Shown here: positions 1 through 64,000 of the stretch, piece by piece | How the letters are laid out: every line of letters starts with the position of its first letter | Numbering within the stretch: position 1 is the first letter of the stretch | Origin: Escherichia coli | Lineage (GTDB): Bacteria; Pseudomonadota; Gammaproteobacteria; Enterobacterales; Enterobacteriaceae | Assembly (NCBI RefSeq): GCF_044647545.1 | Contig: NZ_CP172818.1 | Length of the DNA: 64,000 nucleotides | Reading direction: 5' to 3' (one strand) | Notes under the pieces: generated by a model | Database searches by the model: none | Told to the model about the DNA's origin: nothing | What the model saw: the letters and a program-made list of their open reading frames with translations, nothing else | Position numbers and translations under genes: made by a program

Positions 1-158
1 AAACCTTGTTCAGAGATACGCTCTGCTGCTGCCGTTTTCTGGGTTTGCTTAACTTGCTGAGTTTGCTGTTGTGCCGCTACCGGTGCATTATCAGCAGCCC
101 ATACAGTTGAAGATGCCAGAACTGCTGTGACCATCGTAGCCATAATTAAACGTTTCAT
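1..158 (-). CDS. yfdX: YfdX-family periplasmic protein, N-terminal portion only (gene runs off the window start)
   Basis: Reverse-strand ATG at 156-158 gives [31 protein letters not shown]..., a signal peptide followed by a Q-rich region; position upstream of ypdI/yfdY/lpxP matches K-12 order. Confidence 0.65.
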
Positions 159-453
159 ACTTACCTCATTCTTTAACAGTTTTAGAAAACACCGCCATCA
201 TATTGGGTGAGCATGAAATGAGAAATCAGAGAGCAACGGTCATTTTGAAAGGGTTATCTTACAGTTGTAGTTATTATCGCAAGAAGTATTTTAGTCTTAC
301 AATTGTAGGAATATGCTTCCTGTCACAGAGAACTATTCTTATATACCAAAAAGAGATGTCATTTATTATATCGATGTAAATACTGATTAATTATATGTAA
401 ATACAGCAATAACGTCGTAGGTTTTCAGTGAACCATTTTCAGGATAACTTTCT

Positions 454-729
454 ATGAAAGTAAACTTAATGCTTTTTAGCTTATTTTTATTGGTCTCTAT
501 TATGGCATGCAATGTTTTTGCATTTTCTATTTCTGGTGGTGGTAGTGAGGCGAGCTATAAAGAGACAGAAAAAACGTCAGCGATGACGACAACTCACTCT
601 ACAAAATTTCAGCCATCACAGGCGATTTTGTTAAAAATGAGAGAAGATGCGCCACCATTAAACCTCACAGAAGAAATTCCGCCCCCTTTTCCGACAAAGG
701 CGAATTATCTTATCCATCCTGTGCGATAG
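454..729 (+). CDS. ypdI: small predicted lipoprotein (91 aa)
   Basis: ORF track 91 aa; N-terminal hydrophobic signal with Cys (SIMACNVFA); synteny with yfdY and lpxP. Confidence 0.75.
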   Translation: MKVNLMLFSLFLLVSIMACNVFAFSISGGGSEASYKETEKTSAMTTTHSTKFQPSQAILLKMREDAPPLNLTEEIPPPFPTKANYLIHPVR

Positions 730-805
730 CGTCTGTCACACGGCAGGTGAACAATCATGTCTGATGCTGATGTGAACACCTGCCCAAATGATCCATCCTG
801 AACTA

Positions 806-1048
806 CTACCGCCTGCCATACCCCACCATAAAGCGAATCATCAAGCCACAAGCCGGGGCAAGAAACATAAATATCCCCGTCACTAGTTCATTACCGCCAG
901 TTAACCACATGGTGAAGTAGTAAATGAGTGCAGCGAGGATCACCATGCCGAAGAAAGAAGAGACCGCCGAGACCACGTTCAGTACCTGACCGATGTATCC
1001 GCTTACGCAGACAATACACAGGGCGAGAAACATCCATAAATAAATCAT
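806..1048 (-). CDS. yfdY: small inner-membrane protein (80 aa, DUF2545-like)
   Basis: ORF track 80 aa, two to three hydrophobic helices; recognised as YfdY; synteny. Confidence 0.75.
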   Translation of the reverse strand: MIYLWMFLALCIVCVSGYIGQVLNVVSAVSSFFGMVILAALIYYFTMWLTGGNELVTGIFMFLAPACGLMIRFMVGYGRR

Positions 1049-1400
1049 AGCTCAACCTCCTGCCGCGCTAAAAAACCTGTAACTTCAGTCACTTTAATAG
1101 TAAGACAATCCTTAACCTCTGGCAATTTTTGCTAAGCATCAATGAAAACAGCACGTTAAATGCAACGCTATTGCGTGCGGAAAACTTTTTACTTTGCACG
1201 ATTAATAATCAGTAGCTGAAAGCAGTCAGCCAGTGATAAAGTAGAGCCACCGCATTCATGCTCCTCGTGGTTATGTCCTGACTAGTCTTTACACTCTTTA
1301 CAGGAACCATTGTCGTACATGATGGCCCAACCAATTGAGTGTACCGCTGTCGACATGGAATCTTCTGCGATACAACAATTCGTATCTACAGAAGGTAACT

Positions 1401-2321
1401 ATGTTTCCACAATGCAAATTTTCCCGCGAGTTTCTGCATCCTCGCTACTGGCTCACGTGGTTTGGGCTTGGTGTACTCTGGCTTTGGGTACAGCTTCCTT
1501 ATCCTGTTCTCTGCTTTCTCGGCACGCGTATCGGCACAATGGCGCGACCATTCCTGAAACGTCGTGAATCTATCGCCCGTAAAAACCTGGAACTTTGCTT
1601 CCCACAGCATTCTGCGGAAGAACGCGAGAAGATGATTGCCGAAAACTTTCGTTCACTCGGCATGGCGCTGGTAGAAACCGGCATGGCATGGTTCTGGCCC
1701 GACAGTCGCGTACGTAAATGGTTTGATGTTGAAGGGTTGGATAACCTTAAACGCGCACAAATGCAAAATCGCGGCGTAATGGTTGTCGGCGTCCATTTTA
1801 TGTCGCTGGAACTGGGCGGCCGCGTGATGGGACTGTGCCAACCAATGATGGCCACCTATCGTCCACATAATAATCAGCTGATGGAATGGGTGCAGACCCG
1901 TGGTCGCATGCGCTCTAACAAAGCGATGATCGGCAGAAATAATCTGCGCGGCATTGTCGGTGCACTGAAGAAAGGTGAAGCGGTATGGTTTGCTCCCGAT
2001 CAGGATTATGGTCGTAAAGGCAGCTCCTTCGCGCCGTTCTTTGCGGTGGAAAATGTCGCCACAACCAATGGCACCTATGTCCTCTCTCGTCTCTCTGGCG
2101 CAGCCATGTTGACCGTAACGATGGTAAGAAAAGCGGATTACAGCGGATATCGTTTGTACATCACCCCAGAGATGGAAGGCTACCCGGCAGATGAAAATCA
2201 AGCCGCTGCCTATATGAACAAGATTATCGAAAAAGAGATCATGCGCGCACCGGAGCAGTACCTCTGGATCCACCGTCGCTTTAAAACGCGCCCGGTGGGA
2301 GAATCGTCGCTATACATTTAA
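1401..2321 (+). CDS. lpxP: lipid A biosynthesis palmitoleoyl acyltransferase (cold-induced LpxL paralog)
   Basis: ORF track frame 1335-2321; internal ATG at 1401 preceded by GAAGG gives 306 aa beginning MFPQCKFSREFLHPRYW, typical of the LpxL/LpxP family. Confidence 0.9.
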   Translation: MFPQCKFSREFLHPRYWLTWFGLGVLWLWVQLPYPVLCFLGTRIGTMARPFLKRRESIARKNLELCFPQHSAEEREKMIAENFRSLGMALVETGMAWFWPDSRVRKWFDVEGLDNLKRAQMQNRGVMVVGVHFMSLELGGRVMGLCQPMMATYRPHNNQLMEWVQTRGRMRSNKAMIGRNNLRGIVGALKKGEAVWFAPDQDYGRKGSSFAPFFAVENVATTNGTYVLSRLSGAAMLTVTMVRKADYSGYRLYITPEMEGYPADENQAAAYMNKIIEKEIMRAPEQYLWIHRRFKTRPVGESSLYI

Positions 2322-2676
2322 CAAACTGCTCTTACTCTTTCCCTCCTCAAATCAGCCATAATAACCTCATGGTTTTTATGGCTTTTTTCTTAAGGTTTTT
2401 TCCTTCGCTGAATCTCTAATTATTACCGTCAGAAATTAAACTGTCGCCGATATGAGACACCTGTAAGTTACTAAAAGTAAATAAGAAAATGCCTCTTGTC
2501 TCGTTTCAGTTTTAGGCGTACATTAGCGCCGTCTGGAGCAGTTTAGCTCAGAATTCTGGGGTGATGCCCACGGTAAAATACAGGACTTTTAAGGTCGTTT
2601 TGCCCGGTGTCAACTCACTGTATCAGGTGTAATGAAGTCATTCAGGCGTAACAGTAATTACGCGGAGAGATGTAAA

Positions 2677-2748
2677 GTGAAATATTTCTTTATGGGCATT
2701 TCTTTTATGGTCATCGTTTGGGCCGGTACTTTTGCCCTGATGATCTAA
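2677..2748 (+). CDS. ypdK: small membrane protein (23 aa), GTG start
   Basis: GTG at 2677 preceded by GGAGAG (2664-2669); translation (M)KYFFMGISFMVIVWAGTFALMI then TAA; followed by a hairpin terminator. Confidence 0.55.
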   Translation: MKYFFMGISFMVIVWAGTFALMI

Positions 2749-2764
2749 AAGCAAACTGTGCAAT

Positions 2765-2795
2765 GAAAAACAGGAGCCATCTGGCTCCTGTTTGC
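2765..2795. terminator. bidirectional intrinsic terminator between ypdK and alaC
   Basis: Hairpin caggagcc-atct-ggctcctg at 2771-2790, flanked by an A-run upstream and a T-rich tract downstream. Confidence 0.5.
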
Positions 2796-2812
2796 ATTTC
2801 TGTCGATGGTGT

Positions 2813-4051
2813 TTATTCCGCGTTTTCGTGAATATGTTTGCTGCTGGCGGGTAGTAAACCGTCGGCACGGAACATCGCTTTAATTCCACGAATCGCCTGG
2901 CGAATACGATCGCGGTTTTCAATCAGTGCAAAGCGAACATGGGTGTCGCCGTAGTCGCCAAAGCCAATCCCTGGAGAGACACAGACCTTCGCTTCGTTAA
3001 GCATTTTCTTGGCAAATTCCAGTGAACCCATGGCCGCATACGGTTCCGGGATTTTCGCCCAGACATACATCGAAGCCTTCGGCATTTCGACCATCCAGCC
3101 CGCTTCATGCAGCCCTTTTACCAGTACATCACGGCGGCGTTTGTACTGTTCGGCAATGTCGCGCACGCACTGTTGATCGCCCTCCAGCGCCGCAATCGCT
3201 GCCACCTGCAACGGCGTAAAGGTGCCGTAATCGTGATAGCTTTTAATACGTGCCAACGCGCTGACCAGCGTTTTGTTACCGACCATAAAGCCGATACGCC
3301 AGCCCGCCATGTTGTAGCTTTTCGACAGCGTAAAGAACTCGACTGCCACATCGCGTGCACCTGGCACCTGCATGATTGACGGCGCTTTCCAGCCATCGTA
3401 GACGATGTCCGCATAGGCCAGGTCATGGACCACCAGCACATCGTAGCGTTTCGCCAGCGCCACTACTTTTTCGAAGAACTCCAGCTCCACGCATTGCGCG
3501 GTTGGGTTCGACGGGAAGCCGAGGATCATCATCTTCGGTTTTGGATAACTTTCGCGAATGGCGCGTTCCAGTTCGTTGAAGAAATCGACACCTTCCACCA
3601 GCGGCACTGAGCGTACCTGCGCCCCGGCAATCACCGCGCCGTAAATATGAATCGGGTAGCTTGGATTAGGCACCAGTACAGTGTCACCATGATCCAGCGT
3701 CGCCAGCATCAGATGCGCCAGGCCCTCTTTCGAACCAATAGTGACGATGGCTTCTGATTCCGGGTCGATTTCAACGTCGTAGCGATCCTGATACCAGCGG
3801 GAAATGGCGCGACGTAGCCGCGGAATGCCGCGTGAAGTGGAGTAACCATGCGTGTCCGGGCGCTGGGCCACCGTACATAATTTTTCGACGATATGCGGCG
3901 GAGTCGCACCGTCCGGGTTACCCATACTGAAATCGATAATATCTTCGCCGCGCCGACGCGCAGCCATTTTCAGTTCAGCGGTAATGTTAAAAACGTAGGG
4001 CGGGAGACGATCAATACGCGTAAAGCGACGTTCAGGGCGAGTGTCAGCCAT
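2813..4051 (-). CDS. alaC: glutamate-pyruvate aminotransferase (class I PLP aminotransferase)
   Basis: 412 aa ORF; PLP-lysine region [10 protein letters not shown]; N-terminus [21 protein letters not shown] matches AlaC (YfdZ). Confidence 0.92.
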
Positions 4052-4427
4052 AATGTCCTCAGATTAACGTTAGCGCCCGGACCGTCCGAGCGACGCTGCC
4101 ACGATGGTGGCTGTTTTGAAAATAGCCTGATTAATTTCTGTCTGTCCAGCGTTTTAGAACATTTTTATCAATGGCTTTAAATGAGGAACTCCACTTCAAA
4201 AACAGGAAATTTATCTGCGCTAACAAGAAAATTACCACTCATTTTATTAACATTATAATTTCAATAAATTTACCAAGCAGATGTGCATTATCAAGAGATG
4301 CATTGCTAATACACCATTTATCCTTCAATCCCCTTTTAAAATTGTGGTTTTTCCTCAAAAACGGCCTGCTGGTCATCAGCCTTCAGGTTACCTATCATAG
4401 AGGTTTAATCCTTATTCAGAGTCACCC

Positions 4428-6125
4428 GTGCACGAAATATTCAACATGCTGCTGGCGGTCTTCGATCGGGCAGCGTTAATGCTTATCTGCCTGTTTTTTC
4501 TCATCCGTATCCGCCTGTTTCGCGAACTGTTGCACAAGTCGGCACACTCACCGAAAGAGCTGCTCGCCGTTACCGCCATTTTCTCGCTGTTCGCCCTGTT
4601 CAGCACCTGGTCCGGAGTTCCCGTAGAAGGCTCGCTGGTGAACGTACGTATTATCGCGGTGATGTCAGGCGGGATTCTGTTTGGCCCGTGGGTGGGCATC
4701 ATTACCGGCGTGATTGCGGGTATTCATCGTTATTTAATTGACATCGGCGGCGTGACGGCGATCCCCTGCTTTATCACCAGCATTCTGGCGGGTTGTATAT
4801 CGGGCTGGATCAACCTGAAAATCCCCAAAGCACAGCGCTGGCGCGTCGGTATTCTCGGCGGCATGTTATGTGAAACGTTGACCATGATTCTGGTGATTGT
4901 CTGGGCACCAACTACCGCGTTGGGGATCGATATCGTCTCTAAAATCGGCATTCCAATGATCCTCGGTAGCGTCTGTATCGGCTTTATTGTGCTGCTGGTG
5001 CAAAGCGTTGAGGGCGAAAAAGAGGCCAGCGCCGCGCGGCAGGCCAAGCTGGCGCTGGATATCGCCAACAAAACGCTGCCGCTGTTTCGCCATGTCAATA
5101 GCGAGTCATTACGCAAGGTCTGCGAAATTATCCGCGATGACATTCACGCCGATGCGGTGGCGATTACAAATACCGATCATGTGCTGGCCTATGTTGGCGT
5201 GGGTGAGCATAACTATCAGAATGGCGATGATTTCATTAGCCCGACTACCCGCCAGGCGATGAATTACGGAAAAATCATCATTAAAAACAATGATGAAGCC
5301 CACCGCACACCAGAGATTCATTCCATGCTGGTGATCCCATTGTGGGAGAAAGGCGTTGTGACCGGAACGCTGAAAATTTACTACTGCCACGCGCATCAGA
5401 TAACCTCGTCATTACAGGAAATGGCGGTCGGTCTGTCACAAATCATCTCCACGCAACTGGAGGTTTCGCGCGCTGAGCAGCTGCGTGAAATGGCAAATAA
5501 GGCAGAGCTTCGCGCCCTGCAAAGCAAAATTAATCCCCATTTCCTGTTTAACGCTTTGAACGCTATTTCATCGTCAATCCGCCTGAATCCGGATACTGCT
5601 CGCCAGCTGATCTTTAATTTGTCGCGCTATCTGCGCTATAACATTGAATTAAAAGATGATGAGCAAATCGATATCAAAAAAGAGCTGTATCAAATTAAAG
5701 ACTATATTGCCATTGAGCAGGCCCGCTTTGGCGACAAGCTGACGGTTATCTATGATATTGATGAAGAGGTGAATTGCTGCATTCCCAGCCTGCTGATCCA
5801 GCCGTTGGTGGAAAACGCCATTGTCCACGGTATCCAGCCTTGCAAAGGTAAAGGCGTTGTCACCATCAGCGTTGCAGAGTGCGGTAATCGGGTACGTATT
5901 GCGGTGCGAGATACCGGGCACGGCATCGATCCAAAGGTGATTGAGCGGGTCGAAGCGAATGAAATGCCGGGCAATAAAATTGGCCTGCTGAATGTCCATC
6001 ATCGCGTGAAGTTATTGTATGGCGAGGGGCTGCATATCCGCCGCCTGGAACCAGGAACGGAAATTGCGTTTTACATTCCTAACCAACGCACCCCAGTCGC
6101 CTCACAGGCTACCTTATTGCTTTGA
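4428..6125 (+). CDS. ypdA: LytS-type sensor histidine kinase of a pyruvate-responsive two-component system
   Basis: 565 aa; GTG start; N-terminal multi-TM 5TMR-LYT-like region, then GAF-like region and His-kinase/HATPase C-terminus. Confidence 0.88.
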
Positions 6126-6139
6126 GCCGGAGTGATATT

Positions 6140-6874
6140 GTGAAAGTCATCATTGTTGAAGACGAATTCCTGGCACAACAGGAACTGAGCTGGCTAATTA
6201 AAGAGCACAGCCAGATGGAGATTGTCGGCACCTTTGACGACGGTCTGGACGTGTTGAAGTTTTTGCAGCATAACCGCGTCGACGCCATTTTTCTGGATAT
6301 CAATATTCCGTCGCTGGATGGTGTGTTGCTGGCACAAAACATCAGCCAGTTCGCCCATAAACCGTTTATTGTGTTTATCACCGCGTGGAAAGAACATGCG
6401 GTAGAAGCGTTTGAACTGGAGGCGTTTGACTACATTCTCAAACCGTATCAGGAGTCACGCATTACCGGGATGCTGCAAAAACTGGAAGCAGCCTGGCAAC
6501 AACAGCAGACCAGCAGTACGCCTGCCGCGACGGTAACGCGTGAGAATGACACCATTAATCTGGTGAAAGATGAGCGAATCATCGTCACGCCCATTAACGA
6601 TATCTATTACGCCGAAGCGCATGAGAAAATGACCTTTGTCTATACGCGGCGTGAATCCTACGTAATGCCGATGAACATTACCGAGTTTTGCAGCAAGCTG
6701 CCGCCGTCGCATTTTTTCCGCTGCCATCGCTCATTTTGTGTCAATCTGAACAAAATCCGCGAGATCGAACCGTGGTTTAATAACACCTATATTCTGCGGC
6801 TGAAAGATCTGGATTTTGAAGTGCCGGTCAGCCGCAGCAAAGTTAAAGAATTCCGCCAGTTAATGCATCTTTAA
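6140..6874 (+). CDS. ypdB: LytTR-family response regulator
   Basis: GTG at 6140 gives 244 aa (M)KVIIVEDEFLAQQ...; receiver domain with conserved Asp (FLDINIP) and C-terminal LytTR DNA-binding domain. Confidence 0.88.
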   Translation: MKVIIVEDEFLAQQELSWLIKEHSQMEIVGTFDDGLDVLKFLQHNRVDAIFLDINIPSLDGVLLAQNISQFAHKPFIVFITAWKEHAVEAFELEAFDYILKPYQESRITGMLQKLEAAWQQQQTSSTPAATVTRENDTINLVKDERIIVTPINDIYYAEAHEKMTFVYTRRESYVMPMNITEFCSKLPPSHFFRCHRSFCVNLNKIREIEPWFNNTYILRLKDLDFEVPVSRSKVKEFRQLMHL

Positions 6875-6886
6875 TCGGGAACTTTC

Positions 6887-7744
6887 ATGAAAGCACCAGG
6901 CTTGCCCGCCGATCAACAATTTTTCGCCGATCTGTTCAGCGGCCTGGTGCTTAACCCGCAACTACTGGGGCGCGTCTGGTTTGCCAGCCAGCCTGCCTCA
7001 TTGCCAGTGGGCAGTTTATGTATTGATTTTCCCCGTCTGGATATCGTGCTACGCGGCGAATACGGCAACCTGCTGGAAGCAAAGCAGCAGCGAATGGTGG
7101 AAGGAGAAATGCTGTTTATTCCGGCGCGCGCGGCTAATTTACCGGTCAACAACAAACCGGTGATGCTGTTAAGCCTGGTGTTCGCACCGACCTGGCTTGG
7201 GTTATCGTTTTACGATAGCCGCACCACGTCGTTGTTGCATCCTGCCCGCCAGATCCAGCTTCCCAGCCTGCAACGCGGTGAAGGTGAAGCGATGCTTACC
7301 GCCCTCACCCATCTTAGCCGTTCGCCGCTGGAGCAGAATATCATTCAGCCACTGGTGTTAAGTTTGCTGCATCTTTGCCGTAACGTGGTGAATATGCCGC
7401 CGGGCAATTCGCAGCCGCGCGGCGATTTTCTCTATCACAGCATTTGTAACTGGGTTCAGGATAATTATGCCCAGCCGCTCACCCGCGAGAGCGTGGCGCA
7501 GTTTTTTAATATCACGCCCAATCATCTGTCAAAACTGTTTGCTCAGCATGGAACAATGCGTTTTATCGAGTATGTTCGCTGGGTACGAATGGCAAAGGCA
7601 AGGATGATTTTGCAGAAATATCATCTGTCGATTCATGATGTGGCACAGCGTTGCGGTTTTCCGGACAGCGACTATTTTTGTCGCGTTTTCCGGCGTCAGT
7701 TTGGCCTGACGCCGGGAGAGTACAGCGCCCGTTTTCAGGGCTAA
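6887..7744 (+). CDS. ypdC: AraC-family transcriptional regulator
   Basis: 285 aa; C-terminal AraC-type HTH (CGFPDSDYFCRVFRRQFGLTPGEY). Confidence 0.85.
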   Translation: MKAPGLPADQQFFADLFSGLVLNPQLLGRVWFASQPASLPVGSLCIDFPRLDIVLRGEYGNLLEAKQQRMVEGEMLFIPARAANLPVNNKPVMLLSLVFAPTWLGLSFYDSRTTSLLHPARQIQLPSLQRGEGEAMLTALTHLSRSPLEQNIIQPLVLSLLHLCRNVVNMPPGNSQPRGDFLYHSICNWVQDNYAQPLTRESVAQFFNITPNHLSKLFAQHGTMRFIEYVRWVRMAKARMILQKYHLSIHDVAQRCGFPDSDYFCRVFRRQFGLTPGEYSARFQG

Positions 7745-7746
7745 CG

Positions 7747-10242
7747 TCAGAAGGTTAATTCCGTTTCCAGCAGCGTCAGGATGCTTTGCGCATCTTGCGC
7801 GGCAAACAACGACTGGCGGAAGTTTTTATTCACCAGTTTGCGCGCCAGCTGCGAGAAGACTTTCACATGATTCATCCCTTCGTTAGCGCCCAGTGTCAGC
7901 ATGATCACCAGTTCGACTTCGCCCATTTCTGACTGCCAGTCAACCGGTTTCACCAGCCGGGCAATGCTGATACTGGAATGACGGATCCACTGAGATTTGG
8001 TGTGCGGGATCGCTACGCCAAAACCAACGCCGGTGGTAACAATCTCTTCCCGCTGCCAGACATCTTCTTCCAGCTCAAACGGATGTTCAGTACGCCCGTT
8101 AACACCAAGGTTGCCGCACAGGAACTGGATCGCCTGCTCTTTATTACTAAAGTCATGATCAACAAAGATATTCTCCAGCGCCAGCAGTGGGCGAACGTCT
8201 TCTTCCGGCGTAAAGGCGGTGAGTAACGCTTCAATCTCCTGCGCGCTGCGGCATTCACATGCCTGACGCGCCAGTTCCCGACACGCCTCGCTATCCAGTT
8301 GACGAAGCTGGCTTTTCACCGCCGGAATGCGCGGGCTACTCATACTCAGCTCGTCTAGGCCCAGCCCAAGCAGTAGCGGAAGATAACGGCTTTCACCGCC
8401 CAGTTCACCGCAAATACCTACCCATTTACCCCGCTGATGCGCAGTGGTAACAATCTGCTGCAACATGCGCAGGAACGATGGCGTAATCGGGTTATACAGC
8501 GGCGATACGCGCGGGTTATTACGATCGACCGCATACAGATACTGGGTCATATCGTTGGAGCCGATACTGAAGAAATCGACCTCATCGCAGAAGTGATCGA
8601 TGATGTAGCACACCGACGGCACTTCCACCATGATACCCAGCGTAATCGTCTCTGCATGACGCAGGCCATCGCGCTTAAGCTCAACGATCGCTTTTTGGAT
8701 CTCGCCCTTCACCCATAAGATCTGATCGAGGCTGTGAACCATCGGGATCATCAACTGGGCGTTGCCGAAACTGGCGGCGCGCAAAATGGCCCGCAGTTGA
8801 GTGCGAAACAGGCCAGCAAATTCCGGGTAAATACGTACCGCGCGATAGCCGAGGAACGGGTTCTCTTCCTGGGGAATATTCAGATAAGGAATGCTTTTAT
8901 CGCCGCCGATGTCCATCGTGCGGAAGATAATCGGCTTGTCGCCCGCCGCCAGTAGCACCTGCTGGTAGGCTTCAAATTGCTCCTGCTCGTCCGGCGCGCT
9001 GTCGCGATCCATATAGAGCATTTCGGTACGGAACAGCCCGACACCTTCCGCGCCGTTGGCAAACGCGCCTGGCGCTTCCAGAGCGGTGCCGATATTCGCC
9101 GCAATATCAATACGCTTGTTATCACGGGAATAGGCCAGCTGCGCGGCGGCCTGCGCCTGTTGTTTTTGGCGTTTATCCGCCAGCGTCTGCGCGACCTGAT
9201 AATAACCGCTCACCGCGTCATTCGGGTTAATCGCCAGCACGCCGCACTGGGCGTCAAGCACTGCCGGTTGCCCGGCATAGCGCGCGATCGCATCCAGCGG
9301 CAAGCCACTCAGTACCGGGATCGCCGAGGCACGGGCCAGAATCAGGGTATGCGAGGTGCGCCCGGTTTTCTCCAGAATCATGCCCGCAAGATTTTTTAAA
9401 TCGAGGCTCAAAAACTGGCTTGGGGTTAAATCTTCAGCCACCAGAATAGTCGGTTTTTCCAGCACCAGATTGTTGCGCGGTTTCAGTTCCGGCCAGGTGA
9501 TATGCAGCAACTGTTCGCTGATATCGCGAATGTCGCTGACCCGCTCGCGCAGATAATCACTGGCAGAAGCAGATAGTTTGGCGCAAACCTGCTCCATATT
9601 GCTGATGATCGCTGCACCCAGCCCCTGATGTTGTTCTGTCATCAGGCGACGGATATTGCCTGCAAATTCATCATCCTGAATCAGCGACAAATGGGCGCTG
9701 AGAATGGTTTTGCTTTCGCCGTCACGCTCGCGCAATTGCTGGTTCAGTTGCTCGGCAAGCGTTGCCAGGCTGTGCTCCAGCCGGGTGGAATCTTGCGCAC
9801 TGGCGGGGATCGCCCGGTAACTGTCGAGGCTGTCGCTCTGTAACAGGGTCAGCGTACCCACGCCAACGCCGCTTGCCAGCACGTTGCCGTACAGTAAATC
9901 CGGGTTCAGGCGGCTTAATGAACGCGGCAGCGGATGCGCCGTCAGTTCTGCCTGCGTTGGCTGGACGCTGTCGCTGTCGATAAAGCGCACCTGGATGTAC
10001 TCTTCCAGCACGCGCCGCGCCTGCTCTTCATCGCTGCCGCTAATGTTCAGGCTGCAACTGTCATTAAATAGGGTGCCGGTGCCAATCAGCGCCAGCGAGC
10101 TTTTGGCATCAGCCCTGGCGTTCTGGCGATGATTAATAAAGGTGACTTCACTTTGCCACTGGCTGCACTGCTCTTTAAGTTCCCACGCCGGACGAGCATG
10201 CAGACCGTTTGGCAAAGGACAGAGAAATTGAATCGTTAACAT
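7747..10242 (-). CDS. fryA: PTS multiphosphoryl transfer protein (HPr-EI-EIIA fusion) of the cryptic fructose-like PTS
   Basis: 831 aa; N-terminal HPr-like region, central enzyme I PEP-utilising domain, C-terminal EIIA-Fru/Ntr-type domain. Confidence 0.9.
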   Translation of the reverse strand: MLTIQFLCPLPNGLHARPAWELKEQCSQWQSEVTFINHRQNARADAKSSLALIGTGTLFNDSCSLNISGSDEEQARRVLEEYIQVRFIDSDSVQPTQAELTAHPLPRSLSRLNPDLLYGNVLASGVGVGTLTLLQSDSLDSYRAIPASAQDSTRLEHSLATLAEQLNQQLRERDGESKTILSAHLSLIQDDEFAGNIRRLMTEQHQGLGAAIISNMEQVCAKLSASASDYLRERVSDIRDISEQLLHITWPELKPRNNLVLEKPTILVAEDLTPSQFLSLDLKNLAGMILEKTGRTSHTLILARASAIPVLSGLPLDAIARYAGQPAVLDAQCGVLAINPNDAVSGYYQVAQTLADKRQKQQAQAAAQLAYSRDNKRIDIAANIGTALEAPGAFANGAEGVGLFRTEMLYMDRDSAPDEQEQFEAYQQVLLAAGDKPIIFRTMDIGGDKSIPYLNIPQEENPFLGYRAVRIYPEFAGLFRTQLRAILRAASFGNAQLMIPMVHSLDQILWVKGEIQKAIVELKRDGLRHAETITLGIMVEVPSVCYIIDHFCDEVDFFSIGSNDMTQYLYAVDRNNPRVSPLYNPITPSFLRMLQQIVTTAHQRGKWVGICGELGGESRYLPLLLGLGLDELSMSSPRIPAVKSQLRQLDSEACRELARQACECRSAQEIEALLTAFTPEEDVRPLLALENIFVDHDFSNKEQAIQFLCGNLGVNGRTEHPFELEEDVWQREEIVTTGVGFGVAIPHTKSQWIRHSSISIARLVKPVDWQSEMGEVELVIMLTLGANEGMNHVKVFSQLARKLVNKNFRQSLFAAQDAQSILTLLETELTF

Positions 10243-10266
10243 AACCGCTCCGGGTTAATCAGGAGA

Positions 10267-11304
10267 TCATCTGAAATCCGTCAGTTGAACAACCGTCTCA
10301 CGGGTAAGACGTTGAATAAGGGCAGATAAAAGCTGCTGCATCTGCAAAATGTCGCGGCAGTCGGCAATCGATGCGGCGCAATGTCCGTGGCGGGTTGCTG
10401 GCCCCATCACCACTGTGGGTACGCCAGTGCCGGTTAAATGCACCGCCCCGCCGTCCGTTCCGCCGTTGCTGAACATATCGGCCTGCAACGGCACGCCAAT
10501 TTCTGCCGCCACGGTTTCAATCCACGCGGTAAGTTTTGGCGGCGCAATCAGCGACTTGTCGCTTAACACCAGCATCGGCCCGTTACCAATCTGGCGATGG
10601 TTAGCCGCGCCATAATCAAAGTTTTTCGCCCAGCAGGCGGTATCAAGCACAATGGCGACATCCGGCGACACCGCGCGGGTGGCAGTTTGCCCGCCGCGTA
10701 ATCCCACCTCTTCGCTGGAACTTGCCACCAGCCACACTTCCGCAGGCAGTTCGGCGTCGTGCAGCTCACGCAGTAACGTCACCAGCAGATAGCAACCGAG
10801 GCGGTCATCAAAGGCTTTCCCCATTACCCGCTGGTGAGGGAGAACCTGAAAAGTGGTATCAAAGGTGACGCGATCGCCTGGACGAATTCCCGCCTGCATC
10901 ACTTCGTCACACGAGCGCGCGCCAATGTCCACGCGCATGGTGCTGACGTCATTCCCCTGCCGGTCGCCGTCAAGCAGGCCTGGAATTTTGCACTCTTCAC
11001 GGGTAGTGATACGCACCGACTGAAGCTGGCGGGCAGCCATGCGTACATTGCCAACCGGCAACACATCGATCGCCCCTTCGCGGGAGATGCTGCGCACCAT
11101 AAATCCCACTTCGTCCATATGCGCACAGATCATCACCTTCGGACCTGTCGATTCATTGAGGCGGATCAGCACCGATCCCAGGCCGTCAAATCGCACTTCT
11201 TTTTGCAGGCGATCCGCTTCTTCCAGCAGGATCTGCCGTACTTCCTGTTCCGAGGAGGCGATCGCATCTGCCTCGCTCAACGCTTTTAATAACGATAAAT
11301 CCAT
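10267..11304 (-). CDS. ypdE: M42-family aminopeptidase
   Basis: 345 aa; M42 (FrvX/YpdE-like) peptidase fold; embedded in the fry operon. Confidence 0.85.
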
Positions 11305-12389
11305 TATGCCTCTCCCGTGAGCAACACTGTTTTCGGCATGGCGTAGAGCACTTCTGCGCCTTGCGGGGTGACCAGCACAACATCTTCGATGCGCACGCCC
11401 CCTTGCCCTGGCAAATAAATCCCCGGCTCCACGGTCAGTAACATGCCTGGCTGTAGCGTCGTGGTGTCCCGCGGTGAAAAACGCGGATCTTCATGGACTT
11501 CAATGCCGATAGCATGACCGGTGTTATGACCGAAATAGTCGCCAAATCCAGCCTCGGTAATCACCCGGCGCGCGGCGTCGTCAACCTGCTGGCAGCGCAC
11601 GCCGGGGCGAATCGCGGAGATTGCCGCCAGCTGTGCCTGCAAAACAATCTGATAGACGTCAAACAGCGGGTGAGATTCGGCGCTCACCCCTTCGCCATTC
11701 ACCAGCAAGGTGCGTGTCATATCAGAGCAGTAGCCCTGATAGAGCGCACCGAAATCGAGAGTGACAAACTCGCCCGCTGCAACAATCTTGTCGCTGGCTT
11801 TGCCGTGCGGCAGCGCCCCACGCCAGCCGCTGGCGACAATGGTATCGAAAGAGGCTTTTTCTGCGCCCTGCTGGCGCATAAACCACTCCAGTTCAGCGGC
11901 TATCTCGCGCTCGCTCATCCCCGCCTGAATAAAGCGGCGAATATGCTCAGCACCGCGATCGGCAATCCCACAGGCGAGGCGGATTTTCTCCACCTCCTCT
12001 GGCGTTTTGATTTGCCGCAGCACATCCGGCGTGGCGCTAACCAGTTTCGCATTGAGTTCAGACTGCCAGCGGTGCGCGGTTTCCCAACTCACCTGCTGGC
12101 CCTCAAAACCGAGCGTTTGCAACTGCTCATCGGCAATGATTTGCCTGGCGATGGTGGTCAGCGTGTGCGTCGCATCAAGCAAATGCAGTTGGTAGCCTTG
12201 CGTGCGGGCTTCTACATCTACGTAATAGCGCGAGTCCACCAGAATGTGCGCACTTTCACGGCTAATCAGCACATAGCCTGATCCGGTGGAGATCCCCAGA
12301 TGCGGCTGTTTGTTCTGCCGTGAGGAGAGAAGCACCGCATCCAGTTGTTGCGCCTTAAGCCAGTCGCGCAGCGAGGCAAGTAATGTCAT
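11304..12389 (-). CDS. ypdF: M24-family Xaa-Pro aminopeptidase
   Basis: 361 aa; creatinase/prolidase N-terminal region plus M24 metal-binding C-terminus ([13 protein letters not shown]); stop overlaps the ypdE start. Confidence 0.85.
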
Positions 12390-12403
12390 CAGGATTGTCC
12401 TTC

Positions 12404-13651
12404 TTACAGGCTATCGATTAACAATTTGCCTTTGCGGAACATCATCAGACGCAGGAACACCACCATCAGCGCAGTTATGACTGCCCCCAGCGCGATCCCC
12501 GCCATGTAGACGCCGAGGTTAGTGACCAGCGGCCATGCCCAGATAGCGGACTCCGGGAACCATTGCACTGCGCCCAGCCAGACTGCAGCGGTTGAGCCGA
12601 CAATCGCGCCAACCATATAGGACGGAATGGCGGTGATGGGACTTTCCAGTGCAAACGGAATCGCACCTTCACTGATCCCCATAAACGCCAGGAACATGGC
12701 GGTTTTACCCTGCGGATAAAGCTGAGCACTGAACAGACGTTTGCCGGTTAAACGGCGGTCGATAATGGTCGCCAGACCCAGACCAATCGGCGGAATAACA
12801 ATAGCGATGGAACGCGCGGTAACCGGTAATACGTGGTCAGTGGTAAAGCTGAAGGCAACGAAACCAGCTGCTTTGTTGATCGGGCCACCAAGGTCGATTG
12901 CTGTCGCCGCGGCGATCCCCATCGCGTACATCAGCGCGCCCTTCTCACCTGCGGCAGTCAGCACGGTACGGATACCGCCGTTGATCCAGCCGCCAAAGGG
13001 GGTGATGACGTAGTACATCGCCAGCATGACAAAAATGGCGGAAAGAATCGGTAGCAAAAATGTGGTTTTGAACGCTAACAGGAAATCCGGTAACTGGATT
13101 TTCTGGTTCATCCACTTCACAAGGTAACCGGCAACGATAGATATAATCAGGGCACCAATGAAGGTGGACGGTACCGGCGAAGAGGTCGCCCATTGCATAG
13201 TGCTGGGATCGAAGTTCAGCAGTTGCGTCGGCTGGGTAGACATCAACCCGCCGATAAAACCAGCCGGGAACGCCAGTTTGCCACCGATAGAGTTCGCCAC
13301 AAATGCAGCAAACATCGGAATGGCAAAACCAAACAACACGCCGCCGAAGGACTGCGACAACCAGGCAAATTTCAGTAAGGAGAGGTCGAAACCGGAGAAT
13401 TTCCCGCTATTAAGAGCATCCATGATGCCGATATCAGCAGGAATTTTAAGCCAGCTATAAGCAATCAGCTGGCTGAAAGCGAGGATCACACCGCCCATAA
13501 TTAAGGTCGGCACCATGCGTGAAATCCCTGACATCACATGCTGCGGGAGTTCACCCCAGAAGCTGCTTTTAGAGGCCTGCGGATTCTTAACTGCCGCTGC
13601 CGCACCGGATGCGCCAGGCACAACGGTTGCACTGCGTTTTTTAATGGCCAT
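12404..13651 (-). CDS. fryC: PTS fructose-like EIIC permease
   Basis: 415 aa polytopic membrane protein of the PTS EIIC-Fru family. Confidence 0.88.
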
Positions 13652-13672
13652 AACAATTATCCCTGTCGAATA

Positions 13673-13999
13673 TTACTGTTGTTCAGAGGCAATCATCTCT
13701 TCGATTTCTTTGATGATGCCCGCAGCGTTTTTAATTGCGTCCTGCAAAGTGATTTCATAAACGTCGCGTGATTCGAAACGTTCGTTATCTTCCGGGGTAA
13801 CCGCCACGGAGTGGATGATGATGGTCGCTTCGGCGATATCCTGCGCGGTCAGGCGATTCTGGATACCGTCCGCGCCCTGAGTTTCAATTTTCACTTCATA
13901 GCCTGCTTCCACCGCCGCTTCTTCCAGCGCCTGGGCTGCCATAAAGGTGTGAGCCAGACCCATCGGGCAGGCACATAAAGCAATCAGTTTCTTACTCAT
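13673..13999 (-). CDS. fryB: PTS fructose-like EIIB component
   Basis: Internal ATG at 13997-13999 gives 108 aa MSKKLIALCACPMGLAHTFMAA; the CxxG phospho-Cys motif is typical of EIIB-Fru. Confidence 0.85.
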   Translation of the reverse strand: MSKKLIALCACPMGLAHTFMAAQALEEAAVEAGYEVKIETQGADGIQNRLTAQDIAEATIIIHSVAVTPEDNERFESRDVYEITLQDAIKNAAGIIKEIEEMIASEQQ

Positions 14000-14164
14000 C
14001 GTTAATTCCTCGTTCAGTGATAGTTGACGAGTGAAATTATGAACGTGCAAAACAAATCGCCGTTACCAGACAAATAATGCATTTACTGGAGAATTAATCC
14101 CGCTGTACGGAAGTGTGACGCAGGTCGGCCTTGTGAGGTGACACAAAGAAAAATTGAATTAACT

Positions 14165-14203
14165 GTATGATTTAAAAGATTATCGGGAGAGTTATCTCCC
14201 GAT
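14165..14203 (-). terminator. intrinsic terminator downstream of glk
   Basis: Hairpin atcgggaga-gtt-atctcccgat (14182-14203) followed on the minus strand by a T-rich tract. Confidence 0.5.
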
Positions 14204-14217
14204 TTGACAGGAAGGAT

Positions 14218-15183
14218 TTACAGAATGTGACCTAAGGTCTGGCGTAAATGTGCACCGGAACCGAGAAGACCCGGATTGTCATGGACGATGAGATATACCG
14301 GAATATCATGGACATATTCCTTAAAGCGCCCTTTATCTTCAAATGCGGCGCGGAAACCAGAGGCTTTGAAGAACTCAAGGAAGCGCGGCACGATACCACC
14401 CGCAATAAACACGCCGCCAAATGTCCCGAGATTGAGCGCCAGATTGCCGCCAAAACGGCCCATAATGACGCAAAACAGCGACAACGCGCGGCGGCAATCG
14501 GTGCAGCTGTCAGCCAGCGCGCGTTCGGTAATATCTTTTGGCTTGAGATTTTCTGGCAGGCGGTTGTCGGCTTTAACAATTGCGCGATACAAATTCACCA
14601 GCCCAGGGCCAGAAAGCACGCGCTCTGCCGAAACATGACCAATTTCTGCACGCAGTATTTCGAGGATAATGCCCTCTTCTTCACTATTCGGCGCAAAATC
14701 AACGTGACCGCCTTCGCCTGGCAAGCTTACCCAACGCTTATCGACATGGACCAGATGCGCAACCCCTAGCCCCGTTCCGGCACCGTAAACCGCAATAGGC
14801 TTACCTTCTACCGGTTCTGCGCCACCAAACTGAATCAGATGCTCTTTTTTCAGCATCGGGATCGCCATCGATACAGCAGTAAAATCGTTAATAATTTCCA
14901 GATGGCTAAAACCGAGATTCTTTTTCATTTCGGCAATTGAGAACGCCCAGGTATGGTTGGTCATTGCCACCCAGTCACCGGTAATTGGGCAAGCGATGGC
15001 AATACAGCCGTCTTTCACCTCGACCTTATGTTCTTCAAGATAAACGCGAATGACCGCTTCGAGGCTGGGGTAATCAAGCCCTGAATAGGTCTTAGCCTGC
15101 GAGATTTCACCACTGGCAATATCACACAGAGCAAGACGTGCGTTGGTGCCGCCCACATCACCGACTAATGCATACTTTGTCAT
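14218..15183 (-). CDS. glk: glucokinase
   Basis: 321 aa; N-terminus [20 protein letters not shown] (ROK/glucokinase ATP-binding motif). Confidence 0.95.
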
Positions 15184-15386
15184 TCTTCAACTGCTCCGCT
15201 AAAGTCAAAATAATTCTTTCTCACACTGTAAATACCTGGGGGCATAACAACAACGCCGGAAAGGCAGGCTCCCTGTAAATATCGATCTGGGTCACACAAT
15301 TACTTTATCGTTTCAGCACCAATTGCAGCGATGCCTTTTTGCAAGCTGGGCAAACTAAGTATCTGACCCCGCATAAGGAATAGAAC

Positions 15387-16643
15387 ATGCTCCATCCGCG
15401 AGCCAGAACCATGTTGTTATTATCGCTCCCCGCCGTGGCAATTGGGATTGCGTCCAGTCTTATTCTGATTGTGGTGATGAAAATCGCCTCGGTATTACAG
15501 AATTTGCTCTGGCTACGACTGCCGGGAACTCTGGGGATAGCCCAGGATTCACCTTTCTGGATCATCGCCATATTAACGCTAACAGGTATTGCGGTGGGGT
15601 TGGTTATCCGTTTCAGCCAGGGGCATGCTGGACCTGACCCCGCCTGTGAACCGCTGATCGGCGCACCAGTTCCGCCCTCTGCGCTACCAGGACTTATCGT
15701 AGCATTAATTCTCGGTCTTGCTGGCGGCGTCAGCCTGGGGCCGGAACATCCGATCATGACCGTCAATATCGCCCTTGCGGTTGCGATAGGTGCTCGTCTG
15801 TTACCGCGCGTCAACCGGATGGAGTGGACTATTTTAGCCTCTGCTGGAACTATCGGCGCGCTGTTTGGCACACCTGTTGCGGCGGCGTTGATATTTTCGC
15901 AAACCTTAAATGGCAGTAGTGAAGTCCCGCTATGGGATCGTCTCTTTGCGCCGTTAATGGCGGCGGCGGCTGGTGCGCTAACCACCGGATTGTTTTTCCA
16001 TCCTCATTTTTCACTGCCCATTGCGCATTATGGGCAGATGGAGATGACCGATATTCTCAGCGGTGCAATTGTGGCGGCGATTGCCATCGCAGCAGGGATG
16101 GTTGCCGTATGGTGTCTGCCACGGTTGCACGCGATGATGCATCAGATTAAAAATCCGGTGCTAATGCTGGGAGTGGGCGGATTTATTCTCGGTATTCTGG
16201 GGGTTATTGCTGGACCAGTTTCGCTATTTAAAGGGCTGGATGAGATGCAGCAGATGGTGGCAAATCAGGCTTTCAGCACCAGCGATTACTTTTTGCTGGC
16301 CGTGATTAAACTTGCCGCTCTCGTGGTTGCTGCCGCCAGTGGCTTTCGCGGTGGGCGAATCTTCCCGGCAGTGTTTGTCGGGGTGGCATTAGGGTTGATG
16401 CTGCATGAGCACGTTCCCGCCGTTCCAGCGGCAATAACCGTTTCCTGCGCTATTCTCGGCATCGTGCTGGTGGTAACACGCGATGGCTGGTTAAGTCTTT
16501 TTATGGCGGCAGTCGTTGTACCCAATACCACATTGCTACCGCTGCTCTGTATCGTCATGCTTCCGGCATGGCTGTTATTAGCAGGTAAGCCGATGATGAT
16601 GGTCAATCGTCCGAAGCAACAGCCACCCCACGATAACGTTTAG
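15387..16643 (+). CDS. yfeO: putative ClC-like ion channel / transporter
   Basis: 418 aa polytopic membrane protein, Gly/Ala-rich helices; recognised as YfeO. Confidence 0.82.
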
Positions 16644-16757
16644 CAAAAAATGCTCTCCTTTATGATTTAAGAGTTATGGCGATGATACGGGGCTTTACCT
16701 CCCCGTAATATTGCGTTAACAGGCCGCTGACGGCTTCGATCGTGAAGGAGAATAACA

Positions 16758-17084
16758 ATGTTCAGGTCACTGTTTCTGGCGGCCGCCCTGATGGCATTTA
16801 CCCCGCTTGCGGCAAACGCAGGTGAAATCACCCTACTGCCATCAATCAAATTACAAATTGGCGATCGCGATCATTACGGTAATTACTGGGACGGTGGTCA
16901 CTGGCGCGACCGTGACTACTGGCATCGCAATTATGAATGGCGTAAGAACCGCTGGTGGCGTCATGATAATGGCTACCACCGTGGCTGGGATAAGCGTAAA
17001 GCCTATGAGCGTGGCTATCGTGAAGGCTGGCGCGATCGTGATGATCATCGCGGAAAAGGCCGCGGACATGGGCATCGCCATTAA
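16758..17084 (+). CDS. ypeC: secreted low-complexity protein (DUF2502)
   Basis: 108 aa; signal peptide [21 protein letters not shown], then extremely R/D/W/Y/H/G-rich mature region. Confidence 0.78.
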
Positions 17085-17108
17085 ACACATTTGCCAATGG
17101 AGCACAAT

Positions 17109-17196
17109 GCCTGATGCGACGCTAGCGCGTCTTATCAGGCCTACAAACCAGCTCTTTAACGCGTAGGGCGGATAAAGCATTTACGCCGCATCCGCC
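17109..17196. repeat. pair of REP sequences in opposite orientation (BIME-like) between convergent ypeC and mntH
   Basis: gcctgatgcgacgctagcgcgtcttatcaggcctac at 17109-17144 and an inverted REP-like copy (ggcggataaagcatttacgccgcatccgcc) at about 17167-17196. Confidence 0.6.
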
Positions 17197-17224
17197 AATG
17201 GTGCCAAATGCGACGCTCATTCAA

Positions 17225-18472
<1,248 letters not shown>

Positions 18473-18475
18473 CTA

Positions 18476-18497
18476 AAACATAGCCTTTGCTATGTTT
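18476..18497. promoter_or_regulatory. MntR operator palindrome in the mntH promoter
   Basis: Perfect inverted repeat aaacatagc-cttt-gctatgttt immediately upstream of the mntH start codon. Confidence 0.6.
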
Positions 18498-18512
18498 CAT
18501 GCTATGTCAAAC

Positions 18513-18529
18513 GAGAATGATTATCAAAT
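18513..18529. promoter_or_regulatory. Fur-box-like sequence in the mntH/nupC intergenic region
   Basis: gagaatgattatcaaat resembles the GATAATGATAATCATTATC Fur consensus. Confidence 0.4.
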
Positions 18530-18798
18530 TCATTTAAGTGGATTGTGATGATTTCTTTGATAGACCAGAATTATGACGACGAAAAGATTGATGACTTGAA
18601 TGTTGTGATTATGTTTAATGTTAGCACATTTACATAACTTTCAGCTTCCATACACAACATAGCAGAAATGTATGACAGCTCACTATTTTTGAAGCTTGTC
18701 ACAGGACGTCATTATAGTGTGTGTCAGATCTCGTTTTCCTTAACCATGTTACATAGAATGTGCACGGAAATTTAACCTGCCTCATATTTGGAGCAAAT

Positions 18799-20001
18799 AT
18801 GGACCGCGTCCTTCATTTTGTACTGGCACTTGCCGTTGTTGCGATTCTCGCACTGCTGGTAAGCAGCGACCGCAAAAAAATTCGTATCCGTTATGTTATT
18901 CAACTGCTTGTTATCGAAGTGTTACTGGCGTGGTTCTTCCTGAACTCCGACGTTGGTTTGGGCTTCGTGAAAGGCTTCTCCGAAATGTTTGAGAAACTGC
19001 TCGGATTTGCCAACGAAGGGACTAACTTCGTCTTTGGTAGCATGAATGATCAAGGCCTGGCATTCTTCTTCCTGAAAGTGCTGTGCCCAATCGTCTTTAT
19101 CTCTGCGCTGATCGGTATTCTCCAGCACATTCGCGTGCTGCCAGTGATTATCCGCGCAATTGGTTTCCTGCTCTCCAAAGTCAACGGTATGGGCAAACTG
19201 GAATCCTTTAACGCCGTCAGCTCTCTGATTCTGGGTCAGTCTGAAAACTTTATTGCCTATAAAGATATCCTCGGCAAAATCTCCCGCAATCGTATGTACA
19301 CCATGGCAGCCACGGCGATGTCCACCGTGTCGATGTCCATCGTTGGTGCATACATGACCATGCTGGAGCCGAAATACGTCGTTGCGGCGCTGGTACTGAA
19401 CATGTTCAGCACCTTTATCGTGCTGTCGCTGATCAACCCTTACCGTGTTGATGCCAGTGAAGAAAATATTCAGATGTCCAACCTGCACGAAGGTCAGAGC
19501 TTCTTCGAAATGCTGGGTGAATACATTCTGGCAGGTTTCAAAGTTGCCATTATCGTTGCCGCAATGCTGATCGGCTTTATCGCCCTGATCGCCGCGCTGA
19601 ACGCACTGTTTGCCACCGTGACTGGCTGGTTTGGCTACAGCATCTCCTTCCAGGGCATCCTGGGCTACATCTTCTATCCGATTGCATGGGTGATGGGTGT
19701 TCCTTCCAGTGAAGCACTGCAAGTGGGCAGTATCATGGCGACCAAACTGGTTTCCAACGAGTTCGTTGCGATGATGGATCTGCAGAAAATTGCTTCCACG
19801 CTCTCTCCGCGTGCTGAAGGCATCATCTCTGTGTTCCTGGTTTCCTTCGCTAACTTCTCATCAATCGGGATTATCGCAGGTGCAGTTAAAGGCCTGAATG
19901 AAGAGCAAGGTAACGTGGTTTCTCGCTTCGGTCTGAAACTGGTTTACGGCTCTACCCTGGTGAGTGTGCTGTCTGCGTCAATCGCAGCACTGGTGCTGTA
20001 A
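18799..20001 (+). CDS. nupC: nucleoside:H+ symporter (CNT family)
   Basis: Internal ATG at 18799 with GGAG 5-9 nt upstream gives 400 aa [14 protein letters not shown]... Confidence 0.93.
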
Positions 20002-20038
20002 GACCATACAGGGATAATTCCCCGGTTTTTTACGCCTG

Positions 20039-22228
20039 TTAATCAGCTAATGGCTGCGGGCGACCAATCAAATACCCTTGCAGATATTGCACCCCGAGCT
20101 TATGCAATAGCGCCTGCTGCTGTTGCGTCTCGACAAACTCAGCGACCACACTCAATGACTTCGCTTTCGCCAGATCGGTAATTGATCTCACAATCATCGC
20201 ATCCAGCGTATTCGTGACGATATCTTTCACAAAGACGCCATCAATTTTGATGATATCAGCCTGCAAACGTTTTAACCGTTCGTAGTTGGCATAGCCGGTG
20301 CCAAAGTCATCAATCGCAATCCGGAAACCAAACTTATGCAGTTGCTCGATGTTGTACATGCTGCTTTCTGCGTTAGAAAACGCCTGCTCCTCGGTGATCT
20401 CAAGAATGACCGCCTGCGGGGAGATGTGATAACGCTTAAACAGACGAATAATCCGCCCGGCAATATTCTTTTGCAGCAGCGTGAGCGGCATTAAATTGAC
20501 TGAAAAGCGCGGGCCTTTTTTGTCGCAAGGATGTGTTGCCAGCCACTTCAACAGGGATTCCAGCACTTGCAAATCAAAACGCGCGCTAAGGTTAAACTGA
20601 GCAATAAGGGGCAGAAACTTATCCGGGGTCATAATGCCGCCGTCATATTTCAGTCGCGCGAGGATCTCATCATAACCTTCACCCTCTTTGTTGCGAATTG
20701 GCTGGGCGTAGAGCAGCAAATCACCCTGATCTAACGCCGTACGAATGGTATTCAGCAATAGCACCTGTTTAGTGGTCTGCCCGGAAACCATCTCCTCTCT
20801 GCTATCCAGCGCCAGCACATGGTGATGTGCGCAGGATTGCTCCGCCAGCCAGCTTAACTGCCCCAACAAGGGTTGCAGGGTTTCCTGATTTCCATCAAAA
20901 CGCCCCCAGGCAGCACCATAGCCCATATCCAGCCCGGTATTGTTCCAGTGAATTTGCCGACTATTCAGGATGTTAACCATATGCTGGAGTCGCCCTTCCG
21001 TTTCCGGCCCGCTCAGCACTAACAGCAGTTCACTACCCGGCAATTGATACAACTTTTCGTTTTCCTGCATCAACGGCAGCAGCGTACGGTAAATTGAGCG
21101 GATACAGTGAACGCGCATCATTAAGCCGTAATGACGACTCATAAACTCAAGATTATCAATGCGCAGGCAACAAAAACTCTTGCCCGCCTCTTGCTCCGGC
21201 GCTTGCTCCAACGCACGAAAGTTGGGTAGGAGCGTTAACGGATCGGTCAGCGCCTGCAAATGCCAGCGGCGGTTAAGCCATTCACTACGATGATAAATAC
21301 GCACCATATAGAGCAGGCAAACACTAAAGGAAATCAGTACTGCGAGAATAAATGCCAGCGAATATTCGGTTAGTACCCCTTGCAAAAAGTTCTGGTTATA
21401 ATTCAGAAGGCAAAGCGTTGAAACAGCCCAGGTGAGATTTAAAAACGGATAGCGAAGCTTACCGACACCGAGGGTAAAGATGATAAAGAAAACAGGTACC
21501 AGGTAACCGGCAATAAAGTCATTTTCATACGGTGTGCACATCAGAAGTAGCAGCACGCTAAGAGCTGCCAGCCAGCTTAAGGTAAATGCGCGTTTCTCTT
21601 TGCTCAACGACGGAGCGATATCCCTGCGCCACAATATCTGTGCAAAGTGGGGACTTACAATCATGCGGGTGAGATAGTAAAAAAGCATGTTGTAAATCAG
21701 CACTGCGGTGAAAAGGCTTAGCAAATCAACGACCGTGAAAATGGCATCCGCATCGCCGAAAAAGGTGGATATCTTTAGCGGGAAATCAAAAAAGCTCCCC
21801 ACAAGATACATGCTGCATTTGATGCCGATCGGCGTCACCAAACCAAGCCAGAAAAGACGTTGCCAGACATATCGGCTGGTCAATCCATATCGCCAACGCG
21901 TCCCCAGCTGCCAGCGTAATATTGCGCAGGCACACAACACAACAAACGTCTGGCTGCCGAGCATGACCGCGGTCTGTAAAAAAGAGAGATGAAAGTTCCA
22001 CAGATTGGTGCAAAACATCCCGCATAAAATGGGAACGACACCGCGCCAGCCAAAGATAAACAAGATTGACAGCATTACGCACAGTGGCATCCACGCCAGA
22101 AAGATATAACTGGAATGGATAACAGCAAGTGGCGAAATAAAACGGGATAGCTGAATAAGTACCACGGTGAGCGTAAACGCTAGTGTGAATATCTTGATAT
22201 TTTTTATCAGGTTATGCTCCACAAACAT
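20039..22228 (-). CDS. pdeA: c-di-GMP phosphodiesterase (MASE1 membrane domain, degenerate GGDEF, EAL)
   Basis: Start at reverse-strand ATG 22226-22228 gives 729 aa MFVEHNLIKNIKIF...; C-terminal EAL domain; the in-frame ORF extends 58 codons further upstream. Confidence 0.85.
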   Translation of the reverse strand: MFVEHNLIKNIKIFTLAFTLTVVLIQLSRFISPLAVIHSSYIFLAWMPLCVMLSILFIFGWRGVVPILCGMFCTNLWNFHLSFLQTAVMLGSQTFVVLCACAILRWQLGTRWRYGLTSRYVWQRLFWLGLVTPIGIKCSMYLVGSFFDFPLKISTFFGDADAIFTVVDLLSLFTAVLIYNMLFYYLTRMIVSPHFAQILWRRDIAPSLSKEKRAFTLSWLAALSVLLLLMCTPYENDFIAGYLVPVFFIIFTLGVGKLRYPFLNLTWAVSTLCLLNYNQNFLQGVLTEYSLAFILAVLISFSVCLLYMVRIYHRSEWLNRRWHLQALTDPLTLLPNFRALEQAPEQEAGKSFCCLRIDNLEFMSRHYGLMMRVHCIRSIYRTLLPLMQENEKLYQLPGSELLLVLSGPETEGRLQHMVNILNSRQIHWNNTGLDMGYGAAWGRFDGNQETLQPLLGQLSWLAEQSCAHHHVLALDSREEMVSGQTTKQVLLLNTIRTALDQGDLLLYAQPIRNKEGEGYDEILARLKYDGGIMTPDKFLPLIAQFNLSARFDLQVLESLLKWLATHPCDKKGPRFSVNLMPLTLLQKNIAGRIIRLFKRYHISPQAVILEITEEQAFSNAESSMYNIEQLHKFGFRIAIDDFGTGYANYERLKRLQADIIKIDGVFVKDIVTNTLDAMIVRSITDLAKAKSLSVVAEFVETQQQQALLHKLGVQYLQGYLIGRPQPLAD

Positions 22229-22435
22229 GAGTACACTACTCTCACTGATCGGGGTTTTCAGGCACACAAATAATAAGTTTATTCGCATCGCGAAGCAAAC
22301 AGGGGCCAGCCTGTTGCCGATTTTCCATCCAATGATGCTTTCACCAGGCGGCGCTAACCCGGACGTAGACTGTATTACAAAAGCGGCAAAAAGCAGAGAC
22401 AAAAAAACCCCGCTTTACAGCGAGGGTTTGAAATT

Positions 22436-22511
<76 letters not shown>

Positions 22512-22550
22512 ACGAGGCGTTTACGTACCAAATTTGCTGGGTGCAAAATT

Positions 22551-22626
<76 letters not shown>

Positions 22627-22846
22627 GTCACGTAAAGCTTGTCGAGTTGACGGGCGGCATCATATGAATTCCGCCCGAATGTGTCAACGGCAAATTGCAA
22701 CCTGTAGTTTCAATCGCTGAAAAATCAGGCAAATGAACAATTTTGGAAAACCGCTCGCATTCAGTAGTTATTCATGTCACGGTTTCCTGTAAAGTGGTGT
22801 TATAAAATGAACTACTAATAGACCCACATACATTCAGGGAATTGTT

Positions 22847-23206
22847 ATGTTCAAGGAGAGGATGACGCCAGATGAACTTGCCAGACTGACCGGCTATAGC
22901 CGCCAGACCATTAATAAATGGGTACGCAAGGAAGGCTGGACAACGTCACCAAAACCAGGCGTCCAGGGTGGCAAAGCTCGACTGGTTCACGTCAATGAAC
23001 AGGTTCGTGAATATATTCGCAATGCTGAACGTCCGGAAAGTCAGGGAGAAGCGCCAGCCCTTTCTGGTGATGCGCCGCTTGAAGTATTGCTGGTGACACT
23101 GGCGAAAGAGATGACGCCAGTTGAACAAAAACAGTTTACATCCTTGCTTCTGCGGGAAGGGATTATCGGATTGTTACAACGCTTAGGGATTCGCGATAGC
23201 AAATAA
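22847..23206 (+). CDS. yfeC: small putative DNA-binding protein (DUF1323); the start may instead be the ATG at 22862
   Basis: ORF track 119 aa; paralogous to the adjacent yfeD. Confidence 0.72.
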   Translation: MFKERMTPDELARLTGYSRQTINKWVRKEGWTTSPKPGVQGGKARLVHVNEQVREYIRNAERPESQGEAPALSGDAPLEVLLVTLAKEMTPVEQKQFTSLLLREGIIGLLQRLGIRDSK

Positions 23207-23207
23207 T

Positions 23208-23600
23208 ATGAAAAGATTACGCAATAAAATGACCACCGAAGAACTGGCTGAATGCCTCGGTGTGGCTAAACAAACTGTTAACCGTTGGATCAGAGAAAAA
23301 GGCTGGAAAACGGAAAAATTTCCCGGCGTGAAAGGAGGTCGTGCCAGACTTATTCTGGTCGATACGCAAGTTTGCGAGTTTATTCAGAACACGCCAGCCT
23401 TCCATAACACGCCGATGCTTCTGGAAGCCGAAGAACCCCTTGCCGAATACGCACCGGGGATTCGCACTCCTGCTTATCGGCAAATCATCAGCGCAATAGA
23501 CAACATGACTCACAGTGAGCAGGAAAAAGTTGCGCAATTTTTGTCACGCGAAGGAATTCGTAATTTCCTTGCTCGTCTCGATATTGACGAATCAGCATAA
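23208..23600 (+). CDS. yfeD: small putative DNA-binding protein (DUF1323), paralog of yfeC
   Basis: 130 aa; shares the xxELAxxxGxxxQTxNxWxRxxGW...GxKGGxARL...Q core with YfeC. Confidence 0.75.
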   Translation: MKRLRNKMTTEELAECLGVAKQTVNRWIREKGWKTEKFPGVKGGRARLILVDTQVCEFIQNTPAFHNTPMLLEAEEPLAEYAPGIRTPAYRQIISAIDNMTHSEQEKVAQFLSREGIRNFLARLDIDESA

Positions 23601-23601
23601 A

Positions 23602-23645
23602 TAAAAAAACGGCAGGATATTATCTCCTGCCGTTTATCTTTTTAT
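23602..23645. terminator. bidirectional intrinsic terminator between yfeD and gltX
   Basis: A-run, hairpin acggcagga-tattatc-tcctgccgt (23609-23633), then T-rich tract. Confidence 0.6.
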
Positions 23646-23652
23646 ACGCTAA

Positions 23653-25068
23653 TTACTGCTGGTTTTCGCGTTCAGCAATAAAGGCCAGCGCTTTGTTGAT
23701 ACGCTCAATGCTACGAGTCTTACCGATCGCGTGAACGGTAACATCCAGCGCTGGAGACTGCCCCGCACCGGTTACGGCGACACGCAGCGGCATACCAACT
23801 TTACCCATACCCACTTCCAGCTCATCCGCCGTCGCCTGAATAGCGTGATGAACGTTTTCAGCGGTCCAGTCAGTAATCGCAGTCAGTTTGTCACGAACCA
23901 CTTCCAGCGGCTGACGCGCTACCGGACGCAGATGTTTTTTCGCGGCGTCGGCATCGAACTCAGCAAAATCTTCGTAGAAATAACGGCAGCTCTGTGCCAT
24001 CTCTTTCAGCGTCTTGCAGCGTTCGCCCAGCAGTTTCACCAGATCAGCCAGCTGCGGGCCGTTACGGGTATCGATATTTTCCTGCTCAATGTGCCACTGT
24101 AAGTGAGTAGCAACATACTCCGGCGGCAGCGCGTTAATGTAGTGATGGTTCAGCCACAGCAGCTTGTCGGTGTTGAACGCACTGGCAGATTTGCTGACGG
24201 CATTCAGAGTGAAGTATTTGATCATCTCTTCACGAGTGAAGATTTCCTGATCGCCGTGGGACCAGCCCAGACGCACCAGATAGTTCAGCAGTGCTTCTGG
24301 CAGATAACCATCATCACGATACTGCATTACGCTGACCGCCCCGTGACGTTTGGACAGTTTTTTACCGTCATCGCCGTTGATCATAGAAACGTGCGCGTAA
24401 ACCGGTACCGGCGCTTTCAGGGCTTTAAGAATGTTGATCTGGCGCGGCGTGTTGTTGATATGGTCTTCGCCACGGATAACATGGGTGATTTCCATATCCC
24501 AGTCATCAACAACCACACAGAAGTTATAGGTTGGGGAACCATCGGTACGACGGATAATCAGATCATCCAGCTCCTGGTTGCTGAACTCAATCGGGCCACG
24601 GATCTGATCGTCAAAAACAACAGAACCTTCCTGCGGGTTAGCAAAACGTACAACGCACGGTTCATCATCAGCATGATGCTCATGGCTGTGGCGGCAGCGA
24701 CCGTCATAACGCGGCTTCTCACCTTTCGCCATTTGCTCTTCGCGCAGCGCTTCCAGGCGCTCTTTAGAGCAATAGCATTTATAAGCTGTGCCCTCTTCCA
24801 GCATCTGATCGATCACCGCGTTGTAGCGATCAAAACGTTTGGTCTGGTAGTACGGACCTTCATCCCACTCCAGGCTCAGCCAGTTCATGCCATCCATAAT
24901 GGCTTCGATAGCTTCCGGCGTGGAACGCTCAAGATCGGTGTCTTCAATACGCAGCACGAACTCACCGCCGTGGTTACGTGCAAAAAGCCAGGAGTAAAGA
25001 GCAGTACGCGCGCCGCCAACGTGCAGATAGCCTGTTGGGCTTGGCGCGAAGCGAGTTTTGATTTTCAT
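23653..25068 (-). CDS. gltX: glutamyl-tRNA synthetase
   Basis: 471 aa; class I HIGH-type motif ([12 protein letters not shown]) and KLSKR (KMSKS-type) motif. Confidence 0.96.
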
Positions 25069-25326
25069 GAAATGGCCTTACGTTTAGAAAGATGCCGACA
25101 ACCGGCAAATCCTGGAAAAATTGAGTGGGCGATATTCTATCACTCCCGCCTGATTCCTCAATGTAGTTCGGGTTGCAACCTTACGCATTATTGTTTTCGT
25201 TGACAAATTGCGCAACACGGTCTGTTTTGCGATCATCTTGCTTAAATTTACGACGAACGAACAATTTCTTTAGAAAATGCGTTGACTCATTTTGAACTCT
25301 CCCTATAATGCGACTCCACACAGCGG

Positions 25327-25402
25327 GGGTGATTAGCTCAGCTGGGAGAGCACCTCCCTTACAAGGAGGGGGTCGGCGGTTCGATCCCGTCATCACCCAC
25401 CA
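25327..25402 (+). tRNA. valU: tRNA-Val (UAC)
   Basis: 76 nt GGGTGATTAGCTCAGCTGGGAGAGCACCTCCCTTACAAGGAGGGGGTCGGCGGTTCGATCCCGTCATCACCCACCA. Confidence 0.95.
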
Positions 25403-25446
25403 ACTACTTTATGTAGTCTCCGCCGTGTAGCAAGAAATTGAGAAGT

Positions 25447-25522
25447 GGGTGATTAGCTCAGCTGGGAGAGCACCTCCCTTACAAGGAGGGGGTCGGCGGT
25501 TCGATCCCGTCATCACCCACCA
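25447..25522 (+). tRNA. valX: tRNA-Val (UAC)
   Basis: Identical 76-nt tRNA-Val sequence. Confidence 0.95.
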
Positions 25523-25568
25523 CTTTCTCGCCAGCTAGATTTCTTGTAAAAATGTGAAGTACCGAAGT

Positions 25569-25644
25569 GGGTGATTAGCTCAGCTGGGAGAGCACCTCCC
25601 TTACAAGGAGGGGGTCGGCGGTTCGATCCCGTCATCACCCACCA
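25569..25644 (+). tRNA. valY: tRNA-Val (UAC)
   Basis: Identical 76-nt tRNA-Val sequence. Confidence 0.95.
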
Positions 25645-25648
25645 CTTC

Positions 25649-25724
25649 GGGTCGTTAGCTCAGTTGGTAGAGCAGTTGACTTTTAATCAATTGGTCGCAG
25701 GTTCGAATCCTGCACGACCCACCA
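25649..25724 (+). tRNA. lysV: tRNA-Lys (UUU)
   Basis: 76 nt GGGTCGTTAGCTCAGTTGGTAGAGCAGTTGACTTTTAATCAATTGGTCGCAGGTTCGAATCCTGCACGACCCACCA. Confidence 0.95.
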
Positions 25725-25729
25725 ATGTA

Positions 25730-25756
25730 AAAAAGCGCCCTAAAGGCGCTTTTTTG
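25730..25756 (+). terminator. intrinsic terminator of the Val-Val-Val-Lys tRNA operon
   Basis: Hairpin agcgcc-ctaa-aggcgct followed by TTTTT. Confidence 0.65.
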
Positions 25757-25834
25757 CTATCTGCAATTTGCGAAATTGCCTGATGCGCTTCGCTTATCAG
25801 ACCAACTATGTCCGGCAGTTCCCGTGCCTCTCAT

Positions 25835-26719
25835 CTACTGCGCCAACGCCGCCAGCAGTTTAACCAGCGCGGGCGTCACCTGCTGCGTTTCATAAACAAT
25901 ATATAAGTCTGCCGGGATGCGTTCTTTGAGCGGACGGAATATGACACCGGGCCAGTTCATCTGCGCGTAGCTGTCCGCTATCAATGTGATACCAATACCC
26001 ATACTGACCATGGCGAGTACCGTTTGCGGTTCATTAACTTCGCGAATAACAACCGGTGAAAATCCCACCTGCTGGCAAACTCGCTGCAAAAAATCCCAGT
26101 CAGTGTACACGGGCGGCATTGTAACGAAATACTCGTCACGTAGCGCTTCCAGCGGGACGGTGGAAAATGATGAGAGATGATGCTCTTCAGGCATCGCCAC
26201 CAGAAACGCCGATTCATGCAACCGTAAGCTGGTAAAACCAGTCGGTGGTTCTGTCGCCATTCGCCAGATCCCGGCATCAAGTTCGCGGCGTTCCAGCAAG
26301 GCCATTTGCATCGCGGGCATCTTTTCGCGAAACAGAACTTCAACGTTAGGATTTTCTCTAAGGAATCGCCGCATAACCGGGCGCATCCGTCCCCACATTG
26401 CCGTTCCCACAACCCCGAGTTCAATCCGCCCTGCTTCTCCCCGACCTATTTGTTCAACCCGAGCCAATACATTATTTGCATTCACCAACAATCGACGCGA
26501 TTCTTCCATCAAGATTTTGCCCGCGTGTGTCAGTACGACGCTGCGTGAATGGCGAATAAAAAGCTGCGTGCCAAGTTGATTTTCCAGCTCTTTAATATGA
26601 ATACTGAGCGGAGGCTGAGACATATTTAAACGCGCTGCTGCGCGACCAAAATGCAACTCTTCCGCTACGGCAAGAAAATAACGGAGCAACTTAAGATCTG
26701 TTCTATATACGCGTTCCAT
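25835..26719 (-). CDS. xapR: LysR-family activator of the xanthosine operon
   Basis: Start at reverse-strand ATG 26717-26719 gives 294 aa MERVYRTDLKLLRYFLAVAEELHFGRAA (LysR HTH). Confidence 0.88.
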   Translation of the reverse strand: MERVYRTDLKLLRYFLAVAEELHFGRAAARLNMSQPPLSIHIKELENQLGTQLFIRHSRSVVLTHAGKILMEESRRLLVNANNVLARVEQIGRGEAGRIELGVVGTAMWGRMRPVMRRFLRENPNVEVLFREKMPAMQMALLERRELDAGIWRMATEPPTGFTSLRLHESAFLVAMPEEHHLSSFSTVPLEALRDEYFVTMPPVYTDWDFLQRVCQQVGFSPVVIREVNEPQTVLAMVSMGIGITLIADSYAQMNWPGVIFRPLKERIPADLYIVYETQQVTPALVKLLAALAQ

Positions 26720-26971
26720 AATTAAGTGCTCCATATAAAAAAATATATCGTATTAAATTATCATGGCATAAAGTATTTCACCACCAGATATCCGACATAC
26801 ATAAACACGATGGATAATATACCCGGCAATACATTTGGAACAGGAATAGGTAATCGCACGATTGTAAACAAAGCACCAATGCCAAAACCAACGCCAGAAG
26901 AAAATAAAATATCTTTCACTAATTAACCTTTATCATAAAAGCAGCCCCAAGGAACAGAGCTGCGAATCCTT

Positions 26972-28228
26972 TTAATGTGTAACTGAACGATGCGTTATCT
27001 TTTCAGGGTCATGGTTATATTTAAACCCAAAGAAAAATATCACTGCGAGGAAAAGAGCATACCCTGCAAACATCAGCCAAATGGTATGCCAATCTTTTAC
27101 GCCATCCACCGAGAAGTAATCCACTGCCATACCGCTCAGAATCGAGCCAACCCATGCGCCGACGCCATTTACCATCGTCATAAAAAGGCCCTGGGCGCTG
27201 GCACGAATGCTGGAATCAACTTCCTGTTCGACAAAGACCGAACCAGAAATATTGAAGAAATCGAATGCACAACCGTAAACAATCATCGACAGCAGCAACA
27301 AAATAAACCCGGTTGGTGATGGGTCGCCATAGGCAAAGAAGCCAAAGCGCAGCGTCCACGCCACCATACTCATCAGCATGACGGTTTTAATACCGAAACG
27401 CTTCAAAAAGAACGGTATCGTCAGAATGAAACCGACTTCAGCCATCTGTGAAACTGACAGTAAAATGGACGGGTATTTCACCACGAAGCTATCAGCAAAC
27501 TCAGGATTACGGGCGAAATCATGCAGGAACGGGTTGCCAAAAACGTTGGTAATTTGCAGCACCGCACCCAGCATCATGGCGAAGAGGAAAAAGATAGCCA
27601 TGCGTGGATTTTTAAACAGCACGAAGGCATCCAGGCCCAGCTTGCTGGCAAGCGATGTAGTCGCTTTTTTCTCCGCAACCGGAATCTTCGGCAAAGTCAG
27701 CGCATAAGCCGACAGCAGCAATGACGCACCGGACGCGATATACAGTTGCAGACTACTCAATTCCAGATGCAGCAGGCTTACTGCCCACATGGCGACAATG
27801 AACCCCACCGTACCAAAAACGCGAATGGGCGGGAAAGCGGTCACCGGGTCAAGCCCTGCCTGGGCAAGACAGGAATAAGAGACGCTGTTCGATAACGCAA
27901 TAGTCGGCATAAACGCCATCGCATTGACTAACATCACCCAAAACATCATATCCGGATCAGTTACGGATGCCGCATAAAAAAGTACGCCCGCACACACCAG
28001 GTGACACAGCATGTATGCACGTTCTGCACGCAGCCATTTGTCTGCGATGATCCCCATTATACCAGGCATAATAATCGCGGCGATCCCTTTGGAACTGTAA
28101 ACCATGCCAACATTAGCGCCGGTGAAATGAAGGGTATTAATCATGTAAGAACCGAGGGTAACCAGCCAGCTCCCCCAGATAAAATATTGCAAAAAGGACA
28201 TTACCTTTAAGCGCAAAGCGATGCTCAT
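26972..28228 (-). CDS. xapB: xanthosine/nucleoside:H+ symporter (MFS, NHS family)
   Basis: 418 aa, 12-TM MFS transporter; synteny with xapA and xapR. Confidence 0.9.
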   Translation of the reverse strand: MSIALRLKVMSFLQYFIWGSWLVTLGSYMINTLHFTGANVGMVYSSKGIAAIIMPGIMGIIADKWLRAERAYMLCHLVCAGVLFYAASVTDPDMMFWVMLVNAMAFMPTIALSNSVSYSCLAQAGLDPVTAFPPIRVFGTVGFIVAMWAVSLLHLELSSLQLYIASGASLLLSAYALTLPKIPVAEKKATTSLASKLGLDAFVLFKNPRMAIFFLFAMMLGAVLQITNVFGNPFLHDFARNPEFADSFVVKYPSILLSVSQMAEVGFILTIPFFLKRFGIKTVMLMSMVAWTLRFGFFAYGDPSPTGFILLLLSMIVYGCAFDFFNISGSVFVEQEVDSSIRASAQGLFMTMVNGVGAWVGSILSGMAVDYFSVDGVKDWHTIWLMFAGYALFLAVIFFFGFKYNHDPEKITHRSVTH

Positions 28229-28287
28229 AATCGTTTCCTTGTCGCATCATATGGCCTCACCCGCGAGGCCGTTTCTTATTGTTTTTC

Positions 28288-29121
28288 TCAGGCAATTTTG
28301 CGCAGAAAGCCACAAATAAGGTTGATGAAGTTCTGCTTAGAGAGCTCCGCAGCCGCCAGCGTTTGCGCATGTGACAATTTCACATCGCTTAAACCTTCCG
28401 CCATATTGGTAATCGCAGAGACCGCAACGACTTTAAGTTCGCAATGGCGAGCAGAAATAACCTCAGGCACCACAGACATACCAACAACATCCCCACCAAT
28501 AATTTGCATCATGCGAATTTCCGCCGCAGTCTCGAAATTCGGACCCGGATACGAGACGAACACGCCCTCCGTCAGAGGGAACCCCTCTTCTTTCGCCACT
28601 TTTTGTAACAGTGCGCGGTATTCCGCATCGTAGGCATTCGCCAGCGAGAAGAAGCGCTCACCAAAACGTTCATCATTAAGACCCACCATCGGCGTTCCCG
28701 GCATGGTGTTGATATGATCTTTCAATGCGACCAGACTGCCGGCCCCCACTTCAGGACGCAGTGAGCCAGCCGCATTGGTGCTGAACAGCAACTCGCAGCC
28801 CAGCAACTTAAAGGTACGGATTGCATCCGTCATGATGGTCATCCCACGACCTTCGTAGAAATGTCCGCGACCTTTCATGCACACCACTGGCACCCCCTGG
28901 AGATAACCCAGCACCAGCTCACCCGCATGGCCATGTACGGTACTTACCGGGAACCCAGGCAGCTTTTCGTAGGAAATTGCGACCGCGTTCTCAATCTGAT
29001 CGGCCAGCGCGCCCAGCCCGGAACCTAAAATAAAGGCCACTCGTGGCGTGAAATCAGGTTTATAAGTCTTGATAATATCTACGCAATACAGTGGGTTATG
29101 AGAAAACTGAGCCTGATACAT
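28288..29121 (-). CDS. xapA: purine nucleoside phosphorylase II (xanthosine phosphorylase)
   Basis: 277 aa PNP/MTAP-family protein. Confidence 0.92.
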   Translation of the reverse strand: MYQAQFSHNPLYCVDIIKTYKPDFTPRVAFILGSGLGALADQIENAVAISYEKLPGFPVSTVHGHAGELVLGYLQGVPVVCMKGRGHFYEGRGMTIMTDAIRTFKLLGCELLFSTNAAGSLRPEVGAGSLVALKDHINTMPGTPMVGLNDERFGERFFSLANAYDAEYRALLQKVAKEEGFPLTEGVFVSYPGPNFETAAEIRMMQIIGGDVVGMSVVPEVISARHCELKVVAVSAITNMAEGLSDVKLSHAQTLAAAELSKQNFINLICGFLRKIA

Positions 29122-29369
29122 ATATATCCTTTTTTTGTAGGGTGGAATCTAACGCCTTTTTATAACGAGATTGCCCTAACTCATACCAATACACTTTTTT
29201 CATGTATCCGATAGTTATTCGATATCGATATATTTATATTTTTTCACTATTAATAGACGGAAAAAACTGTATTGGTACTCTCCTTTCCATTGCATTAACA
29301 ATATGCCGCTTTTAATCAACCCTTTTATTAAGCAATCAACTAATAACGATCGGCATAGGGAATTATGCT

Positions 29370-30134
29370 ATGAAAAAACATCTTTTTACTCTGACACTCT
29401 CTTCTGTATTGGCGATACCAGCAGTATCCCATGCAGAATTTAAAGGCGGTTTTGCTGATATAGGTATTCATTATCTTGACTGGACTAGCAGAACCACTGA
29501 GAAATCGTCGACCAAATCACACAAAGATGATTTTGGATATCTGGAACTGGAAGGCGGCGCTAACTTTAGTTGGGGAGAAATGTACGGGTTCTTCGACTGG
29601 GAAAACTTTTATAATAATCGTCATGATAAACCGGGTAGCGAGCAGCGTTACACATTTAAAAATACCAACCGTATTTACCTGGGTGACACCGGATTTAATC
29701 TCTACTTGCATGCGTATGGCACCTACGGTTCTGCGAATCGTGTGAATTTCCATGACGATATGTTCCTTTACGGGATCGGCTACAATTTCACCGGCAGCGG
29801 TTGGTGGTTCAAACCGTTCTTTGCAAAACGCTATACAGACCAAACCTATTATACCGGCGATAACGGTTATGTCGCCGGTTGGGTTGCAGGTTACAGCTTT
29901 ATGCTGGGCAGTGAGAAATTCACCCTCACCAACTGGAACGAGTACGAGTTTGATCGTGATGCCACCTACGCGGCAGGTAATGGCGGCAAAGAAGGTCTGA
30001 ACGGTGCCGTCGCACTTTGGTGGAATGCAACTTCACACATCACCACAGGGATTCAGTATCGTTATGCGGATGACAAACTGGGCGAAGATTTTTACCAGGA
30101 TGCAATAATCTACTCCATCAAATTTAATTTCTGA
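29370..30134 (+). CDS. yfeN: putative outer-membrane beta-barrel protein
   Basis: 254 aa; signal peptide ending AVSHA; aromatic-rich alternating pattern; C-terminal ...YSIKFNF (terminal Phe). Confidence 0.8.
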   Translation: MKKHLFTLTLSSVLAIPAVSHAEFKGGFADIGIHYLDWTSRTTEKSSTKSHKDDFGYLELEGGANFSWGEMYGFFDWENFYNNRHDKPGSEQRYTFKNTNRIYLGDTGFNLYLHAYGTYGSANRVNFHDDMFLYGIGYNFTGSGWWFKPFFAKRYTDQTYYTGDNGYVAGWVAGYSFMLGSEKFTLTNWNEYEFDRDATYAAGNGGKEGLNGAVALWWNATSHITTGIQYRYADDKLGEDFYQDAIIYSIKFNF

Positions 30135-30171
30135 TTGATTACTGCCGGGGCTCCCGGCAGTATGAATAGCT

Positions 30172-31098
30172 CTATATCTGATACAGCGGATCCCCTTCCC
30201 GCCCAGCCATTAGCGCACGGCCCTGGCCTCGTACCACGTCCCATAACGCTTGTGCGGCGGTGGAAAGTGAACGGTTCTTCCTGCGCACCAGCATCAACTG
30301 GCGTTCCACCACCGGCGTAATGCGCTTTACCACCAGCGGGCTACCTTCAGGCAATGGTAGCGCCAGTGCGGGAAGAATACTGATGCCGATGCCTGCGGCT
30401 ACCATCGGGAACAGCGTCGCCGGATGTCCAATCTCCTGCACAATATTCGCCTGAATACCATTGCGCGCCAGAGCTGCGTCAATCAGCGGTCGGCTGCCTG
30501 ACGCGTAATCCTGCAACACCAATTTCGCCCCCTGTAATGCCTGCCAGGGTACATAATCTTCCGCGGCCAAAGCGCTATCGCGATGGCAAAGCAGAAAGAA
30601 AGGCTCGGAAAGAATCGCTTCACATTGCAGATCGCCCACTGGGCCTGGATCGATGACGATGCCAAAGTCGACATCTCCCTGGCGAATACTTTCCATCACC
30701 CACTGCTGCGGACGATCGTGCAGGATAAACTGAATATCTGGATAGCGGCGATGGCTTTCAGCAATGCATTGCGGAATAAGATGCGCGGAAATGGTCTGGC
30801 TGGCAGCGACCCGAACTTTTCCGCTCAGTTGTTGCCCCATACGCCCGGTATCGCGCAACGTGCTGTTAAGTTCATCCAGCAGTCGCTCAAGACGCAAAGC
30901 CAACTGCTGCCCTGCATCTGTAAGCACCACTTCACGCGTGGTTCTGTCCAGCAGGCGAACACCAGTATGATTTTCCAGCTCCTTCACACTGTGACTCACT
31001 GCCGACTGGCTCAGGCCGATACGCTCTCCTGCACGACTAAAACTTTTCTCCTGCGCTACTGTGACGAAAACCTTTAATTGTTTTAAAGAATAATTCAT
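30172..31098 (-). CDS. yfeR: LysR-family transcriptional regulator
   Basis: 308 aa; N-terminal LysR HTH ([42 protein letters not shown]). Confidence 0.85.
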
Positions 31099-31187
31099 CT
31101 GTTTTCTTCATGAATGGATGCAATAAATCAATTTTATTTCTCAAACTGGAAGAAGCACAATAGAACCATCGATCATCTGGAGTCTTT

Positions 31188-32186
31188 ATGAAACTTTTTC
31201 GTATCCTCGATCCTTTCACCTTAACCCTGATCACGGTGGTGTTGCTGGCCTCTTTCTTTCCGGCCAGGGGTGATTTCGTTCCCTTCTTTGAAAATCTGAC
31301 TACCGCAGCCATTGCTCTGCTGTTCTTTATGCACGGCGCGAAGTTATCGCGAGAGGCCATTATTGCAGGCGGTGGTCATTGGCGACTGCATTTGTGGGTA
31401 ATGTGCAGCACCTTCGTGCTGTTCCCAATTTTGGGCGTGCTGTTTGCCTGGTGGAAACCGGTAAATGTCGACCCGATGCTCTATTCCGGTTTTCTCTACT
31501 TGTGCATTCTTCCTGCTACCGTGCAGTCTGCAATCGCCTTCACGTCAATGGCGGGCGGTAACGTCGCGGCGGCGGTTTGTTCTGCGTCAGCATCCAGCCT
31601 GCTGGGGATTTTCCTTTCACCATTGCTGGTTGGTCTGGTGATGAATGTTCACGGTGCAGGGGGCAGCCTTGAGCAGGTCGGTAAAATTATGCTGCAACTG
31701 TTGCTGCCATTTGTGTTGGGGCATCTTTCCCGGCCGTGGATTGGTGACTGGGTGTCGCGCAATAAAAAATGGATTGCGAAAACTGACCAGACGTCCATTC
31801 TGTTGGTGGTTTATACAGCGTTCAGCGAAGCCGTCGTTAATGGTATCTGGCATAAAGTTGGCTGGGGATCATTGCTGTTTATCGTGGTGGTCAGCTGCGT
31901 TCTTCTGGCTATTGTGATTGTGATTAACGTCTTTATGGCACGCCGACTGGGCTTCAATAAGGCAGATGAAATTACTATCGTCTTTTGTGGTTCGAAAAAG
32001 AGTCTGGCAAATGGCATCCCGATGGCAAACATTCTGTTCCCCACATCGGTGATCGGTATGATGGTGCTGCCTCTGATGATTTTCCATCAGATCCAATTGA
32101 TGGTCTGTGCGGTGCTGGCGCGTCGATACAAACGCCAGACCGAACAGTTACAGGCGCAGCAGGAAAGCAGCGCCAATAAAGCTTAA
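31188..32186 (+). CDS. yfeH: BASS-family (bile acid:Na+ symporter-like) membrane transporter
   Basis: 332 aa polytopic membrane protein; divergent from yfeR. Confidence 0.82.
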   Translation: MKLFRILDPFTLTLITVVLLASFFPARGDFVPFFENLTTAAIALLFFMHGAKLSREAIIAGGGHWRLHLWVMCSTFVLFPILGVLFAWWKPVNVDPMLYSGFLYLCILPATVQSAIAFTSMAGGNVAAAVCSASASSLLGIFLSPLLVGLVMNVHGAGGSLEQVGKIMLQLLLPFVLGHLSRPWIGDWVSRNKKWIAKTDQTSILLVVYTAFSEAVVNGIWHKVGWGSLLFIVVVSCVLLAIVIVINVFMARRLGFNKADEITIVFCGSKKSLANGIPMANILFPTSVIGMMVLPLMIFHQIQLMVCAVLARRYKRQTEQLQAQQESSANKA

Positions 32187-32401
32187 AGCGGACGCTTCAG
32201 GGGCTGGACCAGTTGCGTCAGCCCCTCAGTTTTAATCAGCAGCGTGATTTGCATTAGCTCACCGAGCTTCCCTGCCGGGAACTCATCTTTGCGGGCAAAC
32301 CACAGCAGATACTCCTCCGGCAGGTCGATTAAGCGACGCCCTTTGTATTTGCCAAACGGCATTATCGTATTGGCTATTTCAATCAGCTGCTCTTTTTCCA
32401 T
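32183..32401 (-). CDS. ypeB: small conserved protein (DUF3820), 72 aa
   Basis: Reverse-strand ATG at 32399-32401 gives MEKEQLIEIANTIMPFGKYKGRRLIDLPEEYLLWF...; start lies just 3' of the ligA stop. Confidence 0.75.
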   Translation of the reverse strand: MEKEQLIEIANTIMPFGKYKGRRLIDLPEEYLLWFARKDEFPAGKLGELMQITLLIKTEGLTQLVQPLKRPL

Positions 32402-32402
32402 C

Positions 32403-34427
<2,025 letters not shown>

Positions 34428-34488
34428 TCAATGCTAAAAACCCCCGACAAGCGGGGGTTCGAAAAGGAGTTAATTTGCCTTAAGTGTA

Positions 34489-35487
34489 TCAGGCGTTGGC
34501 GTCTTTGACTTCGCGGATGATGTCCTGGTACTCGCGCAATTTCTGCGGAGTCATCATACGGCGCTGATCGTCAAGCACTACACCGCCCACTTCATCGGCA
34601 ATATGCTGCGCAGATTGCAGCATTAGCTTGAAGTTCTGCAGCTCGTCACCGTAAGACGGTACCTGCATAAAGATAGTGACACCCGGAGTAGTGAAATCCT
34701 TCATTTCAGGATCAAAGGTTCCCGGTTTCACCATATTCGCCAGGCTAAATAACGCCGGGCCGCTGCCATCCGGGCTAAGATGACGATGGTAAATATTCAT
34801 ATCGCCAAAAATGAAGCCCGCTTGTTGAATGCTGTTAAGAAGCAGTTCACCGTTTAGCTCGCTACCGTGATGCGCCGCGACGTTCATGATAATCACCGCT
34901 TCTTTGCGCTTCGGTTTATCCATAACTGGAGCCGGTTCCGCTACAGGCTCAGGCTGTGGTGCCGCTACAGGCTCTGCAGGCTGGAAAGCCTGTTGTGCCG
35001 GTTGCGGTGCTGAATGCACTGGCTGCGGCGCTGATGCGACCTGTGGCGAAACTGGCTGCTGCAACGGCTGTTCAGGCTGCGGCTGATAGGCAGGCTGCTG
35101 CACGGGTTGCTGCACCGGCTGCGCTGGACGCGGAGCATGTTGCGGCGGTACCTGAGCTTCAGGCGGCTGCTGGACCGGTTGACGCGGCTGCGCAGACGCA
35201 TAAGGCGGTTGGTACTGGTGTTGCGGCGACGGACGAGCAGCCTCATGCTCCTGGGCGTTAGCCGGGGCATGATTCACGCGGTGAACTCGAACCTCACCAA
35301 CGCCCTCATCATCTTCGACATCCTCGTCATAAGAATCGTCGTCACGTTTTGACTTCATTCGTTTTAATGGCCGATCGCGGAACATAGAAGATCGTTCTTT
35401 ACGGCTGGTCCAGAAACCATGTACCAGTAAAGCGATTATGGCGATCGCGCCAACAATGATTAATATCAGACGCAAATCCTGCATCAT
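34489..35487 (-). CDS. zipA: cell division protein ZipA (FtsZ membrane anchor)
   Basis: Start at reverse-strand ATG 35485-35487 ([28 protein letters not shown] anchor); long P/Q-rich linker; C-terminal FtsZ-binding domain; 332 aa. Confidence 0.92.
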
Positions 35488-35716
35488 TATATTCTCTGTT
35501 GTTCTAACACCTTGCCACCACGGCAAACATTTACTCACTAAGAGTATTTGCCGATTACCTCAAGTGCAAGTGCACTATTAACTTTCACAGCACAAAGATA
35601 GATGAAATCGTGCTTTTTGCTGTTTTTTCGAACATATCCTAACTGTCCATTGCGCAATTACCCGGTAAAATACGCAGAATTTTCCTGGGATTGGTCAAAA
35701 GGAGCTCATCCTGATT

Positions 35717-36478
35717 ATGGTTTCATCATTCACATCTGCCCCACGCAGCGGTTTTTACTATTTTGCGCAAGGCTGGAAGCTCGTCTCGCAACCTGGGATT
35801 CGGCGTTTCGTTATTTTACCGCTGCTGGTCAATATTTTGTTGATGGGGGGCGCATTCTGGTGGCTATTTACGCAGCTCGATGTCTGGATCCCGACGCTCA
35901 TGAGTTATGTTCCGGACTGGTTACAATGGCTGAGCTATCTGTTGTGGCCTCTGGCTGTCATCTCTGTGCTGTTAGTGTTTGGCTATTTCTTCTCAACGAT
36001 TGCTAACTGGATTGCCGCTCCGTTCAATGGTTTATTGGCTGAACAACTGGAAGCACGATTGACTGGCGCTACACCGCCAGATACCGGGATTTTCGGTATC
36101 ATGAAAGATGTGCCGCGAATCATGAAACGCGAATGGCAAAAATTTGCCTGGTATCTGCCGCGCGCAATTGTATTGCTAATTCTTTACTTCATCCCTGGTA
36201 TTGGGCAAACCGTCGCGCCGGTACTATGGTTCCTGTTTAGCGCCTGGATGTTAGCCATCCAGTATTGCGATTACCCCTTCGATAACCACAAAGTGCCGTT
36301 TAAAGAGATGCGCACCGCCCTGCGCACACGCAAAATCACCAATATGCAGTTTGGTGCTTTAACCAGCCTGTTTACGATGATCCCGTTGCTTAATCTGTTC
36401 ATCATGCCCGTTGCCGTTTGTGGTGCGACGGCGATGTGGGTCGATTGCTATCGCGATAAACACGCGATGTGGCGGTAA
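35717..36478 (+). CDS. cysZ: sulfate transporter CysZ
   Basis: 253 aa membrane protein; divergent from zipA, upstream of cysK. Confidence 0.9.
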
Positions 36479-36662
36479 CAATCTACCGGTTATTTTGTAA
36501 ACCGCTTGTGTGAAACAGGGGTGGCTTATGCCGCCCCTTATTCCATCTTGCATGTCATTATTTCCCTTCTGCATATAGATATGCTAAATCCTTACTTCCG
36601 CATATTCTCTGAGCGGGTATGCTACCTGTTGTATCCCAATTTCATACAGTTAAGGACAGGCC

Positions 36663-37634
36663 ATGAGTAAGATTTTTGAAGATAACTCGCTGACTATCGG
36701 TCACACGCCGCTGGTTCGCCTGAATCGCATCGGTAACGGACGCATTCTGGCGAAGGTGGAATCTCGTAACCCCAGCTTCAGCGTTAAGTGCCGTATCGGT
36801 GCCAACATGATTTGGGATGCCGAAAAGCGCGGCGTGCTGAAACCAGGCGTTGAACTGGTTGAACCAACCAGCGGTAATACCGGGATTGCACTGGCCTATG
36901 TCGCTGCCGCTCGCGGTTACAAACTTACCCTGACCATGCCAGAAACCATGAGTATTGAACGCCGCAAGCTGCTGAAAGCGTTAGGTGCAAACCTGGTGCT
37001 GACCGAAGGTGCTAAAGGCATGAAAGGCGCAATCCAAAAAGCAGAAGAAATTGTCGCCAGCAATCCAGAGAAATACCTGCTGCTGCAACAATTCAGCAAT
37101 CCGGCAAACCCTGAAATTCACGAAAAAACCACCGGTCCGGAGATCTGGGAAGATACCGACGGTCAGGTTGATGTATTTATTGCTGGCGTTGGGACTGGCG
37201 GTACGCTGACTGGCGTCAGCCGCTACATTAAAGGCACCAAAGGCAAGACCGATCTTATCTCTGTCGCCGTTGAGCCAACCGATTCTCCAGTTATCGCCCA
37301 GGCGCTGGCAGGTGAAGAGATTAAACCTGGCCCGCATAAAATTCAGGGTATTGGCGCTGGTTTTATCCCGGCTAACCTCGATCTCAAGCTGGTCGACAAA
37401 GTCATTGGCATCACCAATGAAGAAGCCATTTCTACCGCACGTCGTCTGATGGAAGAAGAAGGTATTCTTGCTGGTATCTCTTCTGGAGCAGCTGTTGCCG
37501 CGGCGTTGAAACTACAAGAAGATGAAAGCTTTACCAACAAGAATATTGTGGTTATTCTACCATCATCGGGTGAGCGTTATTTAAGCACCGCATTGTTTGC
37601 CGATCTCTTCACTGAGAAAGAACTGCAACAGTAA
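36663..37634 (+). CDS. cysK: cysteine synthase A (O-acetylserine sulfhydrylase A)
   Basis: 323 aa; PLP-lysine region [11 protein letters not shown]; TSGNTG motif. Confidence 0.96.
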
Positions 37635-37655
37635 TGCCAGCTTGTTAAAAATGCG

Positions 37656-37686
37656 TAAAAAAGCACCTTTTCAGGTGCTTTTTTGT
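37656..37686 (+). terminator. intrinsic terminator downstream of cysK
   Basis: Hairpin agcacc-ttttca-ggtgct (37662-37679) followed by TTTTT. Confidence 0.6.
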
Positions 37687-37754
37687 GGCCTGCTTCAAAC
37701 TTTCGCCCCTCCTGGCATTGATTCAGCCTGTCGGAACTGGTATTTAACCAGACT

Positions 37755-37780
37755 AATTATTTTGATGCGCGAAATTAATC
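37755..37780. promoter_or_regulatory. Mlc/NagC-type operator in the ptsH promoter region
   Basis: AT-rich dyad taattattttgatgcgcgaaattaatc about 240 bp upstream of ptsH, consistent with the known Mlc site at ptsH P0; not verified by search. Confidence 0.45.
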
Positions 37781-38017
37781 GTTACAGGAAAAGCCAAAGC
37801 TGAATCGATTTTATGATTTGGTTCAATTCTTCCTTTAGCGGCATAATGTTTAATGACGTACGAAACGTCAGCGGTCAACACCCGCCAGCAATGGACTGTA
37901 TTGCGCTCTTCGTGCGTCGCGTCTGTTAAAAACTGGCGCTAACAATACAGGCTAAAGTCGAACCGCCAGGCTAGACTTTAGTTCCACAACACTAAACCTA
38001 TAAGTTGGGGAAATACA

Positions 38018-38275
38018 ATGTTCCAGCAAGAAGTTACCATTACCGCTCCGAACGGTCTGCACACCCGCCCTGCTGCCCAGTTTGTAAAAGAAGCTAAGGG
38101 CTTCACTTCTGAAATTACTGTGACTTCCAACGGCAAAAGCGCCAGCGCGAAAAGCCTGTTTAAACTGCAGACTCTGGGCCTGACTCAAGGTACCGTTGTG
38201 ACTATCTCCGCAGAAGGCGAAGACGAGCAGAAAGCGGTTGAACATCTGGTTAAACTGATGGCGGAACTCGAGTAA
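38018..38275 (+). CDS. ptsH: phosphocarrier protein HPr
   Basis: 85 aa [29 protein letters not shown]..., with active-site His15. Confidence 0.97.
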
Positions 38276-38319
38276 TTTCCCGGGTTCTTTTAAAAATCAG
38301 TCACAAGTAAGGTAGGGTT

Positions 38320-40047
38320 ATGATTTCAGGCATTTTAGCATCCCCGGGTATCGCTTTCGGTAAAGCTCTGCTTCTGAAAGAAGACGAAATTGTCATTGAC
38401 CGGAAAAAAATTTCTGCCGACCAGGTTGATCAGGAAGTTGAACGTTTTCTGAGCGGTCGTGCCAAGGCATCAGCCCAGCTGGAAACGATCAAAACGAAAG
38501 CTGGTGAAACGTTCGGTGAAGAAAAAGAAGCCATCTTTGAAGGGCATATTATGCTGCTCGAAGATGAGGAGCTGGAGCAGGAAATCATAGCCCTGATTAA
38601 AGATAAGCACATGACAGCTGACGCAGCTGCTCATGAAGTTATCGAAGGTCAGGCTTCTGCCCTGGAAGAGCTGGATGATGAATACCTGAAAGAACGTGCG
38701 GCTGACGTACGTGATATCGGTAAGCGCCTGCTGCGCAACATCCTGGGCCTGAAGATTATCGACCTGAGCGCCATTCAGGATGAAGTCATTCTGGTTGCCG
38801 CTGACCTGACGCCGTCCGAAACCGCACAGCTGAACCTGAAGAAGGTGCTGGGTTTCATCACCGACGCGGGTGGCCGTACTTCCCACACCTCTATCATGGC
38901 GCGTTCTCTGGAACTGCCTGCTATCGTGGGTACCGGTAGCGTCACCTCTCAGGTGAAAAATGACGACTATCTGATTCTGGATGCCGTAAATAATCAGGTT
39001 TACGTCAATCCAACCAACGAAGTTATTGATAAAATGCGCGCTGTTCAGGAGCAAGTGGCTTCTGAAAAAGCAGAGCTTGCTAAACTGAAAGATCTGCCAG
39101 CTATTACGCTGGACGGTCACCAGGTAGAAGTGTGCGCTAACATTGGTACGGTTCGTGACGTTGAAGGTGCAGAGCGTAACGGCGCTGAAGGCGTTGGTCT
39201 GTATCGTACTGAGTTCCTGTTCATGGACCGCGACGCGCTGCCCACTGAAGAAGAACAGTTTGCTGCTTACAAAGCAGTGGCTGAAGCGTGTGGCTCGCAG
39301 GCGGTTATCGTTCGTACCATGGACATCGGCGGCGACAAAGAGCTGCCATACATGAACTTCCCGAAAGAAGAGAACCCGTTCCTCGGCTGGCGCGCTATCC
39401 GTATCGCAATGGATCGTAAAGAGATCCTGCGCGATCAGCTCCGCGCTATCCTGCGTGCCTCGGCTTTCGGTAAATTGCGCATTATGTTCCCGATGATCAT
39501 CTCTGTTGAAGAAGTGCGTGCACTGCGCAAAGAGATCGAAATCTACAAACAGGAACTGCGCGACGAAGGTAAAGCGTTTGACGAGTCAATTGAAATCGGC
39601 GTAATGGTGGAAACACCGGCTGCCGCAACAATTGCACGTCATTTAGCCAAAGAAGTTGATTTCTTTAGTATCGGCACCAATGATTTAACGCAGTACACTC
39701 TGGCAGTTGACCGTGGTAATGATATGATTTCACACCTTTACCAGCCAATGTCACCGTCCGTGCTGAACTTGATCAAGCAAGTTATTGATGCTTCTCATGC
39801 TGAAGGCAAATGGACTGGCATGTGTGGTGAGCTTGCTGGCGATGAACGTGCTACACTTCTGTTGCTGGGGATGGGTCTGGACGAATTCTCTATGAGCGCC
39901 ATTTCTATCCCGCGCATTAAGAAGATTATCCGTAACACGAACTTCGAAGATGCGAAGGTGTTAGCAGAGCAGGCTCTTGCTCAACCGACAACGGACGAGT
40001 TAATGACGCTGGTTAACAAGTTCATTGAAGAAAAAACAATCTGCTAA
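38320..40047 (+). CDS. ptsI: PTS enzyme I (PEP-protein phosphotransferase)
   Basis: 575 aa; phospho-His region [21 protein letters not shown]. Confidence 0.97.
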
Positions 40048-40087
40048 TCCACGAGATGCGGCCCAATTTACTGCTTAGGAGAAGATC

Positions 40088-40597
40088 ATGGGTTTGTTCG
40101 ATAAACTGAAATCTCTGGTTTCCGACGACAAGAAGGATACCGGAACTATTGAGATCATTGCTCCGCTCTCTGGCGAGATCGTCAATATCGAAGACGTGCC
40201 GGATGTCGTTTTTGCGGAAAAAATCGTTGGTGATGGCATTGCTATCAAACCAACGGGTAACAAAATGGTCGCGCCTGTAGACGGCACCATTGGTAAAATC
40301 TTTGAAACCAACCACGCGTTCTCTATCGAATCTGATAGCGGCGTTGAATTGTTCGTCCACTTCGGTATCGACACCGTTGAACTGAAAGGCGAAGGCTTCA
40401 AGCGTATTGCTGAAGAAGGTCAGCGCGTGAAAGTTGGCGATACCGTGATTGAATTCGATCTGCCGCTGCTGGAAGAGAAAGCCAAGTCTACCCTGACTCC
40501 GGTTGTTATCTCCAACATGGACGAAATCAAAGAACTGATCAAACTGTCCGGTAGCGTAACCGTGGGTGAAACCCCGGTTATCCGCATCAAGAAGTAA
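40088..40597 (+). CDS. crr: glucose-specific PTS EIIA (EIIA-Glc)
   Basis: 169 aa [45 protein letters not shown]... Confidence 0.97.
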
Positions 40598-40610
40598 TTC
40601 TTGCCGCAGT

Positions 40611-40641
40611 GAAAAATGGCGCCCATCGGCGCCATTTTTTT
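40611..40641. terminator. bidirectional intrinsic terminator between crr and pdxK
   Basis: aaaaa-ggcgcc-catc-ggcgcc-ttttttt. Confidence 0.65.
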
Positions 40642-41491
40642 ATGCTTCAGCCAGAGGCGGCAAAATCAATTCATCGCTCTCATGCTGCTGGGTATAGCGC
40701 ATCACTTCCAGTACGCGCAACCCCGCGCGGTGCACCGCATCGGTTAACGCCTCCCCTTTCAGCAAACCACTGATAAGCTGAGCACAAAACAGGTCGCCAG
40801 TCCCTTTCAGGTCAGTTTTAACCCGTGAATGGGAAATGACATTCACGCTGTCGGCACTGACCACCACCACCTGCATCTCCTGATTTTCTTCATTACCGGA
40901 GGCGCTGGTAATCACCACCCATTTTAATGTGTCTGAAAGCAGACTTTTTGCGGCAGCAATGGCACTGTCGAGATCGCGGCAATTTTTACCGGTCAGGATT
41001 TCCAGCTCAAAGATATTGGGGGTAATTCCCTGCGCCAGCGGCAGTAAATATTGTCGATACGCTTCGGGAAGGTCAGGTTTGACATAAATTCCGCTATCAA
41101 TATCGCCGATCACCGGATCGACCATAATCAATAAGTCAGGATGGTCTTTGCGTAGCGCAGTCAGCCACTCGGCAAGGATTTTGATTTGCGATGCCGTTCC
41201 CATATAGCCCGTGGTTACAGCACGAAGTTGGCGCAGCGCATCACGCTCCTGAAGCGCACGCAAATAACCGCTAAACCATTCATCCGGAATCGCACCACCG
41301 TAGAAAGTGTCATAATGCGGCGTATTGCTCAGCAATACCGTCGGCACGGCAAAGACATTCAGGCCGTTCTGTTTGATAGCAGGCACCGCAATGCTGTTGC
41401 CCACGCTGCCGTACACTACCTGCGACTGCACGGCGACGATATCCGCCTGCAGTGCCCTGCTCTTATCGTTAAACAACAACAAACTACTCAT
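40640..41491 (-). CDS. pdxK: pyridoxal/pyridoxine/pyridoxamine kinase
   Basis: 283 aa, ribokinase-superfamily PdxK. Confidence 0.9.
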
Positions 41492-41532
41492 TTAATTTTT
41501 TCTCCTTGCCGATGATCCTCATCGTATTCCAG

Positions 41533-41955
<423 letters not shown>

Positions 41956-41957
41956 TC

Positions 41958-42869
41958 TTAAATCCCCGCCCCCTGGCTAAAATGCTCTTCCCCAAACACC
42001 CCGGTAGAAAGGTAGCGATCGCCACGATCGCAGATGATCGCCACCACCACCGCGCCAGGGTTAGCTTTTGCCACTCGCAGTGCACCAGCAACCGCGCCGC
42101 CGGAGCTAACGCCACAGAATATTCCTTCCCGCACTGCCAGTTCGCGCATGGTGTTTTCCGCTTCTCGCTGATGAATATCCAGCACCTCATCCACCAGCGA
42201 AGCGTTGAAAATCCCCGGCAGATATTCCGCAGGCCAGCGGCGAATGCCGGGAATGCTGCTGCCCTCTTCCGGCTGTAAGCCGACAATGGTCACCGGTTTG
42301 AATTGTTCGCGCATAAAGCGCGACACGCCGGTAATGGTGCCGGTTGTTCCCATGCTGGAGACAAAATGGGTAATGCGCCCGCCGGTTTGCTGCCAGATTT
42401 CCGGCCCGGTGGTGGTGTAATGGGCGTAAGGGTTATCGGGATTATTGAACTGATCGAGCAGCTTTCCTTCACCACGATTAGCCATCTCCAGCGCCAGATC
42501 GCGCGCACCTTCCATGCCCTGCTCTTTGGTGACCAGAATCAGTTCCGCACCGTAGGCACGCATTGCCGCACGGCGTTCCTGGCTCATGTTGTCGGGCATC
42601 AGCAATTTCATGCGATAGCCTTTAAGCGCGGCAATCATCGCCAGCGCAATGCCGGTGTTACCACTGGTGGCTTCGATCAACACATCACCCGGTTTAATCT
42701 CGCCGCGCTTTTCCGCCTCGACAATCATCGAAAGCGCTGCACGGTCTTTTACCGATCCCGCCGGGTTATTACCTTCCAGTTTCAACCAGACTTCACTGCC
42801 GTTATTCGGCCCCATTCGCTGCAACTTCACCAGAGGCGTATTGCCAATTGTTTGTTCTAATGTACTCAC
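41958..42869 (-). CDS. cysM: cysteine synthase B (O-acetylserine sulfhydrylase B)
   Basis: GTG start at 42867-42869 gives 303 aa (M)STLEQTIGNTPLVKLQRMGP...; the ORF-track frame extends 26 codons further upstream. Confidence 0.92.
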   Translation of the reverse strand: MSTLEQTIGNTPLVKLQRMGPNNGSEVWLKLEGNNPAGSVKDRAALSMIVEAEKRGEIKPGDVLIEATSGNTGIALAMIAALKGYRMKLLMPDNMSQERRAAMRAYGAELILVTKEQGMEGARDLALEMANRGEGKLLDQFNNPDNPYAHYTTTGPEIWQQTGGRITHFVSSMGTTGTITGVSRFMREQFKPVTIVGLQPEEGSSIPGIRRWPAEYLPGIFNASLVDEVLDIHQREAENTMRELAVREGIFCGVSSGGAVAGALRVAKANPGAVVVAIICDRGDRYLSTGVFGEEHFSQGAGI

Positions 42870-42892
42870 GATCTCTGTCCATACGTGGTGTT

Positions 42893-42928
42893 GCCTGATG
42901 CGACGCTTGCGCGTCTTATCAGGCCTAC
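42893..42928. repeat. REP element between cysA and cysM
   Basis: gcctgatgcgacgcttgcgcgtcttatcaggcctac, near-identical to the REP copy at 17109-17144. Confidence 0.65.
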
Positions 42929-42945
42929 AGGTTACAAACCTTGCC

Positions 42946-42981
42946 ATTAAAAAGCCCGGATCGCGGGAAGCGCCTCCGGGC
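42946..42981 (-). terminator. putative intrinsic terminator just 3' of cysA, upstream of cysM
   Basis: Minus-strand hairpin gcccgga(gg)cgcttcccgcga-tccgggc (42954-42981) followed by TTTTTAATGG (complement of 42944-42953). Confidence 0.5.
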
Positions 42982-43002
42982 GTTTAACATTCACTCAACC
43001 TA

Positions 43003-44100
43003 TCAGGCGCTTTGTGCGAGAGCAAGTTCCTCATCGCGGGTTTCAATACGCTCGTCGCCGTTATACAGCCGCGCATGTTGCAGGCCGACGAACAGACGAT
43101 CGCCGCGCACTGGCGCATCATCCCCGCGCATCACCACCGTCAAGGGTTCGTCATACCATCCCAGCGGCTGCACCACTAATTGGGTGTAGTGACCTTTCGG
43201 GCTGGCTTCCAGTACCTGTACGGGTAGCGGCGAATCGAGGCTGGTACGGCGGCTGATATCCACTTCCCACGGACGCAGGAAGAGATCCACCGGCCCCTGA
43301 TACGCAGGTGTATAGCCCAGCGGCCAGCGATGTGCGCCAACATGGAACTGCCCGCCGCGAATGGTTCCCTGCAGGCGGTTCACTTCGCCCATAAATTCGA
43401 GTACAAAACGGGTCGCTGGTTCGCGCCATACCTGGTCCGGTGCATCAGCCTGCTCGATATTGCCCTGGCTCATCACCACTACACGATCGGCTACTTCGGT
43501 CGCTTCTTCCTGGTCATGGGTCACAAACACGCTGGTGAATTTCAGCTCTTCATGTAACTGACGCAGCCGGCGACGCAACTCTTTACGCACCTGCGCATCC
43601 AGCGCGCCAAACGGTTCATCAAGCAGCAGAATTTGCGGTTCTACGGCAAGCGCGCGCGCCAGCGCCACACGCTGTTTCTGGCCGCCGGAAAGCTGCGCAG
43701 GATAGCGGTCTGCCAGATGGGCAAGCTGCACCATCTCCAGCAATTTTGTCACTTTCGCTTTGATAGCTGCGGCATTCGGGCGCTCGCGACGCGGCAGCAC
43801 CGTCAGGCCGAAAGCGATATTGTCGAACACCGTCATATGGCGGAACAGCGCGTAATGCTGAAACACGAAACCGACTTTACGATCGCGCGCATGCAGGCGG
43901 CTAACGTCGGTGCCGTGGAAGCGAATATGCCCGCTGGTTTGATGCTCCAGCCCGGCGATAATGCGCAGCAGCGTGGTTTTCCCGGAACCGGACGGCCCCA
44001 GCAATGCGACCATCTGACCAGAAGGAATATCCAGTGAGATATCGTTCAGCACCTGGGTGCGACCAAAAGACTTCTTAATATTGGCAATCTCAATGCTCAT
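43003..44100 (-). CDS. cysA: sulfate/thiosulfate ABC transporter ATP-binding subunit
   Basis: 365 aa; Walker [10 protein letters not shown]; ABC signature LSGGQKQR; Walker B LLLDEP. Confidence 0.95.
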
Positions 44101-44965
44101 GATGTTCCTCCTGCTGCGCGCGTTTTTCCTGATTCTCCAGACGCCACTGCAACATACTCTTTAAAAACAGGGTGATAATCGCCATCAGCGTCAACAACGC
44201 GGCAGCGGTAAAGGAGCCGACGGTGTTGTAGTCCTGCTCCAGCAATTCAATCTGTAACGGCAGCGAAAGTGTTTCGCCGCGAATCGAGCCGGAAACTACC
44301 GACACCGCACCAAACTCGCCAATCGCGCGGGCGTTGGTCAGCACCACGCCATAAAGCAGCGCCCAGCGGATGTTCGGCAGCGTGACGCGACGGAACATCT
44401 GCCAGCCGGACGCGCCAAGCAAAATCGCCGCCTCGTCTTCCTGGCTGCCCTGACTTAACATTACCGGTACCAGTTCGCGCACCACAAACGGACACGTCAC
44501 GAAGATGGTGACCAGTACCATACCCGGCCAGGAGAACATAATTTGCAGATTATGTTCATCCAGCCAGCCACCGAGCGGGCCGTTAGAGCCGTAAAACAGC
44601 AGATACACCAGACCGGCAACCACCGGCGACACGGCAAACGGAATGTCCAGCAGCGTCAGCAGCAACTGGCGTCCGGGGAAGTTAAAGCGCGTCACCAGCC
44701 AGGCCAGCAGAATGCCGAACACCAGGTTCACCGGCACGGCAATCAGCGCAATCATCACCGTCAGCCAGATGGCGTGCAGCATGTCCGGATCGGCCAGATT
44801 CTGTAAAACCGGCATCAGCCCTTTGCTGAACGCCTGCACGAAGATGTAAATCATCGGCACCAGCAGGATGAACGCCGAAACCAGCATCCCGATGCCAATC
44901 AGAAACCATTTGTCCCAGTTAATCGGGCGCGCGTCATAACGCTTCAATTGTGTCACTTCCGCCAT
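44090..44965 (-). CDS. cysW: sulfate/thiosulfate ABC transporter permease
   Basis: 291 aa permease; start overlaps the cysA end. Confidence 0.93.
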
Positions 44966-45798
44966 TAATGACCTACCACACGCCGACCAAAGCGACTTTG
45001 CAGAGTGTTAATTGAGAACAGCAGCAACAGGGATGCCGCGAGGATCACCGAAGCAATCGCGCTCGCCGCCGGGTAATCAAACTCCTGTAAGCGAACAAAA
45101 ATCATCAGCGACGTCACTTCCGTCTTCCAGGCAATGTTCCCGGCGATGAAAATCACCGCGCCAAATTCACCAAGACTACGGGTAAACGACAGCGCCACGC
45201 CCGCCACCAGCGCCGGAGAAAGCTCCGGCAGCACCACTTTGCAGAAACTCTGCCAGCGCGTTGCGCCGAGCGTTTCTGCCGCTTCTTCATATTCCGGGCC
45301 TAACTCTTCCAGCACCGGCTGCACGGTACGCACCACAAACGGAATACTGGTAAAAGCCATCGCCACCGCAATCCCCAGCCAGGTATAGGTAACTTTGATA
45401 TCAAACTTCGCCAGCCATTCACCGTAAAAACCGTTTACAGAAAAGAGCGAGGCCAGCGTTAAACCGGCCACTGCCGTTGGCAGCGCAAAGGGTAAATCCA
45501 TCAGCGCATCGATCAGCGTGCGGCCCGGAAAGCGATAGCGGGTTAAGATCCACGCCATCAGCAGGCCGAAAACGCCGTTAAAAATCGATGCCACAAACGC
45601 CGACAGCAGCGTCACTTTGTAGGCCGCGACCACCTGCGGGTTGGTGATCACCTCCCAGTACTGTGCCCAGCTCATCTCAGAGAGCTGCATCACCAGCGCT
45701 GAGAGCGGCAGCAGCAAAATCAGGCACACAAACAGCAGACTGGTGCCGAGGCTTAAGGTAAAGCCCGGCAGCACGCGTCTTGATGAAACTGCAAACAT
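44965..45798 (-). CDS. cysU: sulfate/thiosulfate ABC transporter permease
   Basis: 277 aa permease; 1-nt overlaps with both neighbours (translational coupling). Confidence 0.93.
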   Translation of the reverse strand: MFAVSSRRVLPGFTLSLGTSLLFVCLILLLPLSALVMQLSEMSWAQYWEVITNPQVVAAYKVTLLSAFVASIFNGVFGLLMAWILTRYRFPGRTLIDALMDLPFALPTAVAGLTLASLFSVNGFYGEWLAKFDIKVTYTWLGIAVAMAFTSIPFVVRTVQPVLEELGPEYEEAAETLGATRWQSFCKVVLPELSPALVAGVALSFTRSLGEFGAVIFIAGNIAWKTEVTSLMIFVRLQEFDYPAASAIASVILAASLLLLFSINTLQSRFGRRVVGH

Positions 45799-46814
45799 TA
45801 ATTACGCCCCGCCGCTAACAGCTTGTCTAACTCGCCGCCGCTGGTGAAGTGGGTTTTCATCACTTCCGGCCAGGAGCCAAATTTGTCTTCCACGCGGAAC
45901 AGCTCGGTCTGCGGGAATTTGTTTTTCAGTTTGTCCATGACTTCCGGGTTATTTACGCGGTAGTAATAGTCGGTGATGATGGTCTGCGCCTGCGGGCTGT
46001 AGAGCCAGTTCAGGTAGGCTTTTGCTGCTTTTTCCGTACCGTTGGCCTGCACGTTTTTATCGACCCACGCCACCGGGAATTCCGCAAGAATGTTAGTTTT
46101 CGGAATAACTACTTCGAAGCCCTGCGCTTCATACTGTTTACGGATGTTGTTCACTTCCGATTCGAAGCTAATCAGTACATCGCCCAGCCCACGTTCGGCA
46201 AAAGTGGTGGTCGCGCCACGACCGCCAGTATCGAACACTTCAACGTTTTTCAGGAACTGAGTCATAAACTGTTCAGTTTTGGCTTTGTCGCCACCGTCGG
46301 CTTTGTCCGCTGCGCCCCATGCCGCAAGGTAGGTGTAACGCGCGTTACCTGACGTTTTCGGGTTCGGGAAAATCAGCTTCACGTCGGAGCGCACGAGGTC
46401 GTTCCAGTCGTGAATATTCTTCGGGTTGCCCTTACGCACCAGGAAGCCCATGGTGGAGTAGAACGGCGAGCTATTATTCGGCAGGCGCGACTGCCAGTCG
46501 GCCGGGATAAGCTTGCCTTTGTCATGCAGGATTTGTACGTCGGTCACCTGGTTATAAGTGACAACGTCTGCTTTTAAGCCCTGCAAAATCGCCAGCGCCT
46601 GTTTTGATGACCCGGCATGAGATTGTTTTATCGTCAGTTTGTCGCCGCCGTTATCTTTTGCCCATTGTTGCTCAAACGGCGGATTCAGGGCGGCAAACAG
46701 CTCGCGGGAGACATCATAAGAACTGTTCAGCAGTTCCGTTGCCTGTACATGGCCCGCCAGCAGCAGAGAAGCGACCAGCGCGAGTGAGTTCTTTTTCAGT
46801 AAGTTAACGGCCAT
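45798..46814 (-). CDS. cysP: thiosulfate-binding periplasmic protein
   Basis: 338 aa; signal peptide [25 protein letters not shown]. Confidence 0.93.
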
Positions 46815-46970
46815 TGCGCACCCTTATAAATTTAACGACTTTCTAATAGCCATCATATTTATAACGGACGTGAAAGGAGTAACGGTTTTATATACCGTTT
46901 GGTGATTTGGAAGTTGAAAAGGGAAAAGACGAAATCCTCCCCACAAATGCAGGGAGGAAACAGAGGTGAA

Positions 46971-47762
46971 TCAGATGCCGACGCTAACCGTCTCCGGTAG
47001 TGTGCTGCCGCCATCAATCACATTCTGTGTACCGGTTAAATAGCTGGATTCATCCGATGCGAGGAAGGCCGCCAGTTCGCCGACTTCCAGCGGATCGGCG
47101 AGGCGACGCATCGGGATTGCTTTCGCCATTTCAGTCAGCACCGATTCTGGATCTTCCGGGTTCGACTGGCGGGCAATGCTTTCCGCCATTGGCGTGCGAA
47201 CGTATCCAGGGCAGATGGCGTTAACGCGAATACCAGACTGCGCGTACTCCACCGCCAGCGATTTAGTCAGGCCAACAATCGCCGCTTTCGTTAAGGCGTA
47301 CGCCGTTTCGCCCGGGTCTGCCACCATATCGCCAGTGACTGAAGACATCATCACAATGCGGCCATCTTTGCGGGCAATCATCTCCGGCAGCACCGCCTTC
47401 GTGACGTTCCATACGCCTTTTATATTGATATCAATATGGAAATCGCGATCTTCATCGCTCATATCGAGGAAACTGCCCAGACGACAAACGCCTGCGTTAT
47501 TCACCAGAATATCAATGCGCCCTTCTTTTTCCTTAGCGCGCTTAATAGCTGCGGCTACCGACGCCGGGTCACGCACATCGGCGACAACCGCCGTACAGCG
47601 ATGACCACGGCCACACAGTTCGTCCGCCAGCTTTTCGATCTCAGGGGAGATATCCAGCAAGATTAGGTTTGCGCCATGACGCGCAAAAGTTCTGGCAATT
47701 CCTTCGCCAATTCCCTGCAATGCGCCCGTAATCAGTGCTGTCTTGCCCGTGAGTTTACCCAT
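46971..47762 (-). CDS. ucpA: short-chain dehydrogenase/reductase (SDR)
   Basis: Reverse-strand ATG at 47760-47762 with AGGAG upstream gives 263 aa MGKLTGKTALITGALQGIGEG (Rossmann TGxxxGxG). Confidence 0.88.
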   Translation of the reverse strand: MGKLTGKTALITGALQGIGEGIARTFARHGANLILLDISPEIEKLADELCGRGHRCTAVVADVRDPASVAAAIKRAKEKEGRIDILVNNAGVCRLGSFLDMSDEDRDFHIDINIKGVWNVTKAVLPEMIARKDGRIVMMSSVTGDMVADPGETAYALTKAAIVGLTKSLAVEYAQSGIRVNAICPGYVRTPMAESIARQSNPEDPESVLTEMAKAIPMRRLADPLEVGELAAFLASDESSYLTGTQNVIDGGSTLPETVSVGI

Positions 47763-47890
47763 TTTAATGCTCTCCTTGTTAATACAGAGCGTTACACTCC
47801 ATTCCCTCTGAAAATACAGGATAAACAAAATATTGCTGCGGATCAGCTCACTAATTCAGGAAAATCTCAATCCAGTCGCTGCTTTATGCA

Positions 47891-48748
47891 TCATTTCAGG
47901 CGTTGCGTTAGCTCACTGCTGCGCTCAATCATTTTCAATGACTCCACATCATTGAGTTGCACAAGGCCAACAAACAGTAAATCGGTAACAGAATTTTGCG
48001 CCGTGCGGGTGGACATCGACGAGCTGCGCCATTCGGTTTCGCCAGAAACGGTATCGAGGGTGTAATGCGCCAGCCGCCGCAGCGGGGAATCGGTTAATGA
48101 GGTAATGGCAATCACCGTCGCCCCCTGCTTTCGCGCTGCCTCGGCGCACAAGACAATCTCTTTTTTACTGCCACTGTAAGAGATAGCGATTTGTACATCG
48201 CCTTTTTTTAGCGCCTGAGAAACGGTGGCTTGTACGTGGGTGTCGGCCTCACAGGCCACGCGATAACCAATTTTCATCAGTTTGAACGACAGATCGCGCC
48301 CCACCAGCGCCGACCCGCCCAGGCCCGTTATCTGGATAAACGGTGCTTTACTGATGACCTCAATGATTTTTTGCAGCCGCGCGTAGTCAAACAACGCGCA
48401 GGTTTGCTCCAGCGCCTGCTCTTTTTCGCGATTCAGTTTACGGGCAATCACTTCCAGCGAATCATCACTGGTAATCGAACTGTGCAGGTGCAGCGCCGTG
48501 GCATTCGTTTTCTCCCGGCTGGCACTGTATTCGCCAATTAACGCCATACGCAATTCAGTAAATCCTTGCGCGCCGAGCTTCTGGGCAAACTTCACAATAC
48601 TCGACTGGCTGATGCCGAGCTGTTTCGCCATCTTGCGCGAAGAGACGGATTTCAGCTCACTCACGTTGGCCCGCAGAAAGTCAGCAATTTTTTGCTCGTT
48701 CCCGGTAAATTCACTTTCCGCATTGCGTATTTTCGTCAGGTACAACAT
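47891..48748 (-). CDS. murR: RpiR-family repressor of MurNAc catabolism
   Basis: Reverse-strand ATG at 48746-48748 gives 285 aa [25 protein letters not shown]; N-terminal HTH, C-terminal SIS domain. Confidence 0.88.
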
Positions 48749-48911
48749 CTTCCACTCTCCTGGGCTGGCAGCAAAAATTCCGCTTAAGTTCTTATGACGC
48801 TCTTCACACTCTGCGAGTGTAGACTCAATGATTCCTTTAAGTCTGTCAATTCGGGATATATGATTCCATACATCTGCAATTATTTGATCGTAAATAGTAA
48901 GGTCACCACCG

Positions 48912-49808
48912 ATGCAACTTGAAAAGATGATTACCGAAGGCTCGAACGCCGCCTCGGCTGAAATTGACCGCGTATCAACGCTGGAAATGTGCCGGATTAT
49001 CAACGATGAAGATAAAACCGTGCCGCTTGCCGTTGAGCGCGTACTGCCGGATATCGCCGCGGCGATCGATGTTATCCACGCCCAGGTAAGCGGCGGCGGG
49101 CGTCTGATTTACCTCGGTGCGGGAACATCCGGTCGTCTGGGGATTCTGGATGCCAGCGAATGTCCGCCCACCTACGGCGTGAAACCAGGCCTGGTAGTTG
49201 GATTAATTGCTGGCGGCGAATATGCCATTCAGCACGCGGTGGAAGGCGCGGAAGATAGCCGGGAAGGTGGTGTTAATGATCTGAAAAACATCGGATTAAC
49301 CGCGCAGGATGTGGTGGTTGGCATTGCGGCCAGTGGTCGCACGCCGTATGTGATTGCCGGGCTGGAATACGCACGCCAGCTCGGCTGCCGTACAGTGGGA
49401 ATTTCCTGTAATCCGGGGAGCGCTGTTTCCACCACCGCTGAGTTTGCTATTACGCCGGTGGTTGGGGCTGAAGTGGTCACCGGTTCTTCGCGGATGAAAG
49501 CAGGCACGGCGCAGAAACTGGTGCTCAATATGCTTTCCACCGGGCTGATGATTAAATCCGGCAAAGTGTTCGGCAACCTGATGGTCGATGTGGTCGCCAC
49601 CAACGAAAAACTGCATGTGCGCCAGGTCAATATCGTCAAAAACGCTACCGGATGTAGCGCAGAGCAAGCGGAAGCGGCATTGGTTGCCTGCGAGCGCAAC
49701 TGTAAAACGGCCATTGTGATGGTGCTGAAAAATCTCGATGCCGCAGAAGCAAAAAAACGCCTGGATCAACACGGCGGCTTTATTCGTCAGGTTTTAGACA
49801 AGGAATAA
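48912..49808 (+). CDS. murQ: N-acetylmuramic acid 6-phosphate etherase
   Basis: 298 aa SIS-domain protein; divergent from murR. Confidence 0.93.
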
Positions 49809-49811
49809 CCC

Positions 49812-51236
<1,425 letters not shown>

Positions 51237-51240
51237 TAAT

Positions 51241-52542
51241 ATGAAACGGACAATGCTCTGCCTTTCTCTGCTGGCTGTCAGCTGTAGCGTCAGCGCCGCA
51301 AAATACCCTGTTCTGACAGAAAGTTCGCCAGAGAAAGCAGGGTTTAACGTCGAACGGCTTAATCAGATGGATCGCTGGATAAGCCAGCAAGTTGATGATG
51401 GTTATCCCGGCGTAAACCTGCTGATTATAAAAGATAATCAGATTGTTTATCGCAAAGCCTGGGGCGCGGCGAAAAAGTATGATGGCAGCGCGTTAATGGC
51501 GCAGCCGTTAAAAGCCACCACCGGGACGCTGTATGATCTGGCCTCAAACACCAAGATGTACGCCACTAACTTCGCCCTGCAAAAGCTGATGAGCGAAGGC
51601 AAACTGCATCCTGACGATCGGATTGCGAAATATATTCCAGGGTTTGCCGACAGCCCGAACGATGCGATCAAAGGCAAAAACACGCTGCGGATTTCTGATC
51701 TGCTGCATCACAGCGGCGGTTTCCCGGCAGATCCGCAATACCCGAATAAAGCGGTCGCGGGCGCGTTATATTCCCAGGATAAAGGCCAGACGCTGGAGAT
51801 GATCAAGCGCACGCCGCTGGAGTATCAGCCCGGCAGCAAGCATATCTACAGCGATGTCGATTATATGCTGCTTGGATTTATCGTCGAGTCGGTTACCGGT
51901 CAGCCACTTGACCGCTATGTTGAAGAGTCGATTTATCGCCCGCTCGGCCTGACGCATACGGTGTTTAATCCGCTACTGAAAGGCTTTAAACCGCAACAAA
52001 TTGCCGCCACGGAACTCAACGGCAATACCCGCGATGGCGTGATTCACTTCCCGAATATCCGCACCTCCACTCTCTGGGGTCAGGTGCACGATGAAAAAGC
52101 CTTTTATTCGATGGGCGGTGTTTCCGGGCACGCAGGTTTGTTTTCCAATACCGGCGATATTGCGGTGTTAATGCAAACGATGCTGAACGGCGGTGGCTAT
52201 GGTGATGTGCAGCTGTTCAATGCAGAAACGGTGAAGATGTTCACCACCAGCTCTAAGGAAGATGCCACTTTTGGCCTTGGCTGGCGCGTGAATGGTAATG
52301 CCACCATGACGCCGACGTTTGGCACGCTGGCAAGCCCGCAAACCTACGGTCACACAGGTTGGACCGGGACGGTGACCGTTATCGATCCGGTGAATCATAT
52401 GGCGATTGTGATGTTAAGCAACAAGCCACATTCGCCAGTTGCCGATCCACAAAAAAATCCCAATATGTTCGAAAGCGGTCAGCTACCGATTGCAACTTAT
52501 GGTTGGGTAGTTGATCAGGTGTATGCGGCGTTAAAGCAGTAA
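51241..52542 (+). CDS. yfeW: penicillin-binding protein 4B (class C beta-lactamase fold)
   Basis: ATG at 51241 gives MKRTMLCLSLLAVSCSVSAA signal peptide; SxxK-type motif ASNTK; the ORF-track frame extends 29 codons upstream into murP. Confidence 0.88.
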   Translation: MKRTMLCLSLLAVSCSVSAAKYPVLTESSPEKAGFNVERLNQMDRWISQQVDDGYPGVNLLIIKDNQIVYRKAWGAAKKYDGSALMAQPLKATTGTLYDLASNTKMYATNFALQKLMSEGKLHPDDRIAKYIPGFADSPNDAIKGKNTLRISDLLHHSGGFPADPQYPNKAVAGALYSQDKGQTLEMIKRTPLEYQPGSKHIYSDVDYMLLGFIVESVTGQPLDRYVEESIYRPLGLTHTVFNPLLKGFKPQQIAATELNGNTRDGVIHFPNIRTSTLWGQVHDEKAFYSMGGVSGHAGLFSNTGDIAVLMQTMLNGGGYGDVQLFNAETVKMFTTSSKEDATFGLGWRVNGNATMTPTFGTLASPQTYGHTGWTGTVTVIDPVNHMAIVMLSNKPHSPVADPQKNPNMFESGQLPIATYGWVVDQVYAALKQ

Positions 52543-52548
52543 TAAAAA

Positions 52549-52575
52549 GGCCAGTCAGTGTGTTACTGGCTGGCC
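52549..52575. terminator. hairpin terminator between convergent yfeW and yfeX
   Basis: ggccagtcagtgtgttactggcc with a T-run on the minus strand (for yfeX) and a weaker T-tract on the plus strand. Confidence 0.55.
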
Positions 52576-52598
52576 TTTAATCAATGAATCAGAAACGC

Positions 52599-53582
<984 letters not shown>

Positions 53583-53593
53583 TCAGACGCAAA

Positions 53594-54169
53594 TTAACGC
53601 CGCCAGATAATTTTACTGACTTTCCAGTTTTTCAGGGTATCGTCCGAAGGCATTAACCCTTCAGGGCCACTCCATTCCCCGCTGAACTGGTAGCTAATAT
53701 GTTGACTGCCTTCGGCTTTACATTCGACGGCACGATTATCATCACTGTCGGCCTTTTGGCAATTGCCAAATGCTTTGCTGTAAAGGTCACTAAACGGTGT
53801 ACCGATTTTAACACCGGTGTCAGCAGGAATATCGCTATCCAGCACATCAATGCGGCTGATCGTGCCTTGATCACCGTTAATCACCATCGCCACGTTGTCG
53901 CCTTTCATCACTTCAAAAAAGCGCACCACGTTGCCGTTCGCGGTTTTCATTCCGCTGCGCAGGCGATAATCGCCATCAAGCGCATCAGCAATGGCTTGTT
54001 CTTGCAGTGGTGTGGACGCCGTTAATTCACCCACGCCCTGCTCGCTCACTTTGGTGGATGATCCAAACCAGTTCCACGGGTTAGCGGCCGACCAGTTAAC
54101 TGACGACATCGTGGAACAGCCGGTCAGCATCAACGGCATAGCGCATAACATTAAACGCAGCGATTTCAT
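53594..54169 (-). CDS. yfeY: predicted outer-membrane lipoprotein (DUF1131)
   Basis: 191 aa; lipobox LTGC in MKSLRLMLCAMPLMLTGCSTM. Confidence 0.85.
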   Translation of the reverse strand: MKSLRLMLCAMPLMLTGCSTMSSVNWSAANPWNWFGSSTKVSEQGVGELTASTPLQEQAIADALDGDYRLRSGMKTANGNVVRFFEVMKGDNVAMVINGDQGTISRIDVLDSDIPADTGVKIGTPFSDLYSKAFGNCQKADSDDNRAVECKAEGSQHISYQFSGEWSGPEGLMPSDDTLKNWKVSKIIWRR

Positions 54170-54229
54170 GTCACTTCCTTTGGTTATTCAATAACGTTGC
54201 TTGGAGTGCAAATTCACCAAAAAGTGCCG

Positions 54230-54685
54230 TTATTCTTTTTCTTCATTAAAACAAGCGCGTAAACGTCGATTGGTCAGCAGCCAGATTAACGCCACGATAT
54301 CCGCCACTACCAGCGCCAGACCGATACCGCTAACGGATTCACCGTTCAGCCACAGCCACGGTTGCCAACAAAGTAAAACCACCTGCGCCAACAGCAACAG
54401 AAAATAGAGCACATGCCAGATACGGGGAAATGAAGCCCGCCGACCACTCAGCAAAAATGCCAGCACCGCCGGAATACCGGGAATCAACCCCAGCCAGAAA
54501 TTATCGTGATCGGGATAAAACAGATTTAGCAGCGCAGTACCCTGCTCGCGCGACGCACCGGCAATGACAAACAGCACCCAGGTTCGCGCCTGAAGCAATA
54601 GCACAAGCCAGAAGAGCAAGGGTAAACGCAGGCGACCGTGCGCATCATAATGGACAGGATGAAACTCAGTACTCTTCATCTTCAA
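54230..54685 (-). CDS. yfeZ: inner-membrane protein of unknown function
   Basis: 151-aa frame (the true start may be 2 codons downstream); four hydrophobic helices. Confidence 0.78.
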
Positions 54686-55091
54686 TCAAACGCTTACCCA
54701 GACTCAGTACGTCGGCGTGTTCATATCCCAGGCGTTCATACATTCCGAGCACCATGTCGTTATCTTCCGGCACGTTGATCTGAATTTTCGGACAGCCGCG
54801 AGCAATCAGCTTTTTCTCCAACCGATTAAGCAACGCATTAGCAATCCCACGCCCACGAAACTCTGGATGCACGCCAAGATAATAAGCAGACCCGCGATGC
54901 CCGTCATAACCGCCCATCACCGTTCCGACCACTTCACCGTTTACCTCAGCGACCAGAAACAAACTGACGTCATGGTTCATCTTACGCTCGATGTCCATTT
55001 CCGGATCGTTCCACGGACGCAGCAAGTCGCAACGCTCCCAAAGGGTGATGACCTCTTCGAAATCTTCCTGGCGAAATACGCGTATCTCCAT
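54666..55091 (-). CDS. ypeA: GNAT-family N-acetyltransferase
   Basis: Reverse-strand ATG at 55089-55091 gives 141 aa [21 protein letters not shown]...; acetyl-CoA binding motif [10 protein letters not shown]. Confidence 0.85.
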
Positions 55092-55304
55092 GGTATTCGT
55101 TACCTTTTTGCGGGTTAAAAGGCTGATTATGGCGTGAACGGTCGAATTAGCCAATATCTGACGAAAATCGGTTGAAAAAGTGGCATAATGGGGAGTTGTC
55201 AACTATTGAAATGAAAAGTAAAACAATTCTCAACAGCAAACGGTCGTAACGGATTACGCGATACGATATAACATCTGGAACTTTATTATTACAACTCAGG
55301 CCGT

Positions 55305-56174
55305 ATGAGCACTTTTAAACCACTAAAAACACTCACTTCGCGCCGCCAGGTGCTGAAAGCCGGTTTGGCTGCCCTGACGTTGTCAGGAATGTCGCAAGCC
55401 ATCGCCAAAGACGAACCTTTAAAAACCAGCAACGGACACAGCAAGCCGAAAGCCAAAAAATCTGGCGGCAAACGTGTCGTTGTTCTCGATCCAGGCCACG
55501 GCGGGATTGATACCGGAGCGATCGGACGCAACGGTTCGAAAGAAAAACATGTGGTGCTGGCGATTGCTAAAAACGTCCGTTCCATTTTGCGTAATCATGG
55601 CATTGATGCGCGTTTAACGCGTTCTGGCGATACGTTTATCCCACTATACGATCGCGTTGAAATCGCCCATAAACATGGCGCAGATCTGTTTATGTCAATT
55701 CATGCCGATGGCTTTACCAACCCGAAAGCTGCCGGTGCTTCGGTATTTGCCCTCTCTAACCGCGGTGCTAGTAGCGCAATGGCGAAATACCTGTCTGAAC
55801 GCGAAAACCGTGCTGATGAAGTTGCCGGTAAAAAGGCGACTGACAAGGATCACCTATTGCAGCAAGTGCTGTTTGATCTGGTGCAAACCGATACTATTAA
55901 AAACAGCCTGACGCTCGGCTCGCATATTCTGAAAAAGATTAAGCCGGTGCATAAACTGCACAGCCGCAACACCGAACAAGCCGCGTTTGTGGTGTTGAAA
56001 TCGCCGTCGGTTCCGTCGGTGCTGGTGGAAACCTCGTTTATCACCAACCCGGAAGAAGAGCGGCTGTTAGGCACGGCGGCGTTTCGCCAGAAAATCGCCA
56101 CAGCGATTGCCGAAGGAGTGATCAGTTATTTCCACTGGTTTGACAACCAGAAAGCACACTCGAGAAAGCGGTAA
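55305..56174 (+). CDS. amiA: N-acetylmuramoyl-L-alanine amidase A (Tat-exported)
   Basis: 289 aa; twin-arginine signal SRRQVLKAGLAALTLSG; amidase_3 domain. Confidence 0.93.
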   Translation: MSTFKPLKTLTSRRQVLKAGLAALTLSGMSQAIAKDEPLKTSNGHSKPKAKKSGGKRVVVLDPGHGGIDTGAIGRNGSKEKHVVLAIAKNVRSILRNHGIDARLTRSGDTFIPLYDRVEIAHKHGADLFMSIHADGFTNPKAAGASVFALSNRGASSAMAKYLSERENRADEVAGKKATDKDHLLQQVLFDLVQTDTIKNSLTLGSHILKKIKPVHKLHSRNTEQAAFVVLKSPSVPSVLVETSFITNPEEERLLGTAAFRQKIATAIAEGVISYFHWFDNQKAHSRKR

Positions 56175-57077
<903 letters not shown>

Positions 57078-57082
57078 CTCCC

Positions 57083-58135
57083 TCACCCCCATTCCCGCAT
57101 CCGCTGATGCAGCGTCAGTGACGGCTTCTCGGCAAACAGTTGCTGATAATCCGTGGCGAATTGCCCCAGATGCCAGAATCCCCACTGCATGGCGGCGTCT
57201 TTTACCGTCATACTTTGCGACCACGGGCTTATCAGTTCGCGGCGCACGGCGTTCAGGCGAATGCGTTTCAGCCACGCGTTTGGGCCAATGCCTAAAATAG
57301 CGTGAAAAGCGTTTTGTAGCGTGCGGCGGCTGACATGTAGTTGATTACACAAGTCCAGCACCGTCACCGGTTCGGACATGTTTTCCAGCACATATTCACG
57401 GGCGCGGGAAAGCAATCGACGGTAACTCTGATGACTGATGCTTTCCGCCGTCACCATTGGCTGCGCTTCTTCCAGCATCGCCCCCATCGCCATTAGCAAG
57501 TTATCCCCCAGCACTTTTCGCACTGCAGGCTGATGGAGATTTTCCGGGTTCTCGCAAAACGTCGCCAGCGCCTGTTGGACAAAGCCCCACAGAGCGGCTT
57601 TATGCTGCTCTTTCACTTCCAGCGCCGACTGGCTACGCAGCATATGTAATACCCGATCCGGATTATGCAAAAAGTTAGCCTGACGAGTGATGACATCTTC
57701 AGAAAGCACTACGCCCAGGATCGTGTAATCGTCCGGCGTACTTAATTCAAACTCGGTTCCACCCGGGCGCGTCGCAATTTCTGCGCTTCCCAGACATTGC
57801 GAACCGATAAATCCCTGCTCACCGCGCGTCGCCGGAATGCCAAACCAGAACGAGTTCGGCCAGACCAGGCACGACTGACGCAGCGCCAGACCAGTGTATT
57901 CACGAAAAACCTGAATATCATCGAGTAGAATTTCCGTAAATTCACCATGAAACTTGCCCGGATGCAGCTGATCGTAAATCTGCTGCCAGGCGGTAATTGT
58001 CAAAGCATGTTCATAGACATCCGTTGTCTGTCGTTGATGAACATTATCCACTTCGACCTTCGGCGTGAGCTTCAGGTTTTCGGGTAAGGGTTCATGATAA
58101 AGATGGTGCAAATTGGCTGTACGGGTCTTTTTCAT
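57083..58135 (-). CDS. eutR: AraC-family activator of the eut operon
   Basis: 350 aa; C-terminal AraC HTH; last gene of the eut operon. Confidence 0.92.
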
Positions 58136-58180
58136 GATGTTAATGCCGGGTGTTGTAGGACACCCGGCACCTCCGACAGG

Positions 58181-58681
58181 TTAATGGGGCTTGAGACGAT
58201 AACGACTACTGCGTTTACGTAACGTCCCGGCAGAAAAGAGCTGTTCGAGCGCATTTCTGGCTTTTTCCAGCGGCCAGCCAAAGTGGGCTGCCACTTCTCC
58301 TGCCGTCATTCCCTGACGTACTGATGTTAACAGCGCCAACAACTCGTCAGCAGATTCCGCGACGATAACTGGCGCGTCGGGTTCCTTTACGGGTTGCTTC
58401 GGCTGGCGGTTAAAGCCAGTAACCAGCCACTGGGTGTCATCGTCTGGCCGACCGATCTCCTTACGGCTGATGACACGCCCGGTACGCATCGCGGCAGCAC
58501 AACCTGCGTCCAGCGCCGCACGACACGCCGCCAGATCGCCTTCCACCACCAGCGTTAGGCGACCAGGGTCAAGCACTTCATGGCTGAGCAGACGAACGTT
58601 AGCTGCTTTGAGCATGGCATCCGCTGCATCTATCGCGGCGACCATGCCGTCAACTTCCAGCAATCCCAGTGCATTGATCAT
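58181..58681 (-). CDS. eutK: ethanolamine microcompartment shell protein EutK (BMC domain plus C-terminal nucleic-acid-binding-like domain)
   Basis: Reverse-strand ATG at 58679-58681 gives MINALGLLEVDGMVAAIDAADAMLKAANV (BMC fold). Confidence 0.88.
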   Translation of the reverse strand: MINALGLLEVDGMVAAIDAADAMLKAANVRLLSHEVLDPGRLTLVVEGDLAACRAALDAGCAAAMRTGRVISRKEIGRPDDDTQWLVTGFNRQPKQPVKEPDAPVIVAESADELLALLTSVRQGMTAGEVAAHFGWPLEKARNALEQLFSAGTLRKRSSRYRLKPH

Positions 58682-58693
58682 CGGCAACCTCCG

Positions 58694-59353
58694 TTACGCA
58701 CGCTGGATTGGATTACGCGCGATTTCCAGCACTGCATCGGTAAAGGCGTTACAGGCTGCTTTACACGCGGCCTGGCTACCGGTTAAAAATGCTGCCGAGT
58801 AGTTGGTTTCAGACGGTGGCGGGACATAGGTCACCAGCTGCACGTCGGCAGATTTCAACGCTGCATCAATGCCGTAGGTCGCTTCCAGCGGCGGTGCCAC
58901 CAGATACGCCATCGGATCGCCAAGCGTGATCCCGGCGGTTGATGAGAGATAAGAACCGGTACGCGAAACGACATGTGCCAGGAAGGCTGTGTTTTCTGCG
59001 TCATTAGCCCACTGGAAAGCAGCGCCATTTTCAATATTTGCAACCATCGCATCCAGACCAGCACGCACTTCCGCCGGGTTTGGCCCACCCAGCATAATCA
59101 GCACCTCACCGGCAGTCGGTGACGGGCCGTGTGCAGCGCCCGCATACAGCGAGCGACCATATACCACTTCGACCATCGCCTGCTTGGTCGCTTCGTCAGC
59201 CGCAATGTAGGTGACGTCATCTGAATCAGCAGAAATCAGCCCGAGGCTACGAATATGCGGCGGCAATTTCAGTTCACGTGCAAATTCGGCGTTAACGGAG
59301 GCAATCACCCGCATGGCGGTTACCGACGGTCGAATCAAATCTAAAGCTGGCAT
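58694..59353 (-). CDS. eutL: ethanolamine microcompartment shell protein EutL (tandem BMC)
   Basis: 219 aa, [20 protein letters not shown]... Confidence 0.9.
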
Positions 59354-59362
59354 GATGCCTCC

Positions 59363-60250
59363 TTATCGGGTCATGTTGATGCCGGATGCTTTCTGCTCCA
59401 GCATACGTTTCGCCAAATCCACAATGACGGCTGCGGCTTCAACCGGCGGCGTGCCGCCCTGGTGAATGTTAGAGATACAGGTGCGATCGGCCTCAACGGT
59501 GGTCGCCATACGCGGCGAATAAACGGCGTAGCAGGAGAGGCTTTCTGACTGCCCCAACCCCGGACGTTCGCCCACCAGCAGGATCACTACTTTCGCGCCG
59601 AGGATCTCACCGATCTGATCTTCAATCTTCACGCGACCATAACGAACAAAGAATGGCGTGCCGACTTTCAGCCCGGCCTGTTTCAGGCCCGCCATCAGCG
59701 GCGGCAGGATCTCTTCGTAGTTCACGGTGATCGCATCAGTTGACAGGCCATCAGAAATAACGACCTGCACGTCCGGATTAGCAACACACTGTGCTTTCAG
59801 CGCTTCAACAGCTTCTGCACACAGGCGGCGGCCCATATCCGGGCGAGTCAGGTAGAGATTTTTGTCGCTGATTTCGGAGCGGACTTCCAGCAAGCCCTGC
59901 GCTTTCACCCACTCTTCCGGTACTTCTTTCAGAACGGTATCTTTCGAACGAGAGTGATCGGCCAGGAAACGCAGCAACGCCTGGGTACGCGGACGCGGAC
60001 CGGCACGACCGGTACAAACACGGGCCACGGTGCTGCGACGCAGTTCTGTTAATACGTCTGCGCGATGCGGGTTTTCAACACCAATCCACGCTTTTGCTTC
60101 CGCAGAACCTAAATCCAGCGCGCAGCTTTCCGAGGTCACCGGTGCCGCACAGGTGGTGGTGGCGCACTTTGCTTCTGACGGCGCGGGGGCCGCTTGTCCC
60201 ATTGACGCCATCACGCTGCGTACAATTTCTTCAATCTGTTTTTGATCCAT
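59363..60250 (-). CDS. eutC: ethanolamine ammonia-lyase small subunit
   Basis: 295 aa. Confidence 0.93.
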
Positions 60251-60270
60251 GATGTGTTATCTCCGCGTCA

Positions 60271-61575
60271 TCAGAAGAACAGTGACGGATCGCCCGCCCG
60301 TTTGGTCAGGCGACCGTTTGCCATAATGCCCATGCTTTCCAGCCAGCGTTCAAACTCCGGTGACGGGCGCAGATTCAGTAACTGACGCACAGTGGCAGTG
60401 TCGTGGAATGCGGTGGTCTGATAGTTGAGCATGATGTCATCACCCAGCGGCATCCCCATGATGTAGTTGCAGCCTGCGGTGGCGAGCAGGATCATCAGGT
60501 TTTCGTTGAGGTTCTGGTCAGCGTCAGCGTGGTTGGTGTAGCAGCAGTCACAGCCCATAGAGATGCCGCTCAGCTTGCCCATAAAGTGATCTTCTAAGCC
60601 CGCGCGGATAATCTGGCGGTCGTTGTAGAGATACTCCGGCCCAATAAAACCGACCACGGTGTTGACGATAAACGGATCGTAATGACGCGCCAGCCCATAG
60701 TTACGCGCTTCCATCGTCACCTGGTCAGCGCCGAAGTTAGCGCCAGCGGACAGCGCCGAACCTTGTCCGGTTTCGAAGTAGAGGCAGTTTTCCCCGGCGA
60801 TACGGTTAAACTCTGCACCCACTGCGCGCGCTTCGTCGAGCATCGCCAGCTCCACGCCAAACTCTTTCAGCCCTTTTTCGCTGCCGCAAATACTCTGGAA
60901 AATCAGCCCGCCCGGTGCGCCGCGACGAATCGCTTCGATCTGGGTGGTGACGTGCGCCAGTACGCAGCCCTGAGTTGGGATGTTGAATTTGTCGATCACG
61001 CCGTAGATGGTGTCCAGCACGCGGCTTAAGTTTTCCACGTCGTCCGTCACCGGGTTGACGCCGATCACCGCATCGCCCACCCCGAAGGAAAGCCCTTCGT
61101 AGATTTGCGCAGCGATACTTTGCACGTCGTCACGGGTGTCATTTGGCTGCAAACGGGCGCTGAAGGTGCCCGGAATACCAATAGTTGTATTGGCCTTTTT
61201 GATTACCGGCATTTTCTTCGCGCCGTAGATCAGGTCCGCGTTAGAACTGATCTTCGCCACCGCCGCGACCACTTCCGAGGTCAACCCTTTGCGAGTAAAG
61301 GCAATGTCGTCAACGCTGGTTTCGTCGCTCAGGACATACTCACGCAGTTCGCTGATGCTCCAGTTTTTAATCTGGTTGTAGGCCGTTTCGTTAACATCGT
61401 CCTGAATCAGCCGCGTCACGCAGTCATCTTCATAGGCAATCACCGGATTATTGCGGATGTCCGCTACGGTCATTTCCGACAACACCTGCTTTGCCGCCAC
61501 GCGCTCCTGTGAGCTTGCCGCAGCAACGCCCGCCAGCACATCCCCCGAACGCAGTTCGTTGGCTTTAGCCAGCAC
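60271..61575 (-). CDS. eutB: ethanolamine ammonia-lyase large subunit; start taken as the GTG at 61573-61575 (434 aa), N-terminal extent uncertain
   Basis: 434-aa frame with AAGGA 10 nt upstream of the GTG; the frame stays open upstream into the eutA 3' end with no ATG/GTG/TTG. Confidence 0.88.
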   Translation of the reverse strand: MLAKANELRSGDVLAGVAAASSQERVAAKQVLSEMTVADIRNNPVIAYEDDCVTRLIQDDVNETAYNQIKNWSISELREYVLSDETSVDDIAFTRKGLTSEVVAAVAKISSNADLIYGAKKMPVIKKANTTIGIPGTFSARLQPNDTRDDVQSIAAQIYEGLSFGVGDAVIGVNPVTDDVENLSRVLDTIYGVIDKFNIPTQGCVLAHVTTQIEAIRRGAPGGLIFQSICGSEKGLKEFGVELAMLDEARAVGAEFNRIAGENCLYFETGQGSALSAGANFGADQVTMEARNYGLARHYDPFIVNTVVGFIGPEYLYNDRQIIRAGLEDHFMGKLSGISMGCDCCYTNHADADQNLNENLMILLATAGCNYIMGMPLGDDIMLNYQTTAFHDTATVRQLLNLRPSPEFERWLESMGIMANGRLTKRAGDPSLFF

Positions 61576-61616
61576 CTCTTTTACATCCTTAAACTGATAT
61601 ACATTGCCGAAAGCCC

Positions 61617-63020
61617 TCAGGAAGGAAATGCGAGTGATTTCACCGTCACCGGCACAACCGATCCGCCAAAAAGAGGCGTACCAATGTCGATATAGTCCCC
61701 CGCGCGGACAATCACTTCGTCAATGACTGCCAACGGGAGTTGTTGTAGCTGTGGGCGCAACAACATGCCCAGAGCTTTACCAAAGTCCTGCCCGGCCACC
61801 ACCAGCAGGGGATGCGGATTCGGAAAACGCGCGACGAAATCGACCAACGCGTTGATGACCGTCAGTACCGCGGCGTAACGCACAGGCAGCGAGGCGGGAA
61901 GCGCCAGCACGTACGCATCAGTTTTGGGATCAAGATCCAGTTGAATCAGCGCCTGTTGCCAGGCACTCACCAGATCCTTTTCATCAATTGGGATCGCCAC
62001 CGGCAAGTTGCGCAGCGGCAGTTGTACGCCCTCCAGCCAGATTGTGCTGCCAGAGAGCGAAAGGGTATGTGCACCCGCGCCAATCACCGTGGCGCGCACG
62101 GTTTGCGCCGGAAACTGCACGTTCATCTCACGCAGGCGCGGATGGTCATGCAGCGCCGTTGCCAGAAGCGGGCCAATATCGGCAAAACAGAACGGGTCGG
62201 CGGGCTGGTGGCGATAACATTCGCCCACGCCGCCAGAAAGCGTAATGATTTCGGGCGTAACACCTGCGGGCAGCAAACCGGTTTGCATTAATGCCTGCGC
62301 GAGCGGCGAAAGCGTTCCGTCAATCACTTCGACAATCAGCTCTGCCATCCGCCGGGTAACCTGCACCAGCTGCGCGCCGGTCAGCGAACGGGCGTCGGTG
62401 CCTGCGCCGAAGCACTCATCCACAATCATCTGCCCCGGTTTATGAGCGTAAACCACGCGCCCCTGGCTGTCGGTTTCCAGCAGGCGACCGCCGACATTGA
62501 GGCAGGCGGTGCCGCTGATTTTTCCGGCATCGAACAGGGCGTAGTTCGCGGTACCACCGCCGATGTCGATATTCAGTACCCGACACAGCCGTTGTTCAGA
62601 AAGGGTTTGCGCCCCGGCACCGTGACCGGCGATCACGGATTCGAGATGCGGTCCAGCGCTGGCGACGACAAAATCGCCCAGCGACCGGGAGAGCGTCATC
62701 ACCGCCGGGCGAGCGTTGCGGTTTTTCGCGCTTTCACCGGTGATGATGATGGCACCAGAATCAACGCTTTCCGGCGCAATGCCCGCAGCCTGATATTGCT
62801 CGAGGATTAAGGTTTTCAGTTCCGCTTCTTTTAAACCACCCTGTTTATCGACAGGGGTAAAGAACACCGGGCTTTGCCAGCTAATTTCGCGTTTGATGAA
62901 TTCGTAGCGCGGCACCTGCGACACCGCCGCACGGTTAACCAGCTCCAGGTGGGAGAAAATCACCTGGGTGGTGGTGGTGCCGATATCGATACCGACGCTC
63001 AGTAGCTGGCGAGTGTTCAC
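61617..63020 (-). CDS. eutA: ethanolamine ammonia-lyase reactivating factor
   Basis: 467 aa, GTG start at 63018-63020 overlapping the eutH stop (GTGA); ASKHA-fold ATPase motifs (IDIGTTTT). Confidence 0.92.
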   Translation of the reverse strand: MNTRQLLSVGIDIGTTTTQVIFSHLELVNRAAVSQVPRYEFIKREISWQSPVFFTPVDKQGGLKEAELKTLILEQYQAAGIAPESVDSGAIIITGESAKNRNARPAVMTLSRSLGDFVVASAGPHLESVIAGHGAGAQTLSEQRLCRVLNIDIGGGTANYALFDAGKISGTACLNVGGRLLETDSQGRVVYAHKPGQMIVDECFGAGTDARSLTGAQLVQVTRRMAELIVEVIDGTLSPLAQALMQTGLLPAGVTPEIITLSGGVGECYRHQPADPFCFADIGPLLATALHDHPRLREMNVQFPAQTVRATVIGAGAHTLSLSGSTIWLEGVQLPLRNLPVAIPIDEKDLVSAWQQALIQLDLDPKTDAYVLALPASLPVRYAAVLTVINALVDFVARFPNPHPLLVVAGQDFGKALGMLLRPQLQQLPLAVIDEVIVRAGDYIDIGTPLFGGSVVPVTVKSLAFPS

Positions 63021-64000
63021 GATTGCGCCTCCGCTTCGGTTTTAGCCGCGCTCGCGTCTTCTTTAGGTACCAGCATCATCGCCACGCCAATCGCCGTTAC
63101 GCCGCCGATCAACTTGCCGACAATCATCGGGAAGATCATGGCGTTCATGTTGGCAGCGGCGAAGCCTAAGTGGTCGCCCAGGGCGAAAGCAGCGGAAACG
63201 GCGAAGGCACAGTTGATGACTTTGCCGCGGGTATCCATCTGCTTCATCATGCCAAACATCGGGATGTTGTTGGCAAGCGTTGCCACCATGCCGGCTGCCG
63301 CGATGTTGTTCATATTCAGCACCTTACCGACGCTCATCAGCGGTTTTTCAAACCAGCGAGTCAGCAGCAGCACCATCGGATACGCCCCCAGCAGCACGCA
63401 GGAGATAGAACCGATAACTTCAATGGCGCGCATCACTTCACCGGGTTTGTCGCCTGGAGCCATGAAGATCGGATCCAGACCGGGGATCAGTTCCCAACCG
63501 AGCAGGAATTTCACTACCGCAGCGGCAAGACCGAGGGTGATCAATGCAACGAGGAATTTGGCGAAGATCTGGAAGCCGTTGATCATTTTTTCCGGGATGA
63601 ATTTCAGCCCCAGCGCCACCAGCACCGCAACGATAAGTACCGGGATCATGTTCATCAGGATCAGCGCAAAGGTGAATTCCACCGGCTGACCGTTGATCTG
63701 CACACCGGAGTACATAGCAACCAGACCACCAGCAATACAGCCAATCGGAATGGTCACAATGCCCGCCAGCACGCCGAGCGCCAGATAACGACGGTCAGAA
63801 GGTTCGATAATGCCGAGCGCCACCGGAATGGAAAACACAATCGTTGGCCCCATCATCGACCCGAGAATTAACCCAGAGTATAGCCACGCTGCTACGTCGC
63901 CGCCCGCCAGCTCTTTGGCGAGGAAGAAGCCGCCCATATCGCACGCCAGCAGTGTTCCGGCGAACATTGACGGGTTTGCGCCGAGCATTTCGTAAACCGG
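63017..64000 (-). CDS. eutH: ethanolamine permease EutH, C-terminal ~325 codons (5' end lies beyond the window)
   Basis: Polytopic membrane protein frame ending at 63017; the ORF track shows 323 aa from an internal Met and the frame stays open to the window edge. Confidence 0.88.
   Translation of the reverse strand, partial: PVYEMLGANPSMFAGTLLACDMGGFFLAKELAGGDVAAWLYSGLILGSMMGPTIVFSIPVALGIIEPSDRRYLALGVLAGIVTIPIGCIAGGLVAMYSGVQINGQPVEFTFALILMNMIPVLIVAVLVALGLKFIPEKMINGFQIFAKFLVALITLGLAAAVVKFLLGWELIPGLDPIFMAPGDKPGEVMRAIEVIGSISCVLLGAYPMVLLLTRWFEKPLMSVGKVLNMNNIAAAGMVATLANNIPMFGMMKQMDTRGKVINCAFAVSAAFALGDHLGFAAANMNAMIFPMIVGKLIGGVTAIGVAMMLVPKEDASAAKTEAEAQS

Follow-up and report, generated by a model that had tools for sequence, protein, structure and literature searches.

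A GTG-initiated reading frame of 23 codons, lying between lpxP and alaC in a stretch of 64,000 nucleotides of Escherichia coli DNA (NCBI RefSeq contig NZ_CP172818.1; hereafter the window), is the already known gene ypdK, a correct gene call that is left unchanged by the present analysis. With a probability that we put at about 0.9, ypdK is an independent unit, made up of a promoter, a leader, the GTG start, 23 codons and a terminator shared with its neighbor, and encodes a membrane helix that packs against a larger protein. The features that enter into this reading are collected in Table 1.

Table 1. Positions of ypdK, its putative control elements and its neighbors in the window
Feature	Position	Strand	Details
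lpxP	1401–2321	+	Upstream neighbor; ORF list and RefSeq
Candidate ypdK promoter	2496–2524	+	−35 TTGTCT (2496–2501), 17-nt spacer, −10 TACATT (2519–2524)
Conserved motif GTACATTAG (consensus GTAYATTAG)	2518–2526	+	Contains the −10; CTCTTGT 17 nt upstream
Putative 5' leader	2531–2676	+	~146 nt; helices P2 and P3
Helix P2, long-range	2558–2568 paired with 2606–2616	+	RNAalifold, 34 leaders
Hairpin P3	GCGTAA 2646–2651 paired with TTACGC 2658–2663	+	6 bp, abuts the Shine-Dalgarno sequence; RNAalifold, 34 leaders
Shine-Dalgarno sequence GGAGAG	2664–2669	+	7 nt before GTG (2677–2679); read from sequence
ypdK CDS	2677–2748	+	GTG start, 23 codons and TAA (2746–2748); product MKYFFMGISFMVIVWAGTFALMI
Intrinsic terminator hairpin, bidirectional (predicted)	2768–2793	both	11-bp stem, 4-nt loop; common to ypdK and alaC
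alaC (alanine transaminase)	2813–4051	−	Convergent neighbor; ORF list and RefSeq

Identification of the reading frame as ypdK

The preliminary description of this DNA had singled out a GTG-started ORF of 23 codons between lpxP and alaC, preceded by the Shine-Dalgarno (SD) sequence GGAGAG at a spacing of 8 nt. The ORF is present on the plus strand at 2677–2748, its translation as read from the sequence being (M/V)KYFFMGISFMVIVWAGTFALMI, and GGAGAG likewise stands at 2664–2669, with the spacer to the GTG to be corrected to 7 nt. By itself an ORF of this size is not beyond chance, because the mechanical ORF list holds 94 ORFs of at least 20 amino acids in the first 6 kb of the window; this one is judged to be real because of its conservation, its annotation and the published expression data, taken together. 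The same list buries ypdK, giving at this place a 38-aa in-frame form that begins at ATG 2632 and an antisense ORF of 94 aa.

The identity with YpdK, which had been put forward in the preliminary description, is upheld by the annotation and by profile comparison alike. RefSeq has ypdK, "membrane protein YpdK" (WP_010723117.1), at coordinates that correspond exactly to window 2677–2748, and the peptide matches the NCBIfam equivalog NF033437 ("membrane protein YpdK") with 57.5 bits (E = 9.4e-16; curated cut-off 30 bits), residues 1–23 aligning with positions 1–23 of a profile that is 23 positions long. The 38-aa form matches this model through its residues 17–38 only, and the YpdK peptide is matched by no Pfam family. 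By megablast the lpxP–alaC intergenic region is found in 5422 of 5426 complete E. coli genomes, with a median of one place per genome, and the rows that were sampled from the best to the weakest all carry the annotation "ypdK: membrane protein YpdK". This intergenic DNA is 100% identical to that of strain FDAARGOS_497 and 98.2% identical to that of K-12 BW25113; the ypdK CDS maps to 2677–2748 in both the 100%-identical strain and BW25113, with ypdA lying beyond alaC, and the K-12 gene b4680 (NC_000913.3 2496921–2496992, GTG start) is identical in sequence to the window. Set beside YpdK as it is known (E. coli b4680; NF033437; WP_010723117.1), the ORF specifies the same protein from the same start, at the same length and at the same coordinates relative to lpxP and alaC, i.e., there is no difference and it is the same gene.

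Conservation of the frame and selection on the encoded peptide

The comparison was extended to 80 loci from different Enterobacterales species (L003–L082), which were fetched with AlaC as the anchor because this anchor does not presuppose the ORF; counts given over 78 sequences refer to the 77 loci with the ORF and the window sequence. In 77 of the 80 loci a full-length YpdK homologue is encoded close to the 3' end of alaC and on the other strand; the species span Escherichia, Salmonella, Citrobacter, Klebsiella, Enterobacter, Buttiauxella, Cedecea, Pantoea, Mixta and "Erwinia". Among the three loci that lack the full ORF, two end at the edge of a contig and the third, L073 (Candidatus Pantoea haifensis), matches residues 7–23 only. 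In this last case it is the stretch 4299–4349 that aligns with YpdK (GNFFFVLLWVGTFVLML), which may reflect either divergence at the N-terminus or damage to the copy. Conservation of the frame in close relatives had been proposed as a check on the ORF, and it is borne out for frame, GTG and SD at 77 of the 80 loci, over a range that extends from Escherichia as far as Pantoea, Erwinia and Mixta.

Across two bacterial families the start codon of ypdK is GTG in all 78 sequences and never ATG or TTG. GGAG is equally constant (78/78), its first base lying 10–14 nt upstream of the GTG and most often at 13, and the product has 23 aa in 55 sequences and 24 aa in the remaining 23. When the 68 nucleotide versions that differ from one another are compared, the entropy of the columns is 0.51, 0.14 and 1.09 at the first, second and third codon positions, and the mean pN/pS is 0.25. 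Residues K2, M6, G7, S9, G17, T18 and F19 are invariant, with W15 and M22 nearly so, and at four of these invariant positions (G7, S9, G17 and T18) all four synonymous codons are nevertheless in use. As read from these alignments, the pattern of variation in ypdK is one of selection on the amino-acid sequence.

The same loci bear on whether the real product might instead be one of the longer frames of the ORF list, namely the ORF of 38 aa that begins at ATG 2632 or the antisense one of 94 aa (2638–2922, minus strand), a reading whose probability we regard as negligible. Both of these frames are open in the window, and the 38-aa form has the attraction of an ATG start, yet in 38 of the 78 loci the GTG is preceded, at a distance of 1–3 codons, by an in-frame stop, so that the extension is specific to E. 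coli, and the positions of alternative upstream starts are not conserved. The NCBIfam model spans the 23 residues only and not the longer form, which would, moreover, have to be read across the SD and the covarying hairpin P3. Stop codons interrupt the antisense frame in half of the sequences (39/78), including those of Salmonella and Citrobacter, in keeping with the earlier judgment that it is spurious; it would also cross the terminator, and the most variable class of columns falls on its first codon position. The 38-aa extension and the antisense ORF are both, as a result, refuted by conservation.

One further frame was considered in this region. Between the SD and the GTG of ypdK in the window there is an out-of-frame ATG-TAA start-stop pair (2670–2675). 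A conserved frame starting from the out-of-frame ATG at −7 was rejected, the ATG being found in 47 of the 78 loci and opening ORFs whose length varies between a single codon and over 50.

Published expression and a possibly weak start

The published record provides a transcript, ribosome footprints and a place among the known small ORFs. PMC3009722, which in this respect relays Hemm et al., counts ypdK among their 18 small ORFs as a putative single-transmembrane peptide, and reports its transcript to be induced by UV (log2FC 1.06). In the Ribo-seq study PMC10746267, ypdK (b4680) is listed as a "previously known sORF", with a footprint RPKM of 1.6–14, an RNA RPKM of 17–175 and a translation efficiency of 0.02–0.37, on a reading of the columns that was deduced from the third value being equal to RIBO/RNA. 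In one acid-stress comparison of the same study the ypdK mRNA goes up (log2FC 1.55, padj 0.003) and the footprints do not. The preliminary description had held that absence of ribosome occupancy would speak against the ORF; footprints are on record for b4680, at a low level. The supplements of the Salmonella small-protein census make no mention of ypdK. The invariance of the GTG suggests selection for weak initiation, since an exclusive use of this codon (78/78) goes together with a translation efficiency of 0.02–0.37.

A candidate promoter upstream of ypdK

Upstream of ypdK lies a conserved motif, GTAnATTA[GC], which is found 73–171 nt (most often ~160 nt) before the GTG in 74 of the 78 loci, from Escherichia to Pantoea, against a chance expectation of 0.03 per 400 nt. 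At 66 of these 74 loci a TTG occurs at a fixed spacing upstream of the motif. A scan with consensus promoters missed this candidate because only 8 of its 12 positions match. The start that the candidate promoter predicts, at ~2531, agrees with the published tiling-array 5' end at ~2529. In the older K-12 coordinates of the PMC3009722 supplement the transcript runs from 2494795 to 2494997 and ypdK from 2494943 to 2495014; relative to the start codon the transcript therefore spans −148 to +55, its 5' end being 148 nt ahead of the GTG. Thus, on a match at the level of the consensus and a tiling-array 5' end of low resolution, ypdK probably has a sigma-70-like promoter of its own.

Most genera also have a −10-like box (CTATACT or TATAAT) ~55 nt upstream of the GTG (e.g., L019, L021, L036 and L046), whose E. 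coli counterpart at ~2616–2626, CTGTATC, is degenerate. Beside this box no convincing −35 was seen in the loci compared. It may represent a second promoter or an alternative start in genera other than Escherichia.

A putative structured leader and the question of an RNA function

Between the predicted start and the GTG there would be a leader of ~146 nt, for which the alignments support two helices. For P2 and P3 taken together, 93.6% of cells are paired as against 31–47% with slid partners, and 8 pairs display compensatory changes. P3 alone, when followed over 64 sequences, has 86% of cells paired and double-sided changes in each of its 6 pairs, a value that none of 500 shuffles reaches. A 5'-terminal hairpin, P1 (2532–2553), was set aside: it has compensatory changes by eye, but the first 36 nt of the leader fold no better than shuffles (mean z = −0.42). 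Against Rfam the leader finds no family, its best score being 24.3 bits (gathering score 65.6) to an unrelated plastid family, and no description of the conserved promoter motif or of the covarying leader was found either in Rfam or in the literature searched.

For E. coli the prediction is that the SD (GAGAGAUGU) pairs with codons 3–5 (AUAUUUCUU) in a structure extending over 2664–2693, with the GTG in the loop. The predicted probability that the SD is unpaired is 0.10 in E. coli, 0.76 in Salmonella and 0.01–0.78 overall. Sequestration of the SD was consequently rejected as a conserved mechanism, being predicted for E. coli and not for Salmonella or many other genera.

Overlapping the start of the 5' arm of P2, at 2549–2558, there is also a perfect palindrome of 10 nt, CAGAATTCTG; in Enterobacteriaceae it is for the most part conserved, with the consensus CAGAATTCTGAG. 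Its role may be that of a protein-binding site, or it may be no more than an element of the RNA structure.

Taken as a whole, the ~146-nt leader, with P2, P3, the GTG and the GTAYATTAG motif, may be seen as an undescribed cis-regulatory element that gates translation on some signal, or the transcript as a dual-function RNA of ~270 nt, a tentative proposal that we consider possible though rather unlikely; read-through from the convergent alaC might add a layer of antisense control. To go further and hold that the ypdK transcript is mainly a regulatory RNA, with an ORF that is incidental or weakly translated, is highly improbable. Such a role would fit the covariation in the leader helices, the sRNA-like size of a ~270-nt transcript and an mRNA far more abundant than its footprints; it is opposed by the signs of amino-acid-level selection within the ORF (third-position variation, use of four synonymous codons and the pN/pS of 0.25), by the invariance of both SD and start codon, by the place of ypdK in the small-ORF list of Hemm et al., as relayed by PMC3009722, and by the lack of a match in Rfam. 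Because of the codon-level selection a function as RNA only is excluded, and a dual function is still compatible with it.

The predicted shared terminator and the pairing with alaC

Downstream, the preliminary description had seen a strong hairpin terminator directly after the ORF. The hairpin is there, with the sequence AAACAGGAGCC-ATCT-GGCTCCTGTTT and GC pairs at 6 of its 11 stem positions according to the terminator scan, and has a centroid energy of ~−19 kcal/mol (z = −3.7 on the plus and −4.0 on the minus strand against shuffles); "directly" does not hold, as it begins 19 nt after the stop. The hairpin is predicted to be bidirectional, serving alaC as well. It sits midway between the two genes, 19 nt from the stop of ypdK and 19 nt from that of alaC (2813). 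Around the hairpin core in the window, 6 of the 8 bases before are A and 5 of the 8 after are T. These features resemble those of the bidirectional intrinsic terminators of convergent genes, which have a GC-rich hairpin with A-run and T-run flanks midway between the stops. It is unlike them in the interrupted T-tract on the ypdK side of the window (TTTGCATTTCTG), the tract on the alaC side (TTTTTCATT) being the better one. A hairpin follows the ypdK stop in 76 of the 78 loci. In 52 of these 76 it is preceded by an A-run and followed by a T-run; between genera its stem differs in sequence with the pairing kept (e.g., CAGGAGCC, CAGGCGCC, GGGAGCC and GGGGCGAC).

The convergent pairing of ypdK with alaC is found in 77 of the 80 loci. 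In contrast, lpxP adjoins ypdK in only ~24 of the 78, being upstream of it only in Escherichia, Salmonella, Citrobacter and Enterobacter-like genera and absent from its flank in Klebsiella, Kosakonia, Pantoea and others. An operon with lpxP was rejected as a conserved arrangement, lpxP being a neighbor of ypdK only in some genera. Since lpxP is adjacent in so small a part of the loci while the promoter motif and the pairing with alaC persist, ypdK seems to be transcribed as a unit of its own.

A few departures from the usual spacing were encountered on either side. In Citrobacter (L005–L010 and L013) about 1 kb is inserted between lpxP and ypdK, as compared with the 326–437 nt that separate them in Escherichia and Salmonella. 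In Buttiauxella brennerae (L049) ypdK lies ~1.6 kb from alaC, the usual distance being ~55–70 nt, and therefore an insertion has occurred between the convergent pair. An O26:H11 STEC strain has been described with a Stx2a prophage of 102.6 kb in the 'mlaA-ypdK intergenic region' (PMC6667211).

The peptide as a probable membrane helix and its possible partner

The steps of the mechanism that we favor can be set out as follows. The promoter at ~2496–2524 would drive a transcript of ~270 nt, consisting of the ~146-nt leader, the GGAG of the SD, the GTG at 2677 and the coding region up to the terminator at 2768–2793. The product would be almost entirely one hydrophobic helix (residues 4–23), a stretch with a mean Kyte-Doolittle value of 2.15, Lys2 being the only charged side chain of the peptide. 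It would insert in the inner membrane as a single-span helix of the tail-anchored type, and by the positive-inside rule Lys2 would be kept on the cytoplasmic side, with the C-terminus at the periplasmic face (N-in, C-out). There it would pack on a larger inner-membrane protein via M6, G7, S9, W15, G17, T18, F19 and M22, in the manner of other small membrane proteins of bacteria, and its expression would be deliberately weak by virtue of the invariant GTG and the low translation efficiency.

In these respects YpdK may be likened to the class of bacterial small membrane proteins (reviewed in PMC12648545). It shares with MgrB, AcrZ, MgtS and CydX, which are associated with PhoQ, AcrB, MgtA and cytochrome bd, respectively, a length of less than 50 aa, a single hydrophobic helix and a gene long missed by annotation, and it likewise has conserved small and aromatic residues in the helix, which suggest helix-helix packing. 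It differs from them in that, at 23 aa, it is essentially without a soluble tail, and the likeness proposed is one of function and not a matter of shared ancestry. By this analogy the conserved small and aromatic residues of the helix suggest a specific packing with another membrane protein; their conservation is also compatible with self-association or with an interaction with lipids. The neighborhood of ypdK points to no partner, because alaC encodes a cytosolic transaminase, and no assignment of a function to YpdK was found in the literature searched.

A parallel might also be struck with the type I toxins. As a class, these toxins have a patchy distribution, are often present in multiple copies, are accompanied by a cognate antisense or divergent sRNA gene and are toxic when over-expressed. 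By this reading, which we regard as improbable, YpdK would be a membrane-damaging peptide akin to them, whose translation is held down by the long, structured 5' UTR together with antisense RNA from read-through of alaC. With Ibs, ShoB, TisB and ZorO it has in common a very short and, at 23 aa, almost purely hydrophobic peptide, a 5' UTR that is both long and structured, and weak translation, as seen in its low translation efficiency. To these can be added the E. coli SD, which is predicted to be mostly paired (P unpaired 0.10), and the terminator in common with the convergent alaC, by which read-through would run antisense to ypdK. Unlike those toxins, however, ypdK is a single-copy gene (a median of one place per E. 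coli genome), is broadly conserved under purifying selection and keeps a strict synteny with alaC over at least two families. No gene for a dedicated antisense sRNA was found, the promoter scan of the window giving no dedicated antisense promoter-like site opposite the ORF; the sequestration of the SD is not conserved (P unpaired 0.01–0.78, with Salmonella at 0.76), and no reports of toxicity for YpdK were found in the literature searched.

Implications for small genes in Enterobacterales

The gene itself was already in RefSeq, with an NCBIfam model of its own, and counts among the known small proteins of E. coli. It can be seen as a positive control: a gene of fewer than 30 codons is recognizable from sequence even where ORF lists bury it or show an antisense ORF in its place. 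What comes new, as a side point, is that ypdK has an apparent conserved promoter of its own and a structured leader of ~146 nt. For work on the function of YpdK the comparative data assembled here, i.e., the invariant residues, the GTG, the promoter, the helices of the leader and a pairing that is with alaC and not with lpxP, may possibly prove to be of use.

Follow-up and report, generated by a model that had tools for sequence, protein, structure and literature searches.

The AraC-type regulator gene ypdC appears to belong with the fry sugar-transport operon and not with the pyruvate-sensing ypdAB unit of Escherichia coli

In Escherichia coli the genes ypdA, ypdB and ypdC follow each other closely on one strand and run into the convergent fry operon, which raises the question with which of these neighbours the AraC-type regulator YpdC is associated. 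We analysed a stretch of 64,000 nucleotides (the window) from an E. coli chromosome, to which several complete E. coli chromosomes are 100% identical; with a threshold of ≥95% identity, 5422 of the 5426 complete genomes of this species contain the region. According to RefSeq the gene order is ypdA, ypdB, ypdC, ptsP (=fryA), ypdE, ypdF, fryC, fryB, glk (Table 1). The original prediction had identified a LytS-type kinase, a LytTR regulator and an AraC regulator here, in agreement with RefSeq annotation and Pfam domains, and had placed all genes correctly to the base. This includes the GTG start of ypdB, 14 nucleotides past the ypdA stop (TGA at 6123-6125, ypdB start at 6140), and the convergent ends of ypdC (TAA at 7742-7744) and fryA (stop, TCA on the + strand, at 7747-7749), which leave 2 nucleotides between the stops; the ypdC ATG lies 12 nucleotides past the ypdB stop. 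Since ypdA, ypdB, ypdC and fryA are annotated genes, chance is not at issue. We propose that YpdC is a ligand-dependent, CRP-assisted regulator of fry, comparable to AraC at P_BAD, and that its link to YpdAB is positional only; we put the probability of this reading at roughly 0.7. The assignment of YpdC to fry appears to be new in the literature searched, and the gene content is ordinary.

Table 1. Features of the ypdABC-fry region, with positions in the window; functional readings of the elements are predictions.
Feature	Position	Strand	Basis or remark
Promoter-like TGGTCA-17-TATCAT upstream of ypdA	4370..4398	+	9/12 consensus positions
ypdA, LytS-type sensor histidine kinase, 565 aa, GTG start	4428..6125	+	RefSeq, Pfam
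ypdB, LytTR response regulator, 244 aa, GTG start	6140..6874	+	RefSeq, Pfam
ypdC, AraC/XylS-family regulator, 285 aa, ATG start	6887..7744	+	RefSeq, Pfam
Strong hairpin within ypdC 3´ end	7686..7719	.	perfect 10-bp core 7690-7699/7706-7715
fryA (RefSeq ptsP), multiphosphoryl transfer protein, HPr + EI + EIIA(Fru), last operon gene	7747..10242	-	Pfam
ypdE, M42-family aminopeptidase	10267..11304	-	NF007421 679 bits, cutoff 412
ypdF, M24-family (Xaa-Pro/Met-type) aminopeptidase	11304..12389	-	NF007310 816 bits, cutoff 393
fryC, fructose-family PTS EIIC	12404..13651	-	TIGR01427 157.7 bits, cutoff 157.55 (barely above)
fryB, fructose-family PTS EIIB, first operon gene	13673..13999	-	TIGR00829 92.2 bits, cutoff 76.85
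CATAAT, putative -10 of PfryB	14036..14041	-	invariant in 22/22 genomes, two chromosomal contexts
R2 GCATTATTTGTCTGGTAA, proximal half-site of proposed YpdC operator	14063..14080	-	~-51 to -34
R1 GGATTAATTCTCCAGTAA, proposed distal half-site, direct repeat of R2, 20-bp period	14083..14100	-	~-71 to -54
CRP-like site AAGGCCGAcctgcgTCACACTT, centre 21.5 nt upstream of R1, ~-92.5	14111..14132	-	sequence match
Hairpin ATCGGGAGATAACTCTCCCGAT followed by T-rich tail, 14 nt past glk stop	14182..14203	-	sequence

The compact arrangement of ypdABC that had been noted is confirmed as tight spacing in E. coli, but not as an evolutionary or functional module. Enterobacter, Cronobacter and Phytobacter carry ypdK-alaC-ypdA-ypdB-glk-yfeO with neither ypdC nor fry; YpdA orthologs in such alaC-ypdA-ypdB-glk loci show 88-92% identity, and the gap between ypdB and glk contains a terminator hairpin only. 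Among 35 orthologous ypdC loci, 20 have no adjacent ypdAB, and in 34 fryA was inside the retrieved flank (within 1.2 kb in 32) and ypdC was convergent on it. In one C. amalonaticus locus (L008) fry is missing up to 10 kb from ypdC; in two others 7-8 kb of unrelated genes are inserted between ypdC and fryA. The sampled blocks of the loci without ypdAB sit in an ahpCF-uspG-rnk...rna-dcuC context, except for two Salmonella loci that remain at alaC...glk. Across genomes, ypdC did not consistently co-occur with ypdAB. The evolutionary tempos differ as well, since YpdA is conserved at 88-92% and YpdC at 58-82% between genera.

Salmonella provides a natural deletion of ypdAB. All that is left of the pair between alaC and an intact ypdC in S. 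enterica arizonae and diarizonae is decayed remnants, one from ypdA (E = 2e-4) and one from the 3´ end of ypdB (E = 3e-8). The gene stayed under purifying selection after this loss, with a dN/dS of 0.068 between arizonae and diarizonae, an overall range of 0.04-0.11 (about 0.09 for E. coli versus Salmonella) and a dS of 1.4-2.4 between genera. The distribution suggests that ypdC stands outside the pyruvate-sensing YpdAB system and moves with the fry sugar-transport operon.

The locus is composed of two units. The first, ypdAB, is a conserved resident of alaC...glk in Enterobacteriaceae, acting on the distant yhjX; the second is an accessory cassette of ~7.3 kb (~6875-14180) with six genes, ypdC on the left and the convergent fryB-fryC-ypdF-ypdE-fryA. 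In the proposed explanation ypdC would be the cassette's own AraC/XylS-type regulator gene. The Escherichia/Citrobacter/Salmonella lineage carries this cassette with ypdB on one side and the glk terminator on the other, Enterobacter-type genomes carry it at a different site, rnk...rna, and ypdC follows ypdB so closely in E. coli because the block sits directly behind ypdB. The hairpin past the glk stop is probably the glk terminator and bounds the inserted cassette on its right. The fructose-family PTS set encoded by the operon is complete, with EIIB(Fru) in FryB, EIIC(Fru) in FryC and EI/HPr/EIIA(Fru) in FryA, for which Pfam reports HPr, PEP-utilizers N, mobile and C, and EIIA_2 domains. The literature search found neither a substrate or phenotype of fry nor a paper on its regulation. 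Other cryptic fructose-like PTS operons of E. coli with no known substrate are frvABXR and sgc, which encode homologs of M42-family aminopeptidases (FrvX and SgcX, compare YpdE) and each have a dedicated regulator, from families other than that of YpdC.

YpdA and YpdB of the window are 100% identical to the annotated proteins. In Pfam, YpdA matches 5TM-5TMR_LYT (2e-42), GAF (6e-7), His_kinase (PF06580, 4e-25) and HATPase_c (7e-11), all four above gathering scores, and YpdB, encoded directly behind the kinase gene, matches Response_reg (2e-24) and LytTR (2e-34). Among the pyruvate systems YpdA/YpdB (PyrSR) and BtsS/BtsR these are the YpdAB genes, and ypdC is no conserved component. The literature describes YpdAB as a pyruvate-responsive LytS/LytTR system with yhjX as target (PMC4847170, PMC9765748, PMC5552118), in line with the earlier statement that its target lies elsewhere in the genome. 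A regulatory link to the neighbouring fry genes had been left open, and here the answer divides: comparative evidence backs a link between YpdC and fry but not one between YpdB and fry. The YpdB binding motif, GGCATTTCAT-N11-GGCATTTCAT (PMC4847170), finds no tandem match anywhere in the window when up to 3 mismatches are allowed, and single half-sites occur in it at or below chance frequency.

How ypdC itself is transcribed is a separate matter. Citrobacter has kept the promoter-like match upstream of ypdA, and Salmonella, with its deletion of ypdAB, has not; matches of this 9/12 grade are as numerous in the region as expected by chance. It might be a candidate ypdAB promoter that reaches ypdC by read-through in E. 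coli. Between ypdA, ypdB and ypdC no promoter-like or terminator-like site was seen in the window, and ypdC, 12 nucleotides past ypdB and with no visible promoter of its own, is therefore probably transcribed by read-through from ypdAB in E. coli. Such coupling would be an accident of insertion and would not reflect a signalling relationship.

YpdC is a member of the AraC/XylS family with a C-terminal domain of ~100 residues containing two helix-turn-helix motifs (HTH_18 73.9 bits and HTH_AraC 50.7 bits in Pfam, residues 204-281; dual HTH at ~180-281). Residues ~1-170, in a region (1-200) where Pfam finds no domain, are predicted to form a cupin-type ligand-binding and dimerisation domain of the sugar-responsive class. 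The AlphaFold model (pLDDT 83), which is beta-rich in residues 30-126, resembles full-length Rns, CsvR and ToxT (E 5e-9 to 3e-7) as well as the RhaR regulatory domain (E = 2e-3), and its DNA-binding domain matches those of AraC, MarA, SoxS and GadX (rmsd 1.2-2.8 Å). A sequence search of solved structures returned the AraC DNA-binding domain as second-best match (2k9s, E = 7e-15). YpdC was rejected as an ortholog of a named, characterized family member (AraC, RhaS, RhaR, MelR, XylS-like and others), as even the best equivalog scores are all far under their cutoffs: RhaS 61 of 288 bits, RhaR 56-61 of 363-525, MelR 38 of 253 and AraC 66 of 208, so it is not the AraC ortholog. In line with the original prediction, YpdC is counted among the uncharacterized regulators (PMC4797297). 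ChIP-exo with the tagged protein detected no peak in the whole of K-12, not even at PfryB, which the authors put down to inactive conditions (PMC8464067).

A conserved promoter, the only one of its kind in the window, lies upstream of fryB and combines a CRP-like site with the direct repeats R1 and R2, 18 bp each, and the hexamer CATAAT. All positions given relative to -35 and -10 are anchored on this one invariant hexamer, and the position of R2 assumes that transcription starts 7 nucleotides past the -10. The spacing of the elements is invariant. Between the two chromosomal contexts identity reaches 1.00 for the -10, 0.83 for R2, 0.71 for the CRP-like box and 0.66 for R1, versus 0.25-0.33 for the spacers; the Escherichia R1 (GGATTAATTC...) differs from the Enterobacter type (GCATCATTTA...). 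On average R1 and R2 agree in 12.6 of their 18 positions, where the null gives 4.6, and 12 or more are reached by 0.06% of null 18-mers. R2 matches the 64-kb window once at up to 3 mismatches; it occurs at fryB in every locus reaching that far and only there, and the R motif was not found upstream of ypdA or ypdC in any of the loci searched. GA-N6-TCACAyTT and its distance from TCACA to R1 (13 nucleotides) are kept in 22 of 22 genomes. At E. coli fryB the CRP core matches at only 7 of 10 positions, with a weak left half; all 7 promoters of this class that were aligned have a match of 7-9 out of 10 with one and the same offset. No recognisable -35 element was found at 17-bp spacing from CATAAT, and the 20-21 nucleotides between the end of R2 and CATAAT are unconserved; together these features are the signature of an activator-dependent promoter. 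On sequence grounds PfryB would be an AraC-type class II activator promoter of the P_BAD/P_rha type, with two half-sites of ~17-18 bp of which the proximal one abuts or overlaps a weak -35.

We suggest that a YpdC dimer would occupy R1 and R2, the end of R2 coinciding with the place where a -35 is lacking. A ligand, presumably derived from a sugar, would act on the N-terminal cupin-like domain and trigger activation of PfryB, and CRP, ~21.5 nucleotides upstream of R1, would help YpdC in the way it helps AraC and RhaS at P_BAD and P_rha. The conserved linkage of ypdC and fry is an association, from which neither direction nor sign of regulation follows. The arabinose-operon-like layout of the fry promoter makes the role of YpdC directly testable.

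The closest known layouts are those of P_BAD and P_rha, in which CRP binds upstream of a pair of 17-18-bp half-sites and the proximal half-site reaches over the -35, with direct repeats in the case of AraC (PMC11983282). YpdC is predicted to share the two-domain plan of AraC, with a dual HTH behind a cupin-type sensor, and P_BAD shares with PfryB the direct-repeat half-sites of ~17-18 bp next to a poor -35; the CRP site directly upstream at P_BAD has a CRP-like candidate as its counterpart at PfryB. The half-sites are also alike in style (araI xAGC-N7-TCCATA, fry R1/R2 GCAT-N6/7-TCYRG), the period being 20 bp at fry and 21 for AraC. Unlike in the AraC system, there is no sign of a distal O2-type looping site or of autoregulation, no R motif lying upstream of ypdC; ypdC is convergent with its presumed target and not divergent from it, and that target is a PTS-plus-peptidase operon. 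RhaS at P_rha likewise is an AraC-family activator at two half-sites over the -35 with CRP just upstream (PMC11983282), as proposed for PfryB. RhaS half-sites, however, are inverted and 16 bp apart, whereas R1 and R2 are direct, and YpdC scores far under the RhaS and RhaR cutoffs. The CRP site of rhaBAD is centred at -92.5, equal to the position deduced for PfryB.

The closest true relative is found in K-12 itself. There ptsA/frwCB-pflDC-frwD is flanked tail-to-tail, at its last PTS gene, by the gene for YijO, which is paralogous to YpdC over its full length (35% identity, E = 3e-48); FryA and its E. coli paralog PtsA share 45% identity, and pflD, pflC (glycyl-radical enzyme genes), fsaB and gldA stand in place of the two aminopeptidase genes. 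Since YijO is also uncharacterized, it is a parallel and not a precedent. At ptsA and frwC the CRP-like site, R1 and R2 have spacing identical to that at fryB, and the same spacing recurs at FryA-type PTS loci of Tolumonas and Aliagarivorans. In these two genera and in a frw-like metagenomic cluster, FryA-type proteins with 43-45% identity adjoin full-length YpdC homologs (32-35% identity, E 1e-43 to 6e-56). A generalised pattern, TCCAG-N4-TG-N5-TT-N2-TC, built from three of its own matches, the ptsA copy not among them, hit only predicted PTS promoters in the ~0.8 Mb of DNA searched. It occurs once in the window (0.01 expected) and twice in the divergent ptsA-frwC region of K-12 (0.03 expected; 0 of 200 shuffles), where each operon has a copy turned towards it, and the divergent region of Aliagarivorans contains a perfect 18-nucleotide inverted pair. 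A Photobacterium FryA homolog (50% identity) is accompanied by a IIB gene only, with no YpdC-like neighbour within 8 kb.

The same observations bear on other readings of the locus. If ypdABC were a true three-gene module, YpdC would be an auxiliary of the pyruvate response at yhjX or other distant targets and its adjacency to fry would be coincidental; the common strand, the gaps of 14 and 12 nucleotides, the uninterrupted stretch from ypdA to ypdC and the description of the three genes as one transcription unit (PMC2731931) fit this. We nevertheless regard it as improbable, as three genera carry ypdAB without ypdC at the same chromosomal site, most ypdC loci lack adjacent ypdAB, selection held ypdC in Salmonella after ypdAB was deleted, the two proteins differ in tempo, and YpdC-family genes adjoin FryA/PtsA-type PTS loci with no ypdAB beside them. 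Pyruvate sensing could also control fry directly, with the repeats at fryB serving as a site for a LytTR protein, YpdB or BtsR. Such regulators, too, bind paired direct repeats at a period of ~21 bp, their sites being repeats of 9-11 nucleotides separated by 11-13 (PMC4847170), and GCATT within R2 recalls the core of the YpdB motif. We give this reading hardly any credence: the fry period is 20 bp and not 21, the YpdB motif is unmatched in the window, the repeats are fully kept in the Salmonella subspecies without ypdAB, Salmonella having only BtsS-type kinases (PMC5552118), and the same element at ptsA/frwC, in Tolumonas and in Aliagarivorans adjoins YpdC-family and not LytTR genes.

Of two further alternatives, the first accepts that YpdC binds R1 and R2. 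The protein may act there mainly as a repressor that occludes the -35, or in a dual manner, with the ligand derepressing fry. In laboratory E. coli fry is generally considered a silent operon. R2 reaches up to or into the -35 position, and AraC represses when its ligand is absent (PMC11983282), but the activator-dependent signature and a CRP-like site at fixed spacing directly upstream of R1, the geometry of co-activation at P_BAD and P_rha, make this unlikely. Finally, ypdC and fry of E. coli might be a relic without current regulatory activity, the elements being functional elsewhere only. The missing ChIP-exo peaks (PMC8464067), the want of a substrate or phenotype in the literature searched and the truncated YpdC forms of Shigella would agree with that; it is nevertheless very improbable, given that nearly all complete E. 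coli genomes carry the region, ypdC is intact with a dN/dS of ~0.09 versus Salmonella, and R1, R2 and the -10 are intact in all Escherichia loci examined.

YpdC as the regulator of fry could be extended to a bolder and unlikely proposal, namely that YpdC and YijO found an AraC subfamily, not recognised before, for PTSs with their own fused EI-HPr-EIIA protein (FryA/PtsA type), combined with a rewiring of ypdC and a new substrate. If true, the subfamily would have an operator grammar common to Enterobacterales, Aeromonadales and Alteromonadales, with a CRP site, 21.5 nucleotides and two half-sites of 20-bp period ending in TCCAG/TCYRG. Insertion behind ypdB would have put ypdC under the ypdAB promoter in the Escherichia/Citrobacter lineage, the expression of a pyruvate-sensing operon would set the regulator level of a PTS that converts PEP to pyruvate, and selection may have kept this rewiring. 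In that case the two aminopeptidases would hint at PTS substrates of a new class, for example a glycated amino acid or peptide.

The hairpin in the 3´ end of ypdC is kept in about two-thirds of the orthologs and is elsewhere broken without compensatory changes. It lies ~30 nucleotides from the tail-to-tail junction with fryA, in a 201-nucleotide region with z = -3.9, and is possibly a transcript-end structure.

The gene ypdC is one of the few dozen transcription factors of E. coli without an assigned target, and for the fry and frw operons, PTS systems that have long counted as "cryptic", neither a substrate nor a regulator is known to us. The original prediction had combined ypdC with the two-component genes ypdA and ypdB into one compact module. 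We mapped the proteins of the window onto ypdC loci from about 15 genera, 35 orthologous loci in all, each taken from a species-representative genome. The gene fryA was located inside the retrieved flank of ypdC in 34 of these loci and was convergent at a distance of 1.2 kb or less in 32 (the loci were gathered with YpdC as query, and fry cassettes lacking ypdC would escape). Adjacent ypdAB genes were present at only 15 of the 35 loci (Escherichia, Citrobacter, Pseudocitrobacter and Kluyvera), and the module framing is thus wrong. Judged by this distribution ypdABC is not one module, and the adjacency of ypdC and ypdAB in E. coli is positional.

Eighteen genomes, including Enterobacter, Lelliottia, Pluralibacter, Superficieibacter, Huaxiibacter and Buttiauxella, carry the block ypdC plus fryA-ypdE-ypdF-fryC-fryB without a flanking alaC or glk ortholog; in six of them, sampled in detail, the block lies between ahpCF-uspG-rnk and rna-dcuC, not between alaC and glk. 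YpdA orthologs with 88-92% identity are found in Enterobacter, Cronobacter and Phytobacter, where the locus reads ypdK-alaC-ypdA-ypdB-glk-yfeO and the gap between ypdB and glk holds only a terminator hairpin. This locus contains neither ypdC nor fry, and ypdAB is thus the resident of the alaC...glk interval. The ypdC+fry block is an accessory cassette, which one lineage has behind ypdB and another at a different site.

The window is 100% identical to several complete E. coli genomes at positions 4000-8000, and the region was found in 5422 of 5426 complete E. coli genomes. In RefSeq, an identical record is annotated with the gene order alaC, ypdA, ypdB, ypdC, ptsP (= fryA), ypdE, ypdF, fryC, fryB, glk, and the coordinates predicted for ypdA, ypdB, ypdC and the fryA stop were all exact; this confirmed observation is in itself ordinary annotated gene content. 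YpdAB had been described as a pyruvate-responsive system with a distant target, which agrees with the published activation of yhjX via a GGCATTTCAT-N11-GGCATTTCAT site (PMC4847170, PMC9765748, PMC5552118). The literature searched also bears out that the role of ypdC is unresolved: one list of AraC-family proteins has YpdC with those whose function is unknown (PMC4797297), and a ChIP-exo screen of 40 candidate regulators yielded no YpdC peaks, for which its authors blame inactive conditions (PMC8464067). The original interpretation is therefore partly supported, having identified the open question rightly and framed the module wrongly.

Genes, cassette and promoter elements with their coordinates
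Feature	Position	Start or strand	Remarks
ypdA	4428-6125	GTG start	Pfam 5TM-LYT, GAF, His_kinase, HATPase_c
ypdB	6140-6874	GTG start	14 nt past ypdA stop; Pfam receiver + LytTR
ypdC	6887-7744		12 nt past ypdB stop; own stop 7742-7744; Pfam AraC-type HTH
fryA	stop 7747-7749		2 nt from ypdC stop (convergent); Pfam HPr-EI-EIIA fusion
ypdC+fry cassette	about 6875-14180		~7.3 kb
CRP-like site	14111-14132	fry strand	GA-N6-TCACAyTT conserved; 13-nt gap to R1 invariant in 22/22 genomes
R1	14083-14100	fry strand	18-bp direct repeat with R2, 20-bp period
R2	14063-14080	fry strand	18-bp direct repeat; 20-21-nt unconserved spacer before -10
putative -10, CATAAT	14036-14041	fry strand	invariant; 36 nt before fryB ATG in E. 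coli
ptsA-frwC intergenic (comparison locus L048)	NC_000913.3 4142222-4142529	both divergent promoters	CRP-like site + R1 + R2 as at fryB

In Salmonella enterica subsp. arizonae and diarizonae, alaC is followed by a 585-bp spacer and then by ypdC, fry and glk. About 310 nt at the beginning of the spacer are homologous to the alaC-ypdA intergenic region of E. coli, and the rest includes decayed remains of ypdA (E = 2e-4) and of the ypdB 3´ end (E = 3e-8), the latter reading SRSKVK*F... compared with SRSKVKEFRQLMHL*. These remnants fit the published finding that the Salmonella kinase repertoire is of the BtsS type only (PMC5552118). The ypdC gene is intact in both subspecies, with a dN/dS of 0.068 between the two and of 0.04-0.11 in other pairs, showing that purifying selection persists without ypdAB. 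The idea that Salmonella has kept the ypdA promoter to drive ypdC was rejected since the homology stops at about window position 4357, upstream of the predicted -35.

The region upstream of fryB was aligned for 22 genomes from both chromosomal contexts, and the elements found are given on the fry strand. Because dS between genera is saturated (1.4-2.4), conservation of non-coding sequence is meaningful here. The repeats R1 and R2, which we propose as YpdC half-sites, agree on average at 12.6 of 18 positions, compared with a null mean of 4.6, and 0.06% of null 18-mers reach 12 or more agreements. Across the two contexts, identity is 0.83 for R2, 0.66 for R1, 0.71 for the TCACA box and 1.00 for the -10, and falls to the random level of 0.25-0.33 in the spacers; a conserved -35 element upstream of fryB was not seen in the alignment. 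R2 is the sole match in the 64-kb window at up to three mismatches and is present at fryB in every locus reaching that far. If transcription starts about 7 nt past the -10, R2 would be located at about -51/-34, R1 at about -71/-54 and the TCACA centre at about -92.5. [quoted passage not shown] Autoregulation of ypdC found no support, the R-type motif being absent upstream of ypdC and ypdA in all loci.

A FryA search against 1.84 billion representative proteins retrieved full-length HPr-EI-EIIA homologs with 43-50% identity. Several of them have AraC-type neighbours: on a Tolumonas-like contig IIC-IIB-FryA is convergent on a 284-aa AraC-type gene, Aliagarivorans has two such genes among fructose-family PTS genes, and one more is found at the edge of a frw-like metagenomic cluster. 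For each of these four proteins, the alignment with YpdC covers almost the whole length, including the sensor domain (32-35% identity, E 1e-43 to 6e-56). Photobacterium, considered as a further pairing, proved a counter-example, with IIB-FryA alone and neither a IIC gene nor, within 8 kb, one of AraC type. In E. coli K-12, ptsA is divergent from frwC-frwB-pflD-pflC-frwD, and the end of frwD overlaps yijO tail-to-tail, a pair listed as a convergent excludon (PMC12288877). YijO is a paralog of YpdC (35% identity, E = 3e-48) and is likewise uncharacterized in the literature searched; PtsA and FryA share 45% identity.

Automatic detection of direct repeats in the distant promoters gave nothing useful; a shared element was spotted by eye in the alignment and then run as an explicit pattern. 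In the divergent region of Aliagarivorans, the 18-nt element TGGTTACAAAACTCCAGC forms a perfect inverted pair, one copy pointing to each operon, and its 14-mer core recurs upstream of the Tolumonas IIC gene. The pattern TCCAG-N4-TG-N5-TT-N2-TC, built from three of the matched sequences with the ptsA copy and the Enterobacter-type fryB copies kept out, matched at predicted PTS promoters only in about 0.8 Mb of retrieved loci. The window contains one match (0.01 expected), and the K-12 ptsA-frwC intergenic region has two, one toward each gene (0.03 expected; none of 200 shuffles reached two). When seven promoters were registered on R1, a 22-bp window centred 21.5 nt upstream agreed in every case with 7-9 of the 10 positions of TGTGA-N6-TCACA; by a binomial estimate, a match of at least 7/10 at a fixed position has a chance of about 0.0035 per site. 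The recurrence of this architecture in seven promoters argues for a trait of the regulator/PTS family and not of one locus.

Pfam gave no match for residues 1-200 of YpdC and only the AraC-type HTH at the C-terminus. In an AlphaFold model (20 orthologs, pLDDT 83) the N-terminal domain is beta-rich and the C-terminal domain helical. Foldseek related the full-length model to Rns, CsvR and ToxT, the N-terminal part to the RhaR regulatory domain, and the C-terminal domain to the DNA-binding domains of AraC, GadX, MarA and SoxS (rmsd 1.2-2.8 Å). The score of YpdC is far under the cutoff of every curated NCBIfam AraC-family equivalog; by its predicted fold YpdC is an ordinary AraC/XylS protein with two domains, from a subfamily that has no name.

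The reading best supported by these comparisons makes YpdC the dedicated AraC-type regulator of the fry cassette. A YpdC dimer would bind R1 and R2 and, together with CRP, would activate PfryB in response to a ligand; we infer the binding, the sign, the CRP dependence, the start and the ligand alike. That YpdC is mainly a repressor at this promoter is unlikely. The gene ypdC starts 12 nt after ypdB and has no visible promoter of its own, and therefore it is probably transcribed by read-through, a by-product of cassette insertion. A genuine ypdABC module, as the E. coli arrangement might suggest, is improbable given the 20 loci at which ypdC is not next to ypdAB. That ypdC and fry are a relic and inactive in E. 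coli we consider very improbable. Binding of YpdB to the repeats at fryB is hardly credible, and control of fry by YpdB was rejected: the tandem YpdB motif has no match in the window at up to three mismatches, and four half-sites were found where 7.1 are expected. One exact half-site, GGCATTTCAT, lies within the coding sequence of ypdA at 5959-5968 (-), and no partner is found at a spacing of 11 nt; given those counts it is consistent with chance.

If YpdC is the regulator of fry, ypdC shifts from the pyruvate-sensing system, where its position has placed it in databases and operon tables, into the fry cassette. The outcome is a falsifiable model of PfryB at base resolution, consisting of CRP-like site, R1, R2 and -10. 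Since YijO and the ptsA/frwC promoters fit the same model, a single series of experiments could give assignments to two orphan regulators. The missing YpdC peaks would be explained if the ChIP-exo experiment was run without inducer or with inactive CRP. The literature searched contained nothing on fry regulation (matches to the names fry, ypdE and ypdF were almost all author-name noise) and no precedent for a target of YpdC or, by extension, YijO. New is thus the specific, testable assignment for ypdC and by extension yijO; it adds incrementally to a kind of regulation that is well understood and is no new principle.

The last 60 nt of ypdC contain a hairpin (7686-7719; 14 bp with a 10-bp perfect core) about 30 nt from the fryA junction. 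About two-thirds of the orthologs keep it at their synonymous sites, a rare CGG codon among them, and its loop codon varies. Its role as a conserved terminator is doubtful, with no compensatory changes and no U-tract on either strand; it could mark the 3´ ends of overlapping convergent transcripts. A generic promoter and terminator scan of 3900-8200 gave a match count at the chance level and no terminator at the ypdC/fryA junction. This junction is a variable insertion point. It measures 2 nt in E. coli and 0.3-1.1 kb in several genomes of Citrobacter and Salmonella; Kluyvera ascorbata and Citrobacter sp. MGH106 have 7-8 kb of unrelated genes there, and in C. amalonaticus the distance exceeds 10 kb. 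The inserts (comparison loci L007, L008, L016 and L036, from Citrobacter and Kluyvera) were uninformative as a clue to the substrate, containing unrelated genes such as a formate-dehydrogenase-like cluster and assorted small genes.

Two blocks near alaC are conserved as well. The 60 nt directly upstream of the alaC start (4052-4111, alaC strand) hardly differ between E. coli, Citrobacter and Salmonella and include a GCCACCATCGTGGC hairpin, and the block CAATCCCCTTTTAAAATTGTGGTTTTTCCTC at 4327-4357 is conserved even in the ypdAB-deleted Salmonella; the two blocks are probably part of the regulation of alaC and unconnected with ypdA. In the whole window, six tRNAs were the sole Rfam matches at gathering thresholds; they lie far from the ypd/fry region, two at 22439-22626 (-) and four at 25327-25721 (+), and are unrelated to the ypdC question.

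Among the protein records, HTH-less YpdC forms of about 170-240 aa are common in Shigella flexneri and S. dysenteriae (P0074, P0075, P0105 and others), with 97-99% identity over 59-67% of the length, which suggests that ypdC has become a pseudogene in Shigella. In single records from metagenomes or draft genomes, fusions are predicted of the receiver with YpdC (373 aa), of LytTR with part of YpdC (227 aa) and of YpdA with YpdB (806 aa) (P0003, P0112, P0125), most likely frameshift or gene-calling artefacts across the 12-14-nt gaps. An alpha/beta-hydrolase-like gene (~276 aa) precedes ypdC on the same strand in loci L028, L032 and L025 (~8400-10000) and also in L017 and L019. Gaps or overlaps before ypdC are tiny in Enterobacter-type loci, some of which add a flavin-reductase-like gene (~206 aa); these genes may be extra cassette members or the source of a ypdC promoter in such genomes. 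In Aliagarivorans taiwanensis (L044, GCA_000429505.1) the two YpdC-family regulators stand among PTS genes of the fructose family, together with genes for a type I phosphomannose isomerase and for two GH5 mannanases that have carbohydrate-binding modules, and this system probably serves the use of mannan or manno-oligosaccharides. On a contig labelled Chryseobacterium sp. 18061 (L034) there is a ypdC+fry cassette typical of enterobacteria; its organisation is nearly identical to that of a cassette labelled Citrobacter sp. 18056 (L024), and both lie in an Enterobacter-type context. These labels probably reflect contamination or mislabelling of co-culture assemblies.

Follow-up and report, generated by a model that had tools for sequence, protein, structure and literature searches.

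The fry phosphotransferase operon of Escherichia coli, its conserved link to peptidases, and a possible sugar–amino acid substrate

Introduction

What does a sugar phosphotransferase system (PTS) transport when two aminopeptidases are encoded between its components? The fryB-fryC-ypdF-ypdE-fryA operon of Escherichia coli raises this question. We analyzed it within a 64-kb window of the E. coli chromosome; all positions below are counted from the first letter of that window. The operon is already catalogued and annotated, and 5424 of 5426 complete E. coli genomes carry the fry locus, which means that the object itself is not new. We found no substrate for the fry PTS in the searchable literature, and a 2017 paper states it to be unknown, in line with a sequence-only reading of this DNA. 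That reading had also proposed an Amadori-type fructosyl amino acid or peptide as the substrate, rather than free fructose.

Organization of the locus

The open reading frame (ORF) listing, Pfam, NCBIfam, and the RefSeq annotation of a record with 100% identity are concordant for all gene calls, and the gene set and order first read from the sequence stand. The 5 operon genes are all on the minus strand:

fryB, 13673-13999, minus strand: PTS EIIB, 108 aa (Pfam PTS_IIB, RefSeq); ATG start with a GAGGAA Shine-Dalgarno sequence
fryC, 12404-13651, minus strand: PTS EIIC permease, 415 aa (Pfam PTS_EIIC)
ypdF, 11304-12389, minus strand: cytoplasmic M24B Xaa-Pro-type metallopeptidase, 361 aa (Creatinase_N and Peptidase_M24)
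ypdE, 10267-11304, minus strand: cytoplasmic M42 aminopeptidase, 345 aa (Pfam Peptidase_M42)
fryA, 7747-10242, minus strand: fused HPr-EI-EIIA (Fru-type) phosphoryl carrier, 831 aa (5 Pfam domains in order)
ypdC, 6887-7744, plus strand: AraC-family regulator with Pfam HTH_18/HTH_AraC at its C-terminus, convergent with fryA
ypdA-ypdB, 4428-6874, plus strand: two-component system (ypdA 4428-6125, ypdB 6140-6874)
glk terminator, 14182-14203, minus strand: hairpin with a 9-bp stem, then a T-rich tail

The flanking regulators are as first described: ypdC ends 2 nt from the fryA stop, and ypdAB lies beyond it, upstream of ypdC, with a ypdB–ypdC gap of 12 nt in E. coli. The operon is compact, but the overlapping stop and start codons ascribed to it occur at a single junction, ypdF/ypdE, where the ypdE start lies over the ypdF stop by 1 nt (TAATG); the other gaps measure 21 nt (fryB-fryC), 14 nt (fryC-ypdF), and 24 nt (ypdE-fryA). 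The glk hairpin, 14 nt past the glk stop, is the upstream limit of the fry transcription unit, and a scan of the operon interior from fryB to fryA revealed no excess of terminators.

The fryB start and its control region

The operon had been assigned the span 7747-14050. The first of these limits is correct; fryB starts at the annotated ATG at 13999, and 14050 is the TTG of a mechanically extended ORF whose extension spans the promoter and its conserved −10 element. Phylogenetic footprinting of 17 Enterobacterales fryB upstream regions, drawn from both genomic contexts, delineates the following features:

14031-14118, minus strand: conserved fryB control region
14109-14118, minus strand: conserved motif TCACACTTCC
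14082-14090, minus strand: direct repeat TCCAGTAAA
14062-14070, minus strand: direct repeat TCTGGTAAC
14036-14041, minus strand: conserved −10 element CATAAT of the fryB promoter

The 2 direct repeats are spaced 20 bp start to start, and the promoter-proximal copy lies 20 nt upstream of CATAAT. No −35 element is recognizable in the control region, and for this reason a consensus scan missed the promoter. A repeat abutting the −35 position would match the layout typical of AraC-type activator-dependent promoters, and YpdC is the likely activator. The ypdC gene accompanies the operon in both enterobacterial contexts and in an enterobacterial MAG (L007), whereas ypdAB does not: it is not adjacent to the module in Pseudenterobacter, the Enterobacter group, the L007 MAG, or S. 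enterica subsp. arizonae and diarizonae. YpdAB, which we take to sense pyruvate, is thus a lineage-specific neighbor outside the conserved module.

A fructose-type PTS with a distinct permease

By its EIIC, EIIB, EIIA_2, HPr, and EI components, the fry PTS belongs to the fructose/mannitol superfamily (TC 4.A.2-type). FryA carries HPr (residues 6-84; PF00381), EI (119-650; PF05524/PF00391/PF02896), and EIIA_2 (687-826; PF00359) domains with intact phospho-site motifs: GLHARP (His15), GRTSHTLILAR (His298), ICGE (Cys611), and GVAIPH (His747). FryB retains the EIIB cysteine in the active-site motif CACPMGLAHT (PF02302) and is 67-100% identical across 72 species loci. All 6 genes are under purifying selection (dN/dS 0.015-0.2). 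An in-frame deletion of fryA has been reported to improve fitness in LB.

FryC matches PF02378 (53 bits, cut-off 30.7), sits at the threshold of the fructose IIC model TIGR01427 (157.7 bits, cut-off 157.55), and falls far below the FruA equivalog (98 bits, cut-off 793). It shares about 27% identity with each of FruA, the IIC domain of MngA, and FrvB, as against 50-100% with its orthologues, and no other protein of the module is as conserved (dN/dS 0.03-0.10). These comparisons set FryC apart as the founder of a distinct IIC subfamily that is highly conserved. FruK (1-phosphofructokinase) has no tblastn match in the window and adjoins the cluster at 0 of 72 loci, the sole match among them being distant and more than 5 kb from its cluster (locus L063). 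The permease comparisons and the missing kinase fit the earlier view that the substrate is not free fructose.

The 2 peptidases

YpdF consists of Creatinase_N (PF01321) and M24 pita-bread (PF00557) domains, scores at equivalog level against NCBIfam PRK09795 (815.6 bits, cut-off 393), and has a solved structure (PDB 5cnx, 'Aminopeptidase YpdF'); dN/dS of its gene is about 0.15. YpdE scores 286.6 bits against PF05343 and, again at equivalog level, 679.5 bits against PRK09961 (cut-off 412). Its paralogues are FrvX (35% identity) and SgcX (32%), and all 3 M42 genes of E. coli K-12 (ypdE, frvX, sgcX) lie within PTS operons; the description of peptidases in such an operon as unusual is therefore overstated for the M42 member. 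Zheng and colleagues are said to have reported in 2005 that YpdF cleaves Xaa-Pro bonds and that both enzymes cleave ordinary unmodified peptides in vitro. According to one paper, the activity of YpdE has been characterized and the protein forms a dodecamer; in uropathogenic E. coli, a ypdE deletion mutant was outcompeted in the mouse bladder (competitive index 0.30).

The nearest non-enteric relatives of YpdF (43-46% identity) and YpdE (47%) are encoded in Firmicutes, directly behind orthologues of FryB and FryC (67-75% identity for IIB and 53-63% for IIC). This placement supports the view that the peptidases contribute to the function of the PTS operon instead of riding along as passengers.

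Conserved linkage across 2 phyla

FryC orthologues, defined by at least 50% identity, were found in 72 species genomes; the group is sharply bounded, with the next matches at about 30%. Their loci fall into these arrangements:

34 enterics and one MAG: IIB-IIC-M24-M42-FryA
10 Firmicutes loci: PRD activator-IIA-IIB-IIC-M24-M42-lyase
13 Firmicutes loci, including C. difficile: M20-PRD activator-IIA-IIB-IIC-M24-lyase, one of them without M20
10 Firmicutes loci: IIA-IIB-IIC-GH38, without peptidases
4 of the 72 loci: unclassified, as contig ends intervene

Every locus uncut by a contig end joins the transporter to one of 2 enzyme sets: M24 with a second peptidase (M42 or M20), with or without a PatB/MalY-family PLP beta-lyase, or an MngB-like GH38 alpha-mannosidase. 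The gene order is common to the 34 enterobacterial species loci in 2 chromosomal contexts (33 with 5 full-length matches; 3 further enterobacterial loci are truncated by contig ends), and all 23 complete peptidase-type loci of Firmicutes retain M24 with M42 or M20 alongside the lyase, save for the lack of M20 in one M20-type locus. Since the order persists in 2 contexts and the PTS–peptidase linkage recurs in Firmicutes, the fry arrangement is not due to chance. The linkage spans 2 phyla despite exchange of the AraC regulator for a PRD activator, of M42 for M20, and of lyase subtypes, a persistence that is difficult to account for if no substrate is shared. The PRD activators carry an EIIA domain; from what is established for such regulators, the PTS substrate itself would induce the peptidase and lyase genes. 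In C. difficile, CD2486-88 and CD2485 have been described as co-regulated.

The accompanying enzymes bear on the nature of that substrate. The lyase, present in all peptidase-type Firmicutes loci and in one enterobacterial MAG, is of the PatB family (all 3 copies tested exceed the TIGR04350 cut-off); among solved structures it comes closest to PatB, cysteine-S-conjugate beta-lyases, and MalY, and the copy in the MAG shares 65% identity with MalY of E. coli. The M20 partner belongs with the Sapep/PepV dipeptidases and has a Cys-Gly-3M3SH dipeptidase model as a secondary match. The GH38 proteins, absent from the window and following IIC in 10 loci with orthologous transporters, have MngB mannosylglycerate hydrolase as their best model match and are 29-35% identical to MngB over the full length; in a neighbor-joining IIC tree that carries no support values, GH38-linked and peptidase-linked permeases interleave. 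A class I mannose-6-phosphate isomerase (PMI) is encoded next to 8 of about 34 non-enteric loci, in 3 arrangements. The lyase, GH38, and PMI are all absent from the cluster in E. coli and in 34 of 35 classified enterobacterial loci. An FrlB-type deglycase has no tblastn match in the window or the 72 loci, where its family does not recur among the neighbors, and an FrlD-type kinase gave one weak, distant match across the 72 loci.

A proposed pathway

The pairing of the transporter with peptidases and lyase or with GH38, the adjacent PMI, and the lack of a deglycase or FruK support a sugar–amino acid or sugar–peptide substrate, an idea upheld by a peptidase linkage kept across species, Firmicutes included; they do not support the Amadori form in which it was first put. 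We tentatively propose, at slightly less than an even chance, that fryBC-ypdFE-fryA is one activator-dependent unit, catabolic for a small conjugate of a sugar with an amino acid or peptide. Our best guess for the substrate, prompted by the enzymes encoded alongside related transporters, is a mannosyl-amino acid or mannosyl-peptide.

In this scheme, phosphate from PEP would pass to the EI histidine of FryA, then through its HPr and EIIA domains to FryB, and FryC would import the compound and phosphorylate its sugar, most likely an alpha-mannoside and not fructose. In the cytoplasm, YpdF would cut the Xaa-Pro bond and YpdE would strip the remaining N-terminal residues, leaving a phosphoglycosyl amino acid. 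The PatB/MalY-type lyase, encoded in the cluster in peptidase-type Firmicutes loci and one MAG, might then yield sugar phosphate, pyruvate, and ammonia; in E. coli, MalY, a close lyase homologue encoded elsewhere, could perform this step. Mannose-6-phosphate isomerase would bring the product into glycolysis. Because the clusters of E. coli and of 34 of 35 classified enterobacterial loci encode none of the 3 late enzymes, the end of the scheme is taken over from relatives. Another aglycone (e.g., glycerate) may be what the GH38 loci process, in which case the peptidase-type loci might not share mannose, and PMI adjacency, seen at a minority of loci, also counts against mannose. The known activity of PatB/MalY enzymes is C-S cleavage, which counts against beta-elimination from an O-glycosyl serine. 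The reported cleavage of ordinary peptides by YpdE and YpdF likewise weighs against the scheme.

Comparison with known systems

The closest parallel to the proposal is the mngR-mngA-mngB system of E. coli, in which a fructose-family EII takes up a mannoside of a small acid (2-O-alpha-mannosyl-D-glycerate) and mannose-6-phosphate is released in the cytoplasm; an MngB-like GH38 directly follows IIC in the 10 FryC-orthologue loci. Unlike mngAB, the E. coli fry operon has no GH38, encodes 2 peptidases and its own EI-HPr-IIA fusion, and is accompanied by an AraC regulator in place of the GntR-type MngR; FryC and the IIC domain of MngA share just 27% identity. The cryptic E. coli operons frvABXR and sgcXBCQAER likewise hold an M42 paralogue of YpdE inside an uncharacterized PTS operon, but they lack an M24 partner and have other regulators. 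FrvB and FryC share 27% identity; for the sgc permease, the annotation goes no further than a putative IIC component. In malX-malY, the gene for a PatB/MalY-family lyase comes after that of a PTS permease, as in the L007 cluster, but MalX is annotated as a fused IIBC whereas FryB and FryC are separate, malXY has no peptidases, and malY is unlinked to the fry operon in E. coli.

Alternative explanations

A variant of the favored mannosyl conjugate differs in its linkage: a sugar or polyol S-linked to cysteine or a Cys-dipeptide (S-glycoside, thioether, or thiazolidine), which the dipeptidase and C-S lyase would dismantle in the way that skin staphylococci break down Cys-Gly conjugates. The staphylococcal pathways combine an M20 dipeptidase with a PatB C-S lyase, the same families that are paired in the M20-type Firmicutes clusters, and both the cysteine-S-conjugate beta-lyases among solved PatB members and the dipeptidase-model match of the M20 partner point this way. 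Staphylococci, however, take up their conjugate through a peptide transporter instead of a PTS, and it carries a thioalcohol in place of a sugar. The alternate GH38 and the PMI suggest an O-glycosidic mannoside, E. coli has no lyase in the cluster, and sugar–cysteine S-linked compounds are, to our knowledge, rare in nature; we regard both this linkage and the route it implies as improbable.

Equally improbable, in our judgment, is a PTS for a plain sugar (fructose, another hexose, or a polyol) whose peptidases are co-transcribed housekeeping enzymes chemically unrelated to it. The annotation as a PTS fructose transporter, the family-level homology of IIA, IIB, and IIC to fructose types, and the reported hydrolysis of ordinary peptides favor it; against it stand the borderline score of FryC, its distance from FruA, the absence of an adjoining FruK, and the retention of M24, M42 or M20, and lyase across 2 phyla.

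That the PTS imports fructosyl-amino acids or glycated peptides, which the peptidases trim before the ketoamine is broken down, seems very unlikely. The conserved peptidase linkage makes an amino-acid-bearing sugar plausible, some archaeal M42 enzymes deblock N-modified peptides, and the Salmonella gfr system presumably uses a PTS, of the mannose family, for glucoselysine and fructoselysine. Yet every characterized Amadori pathway we know of relies on either an FAD amadoriase or a deglycase with a SIS domain. Like the conjugate pathway we propose, frlABCDR (E. coli) and gfrABCDEF (Salmonella) degrade sugar–amino acid conjugates, but they do so with SIS-domain deglycases and a kinase or mannose-family PTS, none of which occurs at fry or its 72 orthologous loci; the fry PTS is of the fructose type (IIA_2/IIB/IIC). 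E. coli already has frlABCDR for fructoselysine, and fructosamines are blocked at C1, where fructose-family PTSs usually phosphorylate. None of the recurrent partners, PLP beta-lyase, GH38 alpha-mannosidase, or PMI, acts on ketoamines; they point to a mannoside linked glycosidically or through a side chain.

Least likely of all would be a regulatory phosphorelay in which FryA and FryB sense the PEP/pyruvate state and control the peptidases or YpdC (compare the nitrogen PTS) while FryC transports little: FryA is a self-contained EI-HPr-EIIA chain, like other PTS paralogues, and ypdC closely follows the presumed pyruvate sensor in E. coli, but the conservation of FryC (50-100% identity across phyla) indicates a working permease, the separate IIA, IIB, and IIC with a PRD activator in Firmicutes form a standard catabolic PTS layout, and ypdAB is missing from most versions of the module.

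Implications

For the mannosyl conjugate reading, a bolder form, which we consider unlikely yet worth stating, is that the FryBC clade represents an undescribed kind of PTS pathway. Its substrates would be amino acids bearing a sugar, or very short glycopeptides such as O-mannosyl-Ser/Thr-Pro pieces derived from glycoproteins of yeast or the host; once the peptide is stripped, the sugar would be removed by MalY/PatB beta-elimination and not by hydrolysis, yielding mannose-6-phosphate, pyruvate, and ammonia. If true, this would provide a physiological role for MalY, an enzyme for which we know of no native substrate.

The fry Locus

The fry operon is an object already known and annotated, and the observation that singled it out is correct. 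Bases 7000-15000 of the window match several complete E. coli genomes at 100%, and the fry stretch was found in 5424 of 5426 complete E. coli genomes. The RefSeq annotation of an identical record, the ORF list, Pfam, and NCBIfam are concordant on the identities of the genes.

Genes of the fry locus
13673-13999, minus strand: fryB, PTS_IIB
12404-13651, minus strand: fryC, PTS_EIIC
11304-12389, minus strand: ypdF, Creatinase_N and Peptidase_M24
10267-11304, minus strand: ypdE, Peptidase_M42
7747-10242, minus strand: fryA, HPr, three EI domains, and EIIA_2, in that order
6887-7744, plus strand: ypdC, AraC family, convergent with fryA across a 2-nt gap

Two details of the sequence-only reading needed correction. 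Overlapping stop and start codons, taken there as a general feature, occur only at ypdF/ypdE (1 nt), the other gaps being 21, 14, and 24 nt. The operon end at 14050 belongs to a TTG-extended ORF; fryB itself starts with an ATG at 13999 that is preceded by a GAGGAA Shine-Dalgarno sequence, and the TTG falls inside the fryB promoter.

FryA retains the phosphorylation-site motifs GLHARP (HPr His15), GRTSHTLILAR (EI histidine), ICGE (EI cysteine), and GVAIPH (EIIA histidine), and FryB carries CACPMGLAHT; judged by these motifs, the phosphorelay looks functional. FryA combines a further copy each of EI, HPr, and EIIA in one polypeptide, which makes the fry system independent of ptsHI. Inspection of the N-termini revealed no signal peptide in YpdF or YpdE. 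Some E. coli records hold fused products (proteins P0081, P0082, P0111, and P0085), either FryC with YpdF (657-688 aa) or FryC with M42 (653 aa), an indication that a few strains carry operon variants created by a frameshift, a deletion, or the loss of a stop codon.

Elsewhere, the window includes the general PTS genes ptsH-ptsI-crr (38029-40608) and the MurNAc PTS genes murR-murQ-murP (47912-51257). Rfam detected no RNA family in the fry region, and only tRNAs in the rest of the window; the clusters flanking gltX, with two tRNA-Ala at 22439-22626 (minus) and three tRNA-Val and one tRNA-Lys at 25327-25721 (plus), are ordinary features.

Peptidases in PTS Operons

The presence of peptidases inside a PTS operon had been called unusual. 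For the M42 enzyme it is not very unusual: the three M42 paralogues of E. coli K-12 are all encoded within PTS operons (ypdE in fry, frvX in frvABXR, sgcX in sgcXBCQAER), with YpdE 35% identical to FrvX and 32% to SgcX. YpdF reportedly has Xaa-Pro activity and YpdE broad specificity, as Zheng et al. are said to have found in 2005. When YpdF was compared with 1.84 billion representative proteins, a small orthologue group emerged, followed by a drop to relatives of approximately 45% identity. All three of the nearest relatives that we examined are encoded directly behind PTS IIB-IIC genes.

Gene order around the nearest YpdF relatives, with YpdF identity
L007, an enterobacterial MAG (61%): AraC-IIB-IIC-M24-M42-FryA-"aminotransferase"
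L009 (46%): PRD activator-IIA-IIB-IIC-M24-M42-"aminotransferase"
L011 (43%): M20-PRD activator-IIA-IIB-IIC-M24-"aminotransferase"

In L007 (576-6918, MAG bin_27), more genes of the amino-acid and peptide kind lie upstream of the AraC gene, possibly forming a larger island for peptide catabolism: a second M24 (392 aa), two M20 peptidases, an Ldh_2 dehydrogenase, and a protein with a glyoxalase fold. One clostridial MAG (L011/L061, 13777-17229) has, immediately after the fry-type cluster, a catabolic set of the MurNAc type, consisting of a MurP-like PTS, MupG, an SIS protein similar to MurQ, and an RpiR regulator; this was seen at that locus only. The activity and dodecameric state of YpdE are mentioned in a paper on M42 peptidases.

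A FryC Clade with Possibly Exchanged Enzyme Sets

A FryC alignment scan of one genome per species (100,044 species), guided by two peptide patterns, yielded 72 loci of at least 50% identity, followed by a gap down to approximately 30%. After tblastn mapping of reference proteins, the loci fell into four architectures; 4 more of the 72, truncated where their contigs end, stayed outside this classification.

Architectures of FryC loci
Type A, 34 loci plus L047, which has the lyase; Enterobacterales: IIB-IIC-M24-M42-FryA, with AraC
Type B, 10 loci; Ruminococcaceae, Caproiciproducens, Thermoanaerobacterales, Breznakia, Lachnospiraceae: PRD activator-IIA-IIB-IIC-M24-M42-lyase
Type C, 13 loci; Clostridioides difficile, Clostridium, Pelosinus, Lucifera, Geosporobacter, Caloramator, others: M20-PRD activator-IIA-IIB-IIC-M24-lyase (one without M20)
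Type D, 10 loci; Hungatella, Tissierellia, Garciella, Schnuerera, others: IIA-IIB-IIC, then a protein of approximately 880 aa; peptidases absent

Every complete locus thus pairs the transporter either with M24 and a second peptidase, accompanied outside the enterics by the lyase, or with an MngB-like mannosidase. The latter is the type D protein, which has three GH38 alpha-mannosidase domains, scores best against the model for the mannosylglycerate hydrolase MngB, and shares 29-35% identity with E. coli MngB along its entire length. The FryBC transporters are far better conserved than the linked enzymes: those located through the YpdF relatives are 67-75% (IIB) and 53-63% (IIC) identical to E. 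coli, compared with 27% for the E. coli paralogue FrvB. A neighbor-joining IIC tree, built without support values, places the GH38-linked IICs in two positions, beside type B and beside type C, which suggests that enzyme sets have been exchanged on a single transporter lineage. Enterobacterial fry sequence also occurs in two public assemblies that most likely suffer from contamination or mislabelling: L037 ("Chryseobacterium sp. 18061", with Enterobacter-type synteny) and L085 ("Mesorhizobium jarvisii", on a contig of 406 bp with 99% identity to E. coli).

The cluster "aminotransferase" belongs to the PatB family of C-S lyases and exceeds the TIGR04350 cut-off in all three of the L007, L009, and L011 loci; among solved structures, PatB, cysteine-S-conjugate beta-lyases, and MalY come nearest to it. 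The slot is filled by two subtypes, one MalY-like and one PatB-like, and the enterobacterial lyase (L007, 14717-15892) is 65% identical to E. coli MalY. In E. coli, malY follows the PTS gene malX (NC_000913.3, L090 5356-8130, outside the window), so that malXY forms a second pairing of PTS and lyase in this species. AlaC (2813-4051) was considered as the E. coli counterpart of the cluster enzyme and rejected: it is an alanine transaminase (PRK08175, 883 bits), only 20-23% identical to this lyase.

The M20 enzyme of type C is a Sapep/PepV-type dipeptidase. Among the remaining non-enteric neighbors, the only widely recurring family is class I mannose-6-phosphate isomerase (PMI; TIGR00218 above cut-off). 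It borders on 8 loci, and its placement takes three forms: in the C. difficile group it is divergent from M20, in three Ruminococcaceae loci it lies 62 nt downstream of the lyase, and in Geosporobacter it likewise follows the lyase.

Boundaries and Regulation of the Module

Syntenies in other enterobacteria and in S. enterica subspecies place YpdC within the module and YpdAB and glk outside it. In Pseudenterobacter and a related contig, fryB-fryC-ypdF-ypdE-fryA with convergent ypdC occupies another chromosomal site, between dcuC/rna and flavin reductase/rnk, without ypdAB; the layout recurs in the group of Enterobacter, Lelliottia, Pluralibacter, and Superficieibacter. In S. enterica subsp. 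diarizonae (L025) and arizonae (L029), alaC is the immediate neighbor of ypdC and the interval lacks ypdAB, so the two-component genes look like an Escherichia/Citrobacter-specific insertion. In the Escherichia/Citrobacter arrangement, ypdA and ypdB lie upstream of ypdC, which starts 12 nt after ypdB. YpdAB, earlier named as flanking the operon, is therefore a neighbor only, missing from the module in most genera and in both S. enterica subspecies. Upstream of fryB, glk was likewise rejected as a functional partner, as it has its own terminator hairpin (14182-14203) and is adjacent in only one of the two enterobacterial contexts.

Comparison of E. coli with Citrobacter, Salmonella, Enterobacter, and Huaxiibacter gave dN/dS of 0.015-0.2 for all six genes, including ypdC, with FryB and FryC the most constrained. 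Given this purifying selection, "cryptic" can mean only that the inducer is unknown. Footprinting of 17 enterobacterial fryB upstream regions outlined a conserved control region.

Footprinted elements upstream of fryB
14109-14118, minus strand: motif TCACACTTCC, some 120 nt ahead of fryB, with hardly any variation among Enterobacterales in either genomic context
14082-14090 and 14062-14070: direct repeats TCCAGTAAA and TCTGGTAAC, 20 bp apart
14036-14041: conserved -10 element CATAAT

Nothing resembling a -35 element appears in the 17-region footprint, and the proximal repeat lies right against the -35 position, as is usual in promoters that depend on AraC-type activators. By this analogy, YpdC may bind the fryB control region. 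As a CRP site, TCACACTTCC was not a convincing match, and no factor could be matched to it. A consensus promoter/terminator scan gave no match above shuffled expectation; it missed the footprinted fryB promoter and, inside the operon, terminators did not exceed that expectation.

Substrate

Plain fructose looks unlikely as the substrate, and the "fructose-like" label reflects superfamily membership only. FryC only just reaches the generic fructose-IIC model and, at 27% identity, is no nearer to FruA than to MngA or FrvB; by tblastn across the window and the 72 loci, FruK is absent save for one distant match more than 5 kb from the cluster. The Amadori-type fructosyl compound proposed earlier is not supported: tblastn of the same set with FrlB, FrlD, and FrlC found the FrlB deglycase nowhere and gave a single weak match to the FrlD kinase. 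The general intuition behind that proposal, a sugar-amino acid or sugar-peptide, gains new comparative support from the peptidase-linked FryC loci. We regard it as quite possible, if tentative, that the operon is a catabolic unit for a small conjugate of this class.

For such a conjugate, YpdC would activate the operon; FryA, FryB, and FryC would import the compound and phosphorylate its sugar part; and YpdF and YpdE would strip amino acids in the cytoplasm. In relatives, the PatB/MalY lyase would complete the breakdown and PMI would take the product. The occurrence of these two enzymes points to mannose-6-phosphate as the product and to a putative substrate in which a mannoside is attached to the side chain of Ser, Thr, or Cys. 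In E. coli, the last step would fall to MalY or another enzyme. What the comparison demonstrates is gene content, conservation, and linkage, while the class of substrate, the identity of the sugar, the order of reactions, and the pairing of regulator with promoter are inferred. This specific version, a mannosyl-peptide cleaved by beta-elimination, strikes us as rather unlikely in its full form.

Significance

To our knowledge, few PTS systems of E. coli lack a known substrate, and FryABC is among them. We found no substrate assignment for fry in the searchable literature, and nothing informative in the mentions of ypdF in thioproline and C. elegans papers. A 2009 stress-regulon study gives the operon as fryBC-ypdF-ypdE-fryA, with ypdABC as a unit, and reports mild induction on Cpx activation. 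A 2017 paper describes the function as unassigned and the substrate as unknown; there, a 48-bp in-frame fryA deletion arose in long LB culture and raised fitness on LB, not on glucose minimal medium. A ypdE deletion mutant of UPEC UTI89 was outcompeted in the mouse bladder (competitive index 0.30). The C. difficile cluster extends, judged by gene order, from the lyase gene CD2484 to the pmi gene CD2491; glucose induces CD2486-88 as well as CD2485 in a CcpA-dependent manner, the PTS proteins have been detected, and CD2487 was reported up 14 h after mouse infection.

The fry locus was already on record as an orphan, in the bacterium studied best of all, and the bare observation adds nothing; the comparative pattern narrows the substrate question to a handful of experiments. 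Should the lyase step prove real, it would represent a novel route for detaching a sugar from an amino acid. Because the C. difficile module is expressed during infection and ypdE aids UPEC fitness in the bladder, the substrate may be a host- or diet-derived glycopeptide relevant to colonization. An orphan E. coli system with counterparts in gut anaerobes is now directly testable.

Follow-up and report, generated by a model that had tools for sequence, protein, structure and literature searches.

Few genes in a published transcriptome of cells with inhibited lipoprotein transport are induced as strongly as ypeC, which is also bound by MarA and SoxS, yet is still a “y-gene”. Which kind of protein does it encode, and what could such a protein do in the envelope of Escherichia coli? 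We addressed these questions in a 64,000-nt window of E. coli DNA (contig NZ_CP172818.1), all of which is meant by “the window” below, starting from a first-pass annotation made from the DNA letters and their translations. One has to keep in mind that the gene, its DUF2502 family and its regulators are already known from databases and the literature: this is the correct re-identification of a known uncharacterised y-gene, not a discovery. What the analysis adds is a domain-plus-tail architecture, a core motif that is invariant in the family, the lack of any structural relative in the collections searched, and the rejection of both an internal repeat and a link to mntH. The features on which the argument relies are collected in Table 1.

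Table 1. Features of the ypeC locus, in coordinates of the 64,000-nt window.
Feature	Coordinates	Strand	Basis or remark
marbox GCATTTTTTGCTAAA (MarA/SoxS)	16639..16653	-	exact 15-mer match; backward orientation relative to ypeC
conserved upstream block GATTTAAGAGTTATGGCGATGAT	16663..16685	+	between marbox and putative -35; partly conserved in E. coli, Klebsiella and Enterobacter
putative -10 TAATAT	16706..16711	+	inferred, no good -35; shared by E. coli, Klebsiella, Enterobacter and Yersinia
Shine-Dalgarno AAGGAG	16745..16750	+	7 nt before ATG; sequence read, conserved in the upstream alignment
ypeC ORF	16758..17084	+	ATG start, 108 codons plus stop, 108 aa (translation read)
signal peptide	16758..16820	+	residues 1-21; predicted cleavage ANA/GE, from sequence features
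DUF2502 core mini-domain	16821..16967	+	residues 22-70; AlphaFold2 pLDDT, invariant residues
low-confidence cationic tail	16968..17081	+	residues 71-108; conserved 15-residue segment, then G/R/H stretch ending GHGHRH
REP hairpin 1	17109..17140	+	structure prediction; second copy at 42893-42928
REP hairpin 2	17167..17195	+	centroid structure; BIME-like pair with REP hairpin 1
mntH	17225..18463	-	adjoins ypeC; convergent pair

Gene Identity and the DUF2502 Family

The protein sequence reported by the first-pass annotation matches the translation of the ORF exactly, and the name ypeC is also the one found in RefSeq (ypeC / DUF2502). Pfam DUF2502 (PF10697) matches YpeC with 85.4 bits against a cut-off of 27 (E = 3.1e-24) over profile positions 1–90 of 90; no other Pfam family was found at E ≤ 1, and the NCBIfam scan returned no model. 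A 651-nt stretch spanning the gene (16600–17250) is present in 5424 of the 5426 complete E. coli genomes, with the RefSeq label “DUF2502 domain-containing protein YpeC” among the matches listed for it. Against the Klebsiella and Enterobacter orthologs, dN/dS is 0.07–0.14, with values of about 0.1 in the N-terminal half and in the tail alike. Judged by these comparisons, ypeC is a real gene under purifying selection.

The family is a small one. HMMER, run exhaustively on 1.84 billion representatives, returned 85 DUF2502 proteins, while a word-indexed search gave 278 clusters from the single YpeC sequence and 343 from a profile; all of the diverse relatives retained in our alignment (32/32) are DUF2502 proteins according to Pfam. 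Named members come from Enterobacteriaceae, Yersiniaceae (Serratia, Yersinia, Rouxiella, Chimaeribacter), Erwiniaceae (Pantoea) and Pectobacteriaceae (Dickeya), and a few more from Betaproteobacteria (Jeongeupia, Deefgea and a Rhodocyclaceae MAG), so that, as far as these sequences go, DUF2502 is almost restricted to Enterobacterales. The gene context of the distant members showed no recurrent partner gene. Two betaproteobacterial proteins, P0170 (Jeongeupia, L010:5001-5375) and P0183 (Rhodocyclaceae MAG), have a Cys-flanked end, CPPGQAKKGNC, that is absent from the enterobacterial members. The UniRef name of a Pantoea stewartii member (P0239), “Zinc ABC transporter substrate-binding protein”, was set aside as most likely a mis-annotation due to low-complexity His-rich sequence.

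The most conserved stretch of the family is not the R/D/H-rich part but the start of the mature protein, x-I-x-L-x-P-G-x-S-L-x-I-G-D-R-D-x-x-G-x-Y-W-D-G-x-x-W-R-D-x-x-W-W; a signal peptide followed by a PxxxLxIGDRDxxGxYWDGxxWRDxxWW core is indeed the family pattern, and it is the one found in YpeC. P28, G35, G41, W44 and W49 are invariant in the family alignment and D38, Y43, D45, G46 and W55 at least 90% conserved, a pattern that repeats in a 70-sequence alignment of the core. The module G-[DE]-R-x-x-x-G-x-Y-W-D-G-x-x-W-R-D is doubled in Yersinia and Serratia proteins: the orthologs at the same locus in these Yersiniaceae (Yersinia L004:5001-5378; Serratia L006:5001-5396) have GxRxxxGxYWDGxxWRD twice, followed by a Lys/Tyr/His tail ending HHHHDHDD or HHHDHDD. 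E. coli itself possesses a paralog, YaaX (b0005; yaaX at L001:335-631 in K-12), which resembles YpeC in its signal peptide, its core and its Rcs induction, and in having a tail that is basic, His-rich and disordered; YpeC, YaaX and the distant members have the invariant P/G/W core in common. The two paralogs differ in their tails, that of YaaX being a Pro/His/Lys sequence, PPPPPRHHKKAPHDHHGGHGPGKHHR, where YpeC has its 15-residue conserved segment and G/R/H end.

With such a biased composition, the question arises whether the ORF could be spurious or decaying, its odd amino acids coming from biased DNA and corresponding to no functional protein. Other reading frames of the same DNA, on either strand, do stay open over long distances (16807-17166 on the + strand, 16851-17180 and 16846-17097 on the − strand), a fact that we attribute to the CGN/GAY/TGG/CAY/GGN codon bias of ypeC. 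Against a spurious ORF stand the dN/dS of about 0.1 in this very frame, the hundreds of homologs retrieved from either query with their common invariant motif, the near-universal presence of the gene in E. coli, its strong, regulated transcription, and the presence of a Shine-Dalgarno sequence and a signal peptide; selection and homology already refute this reading, to which we give practically no credence. Many database “homologs” are frameshifted into an I/T/A/G/M-rich frame (e.g., P0142, P0165, P0175 and P0184).

Leader, Composition, and Predicted Fold

Read from the sequence, the YpeC leader combines a basic n-region with a hydrophobic core and a site of the A-x-A type, and has neither lipobox nor Cys; a comparable hydrophobic leader is found in every DUF2502 member of the family alignment. 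This n/h/c layout of the Sec type agrees with the standard signal peptide initially described, as does the length of 87 residues given to the mature protein. As the leader is of the Sec type and devoid of a lipobox, YpeC should be a soluble periplasmic protein of 87 aa.

The extreme charged and aromatic composition that had first drawn attention to the gene is real: R, K, D, E, H, W, Y, G and N account for 98.6% of the last 74 residues. Over residues 23–108, Arg reaches 18.6%, Gly 14.0%, Asp 11.6%, His 10.5%, Trp 9.3% and Tyr 8.1%, and the protein ends in GHGHRH, in keeping with the His-rich end also pointed out at the outset. The mature protein has a pI of 9.98 and a net charge of +7.6 at pH 7 that rises to +14.4 at pH 5.5, because nine His titrate; the GRAVY of YpeC is −2.12. 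The recurring [RD]xxYW, GW and GY units pointed out by the first-pass annotation do not amount to a significant internal repeat. Comparing residues 34–70 with residues 71–108 retrieved WRDRD alone, and 85% of the shuffles that preserve composition align no worse; the apparent units merely reflect the make-up of the protein.

We ran AlphaFold2 twice, on the full-length protein with a 32-sequence alignment and on the core alone (residues 22–72) with a 70-sequence alignment. In the full-length model, pLDDT is 92, 94, 92 and 87 over the successive ten-residue blocks of residues 31–70 and exceeds 90 for 29 residues, whereas it falls below 50 at residues 73–77 and 86–108. The core-alone model (mean pLDDT 87.3, pTM 0.65) has the same secondary-structure elements as the full-length one: a beta-hairpin (EITLL / IKLQ), isolated beta-bridges via the GDRD and YWDG turns, a short helix and a second hairpin, the turn region corresponding to GDRDxxGxYWDGxxWRD. 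The mature protein had been described as looking intrinsically disordered; in these predictions, residues ~23–70 are folded (pLDDT 87–94) and residues ~71–108 alone look disordered. According to the models, YpeC is thus best seen as having two parts, an aromatic mini-domain of ~47 residues that is folded and, after it, a cationic tail of ~38 residues that is disordered, and for identity and architecture taken alone our confidence is very high. Since the Trp and Tyr residues are invariant and the hairpin has an alternating hydrophobic pattern, it is probable that the conserved Trp, Tyr and Gly make up the core and the turns rather than a sticky surface.

We found no structural relative of this domain. 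Searches of PDB sequences with phmmer and with a profile retrieved no relative of YpeC (0 hits, apart from one VHH at E = 4), Foldseek against the PDB with the full YpeC model gave no significant match (best E = 4.8), and Foldseek against BFVD returned nothing below E = 2.9.

The tail has a different kind of conservation. Its pI is 10.55 (residues 71–108), and residues 82–97 are 83% conserved among the Enterobacteriaceae orthologs, outside of which both length and sequence are variable. In a census of composition, the tails of 128 intact DUF2502 family members were compared: they consist of 19.1% Arg, 16.7% His and 15.2% Gly, 89% of them are net positive and 11% are not, and 83% have at least three His in their last 12 residues despite the turnover of the sequence, with ends such as HGHGHGHH in Enterobacteriaceae, HHHKNHHHDHDD in Serratia and HHGGHGPGKHHR in YaaX. 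Composition kept through sequence turnover is, on this comparison, the signature of a functional low-complexity region.

Genomic Context

The segment of the window considered here carries glk, yfeO, ypeC, mntH and nupC. Both statements first made about the surroundings of ypeC proved right: mntH is its neighbour and a REP pair lies between the two genes. The neighbour is on the opposite strand. The downstream elements have the properties of REP/BIME sequences, which are imperfect palindromes of ~35 nt, paired and dispersed in the genome: we found paired imperfect palindromes downstream of ypeC, and a 36-nt REP (17109-17144) recurs at 42893-42928, identical save for two loop bases, where no such match (0) is expected by chance. 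The repeated REP is that of a dispersed family, as expected for E. coli. A scan of 16500–17300 found no canonical intrinsic terminator downstream of ypeC, the sole terminator-like hairpin being inside yfeO; the REP pair thus probably marks the 3′ ends of the ypeC and mntH transcripts. No Rfam family reached its gathering score between 15000 and 20000, the mntH leader included.

Could YpeC then be a fully disordered periplasmic metal sponge tied to the Mn/Fe importer MntH, handing over or buffering Mn/Fe, for example? Its C-terminus is His-rich, and Klebsiella, Enterobacter, Yersinia and Serratia all keep ypeC and mntH in convergent arrangement. They keep the remainder of the region too, however: the whole glk-to-nupC segment is syntenic, which makes the adjacency non-specific, and one relative has a DUF2502 gene beside glk without mntH. 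As the two genes are convergent, have separate promoters with the REP pair between them, and belong to a region whose synteny is general and is disrupted in at least one relative, their adjacency is no evidence of a shared function, and we rejected the functional linkage. In addition, the documented regulators of ypeC are Rcs and MarA/SoxS, not Fur or MntR, the N-terminal half of the protein is predicted to fold, and His/Gly clusters are more typical of Zn, Ni and Cu ligands than of Mn. A metal sponge linked to MntH is, in our view, very improbable.

In the same four genera, ipdC (a TPP enzyme) and gpr (an aldo-keto reductase) are found between yfeO (or glk) and ypeC; E. coli is devoid of both.

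Promoter and Regulation

The marbox lies ~105 bp upstream of the ypeC start codon and overlaps the yfeO stop codon (16641-16643), a position due to the absence of ipdC and gpr there in E. coli. It is identical to a published bound site: GCATTTTTTGCTAAA is the MarA ChIP-seq site at ypeC, with in vitro binding at 0.3 µM, and the site is also among the SoxS ChIP-exo targets (PMC5684230); its Salmonella counterpart is a SoxS site (PMC10268841). With a marbox upstream and binding taken from this literature, ypeC has what is expected of a Mar/Sox/Rob target. The marbox, the TAATAT and, in part, the block at 16663-16685 are kept in Klebsiella and Enterobacter in the upstream alignment. A consensus scan of 16500–17300 found no full sigma-70 promoter for ypeC, which fits an activator-dependent promoter whose layout we infer from the sequence, and the conserved block is a candidate activator site, perhaps a non-canonical RcsB site. 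Transcription is predicted to start near 16718. The presumed 5′ UTR contains a small hairpin, GCCG-CTGA-CGGC, at 16723-16734; hairpins with other stems occupy the same place in Klebsiella (GGCCG...CGGCC) and Enterobacter (GGCC...GGCC).

Had ypeC been expressed under no condition, the initial reading would have fallen; published work has the gene strongly induced by envelope stress. Upon LolCDE inhibition, ypeC goes up 42- to 60-fold in the company of known Rcs-induced genes, and osmB, bdm, the wca genes, ypfG, yaiY and spy rise in the same data (PMC5105897). Where rcsB is disrupted, in an O157:H7 isolate, ypeC drops 23.7-fold (PMC5343319). yaaX is Rcs-induced, its Serratia homolog is Rcs-regulated as well, and ypeC is also present in multi-stress meta-analyses and in the response of recipients to RP4 conjugation. 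That ypeC transcription is stress-driven and heavily Rcs-dependent is strongly supported. No canonical RcsB box (TNRGAN4TCYNA, at most one mismatch) was found in 16600–16757, so that Rcs control may be indirect or exerted via a non-canonical site.

As for metals, we found no metal-responsive regulation of ypeC in the searchable literature. Zinc excess is one condition in Rcs regulon studies. The transcripts altered in every one of four silver-adapted cusS mutants (PMC10920338) include yaaX, next to zraP and the cus genes, which ties the DUF2502 family weakly to metal stress. More generally, what the searchable literature yielded on ypeC, yaaX, STM2407 and DUF2502 was regulon lists, with no functional study and no binding, localisation or phenotype data.

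Such a regulation brings to mind a periplasmic feedback modulator of Rcs that would act, by analogy with CpxP, on RcsF or IgaA or on the state of the LPS sensed by these two. The ypeC gene is among the top induced after LolCDE inhibition and is the most strongly down-regulated in the rcsB-disrupted strain, and both paralogs are Rcs-induced. DUF2502 is, moreover, nearly confined to Enterobacterales, which is the range of the Rcs system. This reading is correlative, however, and the family has a few members in Betaproteobacteria (Jeongeupia, Deefgea, Rhodocyclaceae), where Rcs is not expected; we regard such a modulator as improbable.

Comparison with Known Systems

Clusters of His or His-Gly are typical ligands of transition metals in the tails of chaperones and the loops of transporters. 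The C-termini of SlyD, HypB and UreE, the loops of ZnuA and RcnA and the (HG)n loops of ZIP/IRT transporters are short, flexible, low-complexity His or His-Gly stretches that keep their composition but not their sequence. The YpeC-family tails likewise conserve composition rather than sequence. The likeness stops there: YpeC has no sequence homology with SlyD, HypB, UreE, ZnuA, RcnA or ZIP proteins and no enzyme, chaperone or transporter domain of known type, and its metal binding is putative. The putative binding of metals or polyanions by YpeC draws some support from the His-rich C-termini found across the family; instead of binding metal, the His clusters could also serve a pH-dependent charge.

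Spy, CpxP and ZraP are, like YpeC, small, soluble, periplasmic and massively induced by envelope stress, and they appear beside ypeC in the transcriptome of LolCDE inhibition. These three are all-helical proteins of the LTXXQ family, whereas the YpeC model is mainly beta with one short helix; no LTXXQ-family domain was detected in YpeC (Pfam at E ≤ 1, and no PDB sequence or fold match). Another resemblance concerns the WXXGXW-repeat proteins (Pfam PF12779), small secreted proteins built on W-x-x-G-x-W beta-turn units, to which W44-D-G-G-H-W49 of YpeC is similar. The invariant Gly of DUF2502 is nevertheless at the third position (W-D-G-x-x-W), unlike in the W-x-x-G-x-W of PF12779, and the Pfam scan gave no PF12779 match in YpeC at E ≤ 1.

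Trp/Arg-rich antimicrobial peptides, such as indolicidin and tritrpticin, are rich in W and R with a net positive charge, and hydrophilins and LEA-like proteins combine high Gly with extreme hydrophilicity. YpeC matches both in a purely compositional way (GRAVY as above, Gly 14%), but it has ~87 aa, a conserved core predicted to be folded and many Asp/Glu, and is predicted to be kept in the periplasm of its producer. One may also conceive a hydrophilin-like envelope protectant that binds polyanions or glycans in envelope damage, acid stress or desiccation, and for which metal binding is incidental. It would coat or cross-link LPS phosphates, anionic phospholipids, osmoregulated periplasmic glucans, colanic acid in transit or peptidoglycan. 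The charge that nearly doubles at pH 5.5, the hydrophilicity and the Gly content all speak for it, as do the induction of ypeC together with colanic-acid genes in the Rcs response and the abundance of Arg and aromatic residues, the usual sugar- and phosphate-binding side chains. The conserved aromatics are in the folded core, however, and may be buried, and 11% of the family tails are not net positive. On balance, we consider a protectant with incidental metal binding unlikely.

Lastly, YpeC could inhibit a molecule with which the cell is attacked from outside, such as a lysozyme, protease or antimicrobial peptide of the host, or serve as its decoy, in the manner of the lysozyme inhibitors Ivy and MliC, which are Rcs-regulated. 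It has the regulon and the compartment in common with known proteinaceous inhibitors (Ivy is cited in the literature in this context), as well as a small folded domain with a conserved surface. Yet YpeC has neither sequence nor fold similarity to Ivy, MliC, PliG or ecotin, and a polycation binds cationic lysozymes and antimicrobial peptides poorly, so that we deem an inhibitor or decoy highly improbable.

Proposed Role of YpeC

That YpeC is an exported, selected and stress-induced two-part protein is well supported; in the reading that we prefer, it would also be an effector of the response to envelope damage, with a docking domain followed by a metal- and/or polyanion-binding tail. In such a protein, the folded domain would ensure specific docking or recognition and the tail would behave as a pH-titratable polycation; the terminal (HG)n/His cluster would capture divalent transition metals, such as Zn, Ni or Cu, and/or bind anionic envelope polymers. 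This binding would come into action when the outer-membrane barrier is breached. We give this package as a whole a probability of roughly 40%; its metal/polyanion mechanism, taken alone and resting on the make-up of the tails, we put forward tentatively, as a doubtful proposition.

A bolder view may be formulated at the level of the family. DUF2502 could be an unrecognised small fold that evolved with the Enterobacterales envelope, and YpeC and YaaX a dedicated periplasmic arm of Rcs, as feedback modulators or as LPS- or metal-sensing adaptors, which would dock via their Trp-rich mini-domain and act via a His/Arg tail switchable by both pH and metal. We offer this as speculation with little chance of being right in full.

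A folded mini-domain with a His-rich cationic tail, as opposed to a shapeless low-complexity peptide, makes cheap and concrete experiments possible, and ypeC is a well-defined target among the uncharacterised y-genes of E. coli. Should it be true that the domain is a new fold with a specific envelope ligand, YpeC would fill a gap in our view of how enteric bacteria repair or shield their envelope, a question that bears on their tolerance to polymyxins, beta-lactams and host defences.

Follow-up and report, generated by a model that had tools for sequence, protein, structure and literature searches.

IS186 inserts at the target 5'-GGGG(N6/N7)CCCC-3', which has palindromic flanks (Lee et al., 2016; PMC5009759), and the MG1655 genome contains only 19 such sites with the N6 spacing and 35 with the N7 spacing, insertion occurring in both orientations (PMC5009759). 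Known hot spots of this kind are, for example, fimA, menC and the promoter of lon (SaiSree et al., 2001, as cited in PMC3045373; PMC5009759). One of the three IS186 copies of MG1655 lies between nupC and yfeA, now pdeA, at genome positions 2512296-2513638 (PMC3045373, Table 6).

A second class of elements with a bearing on this locus is that of the E. coli bidirectional intrinsic terminators between convergent genes, in which a GC-rich hairpin stands between an A-tract and a T-tract. Such terminators were reportedly the subject of a survey by Ju and colleagues in 2019. Their placement between convergent genes is discussed in a recent preprint (bioRxiv 10.1101/2022.10.23.513370). The normal nupC-pdeA spacer is like these terminators in hairpin and tracts, and it has in common with the lon, fimA and menC hot spots the target motif, here a perfect N6 match that across genomes is occupied in both orientations. 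The version found in the DNA analyzed here, a stretch of 64 kb referred to as the window, departs from both: compared with the bidirectional terminators it is without the A-tract and one arm of the hairpin and passes neither the folding test nor the pattern test, and compared with the hot spots its motif is degraded to AGGG-N6-CCCC.

In the window, the nucleoside permease gene nupC occupies 18799-20001 on the plus strand and ends in a TAA codon at 19999-20001. It was taken from the list of open reading frames, its start was set by collinearity with nupC of strain FDAARGOS_497, which lies at 18974-20176 of the collinear locus (an offset of 175), and its product scored 487 bits against the NCBIfam nupC model TIGR00804, for which the cut-off is 442. 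The convergent pdeA gene (yfeA), for a c-di-GMP phosphodiesterase, occupies 20039-22228 on the minus strand, with its stop codon, a TAA in reverse complement, at 20039-20041; it too comes from the list of open reading frames, with matches to EAL/GGDEF-type domains and an annotation drawn from collinearity. Both gene names are those given by the RefSeq annotation of collinear genomes. Between the two stops lies a 37-bp spacer, GACCATACAGGGATAATTCCCCGGTTTTTTACGCCTG, at 20002-20038, the length and boundaries of which had been recorded in the first-pass annotation and were recovered unchanged from the open reading frames. This spacer is best described as an unoccupied IS186 site that is also the truncated remnant of a predicted bidirectional terminator of 48-49 bp.

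A set of genomes, among them FDAARGOS_497, MS6198, ECONIH1 and IMT16316, is essentially identical to the window; IMT16316 is the one that we take to belong to ST648. The window differs by 0-1 substitutions from IMT16316 and from FDAARGOS_497-type genomes, and an 11-bp gap is all that separates it from the closest genomes across the surrounding 24 kb. IMT16316 is named in papers that deal with ST131 and ST648.

Comparison with K-12 upheld the earlier statement that an IS186 copy separates the two genes in that strain: a record derived from MG1655 has a nupC-pdeA spacer of 1,398 bp, and not the 37 bp of the window. The insertion in that K-12 spacer is annotated as an 'IS4-like element IS421 family transposase', has terminal repeats CATAAGCGCTAACTTAAGGGTTG and is flanked by the duplicated target GG(G)ATAATTCC. 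It also upheld the absence of the element from the window. A blastn search of the window with the K-12 copy gave a best E-value of 0.87, a tblastn search for the InsL transposase or fragments of it gave a best E-value of 0.17, and the 23-bp terminal inverted repeats, the search for which had been proposed in the first-pass annotation, had no match with 5 or fewer mismatches on either strand of the whole window. Furthermore, no transposase gene is annotated across the collinear 64-kb region of FDAARGOS_497. The two other differences from K-12 that had been pointed out are likewise real, as K-12 carries yfeS between yfeK and cysM and the CPZ-55 prophage (intZ to yffS) between eutB and eutA, and the window carries neither. 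Identity to K-12 is 95.2-98.6%, block by block, in agreement with the proposal that the source strain is not MG1655-like.

The absence of IS186 relative to K-12 is nevertheless an ordinary strain polymorphism and one already known. Some 82% of complete E. coli genomes are without IS186 at nupC-pdeA, so that its absence here says little; the conclusion that the strain is not K-12 is true and ordinary, this state being that of around four in five E. coli genomes. What had been read from the spacer stands insofar as it is 37 bp long and free of an insertion sequence, and does not stand insofar as 37 bp was treated as the normal empty site, which is 48-49 bp in other E. coli. The length of the spacer is left unexplained by the absence of IS186, as a further 11 bp are missing.

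The presence of IS186 at this junction is of interest in itself. The element was found there in the K-12 orientation in 478 genomes and in the opposite orientation in 465, together 943 of 5,425 (17%). The K-12 and O111:H8 copies lie in opposite orientations between identical flanks, and IS186 is also present at the site in a strain with a different spacer allele. The nupC-pdeA site is thus a recurrent IS186 hot spot, and absence of the element is the majority state. Occupation of the site in K-12 and in about 17% of genomes, in either orientation, is attributable to the stem of the normal hairpin being the GGGG-N6-CCCC sequence preferred by the transposase: the stem reads GGGG-ATAATT-CCCC, a perfect N6 match (GGGGATAATTCCCC in the closest relative), and a motif count over the 64 kb of that relative returned this site alone. 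In MG1655 the insertion point is within the same stem at the same locus, so that the window represents the unoccupied allele; unlike the MG1655 locus, it has no IS186 at all, and it falls 11 bp short of the true empty site. A limited literature search returned no report of nupC-pdeA as a population-level IS186 hot spot. With orientations near 50:50, a hairpin that would serve at once as terminator and as hot spot offers a clean case of a transposase targeting a terminator stem.

The normal, IS-free spacer measures 48 bp in FDAARGOS_497 and 49 bp in strain 042, and removal of the insertion sequence and of one copy of the duplication from the K-12 spacer also leaves 49 bp. Its sequence, GACCATACA-TAAAAAAGCCG-GGGATAATTCCCCGGTTTTTT(T)ACGCCTG, forms a single hairpin, AAAAAAGCCGGGGA-TAAT-TCCCCGGTTTTTT, with the core CCGGGGA-TAAT-TCCCCGG, an A6 tract on its left and a tract of six or seven T residues on its right. 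RNA folding gave -21.6 kcal/mol for the plus strand and -24 kcal/mol for the minus strand, with z near -5 and none of 200 shuffled sequences as stable, and a pattern scan called a terminator on both strands of the relatives' spacer (two sites). Because the hairpin stands between an A-tract and a T-tract, and in view of what is established about intrinsic terminators, the normal spacer is predicted to act as a bidirectional intrinsic terminator common to the convergent nupC and pdeA transcripts. Judged from its sequence, the relatives' spacer passes as both a predicted IS186 target and a predicted terminator. Other alleles of the spacer exist: that of strain BS-04 is 45 bp long and has a shorter and weaker stem, GGGGATCATTCCCC, of -9.3 kcal/mol, and that of strain 2013C-4282 is 142 bp long, with a REP-like element between two copies of the terminator hairpin.

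The 11 bp absent from the window, TAAAAAAGCCG, are present at the junction 20010/20011 in all close relatives and in K-12. A 100-bp query centred on this junction had no full-length match of high identity among 5,426 complete genomes, the gap being present in every one of the best full-length alignments, and an exact-match scan of metagenome contigs found no occurrence of the junction. These results bear on the reading implicit in the first-pass annotation, namely that the 37-bp spacer is the plain ancestral state before any insertion. Such a reading agrees with a spacer that is free of insertion sequences and with flanking genes that are both intact, and it is refuted on several counts: the spacers of all IS-free genomes inspected measure either 45-49 bp or 142 bp, the flanks in K-12 rejoin to give 49 bp, the genomes that otherwise match the window over 24 kb all carry the extra 11 bp, and the window's junction is in none of the genomes searched. 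We give it practically no credence.

Gone with the 11 bp are the A-tract on the left side and, from the left arm of the stem, GCCG. What is left of the hairpin, at 20011-20031 on the plus strand, is a 4-bp stem, GGGA/TCCC (20011-20014 and 20019-20022), with the loop TAAT, followed by CGG and the T6 tract (20026-20031). In the nupC direction this remnant stem has a folding energy of -5.7 kcal/mol, against -20.8 kcal/mol for the intact one. The window spacer as a whole folds at -9.2 and -9.4 kcal/mol on its two strands (z of -0.7 and -0.5), no better than shuffled sequence, and the pattern scan that called two sites in the relatives called none in it. A GC-rich stem of at least 5-7 bp, more stable than in shuffled sequence, is lacking from the window spacer, as is a U-tract following the stem in both directions, since the T6 tract is kept but stands apart from the 4-bp stem and the A-tract that would supply the U-tract in the pdeA direction is deleted. 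The IS186 target is degraded as well, to AGGG-ATAATT-CCCC (AGGGATAATTCCCC) at 20010-20023, and the canonical GGGG(N6/N7)CCCC motif has no site in the 64 kb of the window. If the sequence is real, the predicted terminator would be lost, completely for pdeA and largely for nupC, along with the integrity of the IS186 target.

The position of the loss invites an explanation by IS186 itself, in which the deletion would be a footprint of imprecise excision, or of an abortive transposase cut followed by end-joining, beside the target duplication. The deletion ends, on its right side, 0-1 bp from the left boundary of the K-12 duplication GG(G)ATAATTCC, the site is a proven hot spot, and the 11 bp lost are close to the length of the duplication. 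Against this, the window has one copy only of GGGATAATTCC and retains no bases of the element, no close relative has IS186 at nupC-pdeA, and the other four private deletions described below would be left unexplained, their sites not being IS186 targets. Excision of insertion sequences is, furthermore, very rare: among 857 IS events in 520 mutation-accumulation lines there was one excision, and that one was of IS3 (PMC5009759). An IS186 footprint is accordingly considered highly improbable. By the sequence tests applied, the window spacer does not qualify as an IS186 element, a canonical IS186 target, an IS excision footprint or an intrinsic terminator.

Comparison of the whole window with the closest genomes placed the 11-bp loss in a wider pattern, as the private differences consist of one substitution and five deletions, of 11, 9, 1, 1 and 27 bp. 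The first of these scars, at 20010/20011 in the nupC-pdeA spacer, is the loss of TAAAAAAGCCG, where K-12 has IS186. In the second, at 41949-41952, GGTGCCTGCGCAA is replaced by CCTG, a net loss of 9 bp at the end of yfeK beside cysM, where K-12 has yfeS and a REP element (about 970 bp). The third is a missing T at 46925/46926 in the cysP-ucpA spacer, beside an AAGA repeat that flanks a 142-bp insert in K-12, and the fourth a missing T at 52558/52559 in the loop of the pbp4b/yfeX terminator hairpin, which K-12 has duplicated around a 155-bp REP-type insert. In the fifth, at 61612-61616 in the eutA-eutB junction, AG stands in place of 29 bp, which makes a net 27 bp lost, at a distance of 3 bp from the TCAGGAAG repeat that marks the CPZ-55 site in K-12.

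Alignment of both the window and a relative to K-12 located five non-tandem K-12 insertions of at least 142 bp in the region, namely IS186, yfeS with its REP element, the 142-bp insert, the 155-bp REP-type insert and CPZ-55 (6.8 kb), and each of the five junctions has one of the scars at a distance of 0-12 bp. By a rough estimate, the probability of this coincidence by chance is about 1e-13. K-12-specific indels of 1-3 bp have no scar beside them in the window. Among the larger K-12-specific insertions of the region, just one has no private scar beside it, at 25707-25764, downstream of the tRNA-Val/Lys cluster, where K-12 is about 98 bp longer through the copy number of a tandem rtT-type repeat.

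Because all five private deletions sit where K-12 has large extra DNA, the 11-bp loss and the other scars probably arose as an artefact of sequence production, and not as mutations in the bacterium. The explanation that we favor as a whole, with a probability of roughly 0.68, is that the locus is an unoccupied IS186 hot spot and predicted terminator, the 11-bp loss of which was introduced during construction of the sequence. Under this proposal, the lineage of the window would never have had IS186 at nupC-pdeA, and the scars might stem from a reconstruction guided by a K-12-like reference or by alignment to one, or from a mixed-strain assembly broken at K-12-specific junctions.

Several simpler procedures or processes were considered and rejected. 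A naive consensus against a K-12 reference is ruled out by the insertions of the window relative to K-12, such as the 12 bp at 35096-35107, and by the non-K-12 alleles retained near the junctions; 5-14 bp from them the window has, for example, T6 and not T7, and TAATCTT and not TAATCCTT. The same insertions and the same alleles rule out that K-12 DNA was imported and its elements were then deleted. Simple trimming of the ends of alignment blocks fails to give the retained CCTG and AG islands, and indeed the exact junctions, with a loss that is one-sided and these two islands kept, were not reproduced by any specific procedure considered. Five other perfect hairpins with T-tracts on both strands (at 2770, 23607, 25732, 37661 and 40612), which are candidate bidirectional terminators, are identical to those of close relatives, and these intact hairpins rule out a general problem with hairpins, whether technical or mutational. 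Slipped-strand deletion is ruled out by deletion ends that have no microhomology.

The principal competitor to an artefact is a genuine, strain-private, spontaneous 11-bp deletion, by which half of the common terminator would be gone, nupC and pdeA transcripts could read through and the IS186 target would have been destroyed incidentally. The private substitution in cysA shows the source to be a distinct isolate, the deletion falls between the two genes and damages neither, natural spacers of 45, 48, 49 and 142 bp exist, and the surrounding sequence appears to be of high quality, with no other difference in 24 kb. The case for an artefact has matching weak points: the positional pattern is the sole basis for inferring it; the five changes avoid gene interiors, as would also be expected from selection acting on real mutations; the hairpin varies naturally, as in the 45-bp, weaker-stemmed spacer of BS-04; and the CysA W178R change, which marks the source as a distinct isolate, could have been accompanied by other real private changes. 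A genuine mutation is opposed by an allele that is in none of 5,426 genomes and in no metagenome contig, by the absence of microhomology between the deletion ends as read from the sequence, and by the unaltered state of the five other bidirectional terminator hairpins. It is opposed above all by the ratio of five deletions to one substitution, with every deletion at a K-12 insertion junction, which is not expected of independent mutations. We therefore regard a spontaneous mutation as unlikely, though deserving of some weight.

If all five micro-deletions were real, they would point to a process that acts specifically where mobile elements attach or insert, here at the prophage att site, the REP insertion points and the IS186 target. 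One candidate would be an abortive transposase or integrase cut that was then repaired by end-joining. The bidirectional terminator would then be erased, the IS186 hot spot refractory and the eutB start removed. We hold this to be a long shot.

An artefact of sequence construction, the preferred reading, carries a warning about data quality, since five scars at K-12 insertion points make other findings in the window suspect until the source reads are checked, among them the start that eutB seems to have lost, the changed C-terminus of YfeK and any statement that a terminator is missing. The second scar changes the C-terminus of YfeK from ...TDKTVPAQ* to ...TDKTL*; the variant protein has no record in an exact-protein index, in which normal YfeK is present in 51,372 blocks. 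The sole private substitution in the 64 kb, at 43569 within cysA on the minus strand, puts G in place of the A found in K-12 and in close relatives and results in CysA W178R, a protein that likewise has no record in that index. The fifth scar leaves the eutA stop intact and removes the ATG of eutB together with its first seven codons and the ribosome-binding region, the longest eutB reading frame that is left beginning at an internal GTG, at 61575. A truncated EutB of 434 amino acids is recorded in seven contigs; in a fourth contig examined it starts too near the contig end for the eutA-eutB junction to be covered, and the three that could be inspected across this junction have the normal eutA-eutB sequence.

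Follow-up and report, generated by a model that had tools for sequence, protein, structure and literature searches.

The yfeC-yfeD pair of Escherichia coli: tandem paralogs related to the Mu repressor between tRNA-Ala genes and gltX

The yfeC-yfeD locus

We analysed a locus within a stretch of Escherichia coli DNA of 64,000 nucleotides (contig NZ_CP172818.1; hereafter the window, whose positions are used throughout), in which open reading frame calls place two small plus-strand genes of 119 and 130 codons next to each other. RefSeq names for 100%-identical DNA are yfeC (WP_000472027.1) and yfeD (WP_000826499.1), and the pair is that known in E. coli K-12 as YfeC (b2398) and YfeD (b2399). The family, fold class and in vivo sites of the two proteins were already on record in databases and one 2021 paper. 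Nothing at the locus differs in kind from K-12, the one difference being that yfeC is annotated with 119 aa in this strain versus 114 aa (start at 22862) in K-12. The features of the locus are as follows.

22436-22511 and 22551-22626, minus strand: two tRNA-Ala(GGC) genes, upstream of yfeC
22627-22846: alaW-yfeC intergenic region, with a divergent tRNA-Ala promoter on the minus strand at 22687-22659 (promoter scan)
22798-22806, plus strand: candidate extended -10 element TGtTATAAA, suggested by reading the sequence
22847-23206, plus strand: yfeC coding sequence, 119 aa (ORF call; RefSeq; PF07037, E = 2e-51; upstream ATG in 79/79 species)
22862-22877, plus strand: first copy, within yfeC, of the 16-nt direct repeat ATGACGCCAG(A/T)TGAAC (from the sequence)
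23111-23126, plus strand: second copy of this repeat (from the sequence)
23204-23210, plus strand: yfeC stop/yfeD start junction, TAAtATG (from the sequence)
23208-23600, plus strand: yfeD coding sequence, 130 aa (ORF call; RefSeq; PF07037, E = 2e-61)
23607-23635: bidirectional intrinsic terminator common to yfeD and the convergent gltX (11-bp stem, T-runs on both strands)
23653-25068: gltX, convergent, downstream of yfeD

As the original prediction had it, the genes are adjacent on the same strand with 1 nt between stop and start, and the window annotation confirms their placement between tRNA-Ala genes and gltX. The locus was found in 5425 of 5426 complete E. coli genomes, and its neighbours in E. 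coli and ~80 species are pdeA, tRNA-Ala and gltX. The gap is again 1 nt in 45 of 79 species pairs, with short gaps or overlaps in the others, and translation of the two genes may well be coupled at this junction. Because the ATG at 22847 and the N-terminal peptide that follows from it, M-[I/L/F/V]-K-[E/D]-[R/M]-M-T, are present in all 79 species compared, we favour the 119-aa form of yfeC over the 114-aa form. The two 16-nt repeat copies delimit exactly a deletion within yfeC of Escherichia sp. MOD1-EC7003.

The two genes are probably co-transcribed, since no terminator-like site was found on the plus strand between them, only 1 nt separates them and a single bidirectional terminator follows yfeD. 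Their promoter presumably also lies within 22627-22846. The promoter scan gave no sigma-70 consensus site on the plus strand upstream of yfeC, only the minus-strand tRNA promoter, and a repeat search of the upstream region returned short, chance-level repeats only. Rfam identified the tRNAs alone and nothing within or around yfeCD.

Domain layout and relation to the Mu repressor

Both proteins match the Pfam family PF07037 (YfeC-like, formerly DUF1323) over model positions 1-122 of 122, with 173.8 bits for YfeC and 206.1 bits for YfeD against a cut-off of 22.9. The family is tiny, comprising 126 clusters among 1.84 billion representative proteins. The AlphaFold2 model of YfeD contains a confident winged helix, made up of a strand, two helices, a beta-hairpin wing and a further helix, and a helical C-terminal domain (mean pLDDT 82). 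The pair had been described beforehand as small, putative HTH-like DNA-binding proteins, a description that agrees with the structure prediction for YfeD and with profile matches, and that can now be narrowed to a Mu-type winged helix-turn-helix. The parts of the two proteins are listed below, where the fused model is a structure prediction for the C-terminal regions of both proteins, connected through a flexible linker and modelled with a paired alignment.

22862-23029, plus strand: YfeC residues 6-61, Mu-type winged helix-turn-helix with wing PGVQGGKAR (profile and hhalign matches; 51% identity to the YfeD domain)
23030-23077, plus strand: YfeC residues 62-77, variable linker (unalignable with YfeD, least conserved among orthologs, pLDDT <50 in the fused model)
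23078-23185, plus strand: YfeC residues 78-113, predicted C-terminal helical hairpin (helices 78-88 and 91-113 in the fused model)
23226-23405, plus strand: YfeD residues 7-66, N-terminal winged helix-turn-helix
23406-23468, plus strand: YfeD residues 67-87, disordered linker (pLDDT 51-71, residues 75-81 <50)
23469-23576, plus strand: YfeD residues 88-123, C-terminal helical domain (helices 88-98, 102-115 and 117-123 in the YfeD model)

In the fused model the C-terminal helices of YfeD likewise form a two-helix hairpin. The YfeD linker contains a patch, A-E-E-P-x-A-x-Y, that is kept across the family (alignment consensus AAEPxAxY).

Searched against the PDB, the family profile matched MuA domain I-alpha (1tns) at E = 3.9e-6 and the Mu repressor (1g4d/1qpm) at 0.03, while a single-protein search returned a marginal MuA match (E = 0.0099) and otherwise noise. 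By hhalign the family aligned with MuA residues 1-100 at 95% probability and with full-length Repc, the Mu repressor, at 92% probability (E = 5.8e-7), the latter alignment extending into the C-terminal domain and ending at Repc residue 111 of 174. In the reverse search, Mu Repc residues 20-111 matched Pfam YfeC-like at 23.3 bits (cut-off 22.9), and the Repc family phrog_7148 matched YfeC at E = 0.0025 and YfeD at E = 0.0093. Judging from these sequence comparisons, which agree in both directions, homology to Repc appears to span the whole layout and the first two-thirds of the repressor. The relation to the Mu-type HTH is at the superfamily, not the family, level: Pfam PF02316 (HTH_Tnp_Mu_1) gives YfeC 15 bits against a cut-off of 23.3 and does not list YfeD.

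The likeness to Repc includes the wing, which reads PGVQGGKAR and PGVKGGRAR in the pair and GVKGGKA in Mu, and it runs past the linker, where the family pattern '...MTxxEQxxLxxLLxREGIxGxL' aligns with Repc '...LEPDEARKALKLLSKGGLLALM'. For the C-terminal domain alone the match to Repc is weak (hhalign E = 0.0032, probability 10%; phrog_7148, 0.033), whereas a C-terminal 44-aa piece of YfeD by itself matches the phage repressor family phrog_3037 (E = 6.7e-4), which the C-terminal half of Repc matches too. The central leucine-rich region of Repc mediates oligomerisation, and its remaining ~60 residues form a protease-sensitive tail. By analogy, we propose that the C-terminal domain of YfeC and YfeD may play the same role as the Repc central region, and the YfeC hairpin, whose part of the family profile aligns with that central region, is a probable oligomerisation domain.

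The pair also departs from Repc in several respects. YfeC and YfeD stop right after the region that corresponds to the centre of Repc, without its last ~60 residues, and are accordingly shorter (119 and 130 aa versus 174-196 aa for phrog_7148 repressors); their genes belong to the chromosomal core and have none of ner, A and B beside them, and the proteins bind host sites rather than Mu operators.

Paralogy and evolution of the pair

BLASTP aligns YfeC with YfeD at 36% identity over 128 columns (E = 5e-27), and their local alignment score of 205 compares with 27 ± 5 in 2000 shuffles (z = 37). Identity reaches 51% (28/55) in the N-terminal core and ~34% (14/41, invariant columns) in the C-terminal ~40 residues, with z = 11 for the C-terminal part alone; the linkers are unalignable and differ in length (17 versus 25 aa). 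YfeC and YfeD sequences form one monophyletic clade each, between which single-copy outgroup homologs from the same locus (Chimaeribacter) branch, and one Yersiniaceae genus has a single-copy homolog in the same tRNA-Ala/gltX slot. The pattern is that of one in-place tandem duplication between tRNA-Ala and gltX, near the base of Enterobacteriaceae. Of what the original prediction said here, the shared core and C-terminal tail and the origin by tandem duplication both hold, but the word 'ancient' has to be limited to roughly the base of Enterobacteriaceae and no deeper.

Arrangement at the locus was surveyed by a scan with a 10-sequence alignment as query, from which the best 80 loci, all in Enterobacteriaceae, were taken, more distant members being traced singly. 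The order yfeC→yfeD was found in 79 of these best 80 species loci; of 84 loci, 74 have a convergent gltX and 79 an upstream tRNA-Ala gene. One species carries yfeC and two yfeD copies, and in another yfeC is reduced to its C-terminal domain.

Purifying selection acts on both genes (dN/dS 0.083 for YfeC and 0.116 for YfeD), yfeD being the faster-evolving by a factor of about two (dN of YfeD ~2x that of YfeC). We regard yfeCD as a clean, family-restricted case of a phage-repressor-like fold that was fixed in a core genome and then duplicated.

Binding sites, oligomeric state and alternative readings

The view held at the outset that the targets of these proteins are unknown is out of date, as ChIP-exo data for YfeC and YfeD, along with RNA-seq of a ΔyfeC strain, were published by Gao (2021; PMC8464067), in a paper that nowhere mentions paralogy or heterodimers. 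Its lists contain ~50 YfeC sites and ~43 YfeD sites, of which one, at ispB/sfsB, is identical between the two (S/N 28.6 and 57.6). Allowing at most one mismatch, TTCCGGAA occurs in 4 of 18 YfeC sites compared with 3.4% of background windows, and the 10-mer with at most two mismatches in 7 of 18 compared with 4.7%; the strongest YfeC sites appear to carry a TTCCGGAA-like palindrome, a motif derived from 18 sites and an assumed coordinate shift, with examples upstream of chaC and at mukF and fdoG. At up to one mismatch TTCCGGAA was found in none of the nine top YfeD sites, among which inspection by eye made no common motif evident and showed CAGCAA in three. YfeD also has a peak in front of ybaQ, 25-32 nt upstream of its start codon. 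The site common to both proteins falls at the 5' end of sfsB, annotated as 'putative transcriptional regulator SfsB', whose product we take to be the E. coli homolog of Mu Ner (Nlp); its position echoes the phage c/ner arrangement.

One published YfeC peak had been assigned to 'yfeC' itself (2516052-2516085 in NC_000913.2). We placed it by a +1978 shift from NC_000913.2 to NC_000913.3, where yfeC starts at 2518467, and it then corresponds to the following feature.

22425-22458: published YfeC ChIP-exo peak, at the alaX 3' end and terminator rather than the yfeC promoter

The peak is 437 bp upstream of the K-12 yfeC start (22862) and is without a TTCCGGAA-like motif, and there is no YfeC peak in the yfeC promoter; autoregulation of yfeC through binding was rejected on these grounds. 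Within the promoter region, the closest approach to the motif is TTTCCTGTAA at 22783; its two mismatches are within chance for 250 bp.

Two properties of the published data bear on how they may be read. The ChIP-exo strains carried C-terminal 8xmyc tags, which adjoin the proposed dimerisation domain, and 3' tagging of yfeC also disrupts the yfeC-yfeD junction, so that the disjoint site sets of the two proteins could partly be artefactual. Many of the YfeC 'targets' and ΔyfeC changes, moreover, concern short, highly expressed genes (rpmH, rpmJ, rpsU, lpp), and some of these gene classes change in ΔyciT as well, which suggests batch or hyper-ChIPable effects.

In the published ΔyfeC transcriptome, yfeD rose about 20-fold (log2 +4.33, padj 5e-133), a change of far greater significance than any other in the rows of the list that we examined, and ybaQ fell (log2 -5.16, padj 4e-15). 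These values suggest that YfeC may control yfeD, and the rise of yfeD upon loss of yfeC may link the two in a cascade, or it could be read-through from the deletion construct, the design of which is not described. Since yfeD is the top change among those rows and ybaQ, which carries a YfeD site, collapses, the ΔyfeC transcriptome may largely reflect YfeD over-expression, in which case the 'YfeC regulon' would need re-reading. Published deletions of yfeC were viable in three studies (K-12, EHEC and K1), and the phenotypes reported are scattered, ranging from extracellular DNA release and gut colonisation by E. coli K1 to an absence of effect on LEE, the type 3 secretion locus of EHEC.

Taken together, we think it likely that yfeC and yfeD form a two-gene operon of the Enterobacteriaceae core chromosome that encodes two small, dimeric, Mu-repressor-like paralogs of PF07037 acting mainly as separate transcription factors. 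In each, a Mu-type winged helix-turn-helix would lead, over a disordered and variable linker, to a helical hairpin of ~36 residues, a layout homologous to the DNA-binding and central regions of Repc, minus its C-terminal tail and outside any prophage context. After duplication in place the copies would have diverged, YfeD about twice as fast, and pairing of the C-terminal hairpins into a four-helix bundle would allow both to bind DNA as dimers. YfeC would read short TTCCGGAA-like palindromes, and YfeD would occupy largely different sites, the ybaQ promoter among them. That they would act mainly as separate regulators in vivo, and not as an obligate heterodimer, is favoured by the nearly disjoint site sets.

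Dimerisation through the C-terminal domain is suggested by the fused model, in which the C-terminal domains of YfeC and YfeD pack together, with pTM 0.49 and 72 of 152 residues ordered. By our own estimate this pTM is ~2x the value possible for one 36-residue domain, which implies that the two hairpins are placed against each other; such packing is compatible with homodimers and heterodimers alike. Foldseek found no PDB structure similar to the fused C-terminal-domain model. On the question of homo- or hetero-oligomers, the palindromic YfeC motif would fit a symmetric homodimer.

The main rival reading, which takes up the heterodimer suggested in the original prediction, is that coupled translation from one mRNA lets the C-terminal hairpins join into an obligate or predominant YfeC:YfeD hetero-oligomer, which would be the DNA-binding unit. 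The 1-nt junction, the gene order in all but one of the best 80 loci, purifying selection on the C-terminal domain in both paralogs and the predicted packing of the linker-joined regions (pTM 0.49) are what such a complex would lead one to expect; the single common site at ispB/sfsB has good signal, and the complex could have been disrupted by the tags and the cassette placement used in the published work. We nevertheless judge this reading rather improbable, given just that one identical site among the ~50 and ~43 rows, top sites that are unlike in sequence content, a YfeC motif that is a symmetric palindrome, a two-fold gap in evolution rates, the species with a second yfeD and that with a truncated yfeC, and viable cells in which yfeD is up 20-fold without YfeC. 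Somewhat less probable again is a coupled switch with two tiers, built from a domesticated Mu-type repressor module, in which mixed oligomers would form through the Repc-like hairpins while YfeC holds yfeD ~20-fold down, so that the YfeC:YfeD ratio would set whether YfeC palindromes are occupied or YfeD sites, the ybaQ promoter for instance. As a pair of paralogs, yfeCD could serve to examine by what means dimeric regulators escape cross-dimerisation or put it to use.

Three further class labels were weighed. Homology to Mu Repc and the MuA DNA-binding domain, excisionases among the closest folds, the name AlpA given to some members by JGI, a TIGR01764 'excise' score of 27.5 bits for YfeD that comes near the cut-off of 28.8, and tRNA genes on both sides of the locus might all speak for the remnant of a mobile element that still serves it, either as a Mu-like repressor/immunity pair or as an excisionase-type recombination directionality factor. 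We hold this to be very unlikely, as the neighbourhood contains neither an integrase or transposase nor ner or any other phage gene, the locus keeps its position in ~80 species and, as a single copy, in the Yersiniaceae genus, GC content (46-48%) is only slightly below that of the adjacent genes, selection is strongly purifying, ChIP sites are dispersed over host genes and tblastn of 50,697 phage records returned no match. Plasmid matches proved to be chromosomes mis-filed as plasmids, or fragments. Assignment as an excisionase was rejected with TIGR01764 scores of 27.5 and 18.7 bits against 28.8, no integrase nearby and a fixed locus, and a transposable-phage context with divergent ner and transposase A/B is likewise absent from the locus, the phage records searched holding no homolog.

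In our estimate slightly less credible than the mobile-element label is a type II toxin-antitoxin pair, a computational prediction made in 2007 by RASTA-Bacteria, which puts yfeD/yfeC among its new pairs of high confidence; a 2018 TraDIS paper repeats the prediction. The genes are indeed small and closely joined, and one of them has an antitoxin-like helix-turn-helix, but the products are paralogous and share the same two-domain DNA-binding layout, and searches of Pfam, NCBIfam and PADLOC assigned neither of them a toxin domain; a 'toxin' name came up only with YdaS_toxin (PF15943), matched below threshold within residues 10-34 of the N-terminal HTH. Rather than being patchy or mobile, the locus keeps a fixed, syntenic place throughout the family, and ΔyfeC cells are viable in the three studies, in K-12 even with yfeD 20-fold up.

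The least probable reading of all, that of ordinary members of a large effector-sensing family, draws on the RefSeq product name 'MerR family' for YfeD, the listing of both proteins under LysR in a 2016 compilation (PMC4797297) and the MerR-like winged-helix superfamily fold, and it founders on Pfam MerR_1 (PF13411) scores of 12.3-12.6 bits against a cut-off of 21.6, on a disordered linker (67-87) and three short helices (88-123) in YfeD where MerR would have a long coiled-coil helix and effector domain, and, for LysR, on the absence of HTH_1 and substrate-binding domains (Pfam) in proteins of 119-130 aa versus ~300. Small MerR-like or excisionase-like winged helices without an effector domain do exist in BldC, RacA, pSK1 Par, phage Xis and TorI, with which YfeC and YfeD share only 21-23% sequence identity; these are single domains or form head-to-tail oligomers on DNA, whereas YfeC and YfeD add a C-terminal helical domain.

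The yfeC-yfeD locus

The pair lies on the E. coli chromosome, and the open reading frame and tRNA calls bore out the original prediction of adjacent same-strand genes, 1 base apart from stop to start, flanked by tRNA-Ala and gltX.

Features of the yfeC-yfeD locus (window coordinates)
Upstream of yfeC, opposite strand to yfeCD: two tRNA-Ala(GGC) genes
22847-23206, + strand: yfeC, called open reading frame of 119 aa
23208-23600, + strand: yfeD, called open reading frame of 130 aa
23607-23635: two-way intrinsic terminator common to yfeD and gltX
Downstream of yfeD, convergent: gltX

Around yfeCD, Rfam matched the tRNAs and no other RNA family. The GC content of the two genes (46–48%) is slightly under that of their neighbours, and several RefSeq genomes match the 1.1-kb stretch spanning them at 100% identity; of 5426 complete E. 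coli genomes, 5425 carry it. Elsewhere, just past xapR (26400-27200), GC content falls to 38–44% against ~50% in the surrounding sequence. The K-12 annotation starts yfeC at the ATG at 22862 (114 aa), PGAP at 22847 (119 aa). Because the ATG at 22847, the peptide M-[I/L/F/V]-K-[E/D]-[R/M]-M-T and a Shine-Dalgarno-like AGGAAA/AGGGAA 5–7 nt ahead of that ATG were conserved in every one of the 79 species compared, the K-12 annotation probably omits the first five codons.

The two proteins had also been described as relatives sharing a core and a C-terminal tail. BLASTP aligned them at 36% identity (E=5e-27), with a score 37 standard deviations over shuffled controls. Identity reaches 51% over the N-terminal 55 residues and about 34% over the last ~40, a stretch significant even when taken alone (z=11); between them lie linkers of unequal length that cannot be aligned. 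Pfam PF07037 (YfeC-like, formerly DUF1323) matches both end to end (YfeC E=2e-51, YfeD E=2e-61). Since reading frames, flanks, BLASTP, shuffles and Pfam all agree, this observation was correct throughout.

Duplication and conservation of the pair

Among 1.84 billion representative proteins, the family comprises 126 clusters at E≤0.001, many of them fragments; its named members come from Enterobacteriaceae and from Chimaeribacter (Yersiniaceae). The same search also yielded long proteins of many tandem HTH-like repeats, such as P0164 (1312 aa), in which a unit of roughly 70 residues, '...ELVEMYKTNT..EMA..LGVS..TI..WL.EAKQEGYAEEL.EIRS...', was matched 14 times.

Among the best 80 species loci gathered with a YfeD-led profile, 79 carry a yfeC ortholog immediately upstream of yfeD, with a gap of 1 nt in 45 of the 79; in the others the two genes lie a few bases apart or overlap slightly. 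In a neighbour-joining tree the upstream copies form one clade and the downstream copies another. A single family member occupies the equivalent slot in Chimaeribacter (nupC ... gene >< gltX), a lone member immediately adjoins gltX on another contig, and both branch between the YfeC and YfeD clades. The simplest reading of these trees and neighbourhoods is a single in-place tandem duplication, as predicted; its supposed antiquity can be narrowed to near the base of Enterobacteriaceae.

Of 84 loci, 74 have a convergent gltX no more than 400 nt away and 79 have an upstream tRNA-Ala. The only breaks in this otherwise rigid synteny are one lineage with a metNIQ-like ABC transporter operon inserted between yfeCD and gltX (metagenome contig L087, 1054-3561) and six Kosakonia-group loci (four named Kosakonia, two 'Enterobacter sp.') in which gltX is likewise non-adjacent. 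No phage homologs were found by tblastn and no genuine plasmid homologs were found; the pair is a settled part of the host chromosome rather than a mobile element. Purifying selection acts on both genes (median dN/dS 0.083 for YfeC and 0.116 for YfeD). Amino-acid change is about twice as fast in YfeD, whose orthologs average 56% identity to the E. coli protein, against 71% for YfeC.

Enterobacter sp. BIGb0383 (L073, 3244-4387) carries three tandem family genes, yfeC-yfeD-yfeD. As its two yfeD copies are mutual closest relatives, the extra one stems from a recent further duplication. Within yfeC, a 16-nt direct repeat, ATGACGCCAG(A/T)TGAAC, occurs at 22862-22877 and 23111-23126; the first copy encodes 'MTPDE', where the winged helix begins, and the second 'MTPVE', where the C-terminal domain begins. 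An in-frame deletion lying exactly between the repeat copies has left Escherichia sp. MOD1-EC7003 (L002, 3889-3999) with a 36-aa product that consists of MFKER and the C-terminal domain alone.

Fold and relationship to the Mu repressor

The suspected HTH-like fold was recovered for YfeD as a winged helix-turn-helix in an AlphaFold2 model built from an 18-member family alignment (mean pLDDT 82).

Predicted architecture of YfeD (AlphaFold2)
Residues 7-66: winged helix-turn-helix (strand, two helices, hairpin, helix)
Residues 67-87: low-confidence linker
Residues 88-123: C-terminal region of three short helices

Searched against all PDB sequences, the family profile matched the I-alpha DNA-binding domain of the Mu transposase MuA (E=3.9e-6) and the Mu repressor Repc (0.03), a match carried by the common wing motif GVKGGKA; some orthologs are already named 'HTH Mu-type domain-containing protein' in UniRef. 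The likeness to Repc extends past the DNA-binding domain, as the linker and C-terminal helices also align. Full-length homology to Repc is well supported by profile comparison: hhalign gave 92% probability (E=5.8e-7), Repc residues 20-111 reciprocally reached 23.3 bits against Pfam YfeC-like (cut-off 22.9 bits), and Repc's own PHROG family, phrog_7148, was matched by YfeC (E=0.0025) and YfeD (E=0.0093). In the C-terminal part the family's '...MTxxEQxxLxxLLxREGIxGxL' aligns with Repc '...LEPDEARKALKLLSKGGLLALM', and a 44-residue C-terminal piece of YfeD alone matched the repressor family phrog_3037 (6.7e-4), as does the C-terminal half of Repc. Because hhalign restricted to this part was weak (E=0.0032), its homology is only moderately supported. 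Since Repc oligomerises through its central leucine-rich region, we assign by analogy a putative oligomerisation role to the C-terminal domain of YfeC/D.

RefSeq names yfeC 'YfeC-like transcriptional regulator' and yfeD 'MerR family transcriptional regulator'. The MerR label is not tenable, with MerR_1 at 12 bits (cut-off 21.6) and both coiled coil and effector domain absent; nor are LysR (LysR domains absent, proteins of only 119–130 aa) or excisionase (TIGR01764 just under its cut-off, without integrase or mobile context).

Binding sites, expression and dimer partners

The two genes, their family, their fold class and the sites they bind in vivo had all been described before, including the targets that the prediction left as unknown to it: ChIP-exo site lists exist for both tagged proteins in glucose minimal medium (Gao et al. 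2021, PMC8464067). That study reports 205 differentially expressed genes in ΔyfeC, describes YfeC as mainly a repressor tied to an earlier extracellular-DNA phenotype, lists 43 rows and a motif for YfeD without further discussion, and does not mention paralogy, heterodimers or ybaQ. Our literature search found no study dedicated to yfeC/yfeD. A K1 ΔyfeC::kan mutant showed reduced small-intestine colonisation and lethality, loss of yfeC left LEE expression unchanged in EHEC, and the YfeC protein has been detected by proteomics.

We moved the ChIP-exo coordinates from NC_000913.2 to NC_000913.3 with shift sizes assumed to be correct and checked only against a presumed 1977-bp version difference; the shift is supported because the footprints so mapped contain motifs. 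A TTCCGGAA-like palindrome is present at the strongest YfeC sites.

Motifs at YfeC sites
chaC upstream: GTCCGGAA
mukF and fdoG: TTCCGGAA
araJ: TTCCGAAA

With at most one mismatch the palindrome occurs in 4 of 18 YfeC sites vs 3.4% of background windows, and the 10-mer with at most two in 7 of 18 vs 4.7%; none of the nine top YfeD sites holds the palindrome within one mismatch. A short perfect palindrome fits a symmetric dimer. The peak published as 'yfeC' maps to 22425-22458, at the 3' end and terminator of the tRNA-Ala gene alaX, which puts it 437 bp ahead of the yfeC start annotated in K-12, and lacks a TTCCGGAA-like motif; it therefore does not support autoregulation and may instead reflect a hyper-ChIPable site with heavy transcription. 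The YfeC 'targets' include many short genes with very high expression, and because similar genes change in ΔyciT, some of the dataset may be of technical origin.

Within the portion of the ΔyfeC RNA-seq list examined, two changes stood out: yfeD rose (log2 +4.33, 20-fold; padj 5e-133) and ybaQ fell (-5.16, 36-fold; padj 4e-15). A YfeD peak (S/N 29.7) also sits ahead of ybaQ, 25–32 nt from its start codon (NC_000913.3 508186-508193, L102). On the most economical reading, YfeD would repress ybaQ, and excess YfeD would account for part of the 'YfeC regulon'. The yfeD rise itself could be either genuine de-repression or transcription running on from the deletion construct. A computationally predicted yfeD/yfeC toxin-antitoxin pair (RASTA 2007) is disfavoured, as the partners are paralogs, Pfam, NCBIfam and PADLOC gave no toxin domain, the locus is fixed, and ΔyfeC is viable with yfeD this elevated.

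Taken together, YfeC and YfeD probably act separately. The heterodimer once proposed is unlikely to predominate, although a fused single-chain model packs the two C-terminal hairpins together. For that model the linker-plus-C-terminal regions were joined by a 25-residue Gly-Ser linker, with each species' YfeC paired with its own YfeD (49 rows).

Helices in the fused model
YfeC: residues 78-88 and 91-113
YfeD: residues 88-98 and 102-123

These two helical hairpins comprise the ordered residues (72 of 152). Because the pTM of 0.49 is about twice our estimated ceiling for one rigid 36-residue domain, the model appears to place them confidently against each other, which supports the C-terminal domain as a putative dimerisation module; Foldseek of the model against PDB gave no analogue. 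YfeC:YfeD pairing is thus sterically plausible, in a model that offers no hetero- versus homodimer comparison. Against a predominant heterodimer stand nearly disjoint ChIP site sets with differing content, a caveat being that the tags were C-terminal and the yfeC cassette sat on the yfeC-yfeD junction, together with the palindromic YfeC motif, unequal evolutionary rates and the stoichiometry-changing variants in BIGb0383 and MOD1-EC7003.

The YfeC and YfeD lists share exactly one position, 3332954, which by our mapping falls just inside the 5' coding end of sfsB (NC_000913.3 3334932-3334961, L100), annotated 'putative transcriptional regulator SfsB'. Its product (Nlp) is the homolog of Mu Ner in E. 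coli, and the shared site would be a curious echo of Mu's c/ner arrangement; since a YciT peak lies ~50 bp away, it may be no more than a hot spot for ChIP signal.
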